Below, one piece after another: positions 1 to 64,000 of a DNA stretch of 64,000 bases. Origin of the DNA: an uncultured cyanobacterium (lineage in GTDB: Bacteria; Cyanobacteriota; Cyanobacteriia; Phormidesmidales; Phormidesmidaceae); assembly GCA_963793265.1 (NCBI GenBank), contig CAWBZI010000002.1:480001-544000 (forward strand), read 5' to 3'. Under the pieces are notes generated by a model. It searched no databases. It worked only from the letters and a program-made list of their open reading frames with translations, and was not told the DNA's origin. Position 1 is the stretch's first letter. Every line of letters begins with the position of its first letter. Both the position numbers and the translations under genes were made by a program.

Positions 1-618
1 CTAAAACAGTTGGTCAGAGATACCTGCCAGCACCCCAAAGGTAGCCCTCAACGACAAAGAGGGCTCACTCGGCTTATCCGCGAAATCACAATTCAGCTAT
101 GGCATACCTCCGATGCCTACTACCCAGATGCCCTACAGCAAACCTGGATCTACTTTTGCAAAAATCTCTGTGAAGCCACAACGGGCAGGGCTTATGACTG
201 TGAAATAGCAACCCCGGTTACCTGGCTCAACGCCTACCTCAAGCGGCGATTACAAGACTTCAAGATTGCTGAAAATCGCGATCGCTACCAAACAGTATCC
301 AGAGCTAGTCTCACGTTCACCAGCGAAGACGGCCCCATCGATCCGATTGACCAGCTCAGAGCCCCACCGGATATTCCCCCCTGGCTAGAGCAGGTTTACG
401 ATTGGGTCGAGAAGAGTGAAGAACTCGAAACCATCCACATCGCTAAGCACCCCACCGTCACCGCCAAAGTCTTAATTCTTAAGCGCCTACCGCCCGAAAC
501 GCCCTGGAAAACGCTTTCGGCAGAGTACGGCATTTCGATCGGCACGCTCAGCAGCTTTTACCAGCGGCAGTGCCTCTCAAAACTCAGAGAATACGGCAAG
601 TCTCAAGGCTATCTATAG
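1..618 (+). CDS. Sigma-70/ECF-like RNA polymerase sigma factor family protein (5' truncated by window edge)
   Basis: Frame is open from base 1. Region-2-like segment DALQQTWIYFCKNL...TWLNAYLKRRL and C-terminal HTH (WKTLSAEYGISIGTLSSFYQRQC). Lies directly upstream of a DUF1822 gene, a usual cyanobacterial arrangement. Confidence 0.7.
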   Translation, partial: LKQLVRDTCQHPKGSPQRQRGLTRLIREITIQLWHTSDAYYPDALQQTWIYFCKNLCEATTGRAYDCEIATPVTWLNAYLKRRLQDFKIAENRDRYQTVSRASLTFTSEDGPIDPIDQLRAPPDIPPWLEQVYDWVEKSEELETIHIAKHPTVTAKVLILKRLPPETPWKTLSAEYGISIGTLSSFYQRQCLSKLREYGKSQGYL

Positions 619-708
619 CTGTTCTCCACTCATATTTTTAGCGACATCTTCTTAAAAGCACCTCTTATTCCTCACACATCGGCTCTTGAATAGAGCTATT
701 GGAACGTC

Positions 709-1695
709 ATGACGAACAACCTCTCTCAAGCAGCTAATCATCTCGGCAGCATCACGCTGCCGCTCACCACAGAATTTAAGCAAATTGCTCAATCGTTTGC
801 CCAGCAGTGCCCTTTTGCTGAGAAAGTGCCGCAAATTCGGCGCAATACGCTAGCAGTATGCGCAGTAAATGCCTACCTACAGCTCATAGAAATTGATACG
901 GACATCACCGCAGGCGATAGCTGGCATCCGATGATGCAGATGATGGGCGATGTGGCTGATTTGAAGGTGATCGATGCGGGCACGCTCTCATGTCGCCCGC
1001 TATTGCCTAATGAAGACACTTGCTATGTGCCGCCCGAAGATTGGAGCGATCGCACTGGCTACGTGGCCGTCGTGATTGATGAAAACGCGAGCCAGGCAAC
1101 GCTGTTGGGATTTACGAAGACGGTGGGAGAAGTAGAGCAGGTCGCGTTAGATACGTTTGAGCCCATAGAGACGCTGATTGATCGGGTGCATCGGGTGAAG
1201 GCGATCGCACAATCTCTCAATCAGGCCAAAACCGCTATCACCCAGTTCAGCGAGTGGACGCAGGGCGTAATATCAAGCACTTGGCAAGCCGTCGATACGT
1301 TTGTAAATCCAATGGGGCCCGAGTTTGCCGTTCGTGGAGAAGTAAGCGAGGTGGCTAAGGCAGTTGATACCGTTGATATCAGCCGCGCTCAGCTCGTTGA
1401 TTTGGGCACACAGTTTGGAGAATCAGTTCAAGTTGCCTTAGTCGTTCATCTCAGGCAGATATCGGCAGGCCAAAGCGAGATTTTGCTTCAGGTGAAGCCC
1501 CTCAACGAGACGCCTTTGCTACCTAAGAGCATTTCTCTATCCGTCTTTGATGAAAACGATGACTTGTTTAGAAGCACTACTTCAAGAGCGCTAGACAACT
1601 GTATTCAGCTACAAATCAGTGGCGAAGCGGGCGAAACCTTTAGTGTTCAAGTCAGTAAAGGTGAAAAGACTTTCACAGAGCGTTTTATGATTTAA
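709..1695 (+). CDS. DUF1822 family protein
   Basis: Motifs NTLAVCAVNAYL, DVADL, CRPL, VPPEDWSDRTGYVAV, ATLLGF and C-terminal DNCIQLQISGEAGETFSVQV...TERFMI. Confidence 0.85.
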   Translation: MTNNLSQAANHLGSITLPLTTEFKQIAQSFAQQCPFAEKVPQIRRNTLAVCAVNAYLQLIEIDTDITAGDSWHPMMQMMGDVADLKVIDAGTLSCRPLLPNEDTCYVPPEDWSDRTGYVAVVIDENASQATLLGFTKTVGEVEQVALDTFEPIETLIDRVHRVKAIAQSLNQAKTAITQFSEWTQGVISSTWQAVDTFVNPMGPEFAVRGEVSEVAKAVDTVDISRAQLVDLGTQFGESVQVALVVHLRQISAGQSEILLQVKPLNETPLLPKSISLSVFDENDDLFRSTTSRALDNCIQLQISGEAGETFSVQVSKGEKTFTERFMI

Positions 1696-1725
1696 CCAGA
1701 CATAAAGCTCCCAGGTAACCGCTCA

Positions 1726-2949
1726 GTGAACAAGCGCATTGTTATCAAAATTGGCCCCGGTAATATCAACACTGGATACGTGGCCTCGGTGCAAATTGGC
1801 AACGAAGGCGGTATGCCACACGCTGAAACGCAGGCGAGCTTGCCCCCAGCCCCCGATCTCGAAAAGATCTATCAGCAGTGGCAGCGCGCCTACTTGCAGT
1901 TGAGCCTGCCTTACCGGCTTGGGGCCTGTGACGGACAAACTAACGTATCGCAGGTGTTGGATGTAGAGTGGTGCCGAACCTTGAGCCGTCAGCTATGCGA
2001 TCGCGTCCACGACTGGCTGGTCTGCGACGAATTTCGTCCCATTCGCGAAAAGCTCCTAGAGCAGCTAAACCCCCAAGACAACACCCGCATCCTGCTACAA
2101 ACCCACGATCTGCTGCTCCAGCGCATTCCCTGGTACGAACTCGACTTTTTTCAGCGCTACCGCCAGGCCGAAGTTAGCATCTGCACCCCCGACTACCAGC
2201 AGGTCAACTACGTCGGCACCCGATCAGAGAAAGTGCGCGTGCTAGCCGTACTTGGCAACACCAAAGGGCTAGACACTCAAATCGATCAGACGCTTTTGAA
2301 GCAGCTCCCCAACGCCGACATTCAGTTTTTGCAAGAGCCGAGTCGCGAAGCTTTCAATGCTAGCCTTTGGGATGCTAGAGGCTGGGATATTTTATTTTTT
2401 GCAGGCCACAGCAGCAGCATAGAATGCAATCCCGACGAGGACGATAAGTCAGCAGCCGGTAGCGGTGAAATATCGCTGAGCGAAACCGAAAAGCTGACGA
2501 TCCCTCAGCTCAAACACGCCCTGAAAAAAGCCATTGACCGGGGCCTCAATACCGCTATTTTCAACTCTTGCGACGGCCTAGGCTTAGCCGCTGATTTGGC
2601 CGAACTACACATTCCGCAGGTGCTCGTCATGCGTGAGCCCGTACCCGATCAGGTCGCCCACGCCTTCCTTCAGGGCTTTCTAGAATCTTTCGCCACGGGC
2701 ACTCACTTCTACCTCGCCGTCCGCGAAGCCCGCGAAAAAATGCAGCCCCTAGAAGCCCGCTACCCCTGCGCCACCTGGCTCCCCGTAATTGTGCAAAACC
2801 CCGCCGAAACGCCGCCAACCTGGCTCTCACTGCAAGGCGACACCTCAGCTTACGCGCCTGGCTTTGACACCGAGGAACTTGATAGAACGGAATTAGTCAC
2901 CTTAGCCAAACGTTTACTCAAGATTCTTTCAAAGCAGCGGTCTGAGTAA
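1726..2949 (+). CDS. CHAT (caspase/HetF-like) domain protein
   Basis: WDILFFAGHS and AIFNSCDGLGLA (His/Cys dyad intact), VMREPVPD, PCATWLPVIVQNP. GTG start. Confidence 0.85.
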   Translation: MNKRIVIKIGPGNINTGYVASVQIGNEGGMPHAETQASLPPAPDLEKIYQQWQRAYLQLSLPYRLGACDGQTNVSQVLDVEWCRTLSRQLCDRVHDWLVCDEFRPIREKLLEQLNPQDNTRILLQTHDLLLQRIPWYELDFFQRYRQAEVSICTPDYQQVNYVGTRSEKVRVLAVLGNTKGLDTQIDQTLLKQLPNADIQFLQEPSREAFNASLWDARGWDILFFAGHSSSIECNPDEDDKSAAGSGEISLSETEKLTIPQLKHALKKAIDRGLNTAIFNSCDGLGLAADLAELHIPQVLVMREPVPDQVAHAFLQGFLESFATGTHFYLAVREAREKMQPLEARYPCATWLPVIVQNPAETPPTWLSLQGDTSAYAPGFDTEELDRTELVTLAKRLLKILSKQRSE

Positions 2950-3001
2950 GCTCATTCTGACTTCCTGCGACACCTCAACGACTTTGTTCCTTTTTTTGTC
3001 T

Positions 3002-3883
3002 ATGAAAGCTCCCTTTTTTACCTCTATACTCTCAGCCGTCGCGCTCCTAAGTGCTACCGATCTTGCCCTTGCGCAACAGCTGCCCAATCTCCCCATTCAG
3101 CTCAATCTAGACGATCTCGCCCCCGCACAATACCAAGGCAGCAGGCAAGAAAGCTGCGCTACCTATGACTTTCCGCTAACGGCACTGACCTATAGCACGG
3201 CCAACGGCACGACCGATGTGTCTGTAGGCTCATTGACGGTGCAGGCTCAGCCCCGGCTGTGGTTTTATCTACCAACTGACTCTGAAGAGATGAACGCTGT
3301 GATCGCTATCAAAAACACTCGCAATGAACTGCTATATGAAGGTCAGCTCAACGGTGAAACAGAAAGCGATGGCATTGTGAGTGTGCCGCTGCCAGTTGAG
3401 CTAAGCGCAGGCGATCCCTATCAATGGGTTTTAACAGTTGAGTGCGATGAAAATGATTCGGTTACGGTGGATGGCTGGATAGGTAGGGCACCGATTTCGC
3501 CAGCAACAGCAGGTGTGTTTGCAGGGGTGGGCGATCGCAACCGAGCCGCCCTCTATGCCAACGAGGGCTTTTTACAAGACGCGCTCAGCGAACTGGCGCT
3601 ACTACGACTTGCAGATAAAGCAGATGAAGACTTAGCAGAAGACTGGATTGGCTTCTTAAGCGATCTGGGACTGGCCGATCTTACCGCTGCGCCCTTACTA
3701 GACTGCTGCGAAATCGCGGATGCTCGCACTTTACCCGAAGAAGAAATAGACGAGCCCGAGACTTCTGAGCCTGAGGTGTCTGAGCCCGAAGTTTCTGAAC
3801 CGATAGAAGATTCGGTTGAACCTGAAGAGGCAGAAGAACCAGATACTAGAACGCCGTTACAGCGAGCGCGGGATAACGGATGA
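3002..3883 (+). CDS. DUF928 domain protein, probably secreted
   Basis: Signal-peptide-like N-terminus; LTVQAQPRLWFYLP, YQWVLTVEC, LYANEGFLQDAL motifs; acidic tail. ATG at 3002 preferred over TTG 2984. Confidence 0.8.
   Translation: MKAPFFTSILSAVALLSATDLALAQQLPNLPIQLNLDDLAPAQYQGSRQESCATYDFPLTALTYSTANGTTDVSVGSLTVQAQPRLWFYLPTDSEEMNAVIAIKNTRNELLYEGQLNGETESDGIVSVPLPVELSAGDPYQWVLTVECDENDSVTVDGWIGRAPISPATAGVFAGVGDRNRAALYANEGFLQDALSELALLRLADKADEDLAEDWIGFLSDLGLADLTAAPLLDCCEIADARTLPEEEIDEPETSEPEVSEPEVSEPIEDSVEPEEAEEPDTRTPLQRARDNG
3752..3796 (+). repeat. 15-bp coding tandem repeat (EPETS/EPEVS/EPEVS)
   Basis: gagcccgagacttct gagcctgaggtgtct gagcccgaagtttct. Confidence 0.8.
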
Positions 3884-3961
3884 GCCTGAGCCCGCAAACG
3901 TCTTGCAGAATTAATCAGACTAGGCCCGATAGGTAGATATACAGCGTTCCAAAGAGAGAAC

Positions 3962-4516
3962 ATGAAACCTGATAAATCTACCCCCGATTTCAGCATCCTA
4001 CGCGCCGCTATAGAAGGACTGCAAGACGGCTTTATTATTGCCAGCCAAACTGGCCTCATTGAAAAAATCAACGCGCCCGCCCAGCGAATCTGCGAGCTGC
4101 TCAAAGCTTCCGACACGCTACCTGTAGAAATTTGGCGCGTTTGCCAGGCTGCTCTCAAAAACCAGGACGTGCTTTCGTTTCAAAGAATTGGCCTTGATGC
4201 TGAAATCATTTTGCCTGAGCTAGGCAGCGTTCGCATTCGGGTAAAAAATATTCAGCTCGCCCAAGTGCCGCACTTATTGATTGTTTTAGAAGACCGGCAG
4301 CAAACCATCCGTAACAAAGCTCTCTCCGATGCCGCTCTGTTTGGTCTTACTGAGCGTGAAACCGAAGTGTGGCAGCTACGATTGCGCGGCGCTGACTATA
4401 ACGAAATTTCTACGACGCTTTGGATTAGCGCCAACACCGTTAAGAAGCACGTAAAAAACATTCTTGCCAAACAACGAAGCCACCAGGACGACACAGCGTA
4501 CGACCTGATGGCTTGA
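3962..4516 (+). CDS. LuxR-family HTH regulator with N-terminal PAS-like region
   Basis: GLTERETEVWQLRLRGADYNEISTTLWISANTVKKHVKNI; N-terminal IEGLQDGFII...NAPAQRI. Confidence 0.85.
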   Translation: MKPDKSTPDFSILRAAIEGLQDGFIIASQTGLIEKINAPAQRICELLKASDTLPVEIWRVCQAALKNQDVLSFQRIGLDAEIILPELGSVRIRVKNIQLAQVPHLLIVLEDRQQTIRNKALSDAALFGLTERETEVWQLRLRGADYNEISTTLWISANTVKKHVKNILAKQRSHQDDTAYDLMA

Positions 4517-4558
4517 AATCATAAGGATTAGCGGCTGGGGCTCAGTCCATTCTGCAAT

Positions 4559-6163
4559 TTACTGCGCGATCGCTGGAACCTCAGACACCTTAGCCCCTGC
4601 AACCGGCATCTGCTCATGACCCAGCTCAGCAGCAATCTCCGCATTCCGAATCAAAACCGAGCGCTGCAATAAAGGCGTCCGCGCAACCGAGCTATTGGCG
4701 AGCTGAAGCAAAGGATTTGCCGCCACACCTGCAAGTGCAGTCACCGTCACCGCCAAAATCAAGCTCACCTGCAAAGGCCGCATTCCTGGCAAAGTCCAAT
4801 CGTTAACCGTGTAGGCTCTAACCTCATCAGACATTTCCTGCGGCTCTTTGACCACCATCATCTTCACCACACGAATGTAGTAGTAAATAGAGATCACACT
4901 GGTGATAAGTCCGACAAGGACTAGCGTGTAGGCACCCGCCTGCCAGCCCGCCCAGAAGATGTAGATTTTTCCGAAGAAGCCTGCCAGCGGTGGAATGCCA
5001 CCCAAAGACAGCAGGCAAAGGCTTAAGCACAGCGTCAGCAGCGGGTCTTTTTGGTAGAGGCCACTGTAGGCACTAATTTGATCGGTACCCGTACGCAGCG
5101 AGAACAGAATCACGCAGGTAAAGGCTCCCAGGTTCATAAATAAATAGATGAACAGGTAGAACACCAGGCTCGAGTAGCCCGCGTCCGTACCAATGATAAA
5201 GCCAATCATTACAATCCCAGCCTGACCAATCGAAGAGTAGGCCAGCAGACGCTTCATGCTCGTTTGAGCCAGCGCCACTACGTTCCCTAAAATCATGCTG
5301 AGAATAGCCAGCGCTGCAAAGACAAACCGCCACTGAGCAGACACCATCGGAAAGGCCGTGAGTAATAGGCGAATGGCCAGTGCAAAACCGGCTGTTTTAG
5401 AACCGACTGAGAGAAAAGCTACGACAGGTGTAGGAGAGCCTTCGTAAACGTCCGGCGTCCACTGGTGAAAGGGCACCGCCGCAACTTTGAAGGCGATCCC
5501 AGCAATGACAAATACCAGGGCAATAATCAACCCAATCGGCGCGGTTTCATTGGCCGCTGCGATCTGAGTCGCAATTAGGCTCAGGTTCGTTTCACCGCCT
5601 GATAGGCCGTACAGCAGCGACATGCCGTAAAGGAAAATGGCCGCACTCGCTGCGCCAATCAGCAAATATTTCAGCGCCGCCTCGTTAGAGCGCGGGTCGC
5701 GTTTCATGTAGCCCGTCAATAAATAAGACGAAATACTTAAGGTTTCTAGAGAGACAAAGACGGTGACTAGCTCGTCAGCACCTGAAAGGAACATCCCGCC
5801 AAGAGTTGCGGTGAGCAGGATGGCTAAAAACTCTGCCAGCGCGGTGCCTGAGCGTTCTACGTAGCGGATGCACATTGGCACGGTAACGGCTGCCGAGAGG
5901 GCAATAATGCCGCGGAAAACAATGCTTAAATCGTCTCCATTGAATGCGCCCAAAAAGGCAATCGGTTCGGCGGCTCCCCATTGAAAATAGAGGCCAACCA
6001 CTGCGGTTAAAAGACCTGCGATCGCCACATAAGGCAACCACTTCGTAACTGCCCTACCGCCCACAATGTCGGTAATAAGGATTGCCATGATCGTGACTAT
6101 CACAATCCCTTCTGGCAAAATGATGCCCGCATTTAACTGAGCGGCAATATTGGCAAAGTCCAT
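4559..6163 (-). CDS. ndhB: NAD(P)H-quinone oxidoreductase subunit 2 (NDH-1 NdhB/NuoN)
   Basis: [70 protein letters not shown]. Confidence 0.97.
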
Positions 6164-6618
6164 CGACTACGGCCCAATAAAGGAGCCTGATAAGGTTTTC
6201 CACTTGAAAGCTTACCGTGTATTTTCCGATAATCCCACCGCCGCCGAGAATAAGTTGATAATTTAGGCCAGAATTTAGCCCAGAGGGATCGGTTGGATCG
6301 GCGATCGCGCCAAAAACTTAATAGACAGATCTTCCCGAAGAGCGCTACAACGAAAACACGCTATTCGACTTATAAAGATCGACATGGGTTTGCCATAGGT
6401 TTACAAGAGGGGGTAGACGGAAAGGCCCCTTTTGATCTATCGCTATAAATAGAGGCAACTTGATATGAGTGGTCTAGCCCCTGCCCTTCCTATCTATTTT
6501 GTTAGAGAGGATTAGCTATCAAGACGTAGCTTTCAGGTACGCATCTTGGGAACGCTTCATATCAACCTCATGAAGCATCGCTTTCTTATTAACCCCCGCT
6601 AAAAAAGCACAGGTCGTA

Positions 6619-9366
6619 ATGTCTACGCTCGTCATTGTTGAGTCACCCACCAAAGCCAAAACCATTCGCAACTTCCTGCCAAAAGGCTATCGGGTAGAGG
6701 CTTCGATGGGCCATATTCGCGATTTGCCTAAGTCGGCCAAGGAGATTCCGGCCAAGGTGAAAAAAGAAAAGTGGGCTCAAATTGGCGTGAACACAGAGGC
6801 CGATTTTGAGCCTTTGTATGTGATCCCTGCGGATAAAAAGAAGGTTGTTAAAACCCTCAAAGATGCCCTAAAAGAAGCCGATGAGCTGGTACTAGCGACT
6901 GACGAAGACCGCGAAGGTGAAAGCATTAGCTGGCACCTGATGGAGGTGCTTAAGCCTAAGGTGCCAACGAAGCGAATGGTGTTTCATGAAATTACCAAGG
7001 AAGCCATTCAAGAAGCCCTTTCTAACTGCCGCACCATCGACGACAAGCTGGTTCATGCTCAAGAAACGCGCCGCATTTTAGACCGGCTCGTGGGCTACAC
7101 CGTCTCGCCTTTGCTATGGAAAAAGATTGCGTTTGGCCTCTCTGCGGGTCGCGTGCAGTCGGTATCCGTTCGCCTGCTCGTTGAACGCGAGCGGGCTAGA
7201 CGCGCGTTCCGCCGAGGGTCTTACTGGGATCTCAAGGCAGCTTTGCTCAAGTCTGCGGACAAGGATAAAAGTCCTTTTGATGCCAAGCTGGTTTCAGTCG
7301 GCGGCACCCGCGTAGCTAACGGCAGCGACTTTGACGAATCCACTGGCCAGGTGAAAGCAGGCCGCAACGTACTGCTCCTCAATGAGCAAGAGGCTCAGGC
7401 GCTACGAGTCCGCTTAGAGTCTAGCGCTTGGAGCGTTGCCAATTTAGAAGAGAGGCCTAATACGCGCAAACCTGCCCCGCCGTTTACCACCTCCACGCTT
7501 CAGCAGGAGGCTAACCGTAAGCTCGGACTTTCAGCTCGCGATACGATGCGAACGGCGCAAGGGCTGTATGAGAAAGGTTTTATTACCTATATGAGAACGG
7601 ATTCGACGAGTTTATCGAAGCAGGCGATCGCGGCAGCTAGAAGCTGTGTTGAAACCAAATACGGCAAAGACTACCTCAGCCCAAAACCCCGCCAGTTCTC
7701 AGCTAAGAGCAAAGGTGCCCAAGAGGCCCACGAAGCCATTCGCCCGTCTGGTGAAGTGTTCCGCACACCTCAAGATACGCCTTTAAAAGAACGTGAGCTA
7801 AAGCTATACGATCTGATTTGGAAGCGCACGGTCGCCACGCAAATGGCAGAAGCGCGTCAGACCAATATCACCGTTCAAATTGAAGCAGACGATGCCATTT
7901 TCAAAGCGACCGGCAAACGCATCGATTTTCCTGGATTCTTCCGCGCCTATGTAGAAGGTTCAGATAATCCTGATGCTGCCATTGAGAACCAAGAGATCGT
8001 GCTGCCTGCGATGAAGCAAGGCGATTCTCTAGACTGTTCGAGCTTAGAAGCGATTGGTCATGAAACCCAGCCACCGGCTCGCTACACAGAAGCCAGCCTA
8101 GTTAAGACACTTGAGAAAGAAGGCATTGGCCGCCCGAGTACCTATGCAACCGTGATTAGTACGGTTGTCACTCGCCGCTATGCCGAACTGATCAACAACA
8201 GCCTTGTGCCAACGTTCACAGCATTCGCAGTCACTGAGCTGTTAGAGAAGAACTTCCCTGATCTTGTAGATGTCCACTTTACGGCGAACATGGAGCAAAC
8301 GTTAGACGAGATCTCTACGGGTAGTGAAGAATGGCTACCGTATCTGAAGAAGTTTTATAACGGAGAAAAGGGTCTGGCTGGGCAGGTAGAACAGCGCCAG
8401 GACAACATCGATCCAACAGAAGCGCGGACGGTTGATCTTGATGATTTGATGGCTAAAGTACGCATCGGTAAATATGGCGCGTATGTAGAGCTAGAGAAAG
8501 ACGAAGAAACTGTTAGAGCCTCGATTCCTGACGGCGTTAGCCCGGCTGATTTAGACGACGAGCAGGTGGAAGTTCTGCTGAAGCAAAAGACAGAGGGGCC
8601 AGAGAAAATTGGGCTTCATCCTGAAACGGGCGAGCCAATGTATATGCTGATTGGTCGCTTTGGCCCGTACGTGCAGCTTGGCGATGTCACGGAAGAAAAC
8701 AAAAAGCCTAAGCGCACCTCTTTGCCTAAAGGCGTAAAAGCTGAAGATGTCGATCAGGAGATGGCGGTTGCGCTACTTTCTCTACCTCGTTTGCTAGGCG
8801 TTCATCCTGAAACGGGCAACAATATCAAGGCGAACTTAGGCCGCTTTGGCCCGTACGTTGTGCATACCAAAGGTAGAGAAGACGGTAAAGACGACTACCG
8901 CTCAATTAAGGGCGACGATGACATGCTGACTATTCAGCTTGATCGGGCCTTGGAGATGTTAGCGCAGCCTAAAGCTGGTCGTGGGCGGAAGGCAGCGACG
9001 CCTATTCATGAAATTGGTAAGCATCCGGCTGATGAGGAGCCTATCAACGTGTATGACGGGCCTTATGGGCCTTACATTAAGCATGGCAAGGTGAATGCGT
9101 CGGTGCCTGAGGGTAAGAAGCCTGAAGAGGTGACCGTAGAGGAGGCGGTTGCACTGCTCGAAGAGAAGGGTGGTGCGGTGAAGAAGAAGAAGACAACTAA
9201 GAAGAAAACGACTGCGAAGAAGAGTACGGCTAAAAAAGGAACGACTAAGACAGCGGCGGCGAAGAAGAGAACGGCGAAGACGACGACTGCGAAGAAGGCA
9301 ACAACGGCGAAGAAAGGAACGACGGCGAAGAAGAAGACTAAAGCGGCTAGTGAGGTAGGAGAATAG
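6619..9366 (+). CDS. topA: DNA topoisomerase I
   Basis: [46 protein letters not shown]-terminal GRFGPY repeats and Lys-rich tail. Confidence 0.98.
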
Positions 9367-9435
9367 ATTTTAGACGTTCGGATTGATATCAGTCGGAGAA
9401 CCTTATGCAGGAGCGTATATGTAGGGTTTAGAGTC

Positions 9436-9462
9436 GGAGGGTGTAAAGCCTTACGCCCCTAC
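9436..9462 (-). repeat. REP-like palindromic element (GTAG-type)
   Basis: ggagggtgtaaagccttacgcccctac, closely matching the element at 62479-62505; the reverse complement begins GTAG followed by a hairpin. Confidence 0.65.
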
Positions 9463-9510
9463 AGGAGGCTGGATATGAGCATGATTTGTTCAACTTAAGG
9501 GCTCACAGCT

Positions 9511-10251
9511 ATGGCTATGCAACTTGATCAGGTTGTTCCTTTTGGGCGCTCTTTGGATGAGTACGTCAGGATGTTTTCGCTGAGCGATCGCAATCTAAAA
9601 TCATCCATACTAAGCGTCGCTGACGGCCCTGCTAGCTTCAACGCTGAAGGCACTGCCAAAGGCTACAGCATTCAGTCTGTTGATCCACTGTACGAATTTG
9701 AAGGCGATGAAATCAAAAAGCGCTTTTATGCCGTACGAGACAACATCATTCAGCAAATACGCGACACTCAAAACGACTGGGTGTGGAACTTTCACGACTC
9801 ACCAGACACCTTGAGCCAAACGAGAACAAACGTTACCGAACGCTTTGCGGCTGATTACGCGCTAGGTAAGCAGCAAGGTCGCTACATCACAGGCCAACTA
9901 CCGAACCTTAGCATTGCTGATAATGCGTTCGATCTGGGCCTTTGTTCGCACTTCCTATTTCTATACTCTCAGCAGTTCAATACGGCCTTTCATATCGCCG
10001 CCATTGATGAAATGCTGAGAGTCTGTAAAGAAGTCAGGATTTTTCCACTGCTGACATTAATGGGCAAAACCTCACCACACCTTGAGCCTGTTGTGAGTCA
10101 TTTAGAGAAAAAGGGCTACTCTGAACGGAAACAAGCAGACGAAGGGACGCGATCTTTTTGGATTATTGAAACGGTAGACTACGAGCTGCAAAAAGGCGGG
10201 AATAAGATGCTGAGAATTGTGACGAATGCTGACAGACCTTCGAGCGATTAA
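9511..10251 (+). CDS. Class I SAM-dependent methyltransferase
   Basis: ILSVADGPASFNAE, FDLGLCSHFLFLYS, EMLRVCKEVRIFPL. Confidence 0.8.
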   Translation: MAMQLDQVVPFGRSLDEYVRMFSLSDRNLKSSILSVADGPASFNAEGTAKGYSIQSVDPLYEFEGDEIKKRFYAVRDNIIQQIRDTQNDWVWNFHDSPDTLSQTRTNVTERFAADYALGKQQGRYITGQLPNLSIADNAFDLGLCSHFLFLYSQQFNTAFHIAAIDEMLRVCKEVRIFPLLTLMGKTSPHLEPVVSHLEKKGYSERKQADEGTRSFWIIETVDYELQKGGNKMLRIVTNADRPSSD

Positions 10252-10267
10252 AAAGTTAGCGATCGCG

Positions 10268-10714
10268 CTATTTCTGAATGAGGACAGCTCCGGCAAGCAT
10301 CATTAGCGTTCCTAAGAGGCGAGATCCGTTGGGAGAAATTTGCTCAACGCCAAACGCGCCCGTAGAATCTAAAACTAGCGACATGATTACCTGCCCAGCG
10401 ATGACCAAAGAAAAAACAGAAGCGACTCCTAGCTTTGGAATAGCCACGAGTGACGACACTAAGTAGTAGGCCGCAAAAACACCGCCTAACCATGCCCAAG
10501 TTGGGACGGCATTAAACGCAGGTAGCGACCCTCGCTCAACAGTGCCGCTAGCCCAAAGTAACAGAAGTGAAAACAGGCTGACGCTCAGCGACACAATGGT
10601 TGTAAGGATCGGAGAATCCGTTGAGAGCCGAAGACGAGCGTTCCAAGTAATTTGAACAGCTAGACCTGCTCCGCCCAGCGCGACCAAAAAAAGAAGAAAC
10701 AATCGGTTGAGCAT
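10268..10714 (-). CDS. DMT-superfamily small transporter (YdcZ/DUF606-like)
   Basis: About 5 TM segments; AVQITWNARL, WAWLGGVFAA, IPKLG, IAGQVIMSLVLDSTGAFG. Confidence 0.85.
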   Translation of the reverse strand: MLNRLFLLFLVALGGAGLAVQITWNARLRLSTDSPILTTIVSLSVSLFSLLLLWASGTVERGSLPAFNAVPTWAWLGGVFAAYYLVSSLVAIPKLGVASVFSLVIAGQVIMSLVLDSTGAFGVEQISPNGSRLLGTLMMLAGAVLIQK

Positions 10715-10805
10715 GAATATGGCCGAGTAATTTGTGCGCTGATATCGTCACACAGTCTACAGTTATACAGGCGCACAAACATAGGTGTAAGTAAAGGCAG
10801 AGGCC

Positions 10806-11984
10806 ATGGAACCGAAAAGCTACCAGGAATACGTTGTCGGTGTGATGACGATGGACGTGGAGGGCAAAAACTCTGAGCGCTTTCTTGACTATGTGACTAA
10901 AGCTATCGGCAATTTTGAGCTTGCGCTTAAAGAATCGCTCTGTGTTCGTGTAGAGATGCTTTCTTTTGAAGGGCCACATCTAATGCCAACCGCCGGAGCC
11001 TATGCGCCGCTCGATTTCTTGCACATCGGCATGACCGAAAAGATAGAGCGGGGCGTGCACTTTTTGCTTATTATCACCGAAGTTGACTTATCAGCAGCTT
11101 CGTTCAGCTCTACGCTAGCACTACCTAGCCAGCTTACGAATGTTGGCATTATCTCAACAAAACGCCTCAACCCTACGTTTTGGGGCGGCTCGGAAGATAA
11201 GCCGCTGACTGTACGTCGTTTAGAAACGCTGCTGCTCCGTACGTTTAGCTGCCTGCTAAATCTCTCTTATTCTAAACATCCGCAAAACATCATGTATGAC
11301 TTTGTAGCGGTAGAAGATCTTGCCCAGATGGTTCACTTTACAGACCGTCAGCGCCAGCAGATGCAGCGCGCGCTGCCTCGGGAGGCTCACGAAAGAACGA
11401 GTCGGCGGAATCGATGGCGGTTTGTTCTGGCTACTTTGTTTAGAGACCAAAAGAGTATTGCGATCGCTGTTATCCGAGCCAATCCTTTTCGCCTGCTCAC
11501 CCGCCTGCCGACGATGATTACCGCAGCGCTCTCCACTATTATCTTTTTATTTTTTACCCCTGATATGTGGGACGTTGCCAGCACAGTTGAACTCTATCAG
11601 CTCATTGTATTTTCTATCATTGCGATCGCTGCTGCCACCGCTGCGCTATACCGGGCCTTTGCCTTTGGCGACATTCTTAGCCGCCGCCGAATGCTAGCAG
11701 AATCAACCGTTGTGACAAGTGCGGCCACGATTGTAAGCCTGCTGCTCACGATGTCTCTACTGTTTACCATTTTCATGAGCTTCCTCTACTTAGGCACCGT
11801 TACTATTTTTCCGCGCAAGCTCATGGAAACCTGGCCCACGGTAGATCCTGCGGTACGCACTATAGATCATATAAAGCTGAGCATATTTGTAGCGGCTTTG
11901 GGAGTACTAGCCGGTTCTCTCGGCGGGCGAGCCGATAGTAATGGGCTCATACGCGGCGTTCTTTTTGTTGATGAAGAGACGTAG
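10806..11984 (+). CDS. Hypothetical membrane protein with degenerate metzincin-like N-terminal domain
   Basis: 392 aa; soluble N-terminal half, then about 4 TM helices. LLRTFSCLLNLSYSKHPQNIM resembles HExxHxxGxxH plus Met-turn but lacks the Zn ligands. Confidence 0.6.
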   Translation: MEPKSYQEYVVGVMTMDVEGKNSERFLDYVTKAIGNFELALKESLCVRVEMLSFEGPHLMPTAGAYAPLDFLHIGMTEKIERGVHFLLIITEVDLSAASFSSTLALPSQLTNVGIISTKRLNPTFWGGSEDKPLTVRRLETLLLRTFSCLLNLSYSKHPQNIMYDFVAVEDLAQMVHFTDRQRQQMQRALPREAHERTSRRNRWRFVLATLFRDQKSIAIAVIRANPFRLLTRLPTMITAALSTIIFLFFTPDMWDVASTVELYQLIVFSIIAIAAATAALYRAFAFGDILSRRRMLAESTVVTSAATIVSLLLTMSLLFTIFMSFLYLGTVTIFPRKLMETWPTVDPAVRTIDHIKLSIFVAALGVLAGSLGGRADSNGLIRGVLFVDEET

Positions 11985-12322
11985 TATTTTTTAACGAAAC
12001 CGTCGGGAAATTCGCCGCTCAGTTTCCGATATTACAATAAGGGTTTGCAGCAAACGAGATTCGACATTTCCGAAAGGCTGCTCGCAAACTCTCAGCGGAA
12101 CTTCGGAAACTCACCGAGGTGTGTGCATTTGAATAACATACCGTTTGTAGTTGCGCTATTTGTAGTTGTGCTCACAATGGTGCATAGCAGTGCTATGCAC
12201 TTGCATTTATCGGCGGTGTTGACGTAGAGGTTTGACACTACTGTGCCCTAGTACGTGGTCATCGCCAAGCGCTCAGCCTACCCTAACCTTCAAGCCTGCC
12301 TCAGCGTTCCATCACATTCCAC

Positions 12323-12351
12323 TTGACGGCAGCAGAAAATCAGATTATCGT
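12323..12351 (+). promoter_or_regulatory. Putative sigma70 promoter
   Basis: TTGACG (12323-12328), 17-nt spacer, TATCGT (12346-12351), just upstream of a structured leader. Confidence 0.5.
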
Positions 12352-12359
12352 CAGTTCTA

Positions 12360-12587
12360 AGCTGTGATGCCTATCACAGTCGTTCTCACCAGAACTCGAT
12401 TTCACTCAGCACTATCGATAGGTGCGGCAAACACCTACCGATAGCTAACCCCCGGACTACCAGTCAGTCTCGGCGGCTAGAGTCACTTTACTCTAGCCAC
12501 CCCGATTTGCACTACATTTTCGCGGGGTGGCTTAGTTTAGTGGAGTTCTGGTTTCCTACCCAACCCAACATCTGGAAACCAGAAACA
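12360..12587 (+). ncRNA. Putative structured cis-regulatory leader RNA
   Basis: At least six complementary pairings read directly from sequence, two pairs of them mutually exclusive (see findings). Confidence 0.55.
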
Positions 12588-12833
12588 ATGCTCATTTCAT
12601 CTAGTCCAGACGCCTTCGCGTCCACCGTTCCCCCTGTCGGCAATTCCTCATTCCGCCCAGAAGACAGCCCTGAAGTCACTCACACCATACGCGGCACCCT
12701 TCGCGCCGTCCAAGCCACTATCCACACCCTATTCAGGCTCAACTACGCCGAGCCCAACGACTGGAGCAAACCCATCCCCACCGGACGAAATAACGAAGTC
12801 ATGGTCGTGTTGACCCGGCGCGTTAGAGGGTAG
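12588..12833 (+). CDS. Small cyanobacterial hypothetical protein (81 aa)
   Basis: ATG at 12588 after GGAAACC. HTIRGTLRAVQATIHTLFRLNYAEPNDWSKPIPTG...EVMVVLTR resembles a recurrent small cyanobacterial family. Confidence 0.7.
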   Translation: MLISSSPDAFASTVPPVGNSSFRPEDSPEVTHTIRGTLRAVQATIHTLFRLNYAEPNDWSKPIPTGRNNEVMVVLTRRVRG

Positions 12834-12921
12834 AAGCAAATAAAAAACCAAAACACCCCACAAACCCGCACAATGAAGAGTTCGTCCTCCGAACCCTTGG
12901 AAATTGTCCGGCTGTTTGTTT

Positions 12922-13779
12922 ATGCTACTCGTCAGAAAAAAGATTGATTACGTTTTAATTGTTGGAGTTTTGCTAATTTTCGCGGCTGATGTCGCCGTAT
13001 TTTGCAAGAGTTCTTCACTCCTCGGCCCGCTTGCATGGGCCATCTTCAGCCTCAACATCAAAGGCTGGATTTGCGCCTGGAACCACCACCATCAGCACTG
13101 TAGCTTTTTCCCCCGGCTAAGCTGGGCCAATCGCGCCATCGAGCTAATTATGGGGCTACATACCGGCATCGTCGGTGAAGCCTGGGTTTTGCACCATACG
13201 CTCGGCCATCACCTCAACTACTTAGATCAGGCCAAAGACGAATCTGCCTGGCAAAACAGCCATGGGCAGACGATGACAAGGCTGATATACACGCTAAAAG
13301 TAACGCTGCTCGCCTATCCCCTAGCGCTAAAAGTCGGCAAGCGCCATCCCAAAATCAGGCAGCGGCTATTGCAGAACATCATCATGACATCACTGGTGCT
13401 GAGCCTGCTGCTGTGGATAAACTGGGCAAACGCACTGATTATCTTTGTGTTGCCGATGCTGTTTCTGTTGTTCATGACGGTGTATGTCACCTACGACCAT
13501 CACGCCGGACTAGATAGTGAAAACCTCTACGAAGCAACCTACAACGTCACCGATCGCTGGTACAACTTCTTCACCTGCAATCTGGGCTACCACACCGCGC
13601 ACCATCTCCAATATGGCCGTCACTGGAGCGAGCTGCCCCAGCTACACGAAGAGATTAAAGACAAAATTCCGCCAGCGCTATATTTAGAGGCAGATTTTCC
13701 CTTTTCGCTGATGACCAAAGTAGAGAATGTGCTGGCGCAGCAGCGGCTAAGACTTCGCACCCGCCAAAGCCGTTCGTAG
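12922..13779 (+). CDS. Fatty acid desaturase family protein
   Basis: His boxes HHHQH, HHTLGHH and NLGYHTAHH; TM segments. Confidence 0.85.
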   Translation: MLLVRKKIDYVLIVGVLLIFAADVAVFCKSSSLLGPLAWAIFSLNIKGWICAWNHHHQHCSFFPRLSWANRAIELIMGLHTGIVGEAWVLHHTLGHHLNYLDQAKDESAWQNSHGQTMTRLIYTLKVTLLAYPLALKVGKRHPKIRQRLLQNIIMTSLVLSLLLWINWANALIIFVLPMLFLLFMTVYVTYDHHAGLDSENLYEATYNVTDRWYNFFTCNLGYHTAHHLQYGRHWSELPQLHEEIKDKIPPALYLEADFPFSLMTKVENVLAQQRLRLRTRQSRS

Positions 13780-13800
13780 ATTGCCATCGTGCTCATCTAG
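13747..13800 (-). pseudogene. Duplicated remnant of the murQ 3' end
   Basis: Encodes LDEHDGNLRTALAGAKS* versus MurQ C-terminus LAKHDGNLRLALASAGESK*; 13763-13793 matches 16247-16277 at 26/31 nt. Confidence 0.7.
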
Positions 13801-13819
13801 CGCGTTAATAGATGCACTT

Positions 13820-13858
13820 AATAAACCTATTTTGGGATAATCCGAAAATAGGTTTATT
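13820..13858. promoter_or_regulatory. Double operator (C-box-like) upstream of the controller gene
   Basis: 39-bp near-perfect palindrome aataaacctatttt-g-ggat-a-atcc-g-aaaataggtttatt. Confidence 0.7.
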
Positions 13859-13891
13859 TTATTTGAGCAAATACTGTGCTGAGAAAGCACG

Positions 13892-14155
13892 ATGAAGTCT
13901 ATTTTTAGTCTGGAACATAGTGCATTTCGTAAGTGCATGGTCATAGCCCGAAAGGAAGCTAATTTGACCCAGGCAGCGCTCGCTAGTGCGATTAAAAAGC
14001 CTCAGTCTTTCGTTGCGAAATATGAAAACGGCGAAAGAAGACTAGATGTGATCGAATTTATCGTTATTACTCACGCAATCGGCGTAGATCCTTGTGAAAT
14101 TGTACGAAAAGTCGAGCAGTCTCTTCGTACCACATCCGGCGAAGGAGAGATGTGA
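13892..14155 (+). CDS. XRE-family HTH regulator (putative RM controller protein)
   Basis: ARKEANLTQAALASAIKKPQSFVAKYENGERRLDVIEF; its stop overlaps the next start (GTGA). Confidence 0.85.
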   Translation: MKSIFSLEHSAFRKCMVIARKEANLTQAALASAIKKPQSFVAKYENGERRLDVIEFIVITHAIGVDPCEIVRKVEQSLRTTSGEGEM

Positions 14156-15069
14156 ACACACCAGAAGTCATCAGGCTAGCAACTCAATACTTAAACGATT
14201 TATCTGGTCATACGTTCGACGTATTGAGTATTTCTAAACCCATTTCCCCCAATGCCGCCGTTAACCTCGCCAAAGTAATTTCTAAGCTGTCACCCCTGCT
14301 AGGAAACTTGATTGAATTTAACACGGTTGAATTTCTAAATCAGCAAGAAATATTTACGCCTTTCGGGGAATGGAGAAGGCAGGATCCTGGATTTCCAGAT
14401 GCCGTGTTCATCGGCAACGTGCAACCTACACCAGGGTTAGAAATAAAAGCGTGGTTCCCATTGGCTACTGAAATAACAGCCCGCTTCAAAGATAGTCAGA
14501 ATCACTTTCAATTCGATCAAACATACGTTGTACTGCTAGCTTGGTTGCCTGAAGCCGTAATCTATAAAAGGCCCAAAATCCTGGATGTGTGCGTCGTGTC
14601 TGGTCACTCAATAGCAAAAGCAAGAGATGATCACTACCACAATCCCCCTGATTATCTGGTGCTTGAACCAGAGGACACAACCCAGAGAACGCAAAACTTA
14701 CAGCAAACAAATACCAGCGGACATAAGTTTCAAGGAACAAATAAGGAATTTTTAGAGGCTAATAGAATAGTTGAATCTTGGGGCAGCGACGGAAAAGCTT
14801 ATAAGCCCACACGAGAGTACCAAGAACGCTTACGAGAACTTATCACTCGCTTCAGGTACAGATTAGACACTAATTTCGCAAAGATGGACAGAATCAAGCA
14901 TCCAGAAATTGAAACCTTCAAAAGGCGCGTCTCTAGAACAGAGTTTTCTGGCTTAGAAGTTAGAGAATGGAGAAAACTTTTAGCAAGCCGACAGGATGAT
15001 TTAATCAAATCCGCACTGAGAGAACATCTCAAAATCAGAGAAGAGAGCGTTGATGAGCTACTTGATTAA
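14152..15069 (+). CDS. Putative type II restriction endonuclease (PD-(D/E)XK)
   Basis: GNLIEF...RQDPGFPDAVF...GLEIKAW; lies between the controller and the MTase. Confidence 0.65.
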   Translation: MNTPEVIRLATQYLNDLSGHTFDVLSISKPISPNAAVNLAKVISKLSPLLGNLIEFNTVEFLNQQEIFTPFGEWRRQDPGFPDAVFIGNVQPTPGLEIKAWFPLATEITARFKDSQNHFQFDQTYVVLLAWLPEAVIYKRPKILDVCVVSGHSIAKARDDHYHNPPDYLVLEPEDTTQRTQNLQQTNTSGHKFQGTNKEFLEANRIVESWGSDGKAYKPTREYQERLRELITRFRYRLDTNFAKMDRIKHPEIETFKRRVSRTEFSGLEVREWRKLLASRQDDLIKSALREHLKIREESVDELLD

Positions 15070-16123
15070 ACCTCTTAACGCCATAATAGAAGTAGGTTTC
15101 GTCGATTTCACAGGCATAAGCTTTGCGGTTGAGCATATTAGCCGCCAAAGAAGCACTAAAAAGCCCACCAAATGGCTCCCAAACAACGTCTTGGTCACTG
15201 CTCGACGCCTCAATGATCAGTTTCATCAAATCAAGCGGCTTTTGGTTTAGATGAACTGCCTTACCCTCAACAGATTTGATTCGTTCGTCGCTGCGTAAAG
15301 CGGATCGATCCCAGACGTTGGTAAAGCCATGCGGACAATCAAACTTAGAGCGCATCTTTCCCCACTCTTCACCCGTCAATGGCCGCTCACCATCTACAGA
15401 AAAGTAAGGTTTGCTATCTGGTTTGCCATGCTCGTTCGCATAGGCAACTAATCTCTCGAACATTTCAATGGGCGGAAAATACCACAGATGCCCTTGAGTA
15501 AAATACTTCCTCGTTGCGGCATCTGCTACACCACAAGCCAAATTAGCTCTACATAAAGGCAAACCTGATCTTAACCATTCCTTTCGCAGCCATTCCTTAA
15601 GCATCAGGCCATCAAGCTTGACTTCTCTGACATATTGAACGCAAACCTCGGTAACGACTGGGAAGCGCCTTATTTTCTTTGTATTGACATTGCCCGCAAT
15701 ATGGCCTTTTCCCTTATTCCATATATTGCAGTTGACATAGCGCCAACCAAATTTCTCAAGTATTGGATGAACTGTAGCCCACCCGATCTCCGAATTCCAA
15801 AACCAAAGCGTTGTAGCAGGCAGTGCAAATCTCGACCAAGATTCTATGTGAGGCTCGTACCACTCAGGCAGGTCAAAATGATCTGACGTATCACCTTCAA
15901 ACCCCAGAATGCCATATCCACCGTCTGAGACTATTACCGTAGGCCGTTCCCAAAATTTATAGTGCTCAATGCTATCGCCCAAACTCAAGCTAACGTTGCT
16001 GTTATCCCAAGCAGAAAAAGCAAGCTCTTTATTAAGACAGACAGATTTACCACGTCCAACTGTACTTGTTGCTTTATTCTTTTTTGCCTTCGATAGGCTA
16101 TGGGAAGGCTTAAGCAAACTCAT
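15035..16123 (-). CDS. Site-specific DNA methyltransferase (N4/N6, beta-class motif order)
   Basis: LGDS, catalytic-position VSDGGYG, HLNQKPLDLM, SAM-binding WEPFGGLFSA, ACEID; convergent with the REase and overlapping it by 35 bp. Confidence 0.85.
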   Translation of the reverse strand: MSLLKPSHSLSKAKKNKATSTVGRGKSVCLNKELAFSAWDNSNVSLSLGDSIEHYKFWERPTVIVSDGGYGILGFEGDTSDHFDLPEWYEPHIESWSRFALPATTLWFWNSEIGWATVHPILEKFGWRYVNCNIWNKGKGHIAGNVNTKKIRRFPVVTEVCVQYVREVKLDGLMLKEWLRKEWLRSGLPLCRANLACGVADAATRKYFTQGHLWYFPPIEMFERLVAYANEHGKPDSKPYFSVDGERPLTGEEWGKMRSKFDCPHGFTNVWDRSALRSDERIKSVEGKAVHLNQKPLDLMKLIIEASSSDQDVVWEPFGGLFSASLAANMLNRKAYACEIDETYFYYGVKRFNQVAHQRSLL

Positions 16124-16170
16124 GTACTCTTCCTTTTATTTTTCAAGCATATATGTAAGTGCCTGCATCT

Positions 16171-16187
16171 TATCCTATTTTGGGATA
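16171..16187. promoter_or_regulatory. Single operator upstream of the MTase
   Basis: tatcctattttgggata (TATCC-N7-GGATA); the 14-mer cctattttgggata is identical to 13826-13839. Confidence 0.65.
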
Positions 16188-16224
16188 TTTCATTTTTACG
16201 TAAGCTACATGGCGGCTATTGAGC

Positions 16225-17136
16225 TTATTTCGATTCACCAGCGCTTGCCAGAGCCAATCGCAGATTTCCATCGTGCTTAGCCAAAACGTCCTCAGCCGTA
16301 GCTTTGCTAAGACCGGCTAAGTGCATCACCAGCGCAACTTTTACCTGTAGGTCGCTTTTGTCTAGCAGTGAACCTGCGGCCTCACGATCTAGCTCGGTGA
16401 GATCGCAAAGGATGCGGATGGCGCGATCGCGTAACTTCGTATTCGTCACCGCCACATCCACCATCCGATTCCCATACACCTTCCCCAGCTTCACCATCAC
16501 CCCAGTAGACAAAATATTCAGCGCCAGCTTCGTCACCGTCCCCGCCTTCAGCCGCGTCGAACCCGCCAGCACCTCCGGCCCCACAATCAGCCGAATATCC
16601 ACATCCACATCCGCACCCACCTGATCGGCAGGCACACAGGCAATAAAAACCGTCCCGGCCCCACACTGCTTTGCCGCCTTCAGCGCCCCGTGCACATAGG
16701 GCGTCGTGCCGCCCGCCGTAATGCCAACGACCACATCGCGCCGGGTAATTTTATGATCAAAAATCGCCTCCGCACCGCTATCAGCCTCATCTTCTAAAGC
16801 CTCAGAGCTACGCAACAAAGCCGCCGCCCCACCTGCCAAAATGCCTTGCACCATCTCAGGCGGCGTACAAAAAGTAGGCGGGCACTCAGCCGCATCAAGC
16901 ACACCTAAGCGCCCGCTCGTGCCTGCCCCGATATAAAAGAGGCGTCCGCCTTCTCGCATAGAGGCGGCGGCTAGGTTAATAGCCTGGGCGAGATGGGTGC
17001 GGGCATGGGCGATCGCATCCACCGTCCGCTGATCTTCTTTATTAAACACATCCACCATTTCCAAGGTAGATAGCTCATCCAAATTTTGGCTATTAGGATT
17101 GTTTTGCTCCGTCAGCAGATGCCCGCGATTTTTCAT
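16225..17136 (-). CDS. murQ: N-acetylmuramic acid 6-phosphate etherase
   Basis: TEQNNP, GAGTSGRLGVLDAAECPPTF, GPEVLAGSTRLKAGT, NRMVDV. Confidence 0.97.
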   Translation of the reverse strand: MKNRGHLLTEQNNPNSQNLDELSTLEMVDVFNKEDQRTVDAIAHARTHLAQAINLAAASMREGGRLFYIGAGTSGRLGVLDAAECPPTFCTPPEMVQGILAGGAAALLRSSEALEDEADSGAEAIFDHKITRRDVVVGITAGGTTPYVHGALKAAKQCGAGTVFIACVPADQVGADVDVDIRLIVGPEVLAGSTRLKAGTVTKLALNILSTGVMVKLGKVYGNRMVDVAVTNTKLRDRAIRILCDLTELDREAAGSLLDKSDLQVKVALVMHLAGLSKATAEDVLAKHDGNLRLALASAGESK

Positions 17137-17142
17137 AAGTAA

Positions 17143-17520
17143 TTACAGTAGGTTTTCCAACTGGCGACGAATGCGATCCATCTCATCATCAGCCGCCGTA
17201 TCTTTAGCGTCTTTCTCACCGGGTTTCGCCTCGGGGCTCCACGTCGTTTCTTCTACCATGTTTTCAACCGGCGTCACGAGCTGCCCTTCAGGAATAAAAA
17301 CCGGCTCGTAGCCAGCATCCGCACAAATCTCCTCAATCTCTTCTCGATCAATCGACTCAATCGTGGGTGTCGGGCTATCTTGCGCCTCCAGCAAAATGCC
17401 AAAGCGAATCGCGTCATCCTCCGACTCGAACATAAGCACCTGCTGCTGATCGCCAATGCGAATCGAATGAATCCCCTCGTTATCGGTACCCACATTAAAC
17501 AAAACAACGTAGACAGACAT
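17143..17520 (-). CDS. DUF3110 family protein
   Basis: VYVVLFNVGTDNEGIHS, VLMFESEDDAIRF..LLEAQD, C-terminal IRRQLENLL; ATG at 17520 preferred. Confidence 0.85.
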   Translation of the reverse strand: MSVYVVLFNVGTDNEGIHSIRIGDQQQVLMFESEDDAIRFGILLEAQDSPTPTIESIDREEIEEICADAGYEPVFIPEGQLVTPVENMVEETTWSPEAKPGEKDAKDTAADDEMDRIRRQLENLL

Positions 17521-17672
17521 CAGCACTAACTTAAATATGAAGTCATGACATTTTAGAGGATATAAGCGCCGATTACTCACGCCCGTTGAACGCATGTTCC
17601 GCTTGGGCGAGCTTCTGTAATAATGGGAAGGTTTTCACGAACTGTATCTGGCACTTACCCACCAGCGCTCCT

Positions 17673-19820
17673 ATGGCTACGTTTTTATTAGAAGTCGGTA
17701 CCGAAGAACTCCCGGCAAGCTTTGTCAGTGCGGCGCTGGCCCAGTGGCGCGAAAAGCTGCCCGCAGCGCTAGAAGAGAACTTCTTAAAGAACGATGGCAT
17801 CAAACTTTACGGTACGCCGCGCCGCCTAGCCGTGTTGATTAGTGGCCTACCTGAGCGCCAGCCCGACCGTGAGGAAGAGGCTAAGGGGCCACCGGCTAAG
17901 GCGGCTTTTAAAGATGGTAAGCCGACGAAAGCAGCAACCGGGTTTGCCGCGTCTAGAGGCGTAAGCATCGAAGATTTGGAAGTTCGCGATACGGGCAAAG
18001 GCGAGTTTATTTTTGTGCAGCAAAAGATTCCAGGGCGGGCGACTGCTGAGCTATTGCAGGAAATGGTACCGGATTGGATTTTGGGGCTAGAAGGTGATCG
18101 CTTTATGCGCTGGGGCGATGGCGAGCTAAAGTTTCCCCGGCCTATTCGCTGGCTGGTCACGCTGCTAGATAGTGAGCTGCTGCCGGTGACGATTGAGAAT
18201 GGATCTGAGGTATGCCAGAGCGATCGCACCTCCGAAGGCCACCGCGTTTTACATCCCGAACCCATCAGTCTCACTCAAGCTGACGACTACGTATCAGCAC
18301 TCGAAAAAGCCTACGTCAGCGTCGATCCTGCTAAGCGTCGTGAAACCATTTTGCAGCAGGTCGCCAGGGTCGCTAAATCTGTGAAAGGTCACGCGGTTGT
18401 TGATGAAGATCTGCTGTCAGAAGTGATAGATCTGGTGGAATGGCCCACGGCTATTGTCGGCAAGTTTGACGACGAGTTTTTAGCGCTGCCTGCTCAGGTC
18501 ACGATTACTGAACTGGAAAGCCACCAGCGCTACTTTTCAGTGCGACCTTCAGCCGACTCAGATCAGCTACTGCCCTACTTTATTACCGTCTCTAACGGCG
18601 ATCCAGCTAAGTCTGAGCTGATTACGCAAGGCAATGAGCGCGTAATTAGAGCCCGACTTTCTGACGGTAAATTCTTTTATGAGGCCGACCGCAAGCAGCC
18701 CCTTTCAGACTACGTGCCGCAGCTTGAAACGGTGACTTTTGAAGCAGAACTGGGCTCAGTTTTAGATAAGGTAAACCGCGTTATTCAGGTAGCCGATCTC
18801 CTCAGTGACCAGCTCGGGCTTAGCGCTGAGCAAAAGCAGCAGGCGGCTCGGGCGGCGAAGCTGTGTAAGGCTGACTTGGTGACGAAGATGGTGAATGAGT
18901 TTCCTGAGCTTCAGGGCTACATTGGGCAAAAGTACGCGATCGCCTCTCAAGAGCCCACCGCCGTAGCCGACGCCATCTACGAACACTATCTCCCCAAAGG
19001 CGCGGGCGACACCCTCCCCCAAACCCGCATCGGTCAGGTCGTCGGCATCGCAGACCGACTCGACACCCTAGTCGGCATCTTCAGCATCGGCAAGCTCCCC
19101 AAAGGCTCCTCCGATCCCTTCGCCCTACGCCGCGCGGCCAACGCCATCGTCAGCATTGTTTGGGTTGCGGGGCTGGATTTGAACTTGCAGCAGGCTATTA
19201 CGCAAATCGTCGAAAGCTTCGCTGCTAGCCGCACAGGTGTAAAAGTGAGTGAGCTAACCGCCCAGCTTACAGACTTCTTTCAGCAGCGAGTTCGTACCCT
19301 TTTGCAAGACGGGCAAAGCATTGATTACGACCTGGTGAATGCCGTTTTTAGTGAAGACGAAGACTATCAGGCACGGGCGCTGATGGATTTGTTGGATGTA
19401 CGCGATCGCGCCACCTTCCTTCAAACCATCCGCAACGACGGACGCCTCGCCACCGTCTACGAAACCGTCAACCGCGCCTCCAAACTCGCCACCAAAGGCG
19501 ATCTCTCCACCGAACCACTCGATCCCAAAGGTCTTGTCGATCCCAACCTTTTCGAGCAGCCCTCCGAGCAAGCCTTTTACGACAGCCTGACTCAGCTTGT
19601 GCCCCAAACCCAATCAGCCCAGGCCGAAAGAGACTACAGCAAACTCATCGCCGGACTCGAACAAATCGTCCCCACCGTCACCGCCTTCTTTGACGGTGAC
19701 ACCAGCGTCATGGTCATGGCCGAAAATCCTGACATTCGCCAAAACCGCTTAAACCTGATTAGCCTGCTCCGCAACCATGCCCGCGTCCTCGCTGACTTCA
19801 GCGAAATCGTCAAAAGCTAG
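17673..19820 (+). CDS. glyS: Glycine--tRNA ligase beta subunit
   Basis: [23 protein letters not shown]...[29 protein letters not shown]. Confidence 0.97.
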
Positions 19821-19950
19821 CCCCGAATAACTGCTTACATACCTTACTTATGCAGATCTATAAATAGGCACAAAAACTAGGCACAAAGTCTTGTACAATC
19901 GCGGCTTAGTATACGTGCGAGTGTACTTCTCTCATCCGGTTAAAGCCTCT

Positions 19951-21300
19951 ATGAAAACAGCACACGTCATTGGCCTCGGTCGTTCTGGAATTGCCGCCGC
20001 TCGCGTTTTGGCCCGTCAGGGATGGCAGGTCGTCCTCAGCGACAGAGGCACCGCCGAACGCCACAAACGTGATGCTGAAGCGCTTACCCATGAAGGCATT
20101 ACCGTAAAGCTCAACCATTCTTTTGAGCCTGAGCCCGGCCTAGACTTACTGGTCGTGAGTCCTGGTGTCCCTTGGGATGCGCCCGCTCTGAAGAAAGCCC
20201 GTGAGATAGGAATTGAGACGATTGGCGAAATGGAATTGGCCTGGCGATCGCTACAAAACTGCCCCTGGCTCGGCATCACTGGCACCAACGGCAAAACCAC
20301 CACCACCGCCCTTGTCGCCGCCATCTTCAAAGCTGCCGGGCTCAACGCTCCCGCCTGTGGCAACATCGGCTACGCGGCCTGCGAGCTTGCCCTCACTGAG
20401 CCCCCCGACTGGGTAATCGCAGAACTCAGCAGCTACCAGATAGAAGCCGCCCCCACCCTCGCGCCCACCATTGGCCTGTGGACAACCTTCACCCCCGACC
20501 ACCTCAGCCGCCACAAAACGGTCGAGAACTACTACAAAATAAAAGCTTCTTTGCTGGCCAACTCTAAGGAAAAAGTCATCAACGGCGACGATCCTTGCCT
20601 GCTCAGCAAAGCCTCAGAGCGCGATCCCGACAGCCATTGGACAAGCGTAAAAGGCAAAGAAGAGATCGCGCCTTTGCATACCGACACCTATATCGAAGAC
20701 GGTTGGGTTATTCACAAAGGTGAGAAAATTGTTGAGACAAAAGCGCTGCGGATGGTGGGTGCTCACAACCAGCAAAATATGCTGTTGGCCGTTGCGGCGG
20801 CAAAGTTAGCGGGGATAGAAACGGAGGCGATCGCCCAAGGCATTTCCACCTTCCCTGGCGTCTCCCACCGCCTAGAACACATCTGCACCTGGCGCGGCGT
20901 AGACTTTATCAACGACAGCAAAGCCACCAACTACGACGCGGCTGAAGTTGGCCTACGTTCGGTCACTGGCCCTGCCATCCTCATCGCAGGCGGAGCCCCC
21001 AAAGACGGCGACGACACCGCCTGGATTAAACAAATCCAGGCAAAAGCTGCCACCGTTCTACTCGTAGGAGATGCCGCAGAACCTTTCGCCAAACGTCTCA
21101 AAGAATGCGCCTATCCTCACTACGAGATTGTTGAAACCATCGACCGCGCCGTCGCTAGAAGCGCAGAGATTAGCAAACAAAAGCCGATTAAAACTGTTCT
21201 CCTTTCCCCCGCCTGTGCCAGCTTCGATCAGTACGCCAACTTTGAAGTACGCGGCGATGATTTCCGACAGGTGTGTACAAAGTATCTAGGTGAGCTGTAA
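19951..21300 (+). CDS. murD: UDP-N-acetylmuramoyl-L-alanine--D-glutamate ligase
   Basis: [46 protein letters not shown]. Confidence 0.97.
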
Positions 21301-21307
21301 AAGAAAA

Positions 21308-22426
21308 CTATGTCCAGTAGAGTATTTCTGCATTAGGAAACGTTTGCGCTATCTTCTCTTCAAAAAACTCTCGTAGTGACTGAGTAGTGGGTTTGTCATA
21401 GACGTACTTGATACCACCAAACTTGTTTCGCTTCGTAGATCGCGATTCCATGCCCATATCCAATTTGCTTTTTGGATACCACTCGTTCAAAACCTTTTTG
21501 GATTTAGAGGTATAGCGATGGCTAATCAGTTCAAAGGTAAGATCGCACTCGAAGTCCAAAGCGGCTGCGAGCTGATCGAACAGAGCATCGTAGTGGCTTT
21601 GCCAGTCTGTAAAGGCCATAATTGGCGCAATCACTAGGCCGATAGTATAGCCACCGCCCCCTCTTTCTTTGGGTAGGGCGAGCTGTCTGAGCGCGGCGAT
21701 GCGATCGCTCACCTTTGCCGTCCCCCCTTCAAACCCCTGCGCCACCGGATCAGCATTCACACTCGCCCGACACCGCGTATGCCCGTTATGCTCAATCTCT
21801 AGTAAAGGCTGCACGTTATCAAACTTAGATACCCACCGCAATCGCTTATCAGGCTGCTGACCAAAGTAACGAATGCACTCACCCAGGCTCCCGGTTAAGT
21901 GCTCCAAGCTCAATGGATCGGTATAGCAGCTCACCTCGAAGCTAGTCGTTTCTGTGTCTGAACTATAGTTAGCCGTATTCTCTAAGATCTCCAGCAAGTT
22001 CGCAAATACTCGAATTACTGGTGGCCCAGACAAGCTGCTTGCCAAATAACAATACTGACAGTGAGCCGGACACCCTTCTGCCAAATGAAACTGCCAGTCC
22101 GCAGACGGCGGAATTGGCTGAAGCTTAAACGCACTCGGCGGCGCAGTCACCACCGCCATTGTCTGCTTAGCCTTCGCATAAGTCTCTCTTTCTGTCTCAC
22201 CTCTCAGGCCCACCACCCTATTGTTCTTTAGCTCAACAATCGGCAGTCCCATATCGCTAATCCGTTGATATATTTGCTGGCCCCAGGGTTCTTCTAGTGC
22301 CGCTGGGGTGAACATGACTTGCTTAGGCATCCACAAGCGGGTAGCCGATTGAGGTGGAGATTGAGGCGTTTTGACTGAGTTTTTGACTGGGGTAGGGGAG
22401 AGGGCTGGCATGGGCGATTGCGTCAA
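21308..22426 (-). CDS. Spore photoproduct lyase-family radical SAM protein
   Basis: GCPAHCQYCYL (CxxxCxxC), FEVSCYTD, GLVIAPIM, KRNKFGGIKYVY. Start could be 22426 (TTG) or a downstream ATG. Confidence 0.85.
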   Translation of the reverse strand: MTQSPMPALSPTPVKNSVKTPQSPPQSATRLWMPKQVMFTPAALEEPWGQQIYQRISDMGLPIVELKNNRVVGLRGETERETYAKAKQTMAVVTAPPSAFKLQPIPPSADWQFHLAEGCPAHCQYCYLASSLSGPPVIRVFANLLEILENTANYSSDTETTSFEVSCYTDPLSLEHLTGSLGECIRYFGQQPDKRLRWVSKFDNVQPLLEIEHNGHTRCRASVNADPVAQGFEGGTAKVSDRIAALRQLALPKERGGGGYTIGLVIAPIMAFTDWQSHYDALFDQLAAALDFECDLTFELISHRYTSKSKKVLNEWYPKSKLDMGMESRSTKRNKFGGIKYVYDKPTTQSLREFFEEKIAQTFPNAEILYWT

Positions 22427-22829
22427 CAGTATGCGTCAACAGTACAGGTAATTTTTATCAGCGTTATATACATATAGTTTGACAAAAAAACGCAGAGACA
22501 GTACCGCTCTCAGGTACGGTTTTACGACCTCAAAAGCTGTTCCTTTCGATACCTTCTGCCTGTAGCAAAGACTGTTAGCAAAGGTTGCGGGCAAAGACCG
22601 CCTACAAAGGAAGCGCCGTAAAAAATATAACCGTGAAACACTTTGACGCCGTAAATTTTTTGACGGCAAAGCAAAAGCTACCGTGAAGAAATCAAAAATA
22701 CTTACATAAAGCATTCTTGTTGAATTAAACTACTGAAGCCTTCAAAAGGCCATATTAAAGTCGCTTTTGCGCAATTTCGAGGGCTACGCCCTACATCGTC
22801 ATCTGCATCCAGCAGGCTTATTTTGCGGC

Positions 22830-24272
22830 ATGGACTTCAAGCACCATATATTTATCAGCTATAGACACATCGATGACAAACCTTATCCAGCGGGCTCTAT
22901 CGGTTGGGTATCAAAGTTTCATCACATATTAGAAACTGCTTTAGCTGTCCGCAGAGGAGAAGAGCAGCGCTTGTGGCGAGATGTCACGAGGATGAAAGGT
23001 AACGAAAACCTAAGTGAAACGCTATTCGACACGCTCTCAGAGAGTGCTTTGCTAGTCTCTATTGTGTCACCGTCTTACTTAAAGTCTCAGTGGTGTTCGC
23101 GAGAACTCCGTCATTTTTGCCAGGAGGCCGAAAAAACAGGCGGGCTCGGCGTCGGTGAGCATGGATCTAGACTGTTTAAAGTTGATAAAGAGCACATACC
23201 GCTAGATCAGTGCCCTCCAGAGTTTCAAACATCACTTGGCTATCGGTTCTATGAGTTTGACGAGGCACAGTATCCCAAGGCGCTCGATCAGCCTTCTGAA
23301 AAAGTGGTAGGCGAGAAGTATATGGCTGTTATAGAAAGGCTTGCCAGAGAGATATGCGAGACGTTAGATACTTTAGAGACATCTTCTGAAGAAAGCCCTC
23401 AGCCGTCTAAAAAGCTCATCTATCTCTCAGAAACTACCGATGATCTGAGAGAGATCAGAGAGAGTATTCGTCAGAGCTTAGAAATGGACGGGCATCGGGT
23501 ATTGCCGTCGCAAATGCTGCCGCCAGAGGCAGACTTCTCTGAGAAAGTATTAGAGAATATGTCGCAGTGCGAGATGTCTATTCATTTGGTTAGTCCGAGT
23601 GCCCATCGTACTCAAGAGTTCCGTCAAAAGCTGATGGCGGCTAAAACTCAAGAGCAGATCAACATCTCTAGTCAGTGTGTTGAGAATAAACAGAGCTTGA
23701 CTCGCATATTTTGGATGCCACCGACCGAAACAGCAGATAGCTCAGACCCGTTTATCCGATCCATTCAAAGCGAGCCTAACTTTTTGAGTATGCCGGTTGA
23801 GTCATTAAAAACAACCATTCAAGATCAGCTACAGCAGCAAAGGGCGATCGCACTTGCGCCTGTAGGTAACGGGTCTAGCAAAGTATATCTTGACTGCGAT
23901 GAGGATGATTTTTTATATGCAGACGATATTGAGCCTATATACGACTGGCTCAGAAAGCGTTTTGATGAGGTTGTTTTGCCAGAACACGGTATGCACAATC
24001 TGAGCAGCTCAGAGGCCAGATTAAAGCAGTGCGAGGCTGTCTTGATTTACTACGGGCGCGCGCGCGATTTTTGGTTTGAAAGGCGGATATGCGCGCTGCA
24101 AAAAGCGCTTAGAAACGATCGCCCGCAGCCATTGCGAGCCAAGGCTATCTATGTGTCAAGACCAAACACGCCGAAAAAACAAAACCTCAACTTAAACATT
24201 CCTGTGATTAACGGAATAAGAGAATTTAGCGCCGAGATTCTCAATGTTTTTTCAGAGCAACTGGAGGCATAA
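22830..24272 (+). CDS. Multi-TIR protein (TIR + DUF4062/TIR-like + TIR-like)
   Basis: HIFISYRHID...LWRD...VSPSYLKSQWCSREL; second module IYLSETTDDL...QCEMSIHLV; third module VYLDCDEDD...QCEAVLIYYG. Confidence 0.8.
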   Translation: MDFKHHIFISYRHIDDKPYPAGSIGWVSKFHHILETALAVRRGEEQRLWRDVTRMKGNENLSETLFDTLSESALLVSIVSPSYLKSQWCSRELRHFCQEAEKTGGLGVGEHGSRLFKVDKEHIPLDQCPPEFQTSLGYRFYEFDEAQYPKALDQPSEKVVGEKYMAVIERLAREICETLDTLETSSEESPQPSKKLIYLSETTDDLREIRESIRQSLEMDGHRVLPSQMLPPEADFSEKVLENMSQCEMSIHLVSPSAHRTQEFRQKLMAAKTQEQINISSQCVENKQSLTRIFWMPPTETADSSDPFIRSIQSEPNFLSMPVESLKTTIQDQLQQQRAIALAPVGNGSSKVYLDCDEDDFLYADDIEPIYDWLRKRFDEVVLPEHGMHNLSSSEARLKQCEAVLIYYGRARDFWFERRICALQKALRNDRPQPLRAKAIYVSRPNTPKKQNLNLNIPVINGIREFSAEILNVFSEQLEA

Positions 24273-24275
24273 ACA

Positions 24276-27200
24276 GTGCAGCTATTGATTAAGCCTTCTA
24301 CTCGAACCAATCCTTTCCCCGGTCTGCGCCCCTTTTTATTAGGCGAAGAAGATCTGTTCTTTGGGCGCGAAGGACAGTCAGATCAGCTATTAGAAAGACT
24401 CTACAGCGAGCGTTTTTTAGCAATCGTAGGAGCCTCTGGTAGCGGTAAGTCTTCTTTGGTACGCGCAGGTCTTTTGCCATCGCTCTATAGCGGTCTTTTT
24501 GTTTCGGCAAACGAAGCATGGCGCGGTGTGGCCAGCTCTAAGTGGAAAATTGCCATATTTAGACCCGGCAATGACCCAATTGAAAATTTGGCAGAGGCGC
24601 TCAATCGGCCTGAGGTGTTTGGGCGATCGCCTGACGAAAAAGATGCCAGCATTTATGCAGCGCTCAATAAAATCACGCTGAAGCGAGGGCACTTAGGCTT
24701 AGTAGAAGTCGCGCAGCAGGCTCGGATGGTAGAAAAAGAGAGTCTGTTAGTCGTGGTCGATCAGTTTGAAGAGCTGTTTCGGTTTAAGCAGAGCGCGCAG
24801 TCTCTAGAAGCTGAAGACAAAGCCGCTGCTTTTGTGAAACTTTTGCTGTCGGCTGTTAAACAAAGGGATGTGCCCATTTTTGTGGTGCTGACGATGAGAT
24901 CGGATTTTATTGGAGACTGCGCTCAGTTTCGCGATTTGCCAGAGGCGCTCAACGATAGCCAGTATTTGGTTCCGCGTCTGACGCGATCGCAGCTAAAAGA
25001 TGCCATTCAAGGGCCAGTAGCGGTTGCCAACGGCGAGATTACGCCTCAGCTCGTCAACCGATTGCTGAACGATGCCGGAGAAGATCCCGATCAGCTTCCT
25101 ATTTTGCAGCACGCGCTGATGCGAACGTGGGAATACGCATCAACTTCACAAGGGCCGCTCGATATGGCTCACTATGAGGCCATTGGCGGTGCTCGGGAGG
25201 CGCTTTCTCGCCATGCCGATCAAATTTATCGCAAGCTACCTGATGAGCGATCGCGCCAACTCGCCCAAAACATATTCAAAGCCATCACCGACCGAGGCCC
25301 TGACAACCGCGAAATTCGCCGCCCGCTAAAGCTCAAGCAAATCTGTGAAGTCACTGGCGCTAGTCCCAAAGAGGCCATTACTGTTATCAATGCTTTTAGC
25401 GGCCCCCAATGCTCTTTTTTAACGCCGCCTGCGGCCACCCCAAAAAAGGGAGATAGCGTTATTGATATCTCTCATGAGAGCCTCATGCGCAACTGGCAGC
25501 AGCTCAAAGCGTGGATAGATGAAGAAGCCTCATCGGCTAATATATACCGGAGACTCGCCCAAACAGCGGCGCTTCAGGCAAACCAAAAAGCGGAATACTA
25601 TCGCGGCCCTGAGCTATCTATTGCCCTAGAATGGCTAGAAAAGCAGCAGCCCAGCCAGCAATGGGCACAGCGATATGCGCCAAACTTTGAGCAGTCTAAA
25701 GCATTCTTAAAAGAGAGTGAGAAAGCTGAGCTGAAATTTAAGCAGGCTGAAAAACGAAAGCTTCAGGCGAGCGTAGTTTTTGGCTTATCGTTTCTTATTC
25801 TAAGCGTTTTTCTAGGCTGGTCGGTAAGAGAACAAAAGCGAATCAACCGCCAGGTAGAAAACGCCGAGATAGCGGCCACTGCCGAAAAGCTCATCGTGCA
25901 GTCAAACCAGATTAGAACAACTCAGCCAAACCTGCGTCCAACGGCTGCATTACTGGCCGTAGAGGCGTTTAATCAGCTTCAATCCGTCAAAGAATCGACC
26001 GTTGAAGCGAAGGGAAACCTACAGCGCAGCATCCTTCAGCTACCCCAGGCCATCTATCGTTCACAAGACACCAACACTCACGCCTTTAGCCCCAACAATC
26101 GATACATCGCCACAGGGGGCTCTAATGGAAAGGTTAGCCTCATCGATACCACTAGCCAAAAGCTAGTCTCTACGGCTAGCCATGACTACTCCGTTTCAAA
26201 GGTTATCTTTAGCAGCGACAGTCAGTATCTTGCAACGCTTGGCAGCGACCATCAAGCTAAGCTAATCGACGTTAAAAAGAGAGAAGAAATCGCAGAAGTG
26301 GAGCACTCAGATCCCATTTTTGACATTAGCTTTAGCAATAATGGTCAGTATCTATCAACGCGCAGTAAAGACGGCATAGCAAAGGTAATAGATACCCAAA
26401 CAGGCGATTTGATTACGACTATCTATCACGATGCCCCTACCGGATCGAACTACTTCAGCAGCGACAGCAACACCCTCATCACAACTAGCGGCGATGGCGC
26501 TGTGAGAATGGTCAATTTGAAAACCAAAGTCGTTACTAATATTGCTGAGTACAGTGACGACCAGATAAACGTTGTATTTAGTAGCGATAGTAAATACGTT
26601 GCACTCTACCCGACTAAAGAGAGTAAAGAGATCGAGATCATTTCAACTGAGACAGGCGAGAATATTAAAACGCTCAGCTATGAGGAAGAGATAGAAGGAC
26701 TAATATCTAAGGTCATTTTCAGTCCTAGCAGTGCCTATTTAGCAGTCGGTACCAGTGAAGGCGCTTTAGAAATATTCGATCTAACAACCAAAACAGTGGT
26801 ATCGACAGCCGAGTATCAAGGGCGTATTACAGAGCTTGCCTTCGATGTAGAGGGAAACCGCTTGGCCGTATCAATGAGCGGTAGCGAAGACTCAATAGAC
26901 ATTATTGACTTAGCCACTAAAAAGACCATTCATGAACTAGAGACTTATAATGATGCGACAACCCTAAGCTTTAGTGCTGACGGTAAATATTTGATTGCAC
27001 AGAGCTACTACGAAATAGAGATATTTGATTTAGAAAAAGATGCGTTAGTCAATGACATCTATCACTCTGGTGGCATCGGGAACGTCGCAATTAGCCCGGA
27101 CGAGCAGTACGTAGCCACCTATGACAACAGCGGCGTAGTCAGAATCATCAAGCTCAGCGTAGGTGAGATTTCGTCCTTGTTTCAGCATAGCGGAATTGAT

Positions 27201-29792
27201 GGGTTTTCCTTTAGCGATAGCAGCGAGTACTTAGCGACAAGAGGCTCAGATAAAACCGCAAAAGTTATCGAAGTTGAAACAGGCAAAATTATCTCTTCTA
27301 TTGAACATGAGTCTGCGATTTCTGAGATGTCTTTTAGCAAGAACAGTCGATACTTTGCTACAAACGATCTTTCAGGTGCGTTTAAGTCTATTGAAATAGA
27401 CAACCAAAAATCGTCGCAATCGCAGTTTAGATACAAAAACTCTCAAATTGATAGGTCTTTTGACGAAGATAAAAAGAGAATGGCTTTGGCGCTAGATCAA
27501 ACCAACGTTAAAGTGATTGATGCTGCTTCAGGTGAAGTTTTAGTGACTAGCACCAGCGACGCATCGATAGAGAACATTAGCTTTAGCGATAGTGGCCGTT
27601 ACTTGGCCACTCGTGATACCGGGTATTCTGTAAAGATTGTGGATGTGGAGACAAGAGAAGAAATCTCTGATATTGATCATGACTTTAGAGTAAAAGGATT
27701 AGCTATTAGCAACGATGAAAAATATATTGCGACTGGAACAGGTGACGGATTTTTAAGAATTATAGATCTCTCGACAGGAGATCTGATTGAACAGCTTGAA
27801 ATTCCTGATGATGATTGGACGTATCAATTCACCGGAGACGGACAGTATATTTTAACGAGAACGCCACGAGGAAAAATCAGAGGCATTCGAGCCTCAACAG
27901 GCGAGCAAATTTACGCTATTGATAGTAGCGATGATGAAGAAGGTGAGAGCGATCAGGGGTCGTGGAATATGAAAGTGAGCGAAAACGGCAAGTTTTTTGT
28001 GATGTCGAACGCTCAGAGTCCCAACGTGAAGGTATACAAGACTGAGACTGGCGAGATGGTTAGAGAGCTTGAGCATGGCGACTATGTTAAGTATGTAACC
28101 TTTAGCGAAAATAGCGAGCACTTGCTCTCTCGTAGTATTGATAATGTCATTAGAGTCTCTAACACTACAAATGCAGACGAGACAGCCCCTATTAAAGTGC
28201 AGACGAAAAACTCTATCCAATGGACGAAATTTAGCGAAGATAGTAAAGCATTAGCCTACTACACCATTGATGGAGAGGTCGGCATTATCTCTACCGAGAC
28301 AGAACAAACCGTTTCACTCGATCATGATTCTTCGGTTAACTTTCTCAGCTTTAGTGAAGACAGCAAGTATATGGCTACAGGGAGTGCAGATAAAACGGCC
28401 AAGCTAGTAGAAGTTGCTACTGGTGAGGTGGTTAAAACAATTGAATCAAACGGCTCCGTTGCTAGCGTAGTGTTTAGCGAAAACAGTCAATATATAGCTG
28501 CTGTTAGTAACGACAGAACGGCGCAAGTCGTTGATGTGTCAACGGGTGAGGTCGTTGGATTTGTTGAGCACAGCTCTGAAATTATGGGCGTTGCATTTAG
28601 CCCCGACAGCAGGATCTTTGCCACCTACGGTAAAGACAGAGTGGCTCAACTTATTCAGACAGACGGCGAGCAGCCGATTAATAGCATTGCGCATGAGGAC
28701 GATATTACAGGCATAGCGTTTAGCGAAGATAGCCAGTATGTCGCAACGGGTAGTGCTAATGGCGTCGTGAAGCTGCTGAAAGCAGATACAGGCGAAGAGA
28801 TTACGGTGATTGCGCACGAAAATGCTATTAACTTTCTTACGTTTAACCATAGTTCTAATACTTTGATCACCTCTAGCGTTGATGCGTCGCTGTATGTTAC
28901 GGAGATATCTGATACGGATTTTGAGGTGCAAGATGTGTGCGATCGCCTGGATGAAAACCTGTCGGTCAGCACGTGGAAAAAGTATATGGGAACCCCGCTC
29001 GAAGACTACACGCTCACCTGCGAAAACGCGCCTGTTGACATCAGCCTGCTTACAGAAGCAGGCAGCTTGGTAGAAAGAGAAAAAGAAAAAGAAGCCCAGT
29101 CGCTGCTCAAACGTATCCAAAAAATTGCGCCCAAAACCGACCTGTATCCGCACAGCTTAGATGTAGAAACTGAAATAGACTTTGTTATTGACGTTTGGAA
29201 AGTCAATCGACTCATTAAAGATGGCACCCAAGCAGCTCAGAGTAAAAAGATAGAGAAGGCTGCTGAAAGCTTCAAAGCCGCGCAAAACGTTATTCCGGGC
29301 GTCGATTTGAACACCGCTACTTTTTCTGTAGATACCGATCCAGAAGAGATTGCTAAATCCATAGCGGCTCGGTCGATCATCAAAGAAAAAACGTTAGACA
29401 GTAGCTCAAATCCAAGCGTTAGCCGAATTCAAGGAATTCTCGCTAACTATCAAAGGGCAAAAGAGCTTGACCCAGATGCCGATATATCGTCTTCTCAATG
29501 GGATCGCATCTGCTGGCTAGGCAGTCTTAATCGCGTTTATGAAGAGGTTATGACTGCTTGCGATCGCGCTATCAGTCAAGAGCCCGATTACATTGGCTGG
29601 CGCGATAGCAGAGGAATTGCGCGCGCCCTAAAAGGCGACAGGGCAGGCGCTATTGAAGACTTTCAAGCCTACATCAATTGGAATGGAAGCCCGCCCCGTC
29701 GAAAAGAGCAAAGACAGCAGTGGGTGAGTCGCCTTCAGAATGGAGAAAACCCTTTTACTGAAGCCTTACTCAAAGAACTTCGAGAAGAATAA
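24276..29792 (+). CDS. nSTAND1-family NTPase with TM helix, long WD40 array and C-terminal TPR-like domain
   Basis: NPFPGLRPF/FFGRE, Walker A GASGSGKSS, Walker B VVVDQFEELF, TMRSDF, LPILQHAL, ISHESL; TM ASVVFGLSFLILSVFLGWSV; many H..V..FS.D..YLAT.S.D.TAK repeats; DSRGIARALKGDRAGAIEDF. Confidence 0.9.
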   Translation: MQLLIKPSTRTNPFPGLRPFLLGEEDLFFGREGQSDQLLERLYSERFLAIVGASGSGKSSLVRAGLLPSLYSGLFVSANEAWRGVASSKWKIAIFRPGNDPIENLAEALNRPEVFGRSPDEKDASIYAALNKITLKRGHLGLVEVAQQARMVEKESLLVVVDQFEELFRFKQSAQSLEAEDKAAAFVKLLLSAVKQRDVPIFVVLTMRSDFIGDCAQFRDLPEALNDSQYLVPRLTRSQLKDAIQGPVAVANGEITPQLVNRLLNDAGEDPDQLPILQHALMRTWEYASTSQGPLDMAHYEAIGGAREALSRHADQIYRKLPDERSRQLAQNIFKAITDRGPDNREIRRPLKLKQICEVTGASPKEAITVINAFSGPQCSFLTPPAATPKKGDSVIDISHESLMRNWQQLKAWIDEEASSANIYRRLAQTAALQANQKAEYYRGPELSIALEWLEKQQPSQQWAQRYAPNFEQSKAFLKESEKAELKFKQAEKRKLQASVVFGLSFLILSVFLGWSVREQKRINRQVENAEIAATAEKLIVQSNQIRTTQPNLRPTAALLAVEAFNQLQSVKESTVEAKGNLQRSILQLPQAIYRSQDTNTHAFSPNNRYIATGGSNGKVSLIDTTSQKLVSTASHDYSVSKVIFSSDSQYLATLGSDHQAKLIDVKKREEIAEVEHSDPIFDISFSNNGQYLSTRSKDGIAKVIDTQTGDLITTIYHDAPTGSNYFSSDSNTLITTSGDGAVRMVNLKTKVVTNIAEYSDDQINVVFSSDSKYVALYPTKESKEIEIISTETGENIKTLSYEEEIEGLISKVIFSPSSAYLAVGTSEGALEIFDLTTKTVVSTAEYQGRITELAFDVEGNRLAVSMSGSEDSIDIIDLATKKTIHELETYNDATTLSFSADGKYLIAQSYYEIEIFDLEKDALVNDIYHSGGIGNVAISPDEQYVATYDNSGVVRIIKLSVGEISSLFQHSGIDGFSFSDSSEYLATRGSDKTAKVIEVETGKIISSIEHESAISEMSFSKNSRYFATNDLSGAFKSIEIDNQKSSQSQFRYKNSQIDRSFDEDKKRMALALDQTNVKVIDAASGEVLVTSTSDASIENISFSDSGRYLATRDTGYSVKIVDVETREEISDIDHDFRVKGLAISNDEKYIATGTGDGFLRIIDLSTGDLIEQLEIPDDDWTYQFTGDGQYILTRTPRGKIRGIRASTGEQIYAIDSSDDEEGESDQGSWNMKVSENGKFFVMSNAQSPNVKVYKTETGEMVRELEHGDYVKYVTFSENSEHLLSRSIDNVIRVSNTTNADETAPIKVQTKNSIQWTKFSEDSKALAYYTIDGEVGIISTETEQTVSLDHDSSVNFLSFSEDSKYMATGSADKTAKLVEVATGEVVKTIESNGSVASVVFSENSQYIAAVSNDRTAQVVDVSTGEVVGFVEHSSEIMGVAFSPDSRIFATYGKDRVAQLIQTDGEQPINSIAHEDDITGIAFSEDSQYVATGSANGVVKLLKADTGEEITVIAHENAINFLTFNHSSNTLITSSVDASLYVTEISDTDFEVQDVCDRLDENLSVSTWKKYMGTPLEDYTLTCENAPVDISLLTEAGSLVEREKEKEAQSLLKRIQKIAPKTDLYPHSLDVETEIDFVIDVWKVNRLIKDGTQAAQSKKIEKAAESFKAAQNVIPGVDLNTATFSVDTDPEEIAKSIAARSIIKEKTLDSSSNPSVSRIQGILANYQRAKELDPDADISSSQWDRICWLGSLNRVYEEVMTACDRAISQEPDYIGWRDSRGIARALKGDRAGAIEDFQAYINWNGSPPRRKEQRQQWVSRLQNGENPFTEALLKELREE

Positions 29793-29945
29793 CTACGCCT
29801 TCAGGTGCGGTTCGACGAGCCTAAAACTAATCTCTTCTATTCTTCCTAATTAGGGATGAAGGATGCCTTCGAACTATTAACCATAGTAAGACAGCCACAA
29901 ACAAGCAGGTCGTATTTTGTCACGGCAAACCTTTTAGGAGAATAA

Positions 29946-30332
29946 ATGCAATACAGCGAAATCATTAAGAACGTTCAAGCCGCCGCGAAAGTGGACGATA
30001 AAGCGGCAGCAGAGAAAGCAATTCAGGCCACGCTAGAAACGCTCAAACAGAGAATTATCGGGGATGAAGCTGAGAACTTGGCCGCTCAGCTTCCTGAAGA
30101 GATTGGTCAGCACTTACGCGGGCGAGCGGGCGAAAATGGCGATCACTTTCCCCTCAAGGAGTTCTATCAAAAAGTCAGTCAAATCGAAGGTGTTGATCTA
30201 GAAACAGCAGCAACCCACGTTCAGGGCGTTTTCTCTGCGCTCGGCTCAGCCGTTACCTCAGGAGAGTTTTCAGATATCAAAAATGACCTATCAGACGACT
30301 ACGCAGAACTCTTTCCTGCTAATGCCTCTTAA
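29946..30332 (+). CDS. DUF2267 family protein
   Basis: AIQATLETLKQRI..EAENLAAQLPEE, EFYQKVS..EG, VFSAL...VTSGE; AGGAG SD upstream. Confidence 0.85.
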   Translation: MQYSEIIKNVQAAAKVDDKAAAEKAIQATLETLKQRIIGDEAENLAAQLPEEIGQHLRGRAGENGDHFPLKEFYQKVSQIEGVDLETAATHVQGVFSALGSAVTSGEFSDIKNDLSDDYAELFPANAS

Positions 30333-30355
30333 CAGAGCCATCTAACCAACTGGTT

Positions 30356-30781
30356 TTAAAGCGGGGGAGGGTGTTCGCTTGAGCTGTACAAAATTTTGCG
30401 GAGATTCAAGAGCCCAAGGCGATTAAGCTCTAGCTTTTTAACGGTAGCCCGGCCAATGGCTGTTAAACCTACTATTTCCGTAAAACCTTCACTCCAGGCA
30501 AAATGATCGCTCCATCGGTGAGAGCGAGGATTGTAAAGTGAGACTATAGTTTGAGTAACTGGATCGACAGCATGAATATTGACGTATTTTCTGTTGTTGC
30601 AGCCCTGGCATGCAAAAGCTAGGTTTGAAAGCACATTCTGGCCCGCTTTTGCTTTTGGAATAATGTGGTCAACAGAAAACGAATCCGTAGAGAATGCTTC
30701 TTGAGAGCAACAGTATTCACAGCAAAATTTCGCCCTCTGTGCGACTTTTTCTTTGAGCTTTAAAGGAACTCTCTTACCCAC
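30356..30781 (-). CDS. HNH endonuclease
   Basis: CEYC...VDHIIP...NLAFACQGCNNRK, LYNPR..W.DHF, GRATV..LELN. Confidence 0.9.
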   Translation of the reverse strand: MGKRVPLKLKEKVAQRAKFCCEYCCSQEAFSTDSFSVDHIIPKAKAGQNVLSNLAFACQGCNNRKYVNIHAVDPVTQTIVSLYNPRSHRWSDHFAWSEGFTEIVGLTAIGRATVKKLELNRLGLLNLRKILYSSSEHPPPL

Positions 30782-31193
30782 TATGGGTTCGAGGTTGTAG
30801 CTCTAGCTCTTCAATAATTTGTTTCACAGATGTATTGCGGAGCTTAGCTAACTCAGATACCGCAGTAAGCCTTGTCACGTTAGCCGCTTCCACTTGATCT
30901 GAAAAAGCTATTAGTGCTTTATGATCTTCTGCCGTCAGCGTTTCGTCTTCACGTTTTTTCATGAGTGCATAGTAACGCTGCCAATCAATTGCATCTACGC
31001 TGTGATTGACTACTTGGATCAAATTAGTCTCCGCTACTGAAAGACTATGTTCTGTCGCTCCTTTGATTTTATTAGAAGCTAGCACTTCTTGAATAAGCTG
31101 CGCTACGTAAACGTCAGGAGATAGCCCCGCTGCTTGCGCTGCCTGCTTTAATTGCTGTTCAGTTTCGGGCGGTATTTGAATAGTCAGAGCCAT
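30774..31193 (-). CDS. Hypothetical protein, putative antitoxin partner of the HNH gene
   Basis: RHH-like N-terminus MALTIQIPPETEQQLKQAAQAAGLSPDVYV; overlaps the HNH start by 8 bp. Confidence 0.65.
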   Translation of the reverse strand: MALTIQIPPETEQQLKQAAQAAGLSPDVYVAQLIQEVLASNKIKGATEHSLSVAETNLIQVVNHSVDAIDWQRYYALMKKREDETLTAEDHKALIAFSDQVEAANVTRLTAVSELAKLRNTSVKQIIEELELQPRTHSG

Positions 31194-31207
31194 TACACAA
31201 TCCTTTA

Positions 31208-32029
31208 CTAAACGGTCATCGTGTCCAAAACTCGATTCAGCTTTCCGCTCTTATAGCCTTCCAAATCCAAAGTTACATAGGTAAAGCCAAAACCTTGAAA
31301 GGCTTCTACTAAAGCTGGTAAATCGACTTTGCTGACAAATCCTGTAATTTCTTCAGGCATTAGCTCAATTTTTGCCGTTTCTCCATCTGAGCGCACACGC
31401 AAATTTCGATAGCCCAAGTCACGCATGTAGCGCTCAGCGCGGCCTACTCTATGCAGCTTTTCGGTAGTGATCAGCTCGCCGTATGGGAAGCGAGAGCTAA
31501 GGCAGGGCTGAGAAGGCTTGTCCCACCAAGGGAGGCCAAGCGATTTGGAGAGTTCGCGCACCTCTAGCTTGGTGATGCCGACTTCTGCTAGGGGCGATCG
31601 CACCCCTCTTTCTTTAGCCGCCGCAATCCCAGGCCGATAGTCTTGCAAATCATCCGCATTGAGCCCGTCTACCACATACTCATAGCCCAGCTCATCAGCT
31701 AGCGGGCGTAGGGTATCGTGCAGTTCACTTTTGCAAAAGTAGCAGCGATTCACCGGATTAGAGGTGTACTGCTCATTGTCCATTTCGTGCGTTTCGACCA
31801 CCTTATGCGCAATGCCCATCTCTGCGGCCTGAGACTTGGCATCGTCAAAATCTTCAGGCATTAAGGAAGGTGAATTAGCTGTCACCGCAAGAGATTTTGA
31901 ACCCAGGATGTCAAAGGCAACTTTCGCGACTAGCGTACTGTCAATCCCACCCGAATAGGCAACGAGGGCACGATCCATTTCGCGAAAAATAGTTTGGAGC
32001 TGAGTGAGTTTAGTAGGCAGGCTAGGCAT
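31208..32029 (-). CDS. larE: ATP-dependent sacrificial sulfur transferase LarE family
   Basis: PP-loop AYSGGIDS, NRCYFCK, DYRPG, PCLSSRFPYG, VTLDLEGY. Confidence 0.9.
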   Translation of the reverse strand: MPSLPTKLTQLQTIFREMDRALVAYSGGIDSTLVAKVAFDILGSKSLAVTANSPSLMPEDFDDAKSQAAEMGIAHKVVETHEMDNEQYTSNPVNRCYFCKSELHDTLRPLADELGYEYVVDGLNADDLQDYRPGIAAAKERGVRSPLAEVGITKLEVRELSKSLGLPWWDKPSQPCLSSRFPYGELITTEKLHRVGRAERYMRDLGYRNLRVRSDGETAKIELMPEEITGFVSKVDLPALVEAFQGFGFTYVTLDLEGYKSGKLNRVLDTMTV

Positions 32030-32132
32030 AGAGAAAGGCGCGATATTACCGAGTCTCTACTGTAGCGCCTCTTACAGAAGCTCGACACTAAGGCTTGAGC
32101 TTAAGCCTCTATACAGTGCTTTGTAGAAATCT

Positions 32133-32942
32133 CTAAAACTGGCGGCGCTCAAAAACCGCGACTGTGATGGTTAGCAATAGCGCAGTATAAATTAGTCCAT
32201 ATACTGCGTTTTCTACCAAACCGCCACCGCTAGGAGGCGCAACAAACCCATTGGCAATTTCATTTTTAAGGTTCAGGCGCTCAAGATCAGGCAGCACCAA
32301 AAATAGTCCCTCGGCAATGCGGCGGAAGTTTTCGCTTTCGGCAATCTTGTCTAGCTCTAAAATGTTGCGGGTTTCGTGGCCGACAGCAAAGGTCGCTAAC
32401 GTCATCAAAGTAGCTAAGACCGTGCTCGTAATTGTGCCGAACATCAGCGCCGCCGCAATCAGCAGCACCATCTCTAAAAACATGAAGGTGACGGCAAGCA
32501 GCATTAAATTAAGCTGAAAGGGAACGCCATTCAAAACGAGCAGTCCTAACATCACAGCCGTGAGCGCGGTAATCAACAGCGCCATAATCAGGCTCAGTCC
32601 CAGGTGCTTACCTAGAATGAACTCTAGCCGACTGACCGGCTTAGCAATCAGCACAAGCACCGTTTTTTTCTCAATTTCTTTGTTGATCAGGCCCGTGCCA
32701 ATAAAAACGACAACAAATAGGCTTAGTAGGTTAATTGCAGCGAGGCCCGTGTCGAGAATAAGCTTGTCTTCAGTGCCAGCGGCGACTTCAGGCAGCATCG
32801 TGGTAGCCATCACCATAATGATGACAAATACGCCAATGACATAGAGAATGCGATCGCGCACAATCTCTAAAAATACATTAGATGCGATCGTCCAAATTCT
32901 AGAAAATGACCGAGAAACCGTCGTCGTTGCCGCTACGTCCAT
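32133..32942 (-). CDS. fraE: ABC transporter permease, FraE-like
   Basis: EIVRDRILY, KEIEKKTVLVLIAKPVSR.EFILGK, LPDLERLNLKN; third gene of a fraC-fraD-fraE arrangement. Confidence 0.7.
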   Translation of the reverse strand: MDVAATTTVSRSFSRIWTIASNVFLEIVRDRILYVIGVFVIIMVMATTMLPEVAAGTEDKLILDTGLAAINLLSLFVVVFIGTGLINKEIEKKTVLVLIAKPVSRLEFILGKHLGLSLIMALLITALTAVMLGLLVLNGVPFQLNLMLLAVTFMFLEMVLLIAAALMFGTITSTVLATLMTLATFAVGHETRNILELDKIAESENFRRIAEGLFLVLPDLERLNLKNEIANGFVAPPSGGGLVENAVYGLIYTALLLTITVAVFERRQF

Positions 32943-33050
32943 AACTGAATCGTTCTAATATGAACTCACAATAAAAGTTGATATTAGAAAGCTACCCATT
33001 TTGAGCCGCTAATTACAATTTTTGTTGATGAATTTTTAATGTGCACACTT

Positions 33051-34109
33051 CTAGGCTCTGAGCCGACTGCGCTGCAACAGCGGTAGGTCTTCACCACAAT
33101 CAACTTTCGTTAGCGTAGACGTTTGAGGAATCTGCTCACTTTCTGTCGTCCCTTCACCACTCGCCTGATCCACCGTTTCATCTGCCGGTTGGTTAGCCTC
33201 CCCGCTCGCTCGCACCCTTTTTTCCGGCGTAATCTTACAGGTCTTCTCCACATAGAGGTTTTCGTCATCTGCCACTGGCCCTGTCCAATCCGCCCGCAGC
33301 GTCAGCAAATAACCTTCACCTAAGCGCCTGGGCTGAGGCACCGCCATTCGCCAAAAGATTTGCTCCTCTGGAGCCCCCAGCGTATTCGTCATGCGCTGAG
33401 CAATAGCTTCCAGCCGATTTTTGCGGGTATATAGCCAGCGCTCCGTCTGGTACCAGGGCTGACCGTCTAGCTCTTCGGCGATCGCATCTGCGGTACTTTC
33501 TAATAACAGGATGCCTTGAACATCCGGCTGGCGATCGACCACGAAATCGTATACAAAAGCGCTCCGGCTCAAATCATTCGCCAGCAGGCTAGGATAGTTT
33601 GTTACCCAATCTTGTATCCGAAAATAAAACAAGATCCAGCTATTGAGCAAAAGGTTAATCAGCAGCGTCATCACCAAGGACTTCTGCCTGTCTTTTTTAG
33701 GCAGCGAAACCTTCAGCTCCCAGTTGACAAAATCAGGCAGGGCCATAATTGCCATCGAGATCATCGGCCAGCTAGAGAGCGACCAGCGCACCCGGCTATC
33801 TTCCCACGGCCAAAACAAGAATAAGCACAGCACCGCGCCCGTAATCCAAGGCCCGATATAAAAGCCATACACCTTGAATTTATCTTTATTGGCATTTGTG
33901 CCCCACCATACAGCACAGGTGAAAAATATCCAGCTCAGCGTGGTCAATATGTCTACAGCCGGATATTCCTCGCCGTCTATCGCCGCTAGCAGCGATGCAA
34001 TTATCAGCGAAAACAAACTCAGCATGAGCAGCGTTTGCCAGGCAAAGTATCGATCTGGCCAAAATAGATCTTTAAGCTGCGTAAAAAATTCTTTGATATT
34101 TTCTAGCAT
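33051..34109 (-). CDS. fraD: Septal junction protein FraD (DUF5357) homologue
   Basis: About 5 TM helices (FAWQTL, GPWITGA, SWILFYFRIQDWVTNYPSLL) then a soluble domain with two Cys; TGATG coupling to fraC. Confidence 0.75.
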   Translation of the reverse strand: MLENIKEFFTQLKDLFWPDRYFAWQTLLMLSLFSLIIASLLAAIDGEEYPAVDILTTLSWIFFTCAVWWGTNANKDKFKVYGFYIGPWITGAVLCLFLFWPWEDSRVRWSLSSWPMISMAIMALPDFVNWELKVSLPKKDRQKSLVMTLLINLLLNSWILFYFRIQDWVTNYPSLLANDLSRSAFVYDFVVDRQPDVQGILLLESTADAIAEELDGQPWYQTERWLYTRKNRLEAIAQRMTNTLGAPEEQIFWRMAVPQPRRLGEGYLLTLRADWTGPVADDENLYVEKTCKITPEKRVRASGEANQPADETVDQASGEGTTESEQIPQTSTLTKVDCGEDLPLLQRSRLRA

Positions 34110-34672
34110 CAAACCCAGCTCTCTGCGCTCATCCGCAATAGCAATAGCAGCAGAATAATCGTAAAGCTTGCGGCATTAGCCTGAATGACAGTATCGATAA
34201 AGCTAGAAATCGCCTGCTGCGTTTCAGTGCGCCCGGCTCTGGCTCTGATATATCGCTGTTCGCGTGATAGCCGCTCTGGTTTTTCAGGCACTTTCCAGGC
34301 GTCATCCGCGCGCAGCATAAACTCCAAGCCCTTTGCCTTGATAAAAAAGGTCGCAAAAAAGGCGACCAGCCCGATTGCAAAAATAACGCTGCCGGTTTGG
34401 GTCGTCCAGCCGCCAGTGACCAGCCGGTCGAACATGACATAGCTGATGATCTGCGCTTTTATCAGCGGCGGCGACAGGGGCTCTACAATCAAAAAGGTCA
34501 GCCAGCCAATGACGACCGAAGCCAGATTCACAACGGTGGTGTACTGCACGCTGGTTTTGAAGCCTAGACGCAATCGCTGGCGAAAAATGCCTGCCTCAAT
34601 AGAAATGGCAACCATTAAAAATAAGACTTGAAAGGCGATCGCCCGTAGCGGAAATATAGGCTCGTAGTCCAT
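34109..34672 (-). CDS. fraC: Filament integrity protein FraC homologue
   Basis: PLRAIAFQVLFLMVAISIEA, SVQY...VNL...IGW, LISYV-like segment, QANAAS; ATG at 34672. Confidence 0.75.
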   Translation of the reverse strand: MDYEPIFPLRAIAFQVLFLMVAISIEAGIFRQRLRLGFKTSVQYTTVVNLASVVIGWLTFLIVEPLSPPLIKAQIISYVMFDRLVTGGWTTQTGSVIFAIGLVAFFATFFIKAKGLEFMLRADDAWKVPEKPERLSREQRYIRARAGRTETQQAISSFIDTVIQANAASFTIILLLLLLRMSAESWV

Positions 34673-34777
34673 GCGATGTGCTCTACACGCGAGTGCCTTT
34701 TCATAGGTTTTCAATAGACCATATTAAAGGCATATCGCATAGGGTATCGCCTGAAGGTCGCCCGATCAAATAACCCA

Positions 34778-36145
34778 TCAAATAACCAAACCGTAGCCCG
34801 TACACCACAGCACCATCAAAGCCCCCTGCAATCCGCCTAAGCAAAGCGTCAGCCACAAATTCCACTGCCCTTTATAGCTCAGTATTGCCAGCCCAATGAA
34901 GAGGGGAAAGATAGGCAGCGTAAATCGAGCCATAGACGCCACACCCGCTGAAAGTGGGATAAAAATGGAATACATGCCGAACAGCCAGTAAGCAAGTCCA
35001 ATAGCTCTGGCGTATAGACTAAGCAGCGCAAAAGCCCCGAGGAAAAAGGCGCACTCCAGCAGTTTTTTAAAGCTCGGCTCGCTTACCCCCTGGCTCAGCC
35101 CCTGCCAGAGAGAAGCGACCGGGTTCAAGATCTCGCGATCCCATGCAGCCTGATTCGTCTTAAAAAATAAGTAGTCGCCGGTTATCTGGTGCGTGTATAC
35201 AGAGAATGCGAGTAGACCCAGCGGCACCAGCAGCAGAAACAAACTGTTAAAGCGAATGTCTTTGAGCTTGAAGTCGATACGCTTCAGATACTCATACAAA
35301 AGTGGCAGCGCAATTAGTATGCCCAGCGTTCTGGTTGCCGAGAGCAGCCCACCGCAAACACCCGCTAGCCACCACTTCTGTTTTTTCGCAAAATAGAAGC
35401 ACAGCAGTGTCAAAAATAGGTACAGAGACTCTGTGAATACGCCCGACAAAATGAAGGAAACCGGAAACAAAAACAGATATCTCACTGAGCGGCGAGCAAT
35501 CTTTTTACTCCACTGCATCTCTACAAGTTTGTATAAAACGTAGCAAGAGAGTAGCAGACAAACGTTGGAGATTAAAAGACCGGCCAAAAAGTAATGATCT
35601 CCGCCCACGCCACCAATGAGCTTCATCAGCATTGGATACAGGGGGAAAAACGGAAAGTTGGTCTGATCTGGAAACTCAGGTAGCTTGGTGGCAGTAGAGT
35701 AGCCGTTTTGGGCGATATCCATATACCACAGCGAATCCCACACCCCCCACATGTCTAGCCAGGTATATTTTGACCAGCTAATCTCTTTGCCGATGCTCGT
35801 CGGCAAAACGGCATAAGAGACTAGGCCAATCGCAGTTAGCACTATTCGAGTAGAGACAAACAAACCCAATATATACCGCAGCTCTGAAGCGAGGGTTTCG
35901 TGCCAGGGGAGCAGAGGCAAGAGTGTCTCGGGCGGGACGCTTGGTGACGCATCAAGGTGATAAGAGGTGGGCGATCGCCTAGAAAACGTCGGCTCAGCCT
36001 GAAAAGTAGGCTGCACAAAAGAAGGCGCTGCCTCTAAGTTAGCATCGTCGGATTTTTGCTTAGCAGACGGTGCATTACCCAGAGCGTGCGCTTTGTTTGA
36101 AACCTTTTCTTCATTGAGAGCCCTACTGTCGAAGCTCTTTGCCAT
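34778..36145 (-). CDS. GT-C mannosyltransferase family (PIG-V-like) protein, copy 1
   Basis: WDSLWYMDIAQNGY, FPFFPLYP, FTESLYL, ATRTLG; multi-TM; ~85-aa low-complexity N-terminal extension. Confidence 0.85.
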   Translation of the reverse strand: MAKSFDSRALNEEKVSNKAHALGNAPSAKQKSDDANLEAAPSFVQPTFQAEPTFSRRSPTSYHLDASPSVPPETLLPLLPWHETLASELRYILGLFVSTRIVLTAIGLVSYAVLPTSIGKEISWSKYTWLDMWGVWDSLWYMDIAQNGYSTATKLPEFPDQTNFPFFPLYPMLMKLIGGVGGDHYFLAGLLISNVCLLLSCYVLYKLVEMQWSKKIARRSVRYLFLFPVSFILSGVFTESLYLFLTLLCFYFAKKQKWWLAGVCGGLLSATRTLGILIALPLLYEYLKRIDFKLKDIRFNSLFLLLVPLGLLAFSVYTHQITGDYLFFKTNQAAWDREILNPVASLWQGLSQGVSEPSFKKLLECAFFLGAFALLSLYARAIGLAYWLFGMYSIFIPLSAGVASMARFTLPIFPLFIGLAILSYKGQWNLWLTLCLGGLQGALMVLWCTGYGLVI

Positions 36146-36374
36146 CCTTGAAACCTATAGGGTGCCGCGTCAGTTATATCGAACAAGCGTTAAAGAAGCA
36201 TGAGGCACATGCGAATACTTTCATAATTCGCATTAGTGAACAGTGATCAGGATCTTTTCAAAAAGGCTTTAAGCAAGACGTGTTGCCGTTTTCATGCTAT
36301 TCAACCTGGGTAAAAACACATCATCCTAAAGGTATAAATTACCACCTAGACCTATCTTTTAACCACTTAGATTT

Positions 36375-37529
36375 TCAAACTACCAAAGCCTGCCCCGTGC
36401 ACCAGTACAGCATCAAGCACCCTTGCATAAATCCTAAGAAAAGTGTCAGCGCGTCATCCCACAACTTATTGCGGCCAATACTCGCCAATATGATAAACAA
36501 AGGAAATATAGGTAAAGTATATCGCGGCACAGAGGCAATCCCGGCTGCCAGCGGAATCAATATGGAGTACATACCTAGCAGCCAGTACGAGAATTCAATT
36601 TTTTTATAGCCTGCAATCAGCAATAGCAGCGTAGCGCTACCAAAGGTGACTTCTAAAAGAGACTTAGCACTTGACTGGGCAATTCCCTGCTTTAGTCCTC
36701 TCCAAAGAGAAACAAGCGGATTCAAAATCTCGCGATCCCACGCGGCCTGATTGGTTTTGAAGTAAAAGAAGTCACCTGTAGCCTGATAGCTATAAACAGA
36801 AAATGCCAGTAGTCCTAGCGGCACCAGTAGTAAAAAAAGAACGTCTATACGCACTTTGTTGATCTTGAAGTTTATACTACGCACATACTCGAAGCACATC
36901 GGCAGTATGATTAACACTCCCAGCGTTCTTGTTGCAGATAACAGCGCACCGCTAACGCCAGCTAGCCACCACTTTTGGCGCTTTGCACTATAAAAACAAA
37001 GCAGTGTTAAGAAGAGATACAGCGATTCTGTGAAAACGCCTGAGAACACGAAAGATACGGGATACAAGAACAAATATTTGACACAGCGGCGCGCCATTTT
37101 TGGGCCTTGCTCTAGCTCGATTAGCTTGTAAAACAGATAGCAGGCCAGCAGCAGACAAACGTTAGATATGAAAAGACCTGCTAGAAAGTATTCGCCGCCC
37201 GTAAGCGTGCCGAAAAGGCGCATCAGCATTGGATAGAGCGGAAAAAACGGAAAGTTGGTTTGATCCAAGCTGCCTTCAATGCTGCCAACTGTGGAGTAGC
37301 CATTTTGAGCGATATCCATATACCAGTAGCTGTCCCACACGCCCCACAGGTCGATCCAGGTGTATTTTGACCAGCTAAACTGCTTGCCGTAGCCCGTTTC
37401 GCTCAGGCGGTGAGCCATCAGCCCCACCAGCGTCAGGGCAATTCGAGACGCCAAAAATAATCCGAAAATATATCGCAGCGCCGAAAAATTGGAGAAAAGC
37501 GTGCGGTCATTACGTCTAGATGTTTCCAT
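36375..37529 (-). CDS. GT-C mannosyltransferase family (PIG-V-like) protein, copy 2
   Basis: Same motifs (WDSYWYMDIAQNGY, FPFFPLYP, FTESLYL); ATG at 37529 avoids overlap with cobO. Confidence 0.85.
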   Translation of the reverse strand: METSRRNDRTLFSNFSALRYIFGLFLASRIALTLVGLMAHRLSETGYGKQFSWSKYTWIDLWGVWDSYWYMDIAQNGYSTVGSIEGSLDQTNFPFFPLYPMLMRLFGTLTGGEYFLAGLFISNVCLLLACYLFYKLIELEQGPKMARRCVKYLFLYPVSFVFSGVFTESLYLFLTLLCFYSAKRQKWWLAGVSGALLSATRTLGVLIILPMCFEYVRSINFKINKVRIDVLFLLLVPLGLLAFSVYSYQATGDFFYFKTNQAAWDREILNPLVSLWRGLKQGIAQSSAKSLLEVTFGSATLLLLIAGYKKIEFSYWLLGMYSILIPLAAGIASVPRYTLPIFPLFIILASIGRNKLWDDALTLFLGFMQGCLMLYWCTGQALVV

Positions 37530-37575
37530 AGTTAAAGTAGAGAAACGTATTCCTTGTAACCGGTTTTGACTTCCT

Positions 37576-38706
37576 ATGCCCAAAGCGATTGGCATCCGTA
37601 CTGCTCAAAATAACTCCGAACGTCTCACAGGCCAAATCCATGTGTATGACGGGGAGGGCAAAGGCAAGTCTCAGGTGGCCTTAGGCGTGGTGCTGCGCTC
37701 AATTGGCTTAGGGATTCATCAGTTCATGGAAAGCCGGGTGCTGCTGCTGCGCTTTTTGAAAGGGCCGGGGCGTACATATGACGAGGATGCGGCGATTGAG
37801 GCATTGCAGCGAGGGTTTCCGCACCTAATCGATCAGGTGCGAACGGGGCGCGCCGAGTTTTTTGGGCCAGAGGAAATTACTAAGTTTGACCAGCAGGAGG
37901 CGCAGCGAGGGTGGGATGTAGCGAAAGGGGCGATCGCATCCGGCCTCTATTCAGTCGTCGTGCTCGATGAAATTAACCCAGTGCTCGATCTCGACTTGCT
38001 TTCGATTGAAGACGTGGTGCGATCGCTCAAAAACAAGCCCGATCACCTAGAAGTAATCGCCACCGGCCGAGGCGCGCCCCCACAGCTGATCGAAATTGCT
38101 GATTTGCACTCAGAAATGAAGCCTCAGATTCACCAGACCGCCGCTGAGATGGGGATTGAAGGAATTGAGATCTATACGGGCGACGGTAAAGGTAAGTCTA
38201 CGAGCGCGTTAGGAAAGGCGTTGCAGGCGATTGGGAAAGGGATTAGTCAGGATAAGTCACACCGGGTTATGGTAATGCAGTGGCTTAAGGGGGGCCAGGG
38301 CTATACGGAAGATGCCGCGATCGCAGCCCTGCGCAAAAGCTATCCGCACCTCGTAGACCATCAGCGCTGCGGGCGGGATGCGATTGTATGGCGGGGGCAG
38401 CAGCAGCCGATTGACTATATAGAAGCTGAGCGGGGGTGGGAGATTGCTAGTACCGCGATCGCCTCTGGCCTCTACAAAACCATCATCCTCGACGAGCTAA
38501 ACCCCACTGTAGACTTAGAGCTACTGCCAGAAGAACCGATTATTCAAACGCTGCTGCGCAAACCCAAAGATACGGAAGTCATCATCACGGGTCGCTGTAA
38601 AAATCAGCCTGCGTACTTTCAGCTTGCCAGCGCTCACTCGGAGGTGTTTTGTCATAAGCACTATGCCGAACGTGGCGTAGAGCTGAAGCGCGGCGTAGAC
38701 TTTTAG
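37576..38706 (+). CDS. cobO: Cob(I)yrinic acid a,c-diamide adenosyltransferase (duplicated-domain cyanobacterial form)
   Basis: Two Y(D/T)GxGKGKS P-loops, two LDE(I/L)N motifs and two TGR motifs. Confidence 0.93.
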   Translation: MPKAIGIRTAQNNSERLTGQIHVYDGEGKGKSQVALGVVLRSIGLGIHQFMESRVLLLRFLKGPGRTYDEDAAIEALQRGFPHLIDQVRTGRAEFFGPEEITKFDQQEAQRGWDVAKGAIASGLYSVVVLDEINPVLDLDLLSIEDVVRSLKNKPDHLEVIATGRGAPPQLIEIADLHSEMKPQIHQTAAEMGIEGIEIYTGDGKGKSTSALGKALQAIGKGISQDKSHRVMVMQWLKGGQGYTEDAAIAALRKSYPHLVDHQRCGRDAIVWRGQQQPIDYIEAERGWEIASTAIASGLYKTIILDELNPTVDLELLPEEPIIQTLLRKPKDTEVIITGRCKNQPAYFQLASAHSEVFCHKHYAERGVELKRGVDF

Positions 38707-38756
38707 ACTGAGTATTGCGCTAAGTTATGAATGTTGAGCAGTAGAGAATGTAGCCA

Positions 38757-39107
38757 ATGGCAAAGCTAACAATCGAGATTCCTGATGACTTGATGACACA
38801 GCTTTTACCTGTCGAAGAGAAATTGCCTGAGCTTCTAAGGCGCTGTCTACAGCCGCTCGCACTGCCAGCACAGGTTTACCGATATGTGCTCGATTTTCTT
38901 GCCAGCCAGCCCACGCCTGAGCAAATAGCTGAGTTTCGCCCGACTACCGATATGCAATCGCGGCTGAAGGTGCTAGTTGAAAAAGAAAGCAACGCAGCGC
39001 TTAGCTTTGAAGAACAGCAGGAGCTATTAGAATACGAACGCATTGAGCACTTGATTGTCATGTTCAAAGCTGGACTCATCAGCAACTCATCTCAGGCAAT
39101 CAGTTAA
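38757..39107 (+). CDS. Hypothetical protein, putative antitoxin partner of the HNH gene
   Basis: MAKLTIEIPDDL N-terminus, FLASQPTPEQIAEFRP; TAATG coupling to the HNH gene. Confidence 0.65.
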   Translation: MAKLTIEIPDDLMTQLLPVEEKLPELLRRCLQPLALPAQVYRYVLDFLASQPTPEQIAEFRPTTDMQSRLKVLVEKESNAALSFEEQQELLEYERIEHLIVMFKAGLISNSSQAIS

Positions 39108-39505
39108 TGGCCTATGTCTCAGATGCGCTTCGCCTTTTCGTAGCTGAACGAGCCTCTTTATCTTGTGAATACTGCTTATTGCCTAATTCATTGAGCTTTT
39201 ATCCTCATGAGCTAGATCATGTTGTTGCGCTCAAGCATCAAGGTCAAACGACTGCGGACAATCTTGCTTATGCCTGTTGGCGCTGCAACCGATTCAAAGG
39301 CAGTGATCTCGGCTCTTTTGATCCTGAGACAAACGACTTTTGTTTTATTTTTAATCCGCGAAAACAAGTGTGGGCTGAACACTTTTTACTCAAAGCAGGA
39401 CAGATTACTGGACAATCGCCGGAAGGTAGAACAACAGCTACGCTGCTTAAGCTAAATACTAGCGATCGCATACAGGAGCGCTTACGCTACTCACTCAGTG
39501 ATTAG
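39107..39505 (+). CDS. HNH endonuclease
   Basis: CEYC...DHVVALKHQG...NLAYACWRCNRFKG, FNPR..WAEHF, GRTT..LKLN. Confidence 0.9.
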   Translation: MAYVSDALRLFVAERASLSCEYCLLPNSLSFYPHELDHVVALKHQGQTTADNLAYACWRCNRFKGSDLGSFDPETNDFCFIFNPRKQVWAEHFLLKAGQITGQSPEGRTTATLLKLNTSDRIQERLRYSLSD

Positions 39506-39580
39506 AAGCTGCGCCACCATTTCCATGCGAGACGATACCCCAAGCTTGCGGAACATTCGTTTCAGTGCCTGTTTCAATGT
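39491..39580 (-). pseudogene. C-terminal remnant of a LuxR-type HTH regulator
   Basis: Minus strand reads TLKQALKRMFRKLGVSSRMEMVAQLLITE*, preceded by an in-frame TAA. Confidence 0.65.
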
Positions 39581-39661
39581 TTAACTAGCTGCGCGATAGG
39601 TGTCTATTTTATCCACTGCACTATTTCCTTCAAAGTTAGTTTATCGAACACTATCTTCAGC

Positions 39662-40528
39662 TTACAAGTTAGCCCGACGAAGAAACGGGACAATGGCTTC
39701 AGCTACTTTTTCGGCCCAGTCTTCCTGAGCATAGTGACCAGTTTCATCAAGTTTCACCAGCTCGCCGTCATCCAATATTTTTACAAAGCTTTCGGCAAGG
39801 CTCACAGATAGCCACTTGTCATCAGTGCCCCAAACGATAAGCGTCGGTGACTGCCAATCTTTAAAGCCTTTATCGATATTAGCCATTACGGTTGGAAGCT
39901 GAAGGTTTTTAACGGTGGCCTGGAGCGATCGCCCCACATCCGAACTTTTCAAAAACGGCTGCCGATACACCTCCAAATCCTCATCTTTCACCGTATAGGG
40001 CCCGCCCCCCTCTAGCGTTCTATCCACCAAAATAGGATCTTGCGTAAGCACCTGACCCAGCAGCGGAAAGCCAAACTGCGCAATCTTAAATGGCAGCTTC
40101 GCCTCAGCGGTGAGCGGCGTATTTAAAATCACTAGCCGCTCGATTTTCTCAGGATGCTTTGCGGCATACAGCAGGCCAACCGAGCCTAAAAAGCCCTGAA
40201 CCACCAGCGTGAACCGATTAATTTCTAGCACCGCTAGCCACTTTTCAAACGCTGCTACAAAAGCATCTGGCGTGTAGGCAAACTCGCTTTTGTCTGGCTT
40301 AGCAGAATAGCCGTGGCCGATCCAATCAGGTGCGATCGCCCGAAAACCAGCCTCAGCTAAAGGCCCCATCACATTCCGCCAGCTATAGCCCTGCGATACA
40401 AGCCCGTGTAGCAGCACCACTGGTAGCTTCCCCTGTTCGTTCATCGGCAGCGCCTCCCGATAAAACCACCGCAGCCCGCCCGCCTCACATTCCTGCTCAG
40501 TAATTTTTACGCCGCCAATTTTTAACAC
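39662..40528 (-). CDS. Alpha/beta fold hydrolase (haloalkane dehalogenase-like)
   Basis: LLHG, APDWIGHGYS, WGTDD, GHYAQED. Confidence 0.9.
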   Translation of the reverse strand: MLKIGGVKITEQECEAGGLRWFYREALPMNEQGKLPVVLLHGLVSQGYSWRNVMGPLAEAGFRAIAPDWIGHGYSAKPDKSEFAYTPDAFVAAFEKWLAVLEINRFTLVVQGFLGSVGLLYAAKHPEKIERLVILNTPLTAEAKLPFKIAQFGFPLLGQVLTQDPILVDRTLEGGGPYTVKDEDLEVYRQPFLKSSDVGRSLQATVKNLQLPTVMANIDKGFKDWQSPTLIVWGTDDKWLSVSLAESFVKILDDGELVKLDETGHYAQEDWAEKVAEAIVPFLRRANL

Positions 40529-40719
40529 GCTACTAGCCCTACATACGATAGCTTTGAGCTTACCGCTCTAGCGATCCTTGAATCAAACCACCTGAGTAGA
40601 GCAATAGAGGCAATCACCAGCCCGAAACGACACTATGAGGCTCTTAGCCTGCTGCGCCGCTGTAGGGTCAAAATGCTAGGGTGTTTAAGCTGACATTTCC
40701 CTTCGATACCGCTTTCATC

Positions 40720-41154
40720 ATGAGTGCTTCCCCCTCCTCAGAGCCTGCAATAGCTCGCCTCAAAGAGATTCGCCCCGAGCTACTGCGGCTGCACAAAGCC
40801 CTGCTTGACTCAGAGCGCGTTGTCTACGAGCAAACTCACGGGCCAATTGCCAACAGCGGCGAATTTTTTCGCCTGGTTATAGACGACGAAGCCTTTAGCT
40901 GGCTACGCCCTATTTCACAATTTATCGTTCAAATAGACGAACTGCTTGACCTGCGCAAAAAAGACAAAATAGAGCCCGAAAGCGCCGCTATCTTGCTAGA
41001 AAAAGCGCGGCTGATGATCAAGCCCAATGAGCACTCACTTACGCCTTTAGGCGAGCATTACTTTCAGGCCATTCAGCGCGACCCCAACATTGCGCTTATG
41101 CACGCCGACATTTCTCAAAAGCTCAAAAAGAAAAATACCCTCGAAGAAGAATAG
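40720..41154 (+). CDS. Conserved hypothetical protein
   Basis: LLRLHKALLDSER..YE...G, FSWLRPISQFIVQIDE; helical. Confidence 0.75.
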   Translation: MSASPSSEPAIARLKEIRPELLRLHKALLDSERVVYEQTHGPIANSGEFFRLVIDDEAFSWLRPISQFIVQIDELLDLRKKDKIEPESAAILLEKARLMIKPNEHSLTPLGEHYFQAIQRDPNIALMHADISQKLKKKNTLEEE

Positions 41155-41307
41155 ACAAAGAAGGTTTCCAAAGCTGAAAATTTATCTCAGTTTCGTAACC
41201 TTCTTCACCACGACAAGTCCTCTCTTTTAGGATCTACACCAGAGACTGACGAATTCTCAAATCCAGGTTCGTTAGGGTCTAGAAAGCCTTTTCAAGAGAC
41301 TATTTTC

Positions 41308-41595
41308 GTGACCGATTCAGTTCTTCAGTTTGTATTTACACAGCTCGCCAAGTTTATTGTCGGCATTCAGCCCTTTTTACCCGTGATTTGCCTGGTCTTA
41401 GCCTGGGCTATCACTGCCATGGTCATTCTCAACATTGCCGCCGCCGTCAAGCAGGGTGCTCAGAACATTCGCCAAATGCACCGCATTCCCTGCGCCAAAT
41501 GCCGCTACGCCACTCGCGACTATCATCTCAAGTGCTCTGTGCATCCGCGAGAAGCTTTTTCAGAAGAGGCCATTAGCTGCCTGGACTTTGAGTAA
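41308..41595 (+). CDS. Small cyanobacterial membrane protein with Cys-rich C-terminus
   Basis: TM helix then MHRIPCAKCRY...LKCSVHP...EAISCLDF. Confidence 0.75.
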   Translation: MTDSVLQFVFTQLAKFIVGIQPFLPVICLVLAWAITAMVILNIAAAVKQGAQNIRQMHRIPCAKCRYATRDYHLKCSVHPREAFSEEAISCLDFE

Positions 41596-41800
41596 AAACC
41601 GACAACGCATCGTCCGTAAAGCTGCGCTAGCATTCATCTTGCGCTGATTCTATAGTGAAGAATAGACGTAGGGTGATATCAAGCGTTTATATTTGGGTCG
41701 GGGAATGCTCAAATATACGGATACAAAGCTGGCTGAGGGGTGTAATGCCTAAAGCAGCAAAAGCGGTAAAGGCAAACTTAACGGGCGATCTAGTAGGTTC

Positions 41801-42694
41801 ATGTTTTCAATCTTCATCCTGACTCACAACGAAGAGTTAGATATTGCCGCCTGCATTGAGTCAGCCGCTCTGAGTGACGATGTAATTTTAGTCGATTCAT
41901 TTAGCAGCGATCGCACCATAGAAATCGCTGAACGCTATCCCGCCGTCCGCATCTTTCAACATGCCTTCGAGAGCCACGGCAAACAGCGTACCTGGATGCT
42001 GCGCAACATCCCGACCAAGCATCCCTGGTCATACATTCTAGAAGCCGACGAACGCATGACCCCTGAGCTGTTTGTCGAATGCGAAGTAGCAGCCGCCTCG
42101 GGCAGACACGCAGGCTACTACGCCGCTGAGCGCGTCATGTTCATGGACAGATGGATTAAGCACAGCACCCAATATCCTCGCTACCAGCTCAGGCTGCTCG
42201 ATAAAAAGCACGTTTGGTTCGACGACTATGGCCACACCGAACGCGAAGTTATCAACGGCTCTCACGGCTTTTTAAAAGAAACCTATCCTCACTACACCTG
42301 CGGTAAGGGCTTTAGCCGCTGGATAGACAAGCACAATCGCTACTCAACCGACGAGGCTCAGGAAACAATTAGGCAGCTTTCTGGAAAGAAGAATATTCAA
42401 TGGAAGTCCCTCTTCGTCGGCAAGTCTGAGGTAGAGCGCCGCCGTGCGCTAAAGAATCTATCGCTACGCATTCCCGGTCGCCCGGTCGTGCGGTTTATAT
42501 ACATGTACTTTTTCTTGGGTGGCATTCGTGATGGCCGCGCCGGGTTTACGTGGTGTATGCTTCAGGCTTTTTATGAGTATCTAATTTTGCTTAAGGTGTG
42601 GGAGATGCGGCACTATGAGGTGGGCGAGGTGATCGCCCCACCTGCACCTGTTGCTTCAGAGGCAGCTAGCGCCTCACACTCCAAAGCCGCTTAG
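41801..42694 (+). CDS. Glycosyltransferase family 2
   Basis: ILTHNEE, VDSFSSDRT, LEADE, KHNRYS, DGRAG. Confidence 0.9.
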   Translation: MFSIFILTHNEELDIAACIESAALSDDVILVDSFSSDRTIEIAERYPAVRIFQHAFESHGKQRTWMLRNIPTKHPWSYILEADERMTPELFVECEVAAASGRHAGYYAAERVMFMDRWIKHSTQYPRYQLRLLDKKHVWFDDYGHTEREVINGSHGFLKETYPHYTCGKGFSRWIDKHNRYSTDEAQETIRQLSGKKNIQWKSLFVGKSEVERRRALKNLSLRIPGRPVVRFIYMYFFLGGIRDGRAGFTWCMLQAFYEYLILLKVWEMRHYEVGEVIAPPAPVASEAASASHSKAA

Positions 42695-43416
42695 GCATTG
42701 TCCATTTCAGTCGCCAAATCGGCCTCGCTAATATAGTCGTCTATAAGCTGATCGACGGCTTCTTTTTGAGCAGAAGGAATGTTGAGGGTGACGTAGCGGC
42801 GTGAGAGAAATGAGCGAGGAACCACCCGCAAAATTAAGGTGCTAGGATTGTCATCGTCCCAGCCAAAAGCTTCTACTCTGTCCCAGGGTTGCCAGGCGTA
42901 GAGGTAGGAGAGGCCGTTTTCTCGGATTTCTAGATCGCTGAGGCCGAGGAAGAGAAATAGGAGTGCGATCGCCCACCAAAAAGCAATTTCGACTAAACCT
43001 GAGGTAATTCCTAAAGGTCTTGCGAGTGCGCCGGTAATCGTGTCTAGCAAAGATAGGGTCATTGCGATCGCAATTCCCGTTTGCACTAGGCCAATCCAAA
43101 AGAGAATTTTATTCTGCGAGGTGCGCCCGACTTCGAGCTTGAGTTCGCCCGCACTTTTTTTGCGAAAAGGCCAGCTCAACAGCCAGATGAAGACACCGAC
43201 GCTGTAGAGGCCGCATAGGATAATGAAACCATAGCGGCCAATCGATGAGAATAAGAGGGCGATTACCCCGCCTATCAATAGCCACGAACTGCTGTAATAC
43301 AAAATTCGTCGAGCAGGCGCTGGCCCCAACGTCGCTCTGGCAATCAAATAGCCTATCCACAACAGGGCTACAATTACGGTCAGTAAAACAGTCAGAAACG
43401 CAAAATTTAGGCTCAC
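42691..43416 (-). CDS. Membrane protein with DUF5673/PH-like C-terminal domain
   Basis: About 5 TM segments then EIRENGL...PWDRVEAFGW. Confidence 0.65.
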   Translation of the reverse strand: MSLNFAFLTVLLTVIVALLWIGYLIARATLGPAPARRILYYSSSWLLIGGVIALLFSSIGRYGFIILCGLYSVGVFIWLLSWPFRKKSAGELKLEVGRTSQNKILFWIGLVQTGIAIAMTLSLLDTITGALARPLGITSGLVEIAFWWAIALLFLFLGLSDLEIRENGLSYLYAWQPWDRVEAFGWDDDNPSTLILRVVPRSFLSRRYVTLNIPSAQKEAVDQLIDDYISEADLATEMDNA

Positions 43417-43514
43417 GGCAGGCTATTTTTTCTAGTTTTTGGCAGGGTAGAAGCGAATAACAGTCGCATTTTATACGCTTTGGCGACAGCCTACCACGCT
43501 AATTCCCTAACGTC

Positions 43515-44912
43515 TCATCGCTCGATTGTTTCTTCTAATGCCTGCCGAATCTCTTCAGTGACAGTCGCAACAGCAGCGCGTCCAGCCTTGCGATTTTGCT
43601 GATAGTCCGCAAGCTTTGGCGCGATCGCAATCGGCGGCTGCACCGTCATTTTTATCCACCGTTGCCCTAGCCTGGGTCGGCCCGGCAGCTTGTCTCCACT
43701 CAGCCGCGCCAGCATATCAGACATCAGCAGCGTAGTCTCTGCGCAGCGCTCAAACGAAGGTTTCTCCTTAAGGTAGTGACCATCAACGGCGACAAAGCTC
43801 TCGACCATTCTCATATGCAGCTCCCGCAAACTTGCTTCCTGCGCGGCCCAGTCGGCTAGACCCTTTTGCAGCGGCGGCAGCGTGTCTAAATCTGGCAGAT
43901 CGTCCCGGTAGATATAGCTCCAGCTTGCTTCTTCCAAACGCCGACAGCGATCGACTAAGGTACCTTTATTCGGTAGATCAAAAAAATGCTCAGACACCTG
44001 CAAAGTCTGATCTAACAATTGCTGCAATCGCTCAGAACAACCGTTTTCATCCGCAGAGACTTCTGAGGCTGCAAATTTCTGGTGATAGCAGCGCGTGTAA
44101 AACGCCTCCATCGTTTCGATCAAATGCTCACCCAAACGCAGTATCCGCAGATAGCAGCCTTTGTCTAAAGTCGGCGCACTTAGCGGCGGTTGAACAAGGC
44201 CACTTTTTGACTCTAGCTCAGAGAGAAGCTCGCTTAATTTTGTCCAGTTTGGCTGCACGTAGCGATATTGAATGCCGATCGGAATAATGAAAACGTCTTC
44301 AGTGCGATCGCTCTTCTGCAAATCTTCCGCGCACCAAAACCCAAGCTGAGCCACCCCCGGCTCCAACGGCCCCAGCCTCTCACTATGTCCATTCGTCGCT
44401 CCTTCTGGAGCAACCACCAGCGGCATCTCCCCTTCTACCATTAGCCTCCGCGCCGCTTTGAGCCCCACCCAGTCAGGTCTGCGCCCCCGCCGAATCGGCG
44501 TGCCCCCAATCCGAGAAAGCAGCCAGCCAATACTTCTACCCGCCCAGATTGTCATCCCCCGCTCATAAATGAAGTGCGTATGCACCGGCTTTTTGAGCGA
44601 AATACCTTTTTTCTTTGCAGCGCTGGCAACCGCTCTAGAACACAGATACAGTCCGCTTAACGGGTCGTCAACTTCCACATGACGCACGGCCATTAAAAAA
44701 CGAGCTGAGCCAGCCTCGAACTGTTCGTAAAGCTTGACCAAACGCTCGACGTTTTCAACTTCAATGCGTTGAATACCAACCGGTAGCCAGGGGCGAATGC
44801 GAACCCGCAGCAAAAAGGGGAGCGCAAAATGTACGGCCCTCATCACCCAGGGGTTATAAGCCGCTGGAATGAAATGAAGCGGTGGCTTTACCTGTCGAAC
44901 AAATTGAGGCAT
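43515..44912 (-). CDS. Glycerol-phosphate/phospholipid acyltransferase family protein
   Basis: RHVEVDD (HxxxxD), IRRG, APEGATNG, IPIGIQY. Confidence 0.85.
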   Translation of the reverse strand: MPQFVRQVKPPLHFIPAAYNPWVMRAVHFALPFLLRVRIRPWLPVGIQRIEVENVERLVKLYEQFEAGSARFLMAVRHVEVDDPLSGLYLCSRAVASAAKKKGISLKKPVHTHFIYERGMTIWAGRSIGWLLSRIGGTPIRRGRRPDWVGLKAARRLMVEGEMPLVVAPEGATNGHSERLGPLEPGVAQLGFWCAEDLQKSDRTEDVFIIPIGIQYRYVQPNWTKLSELLSELESKSGLVQPPLSAPTLDKGCYLRILRLGEHLIETMEAFYTRCYHQKFAASEVSADENGCSERLQQLLDQTLQVSEHFFDLPNKGTLVDRCRRLEEASWSYIYRDDLPDLDTLPPLQKGLADWAAQEASLRELHMRMVESFVAVDGHYLKEKPSFERCAETTLLMSDMLARLSGDKLPGRPRLGQRWIKMTVQPPIAIAPKLADYQQNRKAGRAAVATVTEEIRQALEETIER

Positions 44913-45031
44913 CGAATGATAGGACTAATAATAAGGGCCATTTACGCAAAAGGACTGAAGCGCCACTTACCAGCGCCCCAGTCCTTATTTATGAGATCAA
45001 GCTATGGCGGCTCAAACGCACGCCAATTTGC

Positions 45032-45517
45032 TTAGTTAGGCACAACTTGCACAATTAGCGATCGCCGATCAAATGTCTGCACTTTGCTCACCTTAGAAAG
45101 ATCCTCTACAACCCGGTTTAGCAAATCAGTCGCGCGATCGCGATGCTGGTGCTCTCGGCCTCTCAGGCGCACCTGAAACTTCACCGAGTCGCCACGTTCT
45201 AGCCAGGCCAAAGCCTTATCAATCCGAACCTGATAGTCAGAGTCGCCAACATTAGGGCGCAGTCTGACCTCTTTTACAGACGTACGGGCGCTTTGCTTTT
45301 GGCGCTTACGGCTTTGATACTGGTGCTTACCGTAATCCAGAATCTTCGCAACCGGATTTTCTTGGTCGGGTGAGACCACCACAAGGTCAAGTTTGGCAGC
45401 CTTGGCAAGTGCCAGTGCCTCTGACGTATCGGTCAGGCCGCGATTCGTACCTTCGTTGTCAATCAGAAGAACCTGCGCGGCTCGGATCTGTTGATTGATG
45501 AGTGGTTTTTTAGCGAT
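45032..45517 (-). CDS. infC: Translation initiation factor IF-3 (non-canonical ATC start)
   Basis: Frame extends upstream of the listed ORF: IAKKPLINQQIRAAQVLLID...DLVVVS...AKILDYGK...KEVRLRPN...LRGRE. AGAGGA lies 7 nt before ATC at 45517. Confidence 0.9.
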   Translation of the reverse strand: MAKKPLINQQIRAAQVLLIDNEGTNRGLTDTSEALALAKAAKLDLVVVSPDQENPVAKILDYGKHQYQSRKRQKQSARTSVKEVRLRPNVGDSDYQVRIDKALAWLERGDSVKFQVRLRGREHQHRDRATDLLNRVVEDLSKVSKVQTFDRRSLIVQVVPN

Positions 45518-45740
45518 TGTATTTTCCTCTTAAAAGAACGCAACAGGGATGTGAAAAATGAGTTTAATCGAATACTGGCACGTGCATTACGTAGATACTT
45601 AATACAAATGCCTGGGTTGACAGCCCATTATAAATGGTATACCCAACATATAGGCTATTTTAAACCAACTTGCCAGAGGCGGATCGCACCCTGGCAATGT
45701 GTCTTTACAATTGAGCCGGTAATTAGACCAGTAGAGCGAG

Positions 45741-47531
45741 CTAAATCCGCACGCAGCCACCGTCAAACAAAGGCACGCTCATGCTGAAGTTCTCGCCGTA
45801 GGTCAGCTTTTGCTCTTCTAGAATGCCGAGGGCAATTTTTTCACCCAAACGAGCAGACTCGTAATAGTCAGTAAAGAAGTGCACGCCAGCCCAGTCACGA
45901 CCGATAGAGATATTAGCCGCGAGCTTGTTCAGCTCACCTTCTACCGTCAGTGCCAGTGAATGATCGACTGACTGTAGAGAGGTGCCATCTTGAGTGTTGA
46001 CGTAGGGCTGAGGCAGTACGTAACCATGATCAAAGAAGGCTTTGAGAATAGTGACGCAAGCGCCTGCAACGGTGGCGTGGCCTGCGCCGTAAGAAGGGTG
46101 CATAGGTGAACCTTCGGCAAATGCCATGGGCAGCAAGTATACATTTTCAGCACCGAATTCCTGCTTGGCCTCGTGGCAGGTGCTCCCTAGCTCAGATAGG
46201 TAGCGCTGGTTTTGGGCTTTGTTGTGAAGCGATACGCTGTGCAGGGTGTCGCTGATCTTATCGCTGATGTGAGCAACTGGGGACAGGCTGGGGGCTTGGG
46301 TGTTGCGCCACTGGTGAATGCGGCCTGCGATCGCCTCAGGACGACAGCGGCGGTGCACATTAAACTTCTGGTAGCGCACTGCTTTGAGCGCACGAGTCGC
46401 CACTTCAGTCACCAAAGATAGGATGTGAGGCCCGCCAAAGTGAGCAAAGCCCTGCTGGTGGTCATGAATATCATCGGCCTGGAAAGGAATGCCAGGATCA
46501 AAGGGTACGCCCATTGCTATCATCGCCAAACACGCGTTGAGGTAGCTCTGATAGAGCGCGTCGTAGTGAACGTAGGTTGCCAAATCGCGAGGGGTCGCAA
46601 TAAAGCGATACTTATTTTCGCCGTCTACATAGGTTTCTTTACCGCGCAGGTCAGCGCCGTTTTGCACGTCTTGCCACCACTCCCAGGTAGTCATGTAGTC
46701 TTTGTGAGGTGTGGCGGTGCGAACTTTGTTGTCGAAGACCATTGCGCCGTAAGCGACTAGGCCATCGAGTACGCCGTCTTTGTCGCCGCCTAGCTCGGGC
46801 GTGCCTCGGCAGAGAAACTGAGAAATGTAGGGGCCTTTGGTGTCGCCAAAGGCGGTGCCGCGAAAGAGGGTTTGAGCTGTGAACTGGCCGCGACGACGAG
46901 CCTTCGCTCTGTCGCTCACAGGCGCACCAGCGGGGATTGGCGTGTCTTTGAACCAGGCTAAATTGTTGAGCCGTTCAATCGCAGCGGCGACGCCTGGGTT
47001 GCTGTCAAATTCAGCAAAAGGAACGTCACGAAGCAGCGCCATCTCGTACACTTCAGCCACTTCAGCGACGTATTCATCACTGTCTACAGTCGGTGCAGGT
47101 GGCATCGTAATGGACTGAGCGTCCGGCCCTTCAAGATCAAACAAAAGACCAGCGCCTGCACTCTCCCAGCCTCTAACGGTCACGTCATGCTGCTGAGTGT
47201 ATTGAGACTTCCATTCAATCGGCTCGCCTTTGACGGATCCTTTGGGGCCAAGCGGCGTGTCCTGAAAATCTCTGGGATTGCCTGAATCAATGCCGCGAAT
47301 GAACTGTTGGTAGTCAGCAGGATCGCAGATGAGGCCGTCTTTTTCGTCGTGGGGTAGCCCTTTGGTGTAGTTTGCCAAATGAGAGGCTTTGCTGCCTCGA
47401 ACCGTTTGGCCTTCATCAAAGCGGTAGCGTTGCTCTTCGCCGTTGGCCTTATGTTGCTCATGGGCTCGGTCGTAAGCGAGCTTGGCAGCAGCGGTGCGAA
47501 GATCTAATGACTGGTGCTTGCGTGAGTTCAT
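45741..47531 (-). CDS. Vanadium-dependent haloperoxidase (bromoperoxidase-like)
   Basis: QKFNVHRRCRPEA, HPSYGAGHA, SIGRDWAGVHF vanadate-binding motifs; N-terminal YTKGLPHD. Confidence 0.92.
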   Translation of the reverse strand: MNSRKHQSLDLRTAAAKLAYDRAHEQHKANGEEQRYRFDEGQTVRGSKASHLANYTKGLPHDEKDGLICDPADYQQFIRGIDSGNPRDFQDTPLGPKGSVKGEPIEWKSQYTQQHDVTVRGWESAGAGLLFDLEGPDAQSITMPPAPTVDSDEYVAEVAEVYEMALLRDVPFAEFDSNPGVAAAIERLNNLAWFKDTPIPAGAPVSDRAKARRRGQFTAQTLFRGTAFGDTKGPYISQFLCRGTPELGGDKDGVLDGLVAYGAMVFDNKVRTATPHKDYMTTWEWWQDVQNGADLRGKETYVDGENKYRFIATPRDLATYVHYDALYQSYLNACLAMIAMGVPFDPGIPFQADDIHDHQQGFAHFGGPHILSLVTEVATRALKAVRYQKFNVHRRCRPEAIAGRIHQWRNTQAPSLSPVAHISDKISDTLHSVSLHNKAQNQRYLSELGSTCHEAKQEFGAENVYLLPMAFAEGSPMHPSYGAGHATVAGACVTILKAFFDHGYVLPQPYVNTQDGTSLQSVDHSLALTVEGELNKLAANISIGRDWAGVHFFTDYYESARLGEKIALGILEEQKLTYGENFSMSVPLFDGGCVRI

Positions 47532-47682
47532 GTGGGTTGTCTCCTTTACTTAAAGACACGTCGTTTGAGTGATGACACCAATGTATAAAAACTCTTCTAC
47601 AAACCACAGTACCCAGCAGGGTCATCTTGCCATTACTTAACGAAAGCCCAGTTTTCAGCCCATTCTGCTCAAATATCCGCCT

Positions 47683-49332
47683 TTATACGCCTACCGACAA
47701 AAACCCCCATGTGCCTATGCCGACGCTAAGCCCTATGACCAGCACGACAGATGTAAACCAAGCCGCCATCTTATCGGGGAAGGCATGGATGCGAGAAAGG
47801 CCGCTATAGAGAGTGATTAAAGATTGAGAGAGCGCCCAGAGTGCGGCGATAAGGATAGCGGCGTTAGCAATCCAAATGCCAGAAGGCACCAGCAATCTAC
47901 CGGCTAGCTCGTGGGCCAAAGCGCTAAAAGCTGCCAACAGGCCAATTGGGACAACGGCGGTGCCCAGAATGAAGATATCAGCGACCCACAGGCTGCGCAC
48001 CTGTAGCCAAATGCGAGTGAGGGCGATCGCGAGCACCATGGCCACAAACATCATGCCGCCAGAAGCCCACAGCCAGGAAACAACTAGCCAGCTAGAGTTG
48101 GGGGCGTATTGAACCGCGCCCGTAAGAAATAGGATGTTGGCAAGCACCGCCAAACCATAGCCCACACAGCTCGCCTGCCGAGAAGACAGCCTGCGGTACA
48201 GCGGGATCATCTCACCGGCTGGATTGCTCAATAGTCTTAAGGTGGCCCCTGCACCTGAGAAGAGTCGCCAGTGTAAGCCTCGGCGGGGTCGATAGTTTGA
48301 GATGGGCCTTGAGCTAACGCCCGGAGCCCAGTAGGTTTGATGCGATGAAGACGAGAAAGGTCGCTTTATTTGGGGCGCGATATCTTTAGAAGTCGGTTTG
48401 GATGCGTCTCTGCGGTTAGTTTGACTGGGTGGAACAGGCGGGTGAATAGTGGAATTTTGGGACGCAGGACTTTGCGACAGCGGTAGGTCTGAAGCGCGGC
48501 GACGTTGGCTCAAATCTCCTTTTATCGAGGTGCGGCGAGCCCGGCCTGGAATCACTTTAGAGAACTGGCTAGCGATCGCACCTAAAAGCTTGACAGGACG
48601 AGATCGCCCCGCCGTCCCGAACTGCCGCAGATATATTTGTAGCTGCTGATAGCTCGCCAAATGACCCTGCGTTTTATAAAGCTGCGCGGCCTGGCGCAAA
48701 TCTTTAGCAGCCTCGTCTAATTGATGTAAATCCTGGTGGGCAATGCCGCGACGATAGTAGTATTGGGCGTCTTCAGGATCGCAGGTAATCGCGTCTGTAA
48801 AAGCAGCGATCGCACTTTGAACATAGTTCAGCCGGTAGCGCGCAAGGCCCTGGTAGTAGTAGGTTTTAGCTTCTGTGGAGTTAAGTGTGATCGCCCGCTG
48901 GCAGTCAGCTAATACGCCCGAATCATCTTCTAGTAAATACCTGGCCTCAGCGCGACGTAGGTAGGCTTCGGCAAACTGTTCGTCTAGCTCAATCGCTTTG
49001 TTGTAATCATTCAAGGCTGCTCGATAGCGCCGAGACACCGCGTAGCGAATACCGCGAATGTAAAAGTCCGATGGCGTTTGCGGGTTTGTCAGGAACTTTT
49101 TATCACCATAGCCCTGCCGGTACTGATCGTAGCGCTGACGCTGCACCCGATCTATCAGTACCTCGTAAGCCTCTCGCAATGCCTGAAACTGTCTGGCCAA
49201 ACCAGGCTGATTGGGATGTAAATCTGGGTGGCACTGCCTGGCCAGCCGTCGAAACGCCGTTTTAATTTCTCGACGGCTCGCAGTTTCGGGCAGGCGTAGG
49301 CGTCGGTAATAATCGCCGGTAGAAGAGGGCAT
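47683..49332 (-). CDS. DnaJ-domain/TPR protein with C-terminal membrane domain
   Basis: J domain with HPD, about 4 TPRs, low-complexity linker, about 5 TM helices. Confidence 0.88.
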   Translation of the reverse strand: MPSSTGDYYRRLRLPETASRREIKTAFRRLARQCHPDLHPNQPGLARQFQALREAYEVLIDRVQRQRYDQYRQGYGDKKFLTNPQTPSDFYIRGIRYAVSRRYRAALNDYNKAIELDEQFAEAYLRRAEARYLLEDDSGVLADCQRAITLNSTEAKTYYYQGLARYRLNYVQSAIAAFTDAITCDPEDAQYYYRRGIAHQDLHQLDEAAKDLRQAAQLYKTQGHLASYQQLQIYLRQFGTAGRSRPVKLLGAIASQFSKVIPGRARRTSIKGDLSQRRRASDLPLSQSPASQNSTIHPPVPPSQTNRRDASKPTSKDIAPQIKRPFSSSSHQTYWAPGVSSRPISNYRPRRGLHWRLFSGAGATLRLLSNPAGEMIPLYRRLSSRQASCVGYGLAVLANILFLTGAVQYAPNSSWLVVSWLWASGGMMFVAMVLAIALTRIWLQVRSLWVADIFILGTAVVPIGLLAAFSALAHELAGRLLVPSGIWIANAAILIAALWALSQSLITLYSGLSRIHAFPDKMAAWFTSVVLVIGLSVGIGTWGFLSVGV

Positions 49333-49601
49333 GAATAAAAGCGCTTAAAGTCGTATTACGAGGCAGAAAGAAGCGTCACTTAAAAGAATAGGAACTTGAA
49401 TAGCATCAAAGATTAATAAGAGATTTGAAACATCGACAATAATAGCGATCGCTAAGCCCTCAGCTTGAGCCAATAACTTAGGCCAATAACTAACTATTTT
49501 AGCCGGTTTCTTTACCCAGACTAATTAGATATACACGCGCGTTTAGGGAAATCCATCAACTTTTTTATACTTGCTGAGCCCAGCCTGTTTTAGTCGATTA
49601 A

Positions 49602-49627
49602 TTGAGTTGACTGCTAGTCAATCTCAA
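49602..49627. promoter_or_regulatory. Palindrome upstream of the metal ABC operon (possible Fur-family box)
   Basis: ttgag-TTGACT-gct-AGTCAA-t-ctcaa. Confidence 0.3.
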
Positions 49628-49919
49628 AAAGTCTTTAAACGGTATCTTCTTATACTTATTTCAGCGATAAAAGTCCGTATTCAACACTCTAATTTCAAGA
49701 CTATCGCTAAGGCGAACCTGATTGAGAAATAATCACCCGTCTTCAGCAGACCTTTACAAAAACTGACAGGTGTTTATACGGATGCTTAAACAGGTATTAA
49801 GTTTGCCCGGATCTACCCCTTCTGACTGAGTGAATCCCTTGAAGCGATCCGATTCGAGGCGTTATTCTCCTTCAGTATCCATATTCAGATGAGCCGCACC
49901 AAGCTTTTAAATTAAAAAC

Positions 49920-51005
49920 ATGAAATCAGGATCTCCTTTACGCTTTTCACTGGGCCGCACACTGGGCCGCACGCTGACGGCGGGTGTTGCCGTTTGCCTC
50001 TGCTCAAGCGCGCTCTTAATATCAGGCTGTTCTGAAAGAGCCAATACTAGCGAAGCGCCGACGGGCACTGATAGTTCGCTGGTTGAGGCAGAAGAAGTGA
50101 GTAAGCCGCTAGTGGTGACGACCGTGGCCCCAATCACAAATATTGTGAGTAATATTGCAGGCGATCGCCTCCGCGTCGTCGGCATGGTGCCCGAAGGCAC
50201 AAACTCCCACACCTTTGAGCCCCGCCCCTCTGACGGCGAGCTGCTAGCCGAAGCCGATCTGGTTTTAGTCAATGGCCTCTCCCTCGAAATTCCCTCTATT
50301 GAAATGGCCGAAGCCGTCAAGCCCGCAGACACCAAAATTTACGAGCTAGGCACCAACGTCATCGCGCAAGAAGACTGGCTGTTCGACAATAGCTTTCCAC
50401 AGGCAAAAGGCCGACCTAATCCGCACCTCTGGGTAGATCCTGAGTACGCAGAAGGCTATGCAAAGCTCGCCGCCGAGCAGCTTATTGAGCTAGATCCTGA
50501 AGGACAAGAAACCTACGAGGCCAACCTAGCGAGTTTTTTAGCCAAGCTCGATCAGCTCGATCAGGTCACTCGCGAAGTCGTCGCAACGATCCCACCTGAA
50601 AATCGCAAGCTGCTCACCTATCATGACTCTTGGCCCTACTGGGCACGTCAATATGGATTTGAGGTCATCGGCGCAGTTCAGCCGTCAGACTTCAGCGAGC
50701 CTTCAGCTCAAGATGTAGCCTCTATCGTCGATCAGATTAAGGCCAGTGATGTGCCCGCCATTTTTGGCTCAGAGGTATTTCCTAGCAAAATATCTGAGCA
50801 GATCGCGCGCGAAGCTGACGTTAAGCTCGACAACACGGCTGATGACGACCTGCCTGGAGAGGGATCAGCAAGTGCCACAGAAAACACGAACCCAGAGCAC
50901 ACATACATCGGCATGATGGCAGACAACTTACGCATTTTTGCAAACGCTTTAGGCGGCGATGCTGGCCCGGTTGATCAGTTAGATGTGACAAATGTTGTCG
51001 AGTAG
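49920..51005 (+). CDS. Zn/Mn ABC transporter substrate-binding lipoprotein
   Basis: Lipobox ISGC, NSHTFEP, NGLSLE, NPHLW, YHDSW. Confidence 0.92.
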   Translation: MKSGSPLRFSLGRTLGRTLTAGVAVCLCSSALLISGCSERANTSEAPTGTDSSLVEAEEVSKPLVVTTVAPITNIVSNIAGDRLRVVGMVPEGTNSHTFEPRPSDGELLAEADLVLVNGLSLEIPSIEMAEAVKPADTKIYELGTNVIAQEDWLFDNSFPQAKGRPNPHLWVDPEYAEGYAKLAAEQLIELDPEGQETYEANLASFLAKLDQLDQVTREVVATIPPENRKLLTYHDSWPYWARQYGFEVIGAVQPSDFSEPSAQDVASIVDQIKASDVPAIFGSEVFPSKISEQIAREADVKLDNTADDDLPGEGSASATENTNPEHTYIGMMADNLRIFANALGGDAGPVDQLDVTNVVE

Positions 51006-51158
51006 ATGTGACAAACATGAAAAGCCGGTATTGCCCGTTAGTATGAGAAGCGCGTTCCTAAGCGCAGATTCTCTAAAACAAATCTACCAACAACCCTCTT
51101 AAATCTTTTTGTAACAAGTTATCTATGATCGAAAACAACCGCTAAGGATTCAGCCTTT

Positions 51159-52085
51159 ATGCATGTTCTTTTAGAAGCAAGAGATTTAGCCTGTGGATAT
51201 CAGGGTCAATCCATATTCAACGGGCTAAACTTCAAGCTTCACCAAGGCCAGTTTTCTGGCCTTGTCGGCCCCTCTGGCTCGGGCAAAACAACACTTCTTA
51301 AATCTTTATTAGGAATTGTTCAACCCAGACAAGGCCAGGTTTATTACCAAGGGCAACCCGCTTTTAATGGCAAAGGTAAAAGCACAAAGCGAATTTTGCC
51401 TAAAGTCGGCTACGTGCCGCAGGTAGAAACTGTAGATTGGAGCTTTCCAGTAACAGCAGCAGAAGTGGTCATGATGGGCCGCTATCGTCGGCGCGCACCT
51501 TTCAAAGCGGCCTGGCCCTGGCCTTCCAAACAAGATCGAGAAATTGCCGGGCAGCTTCTTGCCCGAGTAGGTGCCGCTGACGTGAGCGATCGCGCCATTG
51601 GCGAACTTTCTGGCGGACAGCAGCAGCGAGTGTTTTTAGCAAGAGCCTTAGTGGGCAACCCTGATTTGGTTTTGCTCGATGAGCCCACAAGCAGCGCTGA
51701 TATTCAAACGCAGCACGAGCTACTGCATCTATTGTGGGATCTTAACGATCAAGGCGTGAGTATCTTACTCTCTACTCATGACCTCAACTCTGTTGCAACG
51801 CATCTGCCCTGGGTGGTTTGTTTTAACCACGGCATTATTGCCGAAGGAAAGCCACTAGACGTATTAACCTCTGATACATTGAGCCGCACTTTTGGCGGTG
51901 ATATGGTGGTACAGCAACAGGGCGATCAGGTACTTATTGCCAGCCGTGCAACAACCGTCAGTCATCCTGTGCAGCGCCCGCGCCCGGCTCTACTCAGAGA
52001 CGGCAATGTGGATCTTAAAAACTCCTGCAACGATCACTCACATTCTTTAGTAGAACAAACTATTCCTAGCAATCAAACGCTATAA
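51159..52085 (+). CDS. Zn/Mn ABC transporter ATP-binding protein
   Basis: GPSGSGKT, GYVPQ, LSGGQQQR, LLDEP. Confidence 0.93.
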   Translation: MHVLLEARDLACGYQGQSIFNGLNFKLHQGQFSGLVGPSGSGKTTLLKSLLGIVQPRQGQVYYQGQPAFNGKGKSTKRILPKVGYVPQVETVDWSFPVTAAEVVMMGRYRRRAPFKAAWPWPSKQDREIAGQLLARVGAADVSDRAIGELSGGQQQRVFLARALVGNPDLVLLDEPTSSADIQTQHELLHLLWDLNDQGVSILLSTHDLNSVATHLPWVVCFNHGIIAEGKPLDVLTSDTLSRTFGGDMVVQQQGDQVLIASRATTVSHPVQRPRPALLRDGNVDLKNSCNDHSHSLVEQTIPSNQTL

Positions 52086-52097
52086 GGCACATTCGTA

Positions 52098-52937
52098 ATG
52101 GAGCTGTTGTTACGCCCCTTTCAGTATGATTTTTTCACAAGAGCGCTGTTGGTTTCAGCGATGGCCGGGCTGCTGTGTGGGGTAATGGGCGTGTATATTA
52201 CGACCCGTCGCATGAGCTATATTGCGCACGGCCTCTCTCATGCCATTTTAGGGGGAGCAGTGCTGAGCTACGTTATCGGCGTTAATTTCTACATTGGCTC
52301 TGGCCTGTGGGGGTTTGGCGCAGCGCTGTTAATTCAGTATCTAAGCACGCGCAAAATTCACGCGGACGCGGCCATTGGCATTGTGACTACAGCAAGCTTT
52401 GCCATGGGAATTGCGATTATCAGCAGCTACCGACAGTTTACACAGAGCTTTGAAGCTGCTTTGTTTGGCAACGTGCTGGGCATTGCGCCGATAGATGTTT
52501 GGGTAGTGATGATGGTTGCGATCGCCCTACTTGGCCTCATCACCGTGTTCTATCGCCCCCTGTTATTTTGGTGCTTTGATCGCGAAGTAGCCCAGGTTCA
52601 CGGGGTACCGGTAATGTCAATGGACGTATTGTTCGCGCTTATGCTAGCCGCGCTATTAGTGACAACCCTGCAGGTATTGGGCGTCACCATGGTGATTTCA
52701 GCAGTGGTGATTCCCGCTTCAATTGCGAGATTGTTGAGCGACAAATTCAGTCACATGATATTTATCTCAGCCGGGCTAGGTGCGTTTTTCTCACTGTTTG
52801 GTATTTATCTGAGCTACTACTTTGATATTGCCAGCGGGGCTAGCGTGGTATTGCTTTCAACGATTGGGTTTGCGATCGCCCTCACCTGGAATAGCTTCGT
52901 GCAAAAGCGACAGATCGCAAAAAGCCTAGAAGCCTAA
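52098..52937 (+). CDS. Zn/Mn ABC transporter permease
   Basis: RMSYIAHGLSHA, DAAIGI, LFGNVL, FDREVA. Confidence 0.93.
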   Translation: MELLLRPFQYDFFTRALLVSAMAGLLCGVMGVYITTRRMSYIAHGLSHAILGGAVLSYVIGVNFYIGSGLWGFGAALLIQYLSTRKIHADAAIGIVTTASFAMGIAIISSYRQFTQSFEAALFGNVLGIAPIDVWVVMMVAIALLGLITVFYRPLLFWCFDREVAQVHGVPVMSMDVLFALMLAALLVTTLQVLGVTMVISAVVIPASIARLLSDKFSHMIFISAGLGAFFSLFGIYLSYYFDIASGASVVLLSTIGFAIALTWNSFVQKRQIAKSLEA

Positions 52938-52973
52938 AGACAGATATAGTCACCTTCAGATCGGCACATACAT

Positions 52974-53011
52974 AAAGGGGCTGCCAGACATCACATCCGG
53001 CAGCCCCTTTT
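52974..53011. terminator. Intrinsic terminator between convergent genes
   Basis: aaaggggctgcc...ggcagcccctttt. Confidence 0.75.
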
Positions 53012-53031
53012 ATCGTCCTAACTCAGCTTCT

Positions 53032-54072
53032 TTAGAAGCCAGCGTCTTTAAATGATTGATAAGGCTTGTCAGGATGATACAGATGGCACTCAGTCGCAAT
53101 CGACTTCATCAGCGCCCAGTTAAACTTGCGCTCAACAATATGCTCGCCCCAGTTCTCCTTCAAATTCTGGTGAGCCTTGCGCAGATTATACGAAGGAATA
53201 CCCGTCGAAACGTGGTGTGGCACGTGCACATTGATGTCATGGCAAAGCACCTCAATCCAGCGAGGATAGCTACAGTGAACGGTGCCCGCTAGCTGCGCGT
53301 CGCCTGCATTCCAAAGTTCTTCAGGTTGAAAAGAAATCTCAGGGATGGTGTGGTGCACAATGGTGAAAGTGCTCATCCAAAAGTGATAAACCATCCAGGG
53401 CATGAGCCAGAACTTAACGAAGCCCCAAAAGCCCGTAGTGGCAATCAATACAGGGAAGAAGACAGCGGCAAAACCGACGACAACAGCGATAGAGAGGATA
53501 GCTTTAGAGCGATCGCGCTGCTTAAAGTTCCGCAAGTCAAAGTGCAGCACGGCCCAGTGACCGATAGAGCCCACCCACCAAAAATAGCCGCGAATCACCT
53601 TGTACATCTTCTGCATCGCCGGGTGAGACTTTTCAAAATCCTCTGCATACCAGGGGTACCAGGCATTATCTACATCCATTTTGTTGGTGTGTAGATGGTG
53701 ATGATCGTGCAGAATGCGCCAGGGATGGAAAGGATAGATCAGCGGTAAAAAGGCAAGGTGGCCGACTAAATCGTTCACCCAGCGCCGTTTAGCAAAGGAG
53801 CGATGGCCCGCGTCGTGGCCGATTACAAAAAAGCCCGTGAGCGCTGTGCCTGTGAAGAACCAGGTGAAAGGGAGCAAAAAGGCAGGGAGGAAGATGATTG
53901 AAAGGTAGCCTGCGATCGCTGCTGAAACACTAATCGCTACGTGCTTCCAGGCTTTCGTAGCATCTTTCTCGAAGTAAGCTTTAGGCAAGCTCCTGATAAT
54001 TTCCTTGAGCTGCAAAGGAGCCGCACTTGGCTTAGGTTTAGCAGCAACAAACCGTTGTGTCGTAGCAGTCAA
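53032..54072 (-). CDS. desA: Delta-12 acyl-lipid desaturase
   Basis: GHDAGH, HDHHH, HVPHH; CHDINVH and IPSYNLR; TTG start. Confidence 0.9.
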
Positions 54073-54376
54073 AAGTCAATACTCCCGTAAGAAATCGAAG
54101 GCAAGAATTCCGTTACAGACGTGCTCAATAACGGAACGCTTTATAAGTCTTTACATTTATACCACTTAGGGGGAGGCCAACAAAAAGCTTTATCACCCGA
54201 TCGCACCGAATTTCCGTGCTTTTTCTGAGAAGTGTCTGTACTACTTTGAGCATTTGTACTCACTGCATAGATGTTAAGCACCCAGCTCCGGTCTTTTGCA
54301 ATAGGATAAGGATCGCGCCTTGCCTTTGGCCGCTTTGATAATTTCGTTCGTTACTATCCCGCCTTCACCCGCTGCT

Positions 54377-56326
54377 ATGAGCCTGATCACCTTTCAATCT
54401 GTCAATAAAGACTTCGGCATCAAAGAAGTTCTCCGCGAAGGCTCTTTTAGCATTGAACCTGACGATAAGGTCGGCGTTATTGGCGTCAATGGCTCAGGCA
54501 AGTCTACGCTGCTCAAAATGATGGGCGGTATCGAACCGATTGACAGCGGTCAGCGCCTGACCAAATCGGGCGCAAGGCTGGTTTATTTACCGCAACAGCC
54601 TGATATTAATGAAGATTTGACGGTGCTCGATCAGGTGTTTGCAGACTGTGGCGAGCAGATGCAGCTCGTGCGCGAATATGAAGAACTCACGCATAAAATG
54701 TCTCATGCTACTGAGGGCAAAGCGTTAGATCAGATGATGAATCGCCTGGCAGTGGTGGGCGAAAAAATGGAGACTGAAGGCGCTTGGGATTTGGAGACGA
54801 GCGCAAAGATAATCTTAAGTAAGCTGGGGATTGAAGATTTTGAGGCGCGCGTAGGCGATCTTTCGGGGGGCTATCGGAAGCGAATTGCTCTGGCAACGGC
54901 GCTAATGAGCGATCCTGATTTGCTGCTGATGGATGAGCCGACAAACCACCTAGACGCTGAGTCGGTGGAGTGGCTGCAAACGTATTTGGGGCAGTTTCGC
55001 GGCGCGCTGGTGCTGATTACTCACGATCGCTACTTTCTCGATAATGTCACCAATCGCATTCTTGAAATTGACCGCGCCGATCTGTATCCGTATCAGGGCA
55101 ACTATGCCTATTACCTAGAGAAGAAAGCAGAACAGGAGGCTTCTTCGGCCAGCTCTCAACAGAAGTTTAAAGGAATGCTTCGCCGCGAGCTTGCCTGGCT
55201 GCGGCAGGGGCCAAAAGCACGGAGCACTAAGCAAAATGCGCGGATTGGTCGAATCGAGGAAATGAAGGACAAGTCCTTTAAAGAAGTGCAGGGCAAGGTC
55301 GAGATTGATACGCCAGGGCGGCGGATTGGGAAGAAGGTGATTGAGGTGAACAGCGTGAGTAAAGCCTATGACGGGCGGACGCTGATTAAAGACTTTACGT
55401 ATGAGTTTACCGCGAGCGATCGCATTGGCATTATCGGTGGCAACGGCGCAGGCAAATCTACACTCATGGACATTATCACTGGCCGAGTAGAGCCCGACAG
55501 CGGCACCGTTGAAATCGGTCAAACTATTCACATTGGCTACTTTAACCAGCACTCTGAGGAATTATTAGAAGCGCTCAACGAAAACATGCGAGTGATGGAC
55601 TACCTGAAAGAGGAAGGTGCCTTTGTTACCACCGCTGACGGCAGTCAGATTAGCGTCTCACAAATGTTGGAGCGATTCCTGTTCACCAGCAACCAGCAGT
55701 ACACGCCGATTCACAAGCTTTCTGGTGGGGAAAAACGCCGTCTCTTTCTTTTGCGTGTTTTGCTCAGCGCCCCCAACGTACTCATTCTCGACGAGCCAAC
55801 CAACGATCTTGATGTGCAAACGCTCACCGTACTAGAAGATTACTTAGAGAGCTTTAGCGGCTGTGTGATCACGGTTTCTCACGATCGCTATTTTCTAGAT
55901 CGAACGGTCAAGAATATCTTCGCACTAGAGCCGGGCGGCAATATTCGCCGCTATCCTGGCAGCTATTCTGTGTATCTGGAAACCAAAAAGAAAGAGGATT
56001 CTACAGAAAAGAAGGCAGAAAAAAAGGTTCAGCAGTCGAATAGTGCAGCTACCGGACAAAAACAGACGCAAAAGGTAGCTTCTAAACCGGTAGGCGGTTC
56101 TCAAACCAAGAAAGTTTCTAATAAGGAGAAAAGAGAGTACGAAGCTTTGGAGAGTAAGATTCCTAAGCTAGAGGCGAAGAAGGCGAAATTAGAGAAGCTG
56201 CTATATCCGACGCCACCGGATGATTATGAGGAACTGCAAAAGCTGTCTGAGGAGATTGCTGCGATCGCTCAAGAAATCGACACGGCCACTGAACGGTGGA
56301 TGGAGCTAGCCGAGCTGATAGCGTGA
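54377..56326 (+). CDS. ABC-F family ATP-binding protein (Uup-like)
   Basis: Two ABC domains (GVNGSGKS, GGNGAGKS, two DEPTN), KARSTK linker, C-terminal coiled coil; no TM. Confidence 0.92.
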   Translation: MSLITFQSVNKDFGIKEVLREGSFSIEPDDKVGVIGVNGSGKSTLLKMMGGIEPIDSGQRLTKSGARLVYLPQQPDINEDLTVLDQVFADCGEQMQLVREYEELTHKMSHATEGKALDQMMNRLAVVGEKMETEGAWDLETSAKIILSKLGIEDFEARVGDLSGGYRKRIALATALMSDPDLLLMDEPTNHLDAESVEWLQTYLGQFRGALVLITHDRYFLDNVTNRILEIDRADLYPYQGNYAYYLEKKAEQEASSASSQQKFKGMLRRELAWLRQGPKARSTKQNARIGRIEEMKDKSFKEVQGKVEIDTPGRRIGKKVIEVNSVSKAYDGRTLIKDFTYEFTASDRIGIIGGNGAGKSTLMDIITGRVEPDSGTVEIGQTIHIGYFNQHSEELLEALNENMRVMDYLKEEGAFVTTADGSQISVSQMLERFLFTSNQQYTPIHKLSGGEKRRLFLLRVLLSAPNVLILDEPTNDLDVQTLTVLEDYLESFSGCVITVSHDRYFLDRTVKNIFALEPGGNIRRYPGSYSVYLETKKKEDSTEKKAEKKVQQSNSAATGQKQTQKVASKPVGGSQTKKVSNKEKREYEALESKIPKLEAKKAKLEKLLYPTPPDDYEELQKLSEEIAAIAQEIDTATERWMELAELIA

Positions 56327-56365
56327 TTGTTAGTTAATGGAAAAAAGCAAAGCCTCCTATCTAAA

Positions 56366-56403
56366 AGCCGCCTACCTATAGAAGCTCTAATAGGTAGGCG
56401 GCT
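56366..56403. terminator. Hairpin between convergent genes
   Basis: 14-bp stem agccgcctacctat / ataggtaggcggct. Confidence 0.65.
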
Positions 56404-56437
56404 GATGCTGCGGATTATTGTCTACAAGCGCTATCTT

Positions 56438-57001
56438 TTAGTTTGCAGTCAGGCGATACGCGCCGCGCTCACCTTTGTACCAGTCGCCGCTGCGAACGCC
56501 GCCAGATAGAATATTTGAAACTCGGTTACGAGCCTTCAAATACTGATTTTTCGGCATTTCATCACTAAACAAACTTGACATGACTTCTGCAATCTTGAAG
56601 TCTTTGTCGGGCTGTGTTGCTAAAATCAAGCGCACCGCTTCTGGCATCGGCTGATCGCCAACACCTTCGCGAGTGTACTTCTGCCAGCTTGCCGTACGAC
56701 CGTCTTTTTTAGCTTTAGTTGTCGTTTTCGCTTTCTTTTCAGCTTTTGGCTTTGTTGCAGCGGGCTTAGTTGCTTTTGCTTTAGCTGTTGATTTAGTAGC
56801 AGTCGCTTTAGCGGAAGTTTTAGCAGGGGCAGTAGGTGCAGATGCTTCTGATTCGGGTGAAGAACCATCGAACAAAGGGAGAACCGCGCGAACGGCTTTT
56901 AACTTTGCTTGTACCTCAGCAAGCTGTGCTTCTATTGAAGCTTCTTGCGCGGTAATGTCGGAGATGATCTCTTCTAGCTGGGGTAGTACGGTTGCTGTCA
57001 T
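56438..57001 (-). CDS. Hypothetical protein: coiled coil, Lys/Ala-rich linker and winged-helix-like C-terminus
   Basis: Heptad-like N-terminus; AKTSAKATATKSTAKAKATKPAATKPK; AVRLIL...FKIAEVM...VSNILSGG...W..GERGAY. Confidence 0.7.
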   Translation of the reverse strand: MTATVLPQLEEIISDITAQEASIEAQLAEVQAKLKAVRAVLPLFDGSSPESEASAPTAPAKTSAKATATKSTAKAKATKPAATKPKAEKKAKTTTKAKKDGRTASWQKYTREGVGDQPMPEAVRLILATQPDKDFKIAEVMSSLFSDEMPKNQYLKARNRVSNILSGGVRSGDWYKGERGAYRLTAN

Positions 57002-57149
57002 GAAGAAAAAACTTTCTTGTAACGGTTACAAGAAATAATATTAGCGTACTCTTTCAACTTTAAAACAATTAAGTTGAATTATTTTCACTATTTTTCAGCA
57101 GTCTGCTAGAACCGCCTATCCAGCAGAAAAAGAATAAAGACATTTGCTG

Positions 57150-59375
57150 TTAGATTGCTAACAAAGCCTTAGCTCTATCGGTTAGCTTTTCAGCAGTTAG
57201 CCCGTTCAAAGCAAAAAGCTGACCTGCACTCGCCGTTGTTTCACCCCGTTTCCAAGCCATCACATCGCGCGGCGCTGAGCTACGCAGCATCAGAGGTTCT
57301 ACCATTGCACTAGAGCCACCCGTTACGCCAATTAGAGCATCGCCTGCAAAGAGTTCTTCAAACTCAGCATCGCTCAAGAAGCCGTCATCTGCCTGCGCGC
57401 AGCTCTCCCAAGCAACATCGCTGGGGCGATAAAGCCGCCTGGGGCTGACAATCGCAACAACTCTAGAGCCGATCCCCTGCTCGTTTAAGTCTCTGACTGC
57501 ATCTAAAACTGGAATCAGCATCATATCGCCAACGACACCGAATACAACGGTGCGATCGCCTGGCGTTGATTGCAGCTCAATGGCCCCTTTCTCCAAAGCT
57601 TCGCGCGTTTGATCAAAGGTAGTGCGAATAGGTAAAGGTGACTTGCTCGCCGTAATCGTGATTCCTTTATTTTTGGTTTTTAGCGCCCAGTCGTAGCAAA
57701 CTTGAATGCTATTGGCATCAATGGGAAACAGCGGAAAAATGTTGCCATTGCGCATCATCGCGGCAAAGTAGTTTTCAATCTCAGGACGTTGATGCGTCCA
57801 GCCGTTGCGACCCTGCTCTAGTGCCCCTGCGGTAAACAAACAAATGGTAGAAGGCGTCGGGCGACGTAGCTCTGTCATCGCCTGCGTGGTGGTTTGCCAT
57901 ATGGGTAGGCCGTTAATAGCAAACGATTCGTATGAGCACCACAGGCTACGAGCGCCCATCAAAGCTTGAGCAGCCGCTAGCCCAGCGCAGGCGTCTTCGC
58001 TAAGCGGCTCGTAAACCTGACCTTTTGGCCCCTGGAAGTAAGTGTCGTCCTGGGTAGGGTGAATGATCTTCAGCGCCTGGTTGATATTGTTGATACCCGA
58101 GGCGGCGTTACCGTCAGCGTTCGTGACGACAAAGTTAGGATCTTGCTTGCCCACATAAGCGACCAGCTCACCCATGGCCGTTGTCGCTACCTGCTTGTTG
58201 TCTGTACCTACCTCAAACTCATTAGTCGGCAAATCACCCAGTTCTGCTAGGGACAGCTCAGATTCGGTGACAGCCGTTTTCGCAGCAGGGCCACCGTGAG
58301 CCCGAACAAAGTTAGTTCGCACTAAGTTCCATTCTTCAGGAGAAAGCGCTAGAGACTTAAGGGCGGCGGTAATGTAGTCTTTCTCTAAGCTATCGCCAGG
58401 GTAGAGATTGTGAGACTGAGAGCCCCTTTTGTGTACGCCCGCCCCTTTCAATTGTTTAACGATTAAAACGGTTTGAGTGCCGCCAAGCGCAGACTTTGCC
58501 GCTTTATCGGTCGCTTCTAAAATTGCTTGCGTGAAGGCGGTGCGCTGTTTGCGTGAGAAAGCGGTGCTGTCTACATAAGGCCCGGACTGGTTAGCATCAT
58601 CGTAATCTTTGGCATCTACAAGAATAACGTTAGCAAAGCCGTTACCGCTCCAATAGGCAATCATCTGCTCATTGCTATAGGTGGAAACAATGCTGTGGTG
58701 TTCTTGAGAAAATCCGTTCCACACCAGAATAGGAAGATAATTAGTGACGGTGGGATAGATAGTGTTGAAGTGGGCGAGGCTGCTGGTGATGTAGGGTTCG
58801 CCTAAGCCGCCGTCGCCAATGGTAACCGGAAAAAGCTGATCGGGATGGAGCTTGGCAGCGGCCATGGCGAAATGTTGACCCTGACCAAGGGGGCCTGCTG
58901 GGCTAAGCAAACCGGGGATTTGGCCGGAGAGATGGCCCAAAAGACCGTGAGTTTCGCGAAAGCGATCGCCCAGTTCTTGCACCGTTTTAATATCCATCTC
59001 TTCTAGAGACGTGTCCATAAACACAGTGCTGTAAAAACCGGGGGCATGGTGACCCACCTCAGTGATGAGGTTTTTGTAGCCCAGCATAACTAAAGCGGCA
59101 ATCGTATCAGCGATGCTGGCAAAGCCGCCGGGGTGGCCGGACTGTTTGCTGGCGGTAGTGCGCAAGGTGAGATAGCGCAGGGCGTTGGCCGCGAGCATGG
59201 TTTGGTAGACGGCGGCGGGGTCTGTCGGGTCAGAAATAGCTTCTTGGTTAGAGGCGATCGCAGCCTCCTTTCCATGCGATTCAAACTCGGTGCTCGGCTC
59301 GTTAAAGTGCTGAATACCCTGGCAAAAAGCAGGCATTGAGGCAGAAATAGACGCTTTAGAGACGGCTGCGGTCAT
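57150..59375 (-). CDS. Phosphoketolase/transketolase-like TPP enzyme
   Basis: SGHPGG, GHHAPG, TPP motif GDGG...N, EPLSEDAC, SYESF, NGWTHQRP. Confidence 0.85.
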   Translation of the reverse strand: MTAAVSKASISASMPAFCQGIQHFNEPSTEFESHGKEAAIASNQEAISDPTDPAAVYQTMLAANALRYLTLRTTASKQSGHPGGFASIADTIAALVMLGYKNLITEVGHHAPGFYSTVFMDTSLEEMDIKTVQELGDRFRETHGLLGHLSGQIPGLLSPAGPLGQGQHFAMAAAKLHPDQLFPVTIGDGGLGEPYITSSLAHFNTIYPTVTNYLPILVWNGFSQEHHSIVSTYSNEQMIAYWSGNGFANVILVDAKDYDDANQSGPYVDSTAFSRKQRTAFTQAILEATDKAAKSALGGTQTVLIVKQLKGAGVHKRGSQSHNLYPGDSLEKDYITAALKSLALSPEEWNLVRTNFVRAHGGPAAKTAVTESELSLAELGDLPTNEFEVGTDNKQVATTAMGELVAYVGKQDPNFVVTNADGNAASGINNINQALKIIHPTQDDTYFQGPKGQVYEPLSEDACAGLAAAQALMGARSLWCSYESFAINGLPIWQTTTQAMTELRRPTPSTICLFTAGALEQGRNGWTHQRPEIENYFAAMMRNGNIFPLFPIDANSIQVCYDWALKTKNKGITITASKSPLPIRTTFDQTREALEKGAIELQSTPGDRTVVFGVVGDMMLIPVLDAVRDLNEQGIGSRVVAIVSPRRLYRPSDVAWESCAQADDGFLSDAEFEELFAGDALIGVTGGSSAMVEPLMLRSSAPRDVMAWKRGETTASAGQLFALNGLTAEKLTDRAKALLAI

Positions 59376-59508
59376 TGAAAGATCCTCGGTGTAGCTGAAG
59401 TATTCAATTTAGCGTGACTGTTCACACTTAGCGCCGCGTTTTCTTTAGGTTGTATATTGATCTTAATGCTTGCATATTCGAACTTCCCTTATTCAAATCA
59501 ATAGCTGC

Positions 59509-60843
59509 GTGACTCACCTATCCAAATCGCATCGACTTTTTTCCAACCTGGAACAAAAAACGGAAGCTTCAGGCAATACCCTTCAACATCGTCCGGGCAG
59601 CCCTCTAAACAGTATTTCTTTAATTGCAGGCACAACTATCGGGGCCGGTATTCTGGCCCTTCCCGCCGCTACGCTACCGGCTGGCCTGCTGCCGTCTTCT
59701 CTGTTGATGATAGGCGTGTGTCTATACATGGCGGTATCTGGCCTGCTAATTGCTGAAGTGAATCTACAAACTATGCAGCAGCTAGGCCAGCCCTCTCTCG
59801 GATTTATGGGCACGGTGCGGCATCGGTTAGGGAAAGGAGGTGCGGCGATCGCAGCTATCCTCTACATATTCAACCACTACGCCCTTCTCGTAGCCTATAC
59901 CGCCCGTGGTGGCGACATTCTAGCCTTAGCCTTGGGTCATTTAGAAGTTAGCCTTCAGCTTGCCCCTGCAATGCCGCTGTGGTGGGGGCATGTTATCTTC
60001 GCGCTGCTGTTAGGACTTATCCTTTTATTGGGCAGCGAACAGTTTGTCGGCAGGCTTAACAGCGTTTTACTCGCGATCGTCATTGTTTCTTTTGGCGGTT
60101 TGCTAACGCTAACGCTCAGTCAGGTTCACGCTGAACAATGGCTGACTCAGCACTGGGACAAGGTTAGTGCGGCTGTGCCTGTGATGTTTGTGGCTTTTGT
60201 GTATCACAATGTAGTGCCTGTAATCACAACAGATTTGGAGGGCGATCGCACTAAAATCCGTCAGTCTATTTTCGTCGGCTCGTTAATTCCGCTATTAATG
60301 TTTCTAATTTGGAACGCAGTTGTTTTGGGCAGCGTTGAAGTTAGTGCATCAGCAGTCAGTGCATCAACCATAGAGGCCGCAGCAATCGTTGACCCACTAG
60401 AAATACTTCGTAAAGGCGCAAGTAATCCTAAGCTAGGCGTTTTCATTTCAGCGTTCTCTGAATTTGCGATTACAACCTCATTTATTGGATTTGTCTACGG
60501 CCTCCGCAACTTCTTTGAAGATGTCCTCACCTATCCAACCAGCCTTAAACTGCGGCGTTTCGTCATCTACGCGCTCGTACTCGTTCCACCTATCGCGCCC
60601 TCAGTTCTAAATCCCAACATCTTTTTTGAAGCGATGGACTCAGCCGGAGCCTTTGGGATTTCCGTTTTGTTTGGCATCATTCCAGCAGTCATGGCCTGGC
60701 GATCGCGCTATAGCGATGAGACTATAAAAGAAGAGGAGCGATCGCCCATGGTTTTCGGTGGTAAAGTAATGCTGGCTATTGTGATTGCGATCGCCTCGAC
60801 AGTCTTTATGCAACGTGCGTTGACAATGCTGAGCTTAATCTAA
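59509..60843 (+). CDS. Aromatic amino acid permease (TyrP/Mtr family)
   Basis: LIAGTTIGAGILALP, FVYHNVVP, TTSFIG; about 11 TM segments; start uncertain. Confidence 0.88.
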   Translation: MTHLSKSHRLFSNLEQKTEASGNTLQHRPGSPLNSISLIAGTTIGAGILALPAATLPAGLLPSSLLMIGVCLYMAVSGLLIAEVNLQTMQQLGQPSLGFMGTVRHRLGKGGAAIAAILYIFNHYALLVAYTARGGDILALALGHLEVSLQLAPAMPLWWGHVIFALLLGLILLLGSEQFVGRLNSVLLAIVIVSFGGLLTLTLSQVHAEQWLTQHWDKVSAAVPVMFVAFVYHNVVPVITTDLEGDRTKIRQSIFVGSLIPLLMFLIWNAVVLGSVEVSASAVSASTIEAAAIVDPLEILRKGASNPKLGVFISAFSEFAITTSFIGFVYGLRNFFEDVLTYPTSLKLRRFVIYALVLVPPIAPSVLNPNIFFEAMDSAGAFGISVLFGIIPAVMAWRSRYSDETIKEEERSPMVFGGKVMLAIVIAIASTVFMQRALTMLSLI

Positions 60844-60845
60844 AA

Positions 60846-60876
60846 GGCCGGGCAACCTTTTCGAGATCGCCCGGCT
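60846..60876. terminator. Hairpin between convergent genes
   Basis: gccgggc...gcccggc stem. Confidence 0.55.
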
Positions 60877-60882
60877 TCTCAC

Positions 60883-61737
60883 CTATTCTTCTGTCGTCAA
60901 ATACAGCTTAGGATTTGGCTTCGGCGCTTCTGCCGCTTCGCCCTGTGGCTCAGGATTCTCAATATACCTAAATTCTCCTTTACCATCAGGCGTAGGCCCT
61001 TTAGCCCATTGACCTTCCTTACTTTCAGTTCCTTCAGAAAGATTCCAGAAAGTATAAGACGCCTCCTGCTTCTCCAAATCTTGAGGGAACTTACTAGGGA
61101 CAGGTAAGCCTTCTAGACCGTCATCTTTAAGTTCTTCAACAGCAGCTAGCCATTGATTTTGGTGCATGGTGTCACGCGCAATCATGTAGCTCAGCGTATC
61201 TTTCACACCAGGATCATCAGATAGCTCATACATCCGCACAGCCTGCAATCTCCCCTGCGCTTCGGCCTGAATGTTGGAATAAAAATCCGCCATCAGGTTA
61301 CCAGAAGCCACAATGTAATTACCATTCCACGGATAGCCAACGCTATCAGCAGGCAGCGCGCCACCACCAGACATTATGGCGTGCTTTGGATTCATGCTCG
61401 CCATAATGATGTCTTCTGTTTTCATGCCGCCCATTACCCCTTCAACAATCGGGTCGAGGGCTGCTTTTTCCTGAGCCTCTATAGGTGCTTTATCGACCAG
61501 GCAGGCAATCAGGTTAGCCAGCATCTCAATATGGCCAATTTCCTCGGTACCAATATCTAGCATCATATCTTTGTACTTAGCCGGGCCGCGACAGTTCCAG
61601 CCTTGAAAGAGATACTGCATCATGACTGACATTTCGCCAAAGGGGCCGCCAATTAGCTCTTGGAGCTGCTTGGCATAGATGGCGTCTGGCTTATCTGGCT
61701 TCGTGAAATATTGAAGCCTTTTCTTGTGGTAAAACAT
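60883..61737 (-). CDS. Manganese catalase family protein
   Basis: GGPFGE, QYLFQG, DIGTEEIGHIE, AEAQGR, ARDTMHQ. Confidence 0.93.
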   Translation of the reverse strand: MFYHKKRLQYFTKPDKPDAIYAKQLQELIGGPFGEMSVMMQYLFQGWNCRGPAKYKDMMLDIGTEEIGHIEMLANLIACLVDKAPIEAQEKAALDPIVEGVMGGMKTEDIIMASMNPKHAIMSGGGALPADSVGYPWNGNYIVASGNLMADFYSNIQAEAQGRLQAVRMYELSDDPGVKDTLSYMIARDTMHQNQWLAAVEELKDDGLEGLPVPSKFPQDLEKQEASYTFWNLSEGTESKEGQWAKGPTPDGKGEFRYIENPEPQGEAAEAPKPNPKLYLTTEE

Positions 61738-62050
61738 TTAGGTTTGTTGTAAGTTCGACAATAGAAAGATGTCGATTGTTGACGACTCTTTCTTTCTGTA
61801 ATGGTGGTCGAAACAACAAAGGCTTTCCTCATCCTAACTCTAGAGCTAGCCGCTAATTCTCTCTTGCTAAAGCGCGAACAGTATGCAATCCAATGGCCGA
61901 CAGTCTAAAAGCGTATGCCAAAAGCGGGCTGAGTCTATCTTTCAGACTATCTCTACCATTGGCGATAGCTCATCTATGCCTATTGTCAGACGAAAAGCGC
62001 GTTTTTTAGGCACTAAAGTGATACCTGTTAAAAGACGAGGAACCCCCTTT

Positions 62051-62443
62051 ATGACGAACCTATTTAGCGCGATTATCGCCAAAGTATCTGCCGCTGCTCG
62101 ATATCTTTTTGGCCTGTGTAGTGCGCGATCGCTTCAACGCTTCGTATCGCTAGCTTTCGTCGGCTTGTTCTTACTCACTACCAGCGTCGATACGGCTGAT
62201 CTTAAGCCTAGCACCAAGGCAATGCTGAACGATATGATTGCGCGGGGTGAAGAAGGTAGGCCCGTAACGACTGGGCAGTGGCAGGCTGAAAACGAAAAGC
62301 TACAGGGTCAGCCCGCTAAGCAAGCTAAAAGAATCGCCAAGGAGTCAGCAGACGCCGTAGGTGAGATGGGCGAAATCTATCCTGGTAATGTTAAGACCCT
62401 GACGCCTGGTTTGGAGAATGAGACGCTAGAGTCTGACGACTAA
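62051..62443 (+). CDS. Hypothetical secreted or membrane-anchored protein
   Basis: ATG at 62051 after GAGG; hydrophobic segment then RPVTTGQWQ...KESADAV; function unknown. Confidence 0.6.
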   Translation: MTNLFSAIIAKVSAAARYLFGLCSARSLQRFVSLAFVGLFLLTTSVDTADLKPSTKAMLNDMIARGEEGRPVTTGQWQAENEKLQGQPAKQAKRIAKESADAVGEMGEIYPGNVKTLTPGLENETLESDD

Positions 62444-62475
62444 ATAAGAGTTGGTCGGTAATAGCGAAATTTGCT

Positions 62476-62798
62476 GCCGGAGGGCGTAAGACCTTACGCC
62501 CCTACAGCATATTCCGTTTCCGTAGGGGCGTAAGGCTTTCATTGGTGTCAACTTAAGCATGTATCCCTTGTGGCGTAAGCTGCTCAGCCCTCATCCTAAA
62601 TCCTTCTCCCGAGGGGAGAAGGACTTCAGAGTCCGGGTTCCCTTCTCCCCTCGGGAAAACGCACTATGCTACCAAGGTGTCACTAAGTTGTGTCTTTAAA
62701 GGGCTAGGGATGAGGGCTACGAAACGTATGCTGAACACCTATGACTGCAAGCATTTCAGCCTTAAGTTGACACCAATGAAGGCTTTGCGCCCTCCGGC
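62476..62798. repeat. Inverted REP doublet whose second REP is split by a MITE
   Basis: REP1 62479-62505 ggagggcgtaagaccttacgcccctac; REP2 gtaggggcgtaaggcttt|gcgccctccggc, reconstructed from 62522-62539 plus 62787-62798. Confidence 0.75.
62540..62778. mobile_element. MITE, 239 bp, 18-bp TIRs, 8-bp target site duplication
   Basis: CATTGGTGTCAACTTAAG ... CTTAAGTTGACACCAATG; AAGGCTTT at 62532-62539 and 62779-62786; no ORF inside. Confidence 0.88.
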
Positions 62799-62830
62799 TG
62801 GCTTTACGACCCCCCCACAAAATCCCAAAA

Positions 62831-63265
62831 TCAATTGACGTGCTTGTCAATAATACGCGCTAGCTCCGGCACAGCAATCACCACATCCTGCTTCACCGAC
62901 TTGCGCAGCTTTTTATAAGAAGCGCCCACAATGCCACCGCCATTATTCGCAATCCGAGCGTCCGTAGCGCTCAAAATAACATCAGCCGTGCGATTGCTAT
63001 TCTCACTCAGATACGTCACCGGATCGCCATGCGCCACGCCCTCTTGCCACATCGGATTGAGCGCCGCCATCGCTTCAGGCAGTAGCCGCTTTACCGCTCC
63101 TGGAATGTAATCACCCCCTAGCCCTTTAACAACGCCATAGGTGGCCTTGAGCGCCATTCCAGACAAGCCGCTCTTAGCCGCCACCTGATCGTCGATCAGG
63201 TGGGTACAGTCTGCGGCAATGCCGTTGCGAATAGCGTTGTCTTTTATCTTGTCGGTGAGTTCCAT
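62831..63265 (-). CDS. Conserved hypothetical protein (DUF6918-like)
   Basis: DCTHLIDDQVAAKSGLSGMALK, LLPE..AL, ADVILSATD, YKKLR, AVPELA. Confidence 0.7.
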   Translation of the reverse strand: MELTDKIKDNAIRNGIAADCTHLIDDQVAAKSGLSGMALKATYGVVKGLGGDYIPGAVKRLLPEAMAALNPMWQEGVAHGDPVTYLSENSNRTADVILSATDARIANNGGGIVGASYKKLRKSVKQDVVIAVPELARIIDKHVN

Positions 63266-63431
63266 ATCAGGTGCGATGATAGCCAGAAAAATATACTATT
63301 CTTTTGAACGCTTCAAGCAAGTAGTAGAATCGTCCGGGAAATTGTGGTGCAAAACGCTTAATAAAGCGCTTGCTGTAAAGACTGATGGACATACCGCTAC
63401 GTTCCCTGACGCATCGCTGACACATGCTCAG

Positions 63432-63893
63432 CTAAACAGGATAGTCCACTCTAAATATTTTCTCAGCCGGTTTAGCCCCTGCCAGCTTGTCCCAGTTAAT
63501 CTCTTCTAAAAACTCTTCAGGCGCGGCAGTTTCTACAACATCTACGCCCCATTCCCCCGTTTGCAGCGATGGCGGTTCGCCAGTGGGCGGGGTTGTCTTT
63601 TCTCCGCCCAGCGCCATCACACAAAAATTGCTTTTCCTGTGAGCTTTGCGGTAGGCCCCTAAAGTCTCTGCGCAAAGTTGGCCTACCGCTTCAGGCGTCA
63701 GCTCACTCGTTTGATAGTGCACCTCAACGACCCAGTGGGGGCTTTCAATCGGGTTGCAGCTCACAGCTGACTTGTCTGCGAGTCCTTTCGTAAAAACGTC
63801 GGCAAATTCTTCTCTGTTTAAAGGATGAACCTCCCCTTCAGTGAGCGCAAAATTGTGAGAGAGCAGCATTCGGCCATCGAGGTTATCTGTCAT
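63432..63893 (-). CDS. DUF2656 family protein
   Basis: RMLLSHNF, PHWVVE, MALGG.K, LQTGEWGVDVVET; ATG at 63893. Confidence 0.8.
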   Translation of the reverse strand: MTDNLDGRMLLSHNFALTEGEVHPLNREEFADVFTKGLADKSAVSCNPIESPHWVVEVHYQTSELTPEAVGQLCAETLGAYRKAHRKSNFCVMALGGEKTTPPTGEPPSLQTGEWGVDVVETAAPEEFLEEINWDKLAGAKPAEKIFRVDYPV

Positions 63894-64000
63894 AGTGAGT
63901 CGTTGGTCAAAAGGTGTACAAAGCCTGTATATACAAGAATTGTGTAATAGCTTATCTGCTTTTGCGCGTCGTGACACCTCCCTAGCGAGACGACCTGCCG

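Follow-up and report, generated by a model that had tools for sequence, protein, structure and literature searches.

Do two adjacent genes of an uncultured cyanobacterium, one coding for a stand-alone protein with TIR-fold domains and the other for a membrane-anchored STAND NTPase with no effector of its own, constitute a single functional module, and what might such a module do? The genes lie in a window of 64,000 nucleotides (the whole stretch of DNA that was analyzed) from a genome of 5.68 Mb, and an initial annotation had read them as a split, NLR-like system with the effector supplied in trans. We find that the two-gene module is real, conserved, widespread, and uncharacterized. The best explanation of the whole, to which we give a probability of about 0.5, is a two-gene, membrane-spanning STAND receptor that would cluster a docked TIR partner to cleave NAD+.

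Domain architecture of the two genes

The features of the locus, in window positions, are as follows:

22352..31225, no strand: accessory insert with the pair, a DUF2267 gene, and an HNH gene pair (congener comparison)
22830..24272, + strand: gene 1, stand-alone partner with TIR, NIR/DUF4062-like, and TIR-fold domains; ATG at 22830, TAA at 24270-24272, 480 aa
22830..23384, + strand: domain 1, canonical TIR (Pfam TIR_2, E 2e-14)
23103-23105, + strand: catalytic Glu92 of domain 1 (WCxxEL motif aligned with the RUN1 TIR)
23403..23849, + strand: domain 2, NIR/DUF4062-like (hhalign to a congener DUF4062 protein, 92.5%, E 5e-7)
23655-23657, + strand: Gln276 of domain 2, at the position of the NIR catalytic Glu (SITELE versus SxVxLQ alignment)
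23865..24269, + strand: domain 3, TIR/flavodoxin-like fold, homolog of domain 2, no catalytic Glu seen (hhalign, structure model, VIA)
24263..24278, + strand: junction with GGAGG, TAA stop, 3-bp gap, and GTG start (sequence; bridging contigs of two runs)
24276..29792, + strand: gene 2, effector-less nSTAND1-TM-WD40-TPR-like receptor; GTG start, 1838 aa
24309..25574, + strand: nSTAND1 NTPase module, predicted cytoplasmic (PF20703, residues 13-433, E 2.6e-99)
24429-24452, + strand: Walker A motif GASGSGKS, intact
24747-24773, + strand: Walker B motif LVVVDQFEE, intact
25761..25826, + strand: single transmembrane (TM) helix, predicted N-in/C-out (residues ~496-517, Kyte-Doolittle 2.11)
26049..28925, + strand: diverged WD40 repeats, ~950 aa, several propellers, predicted extracytoplasmic sensor (Pfam WD40 families, residues ~590-1567)
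28926..29789, + strand: helical TPR-like tail (weak TPR_9 match)

The start methionine of gene 1 is the same in its homologs, and its product lacks a TM segment by hydropathy and is modeled as three α/β domains. The label 'triple-TIR' that it initially received holds at the level of the fold and for domain 1, a canonical TIR, but domain 2 is NIR/DUF4062-like and domains 2 and 3 are both without the catalytic Glu. First, domain 1 combines the TIR fold (VIA against the RPP1 TIR: Z 12.9, rmsd 2.7, 137 aligned) with the helix C catalytic residue, Glu92, which is retained in 141 of 141 homologs as the sole invariant column of the partner alignment; NAD+ cleavage is predicted for it. Second, domain 2 scores 19.1 bits against Pfam DUF4062 in the window copy (cut-off 24.7), with homologs passing, and hhalign sets its SxVxLQ motif opposite the SITELE of the congener DUF4062 protein. 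The Glu of that SITELE we take, from the motif, to be the catalytic one. Since the two motifs align, the NIR catalytic Glu appears to be replaced by Gln in 138 of 141 partners (Glu in 2), with H252 and W295 conserved around the site. NIR/DUF4062 NADases depend on this Glu, according to the available text of bioRxiv 10.64898/2026.09.04.749371 and 10.64898/2026.05.01.722283. Third, domain 3 is homologous to domain 2 (hhalign 94.8%) and, modeled alone with a pLDDT of 92, finds its best fold match in the RPS4/RRS1 TIR entry 4c6t (VIA Z 11.7, rmsd 3.0, 127 aligned), receiver domains being a close second about 1 Z below (Z 10.6). Comparison of domain 1 with domains 2 and 3 by hhalign returned no significant similarity, and Foldseek with the whole partner protein was uninformative (best E 1.6e-4). 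On sequence and models, the partner is one TIR of predicted active type together with two apparently dead TIR-fold domains.

Gene 2 begins, as had been proposed, nearly at its NTPase with no N-terminal effector: its NPFPGL motif starts at residue 12, the nSTAND1 module spans residues 13-433 (333.9 bits against PF20703, cut-off 27.1), and across 74 pairs the leader before the NTPase motif is 4-21 aa long (median 9 aa). The absence of an effector domain extends across the STAND clade, with one fused exception (P0027, below), and the Walker A and B motifs are invariant among 94 homologs. The TM helix and the WD40 repeats that follow it are likewise present as annotated; the tail is indeed helical, but its TPR assignment stands on a TPR_9 match (E 7e-6) below the cut-off. 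The only four cysteines after the TM helix sit in this tail as two pairs, 1555/1582 and 1746/1762. Among the homologs, a WD40 repeat profile built from two seeds undercounts repeats, and Pfam was used for 46 post-TM segments, chosen out of a list of 73 with a re-cut segment and the tail of the window copy added; these carry mostly WD40, and otherwise TPR, RDD, PDZ, SLATT, or murein endopeptidase M74 domains. By these comparisons, gene 2 codes for a protein predicted to cross the inner membrane once, whose nSTAND1 switch is intact and on the cytoplasmic side and whose C-terminal sensor is exchangeable, and gene 1 codes for its predicted constant cytoplasmic partner.

Pairing, distribution, and genomic setting

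The partner family comprises 561 clusters at 50% identity (E<=1e-30; the best 150 of the 561 were listed). A GTDB scan with the partner found at least 563 relatives among 600 stretches, of which 80 were kept and joined by two added relatives to give 82 TIR-anchored loci. The nSTAND1 gene lies directly downstream in 68 of these, after a gap in 5, and upstream on the same strand in 2. Six further loci end at the contig and one (L035), in which the first half of the TIR gene is joined to the last WD repeats, looks like a deletion; a STAND gene thus accompanies the TIR gene in 75 of the 76 informative loci. Of the five loci with a gap, one has an ISAzo13 transposase, two have a signal-peptide-bearing protein, one is frameshifted, and one shows no clear gene. 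The one signal-peptide-bearing gap protein that was scanned is YkuD-like. In the reverse search with the NTPase, a TIR gene was found upstream in 79 of the best 80 of 221 metagenome relatives, the remaining locus having only 175 nt upstream. The same three of 401 genomes of the phylum carry both genes, in the same place (three candidates scored per genome). The neighborhood analysis proposed at the outset thus came out in favor of conserved pairing, and by these counts the partner and the STAND are one conserved unit with near-obligate pairing in both directions. Pairwise identities of the two proteins also correlate (Spearman 0.81), which kinship alone can give.

The loci, which are not to be counted as independent events, come by record title from Cyanobacteria, Acidobacteriota, Bacteroidota, Proteobacteria, Gemmatimonadota, Chloroflexota, and other groups. 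The closest homologs among named records are cyanobacterial; the partner is present in 3 of 401 genomes of the phylum, 9 of 60 of the family, and none of 5 congeners. A STAND tree (49 sequences) suggests that the clade is monophyletic, a result that is merely suggestive because it has just four outgroups and an ingroup support of 0.75. We found no conserved third gene in the main clade, in which the biggest neighbor clusters comprise 9 loci each. Viral carriage was considered and rejected, as 10 pattern matches in viral contigs contained 0 relatives.

In the window genome, the pair is part of an accessory insert of 8.9 kb between a spore-photoproduct-lyase gene and a larE-like gene, and it is absent from this site in a congener, which has ~195 nt there. 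A search for mobile-element ends found no convincing flanking repeats, and a scan for promoters and terminators returned nothing above chance. A 20-nt inverted pair occurs at 22367/30167. Among RNA records, none was listed as carrying the locus, which bears on its expression neither way.

Direct binding of the two proteins was modeled with STAND residues 1-490 and the partner in three runs with controls. The complex scored 0.58 (runs 0.61, 0.05, and 0.58) against 0.00 for the best control, with a contact agreement of at least 69% and a partner pLDDT of at least 74. In calibration, 116 of 157 solved pairs and 2 of 215 mismatched ones attained the mark. The predicted binding is weak because only 18 of the 157 solved pairs, but both mismatches, did so with a score of <=0.60; the strict pairing of the genes nevertheless gives binding a favorable prior. 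Direct partner-STAND binding is therefore weakly supported. Of the earlier proposal that the TIR protein is an effector supplied in trans, the conserved split unit and the weakly predicted binding speak in favor; qualifying it, the partner may also be an adaptor and has lost Glu92 in one branch, as detailed below.

A proposed mechanism and its alternatives

STAND proteins undergo nucleotide exchange and oligomerization on activation. We propose that the partner docks on the NTPase, probably via its inactive NIR/TIR-like domains, and that a cue bound outside the cytoplasm would cause nucleotide exchange and oligomerization of the STAND, which would cluster the TIR1 domains of the partner such that NAD+ is cleaved through Glu92. 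In the accessory cyanobacterial copy, the likeliest outcome would be a conflict response with NAD+ depletion and growth arrest or death, set off perhaps by an attack on the envelope by a phage, predator, or competitor. The parts of this scheme differ in strength: the architecture of a two-gene transmembrane STAND receptor is highly probable; docking of the partner on the STAND is likely, and so, to a like degree, is NAD+ cleavage by the partner; a lethal or defensive output has at best slightly favorable odds, and for the window copy NAD+ depletion with arrest or death is an even bet. Conflict is suggested by the patchy spread of the pair, its insertion at a site that is otherwise empty, the variable sensors, the alternative partner outputs, and SLATT and TPR-S neighbors, TPR-S/DRHyd-type proteins adjoining some copies.

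Against this, the description of the locus as a defense or cell-death system lost ground on three counts: defense genes are not enriched around it, envelope partners recur, and one branch kept the pair without Glu92. PADLOC matches are no more frequent next to the pair (7 of 130 genes) than >=5 kb away from it (8 of 130), in a rough test within 9 kb that scanned 130 of 167 near and 130 of 170 far candidates. As to an existing model, PADLOC yielded only weak or generic matches for both proteins, those of the NTPase being P-loop-length hits to mad3/mad8. Recurrent neighbors are envelope proteins: outer-membrane barrels, TonB-dependent receptors, lipoproteins, YkuD, and GH108 proteins.

These observations bear on a possible, though on balance unlikely, alternative with the same receptor and docking, namely a non-lethal trans-envelope signaling relay comparable to a bacterial Toll/IL-1 receptor. 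Here the periplasmic propeller would monitor partners that are secreted or sit in the outer membrane, and the output would regulate envelope or surface functions. The TIR/NIR triad would serve chiefly as a scaffold, its TIR1 producing either a small nucleotide signal or no product. In its favor is a Cytophagales branch, to which most of the 80 metagenome loci belong by source name and of which one family has the partner in 46 of 81 genomes, mostly as a single copy. The fixed operon of this branch consists of genes for a TLC-HEAT-cNMP membrane protein, the partner, the STAND, a TPR protein with an outer-membrane barrel, and a lipoprotein (62, 54, and 47 of 80 loci), and is followed by a large secreted protein in the three genomes read further. 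In three Acidobacteriota loci and one further Bacteroidota locus, the gene that directly follows the STAND codes for a TonB-dependent receptor with the same helical N-terminal domain as the barrel protein. Of 35 sequences of the Cytophagales branch, 34 have lost Glu92, and NAD+ cleavage is therefore dispensable for keeping the pair; it follows that the partner may act as an adaptor besides possibly being an enzyme. Some homologs of the partner carry a kinase, cyclase, CHAT, or trypsin domain in front of it (17 proteins scanned), the kinase and cyclase fusions again being in keeping with a relay. Speaking against a relay in the window, its copy lacks the extra Cytophagales genes, has Glu92 in place, and was inserted sporadically, next to an HNH pair, and in the main clade Glu92 is invariant (59 of 59 sequences) while the sensors vary freely.

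Because of the Cytophagales operon, the loss of Glu92, and the partner fusions, we view the module as a receptor-adaptor core with varying output. Rather tentatively, this might be extended to a distinct and widespread class of transmembrane receptors, in which an NLR-type switch has become a single-pass receptor for cues from the periplasm or outer membrane, with a universal TIR/NIR adaptor to pass the signal on, much as MyD88 does for Toll receptors. If so, the output would be swappable (NADase, kinase, cyclase, protease, or none), the module would have been domesticated in Cytophagales as a relay from an outer-membrane barrel across the envelope to the cytoplasm, and sensing phage proteins would not be its role.

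Returning to the receptor that clusters a NAD+-cleaving partner, its enzymatic step could instead be Thoeris-like, an improbable reading under which the product of TIR1 would be a diffusible signal derived from ADPR, which the dead NIR pockets might buffer and which opens a separate effector encoded nearby or elsewhere, e.g., a SLATT membrane protein. This would fit the TIR1 profile, whose nearest solved sequences are the plant signaling TIRs RUN1, RPV1, and RPP1 plus Cat1, and the retention of H252 and W295 around the Glu→Gln site of domain 2. It would also fit the SLATT/DUF4231 genes, which 9 of 82 loci contain (four of them, L026, L027, L080, and L084, immediately upstream; L031 has one fused to the STAND), and a DUF4231-bearing gene next to a distant relative. 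However, 73 of 82 loci and the window are without a SLATT neighbor, the ThsB and ThcB4 matches to the partner are weak, with ThsB and the Thoeris models scoring far below cut-off, and TIRs that make signals are indistinguishable by sequence from those that deplete NAD+.

The proposed receptor further depends on its topology, for which we looked for a helix with a hydropathy of at least 1.7 after the NTPase in STANDs of sufficient length. It is present in 60 of 65 GTDB and 72 of 72 metagenome STANDs (132/137), in all of these as an uncharged stretch with a mean of 23-24 residues; of the five misses, three fall just short of the threshold (1.52-1.65). Lysine and arginine are richer on its N side in 55 of 60 GTDB and 66 of 67 metagenome distinct helices (121/127). 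By the positive-inside rule, membrane helices are oriented by charge, and this excess thus points to an N-in/C-out STAND. The two clearly TM-less homologs carry cytoplasmic-type domains (PAS in L041; TIR_2 then CHASE2 in L013), and the TM-bearing L081 carries the murein endopeptidase M74. The earlier placement of the WD40/TPR sensor across the membrane from the NTPase is borne out by these hydropathy and charge counts, and the sensor would lie in the periplasm or, conceivably in a cyanobacterium, the thylakoid lumen. A TM helix after nSTAND1 is not special to the split pair: four effector-fused nSTAND1 paralogs in the window genome also have one, and metacaspase-NTPase-TM architectures are already published (available text of PMC3501461). 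That the helix is a buried coiled-coil segment or a membrane tether, with the sensor cytoplasmic as in Avs, gains some room from a topology drawn from hydropathy and charge counts alone; it is nonetheless very improbable in view of the consistency of both, of the periplasmic-type domains after the TM helix and cytoplasmic-type ones where it is missing, and of the cysteine pairs confined to the C-terminal tail.

Finally, the genes are 3 bp apart as annotated, with ACA between TAA and GTG, and a GGAGG at 24263-24267 lies 8 nt before the GTG of gene 2; this layout suggests translational coupling. Contigs from two runs of one study, one of which may be the source of the window, span the junction with the stop unchanged and no indel or substitution. 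A single fused gene split by a sequencing error or recent nonsense mutation, suggested by the shared frame of the two ORFs and by the fused homolog P0027 (a partner-nSTAND1-helical repeats-CHAT fusion nested within the split clade), is rejected with near certainty, given that the stop recurs in both runs, that in the homologs the two genes are distinct, each with a start codon of its own and mostly out of frame, that a ribosome-binding site precedes the GTG, and that P0027 is a single record. Longer fused forms were also looked for at E<=1e-20, with no hit, which is weak evidence. The test for a sequencing error that had been set in advance was thus negative, and the split is genuine.

Comparison with known systems

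The closest described systems are the TIR-ParA apoptosis/FxsC-FxsT systems, themselves predicted only, for which the available text of bioRxiv 10.64898/2026.10.19.760177 describes a stand-alone gene upstream, in which an active TIR is joined to an inactive TIR-like domain, and a sensor gene downstream that may contain an nSTAND1 or be a type-II single-TM receptor. Against the NCBIfam model FxsC_Nterm (TIR-FC), TIR1 gives a sub-threshold match across the domain (57 bits, cut-off 130); 60 of 94 members match this model, and the FxsC C-terminal model has no match in the partner. In contrast to those systems, our pair has no ParA before the STAND, whose NTPase motif comes at residue 12 and, across the 74 pairs, after a leader of 4-21 aa; it has two inactive domains, one of them NIR-like, and an NTPase and TM helix in one chain. 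In the ParA-less variant named in that text, TIR and STAND are fused directly instead of being split over two genes.

Avs and other NLR-like STANDs, e.g., PsAvs2, also couple a STAND switch to a repeat sensor and have a NAD+-cleaving TIR-fold effector, TIR or NIR (DUF4062), with a catalytic Glu (available text of bioRxiv 10.64898/2026.09.04.749371 and PMC12803255). The pair differs in that its effector is a separate gene, where Avs effectors are fused; in that its NIR domain bears a Glu→Gln change, the substitution employed in that work to inactivate NIR; and in that its sensor is predicted across the membrane, where it would be unable to meet cytoplasmic phage proteins. Swarozyc, a DUF4062 NADase, shares the DUF4062-type fold with domain 2; in the available text of bioRxiv 10.64898/2026.05.01.722283 it is a single active NIR protein activated by the phage portal, whereas the pair has a Glu-less NIR-like domain and a STAND receptor.

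Recruitment of effectors in trans via shared motifs is known from the nSTAND1 systems coupled by effector-associated domains (EADs) and from BASS systems (available texts of PMC8195603, PMC7159879, PMC10907252, and 10.1101/2020.01.06.895854). The EAD-coupled counter-invader systems use the same NTPase family, PF20703, recruit effectors from neighboring genes, and have some sensors predicted to be periplasmic (PMC8195603 and PMC10907252, as far as available). Unlike them, the pair has no homotypic adaptor common to both proteins, a STAND without an N-terminal domain, and a partner from one constant family. The BASS amyloid-coupled pairs resemble it in their adjacent genes, with the effector first (TIR2 being one of the variants listed) and the NLR-like protein second, in filamentous cyanobacteria (available text of 10.1101/2020.01.06.895854). 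Amyloid coupling was rejected for the pair: with a median of 9 aa, its leader is not long enough, and there is no shared terminal motif, the mean local score of partner C-terminus against STAND leader being 11.9 for own and 11.8 for other pairs (74 pairs).

A description of the split pair was not found in the literature as available; its clade may already stand among the 589 STAND clades of PMC13581612, in seven supplements of which a term search did not locate it. In the literature considered here, the characterized bacterial STAND immune receptors sense cytoplasmic phage proteins with the effector in the same chain. The split pair separates the effector from the STAND and, by prediction, places the sensor outside the cytoplasm. 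It thereby offers a two-gene model for whether an NLR-type NTPase switches across a membrane, for the recruitment of a TIR effector without a death-domain or amyloid adaptor, and for the role of catalytically dead NIR domains, and its natural branches with and without Glu92 allow the enzyme to be compared with the scaffold.

Outer-membrane genes beside the STAND gene

In several loci with relatives of the TIR-STAND pair (L021:13682-16192, L025, L010 and L224:3340-5925), a TonB-dependent receptor gene lies immediately downstream of the STAND gene. These receptors share an N-terminal helical domain with the outer-membrane barrel protein of the Cytophagales branch and are possible periplasmic ligands of the WD40 region. 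The order of the fixed Cytophagales operon is a TLC-HEAT-cNMP membrane protein, the TIR partner, the STAND-TM-WD40 protein, a TPR protein with the outer-membrane barrel, a lipoprotein and a large secreted protein, the last bearing Ig/fn3 domains in L216. This operon is present in the Bacteroidota genomes of L216:5228-19501, L217 and L218, as well as in L095-L167; its TIR partner is catalytically dead.

Fusions, rearrangements and decay

A SLATT/DUF4231 gene adjoins the TIR partner on its upstream side in L026, L027, L080 and L084, and in L031 this domain is fused C-terminal to the STAND protein. Among homologues of the TIR partner (P0077, P0146, P0133, P0029, P0150 and P0033), the three-domain unit is preceded by a Ser/Thr kinase, adenylate/guanylate cyclase, CHAT, trypsin or NTPase-TPR domain. 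The gene order is inverted in L068 and L076, where the STAND gene is followed by the TIR partner about 1 kb downstream and then by glycosyltransferase genes. In four loci the module is in decay: the STAND gene is interrupted by a transposase-like gene (L220:2445-7170), the TIR partner is broken and lacks an adjoining STAND gene (L221:7067-8401), an IS is inserted between the two genes (L048:10572-11770), or the module carries an apparent internal deletion (L035:810-1789).

Other genes in the window and its genome

Four further nSTAND1 proteins of the window's genome (G000) have a TM after the NTPase, and their long N-terminal domains appear caspase/CHAT-like by eye:
C2:151278-155867
C2:144636-148610
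C1:1495602-1498496
C6:564010-568452

The window itself also contains:
13892-16123, low-GC stretch: C-protein-like HTH gene, 305-aa ORF and convergent N6/N4 DNA methylase
30356-31193 (-): unannotated ORF and HNH endonuclease, a small toxin-antitoxin-like pair
34778-37595: membrane proteins of ~400-450 aa, a tandem pair of paralogues that share a DMWGVWDS-type motif
38757-39505 (+): second such toxin-antitoxin-like pair, unannotated ORF and HNH endonuclease

The HNH pair on the minus strand shares the insert of the TIR-STAND pair, and the tandem membrane proteins are presumably mannosyltransferase-like. The 305-aa ORF matches no Pfam family; this ORF, the HTH gene and the methylase together resemble a type II restriction-modification cassette.
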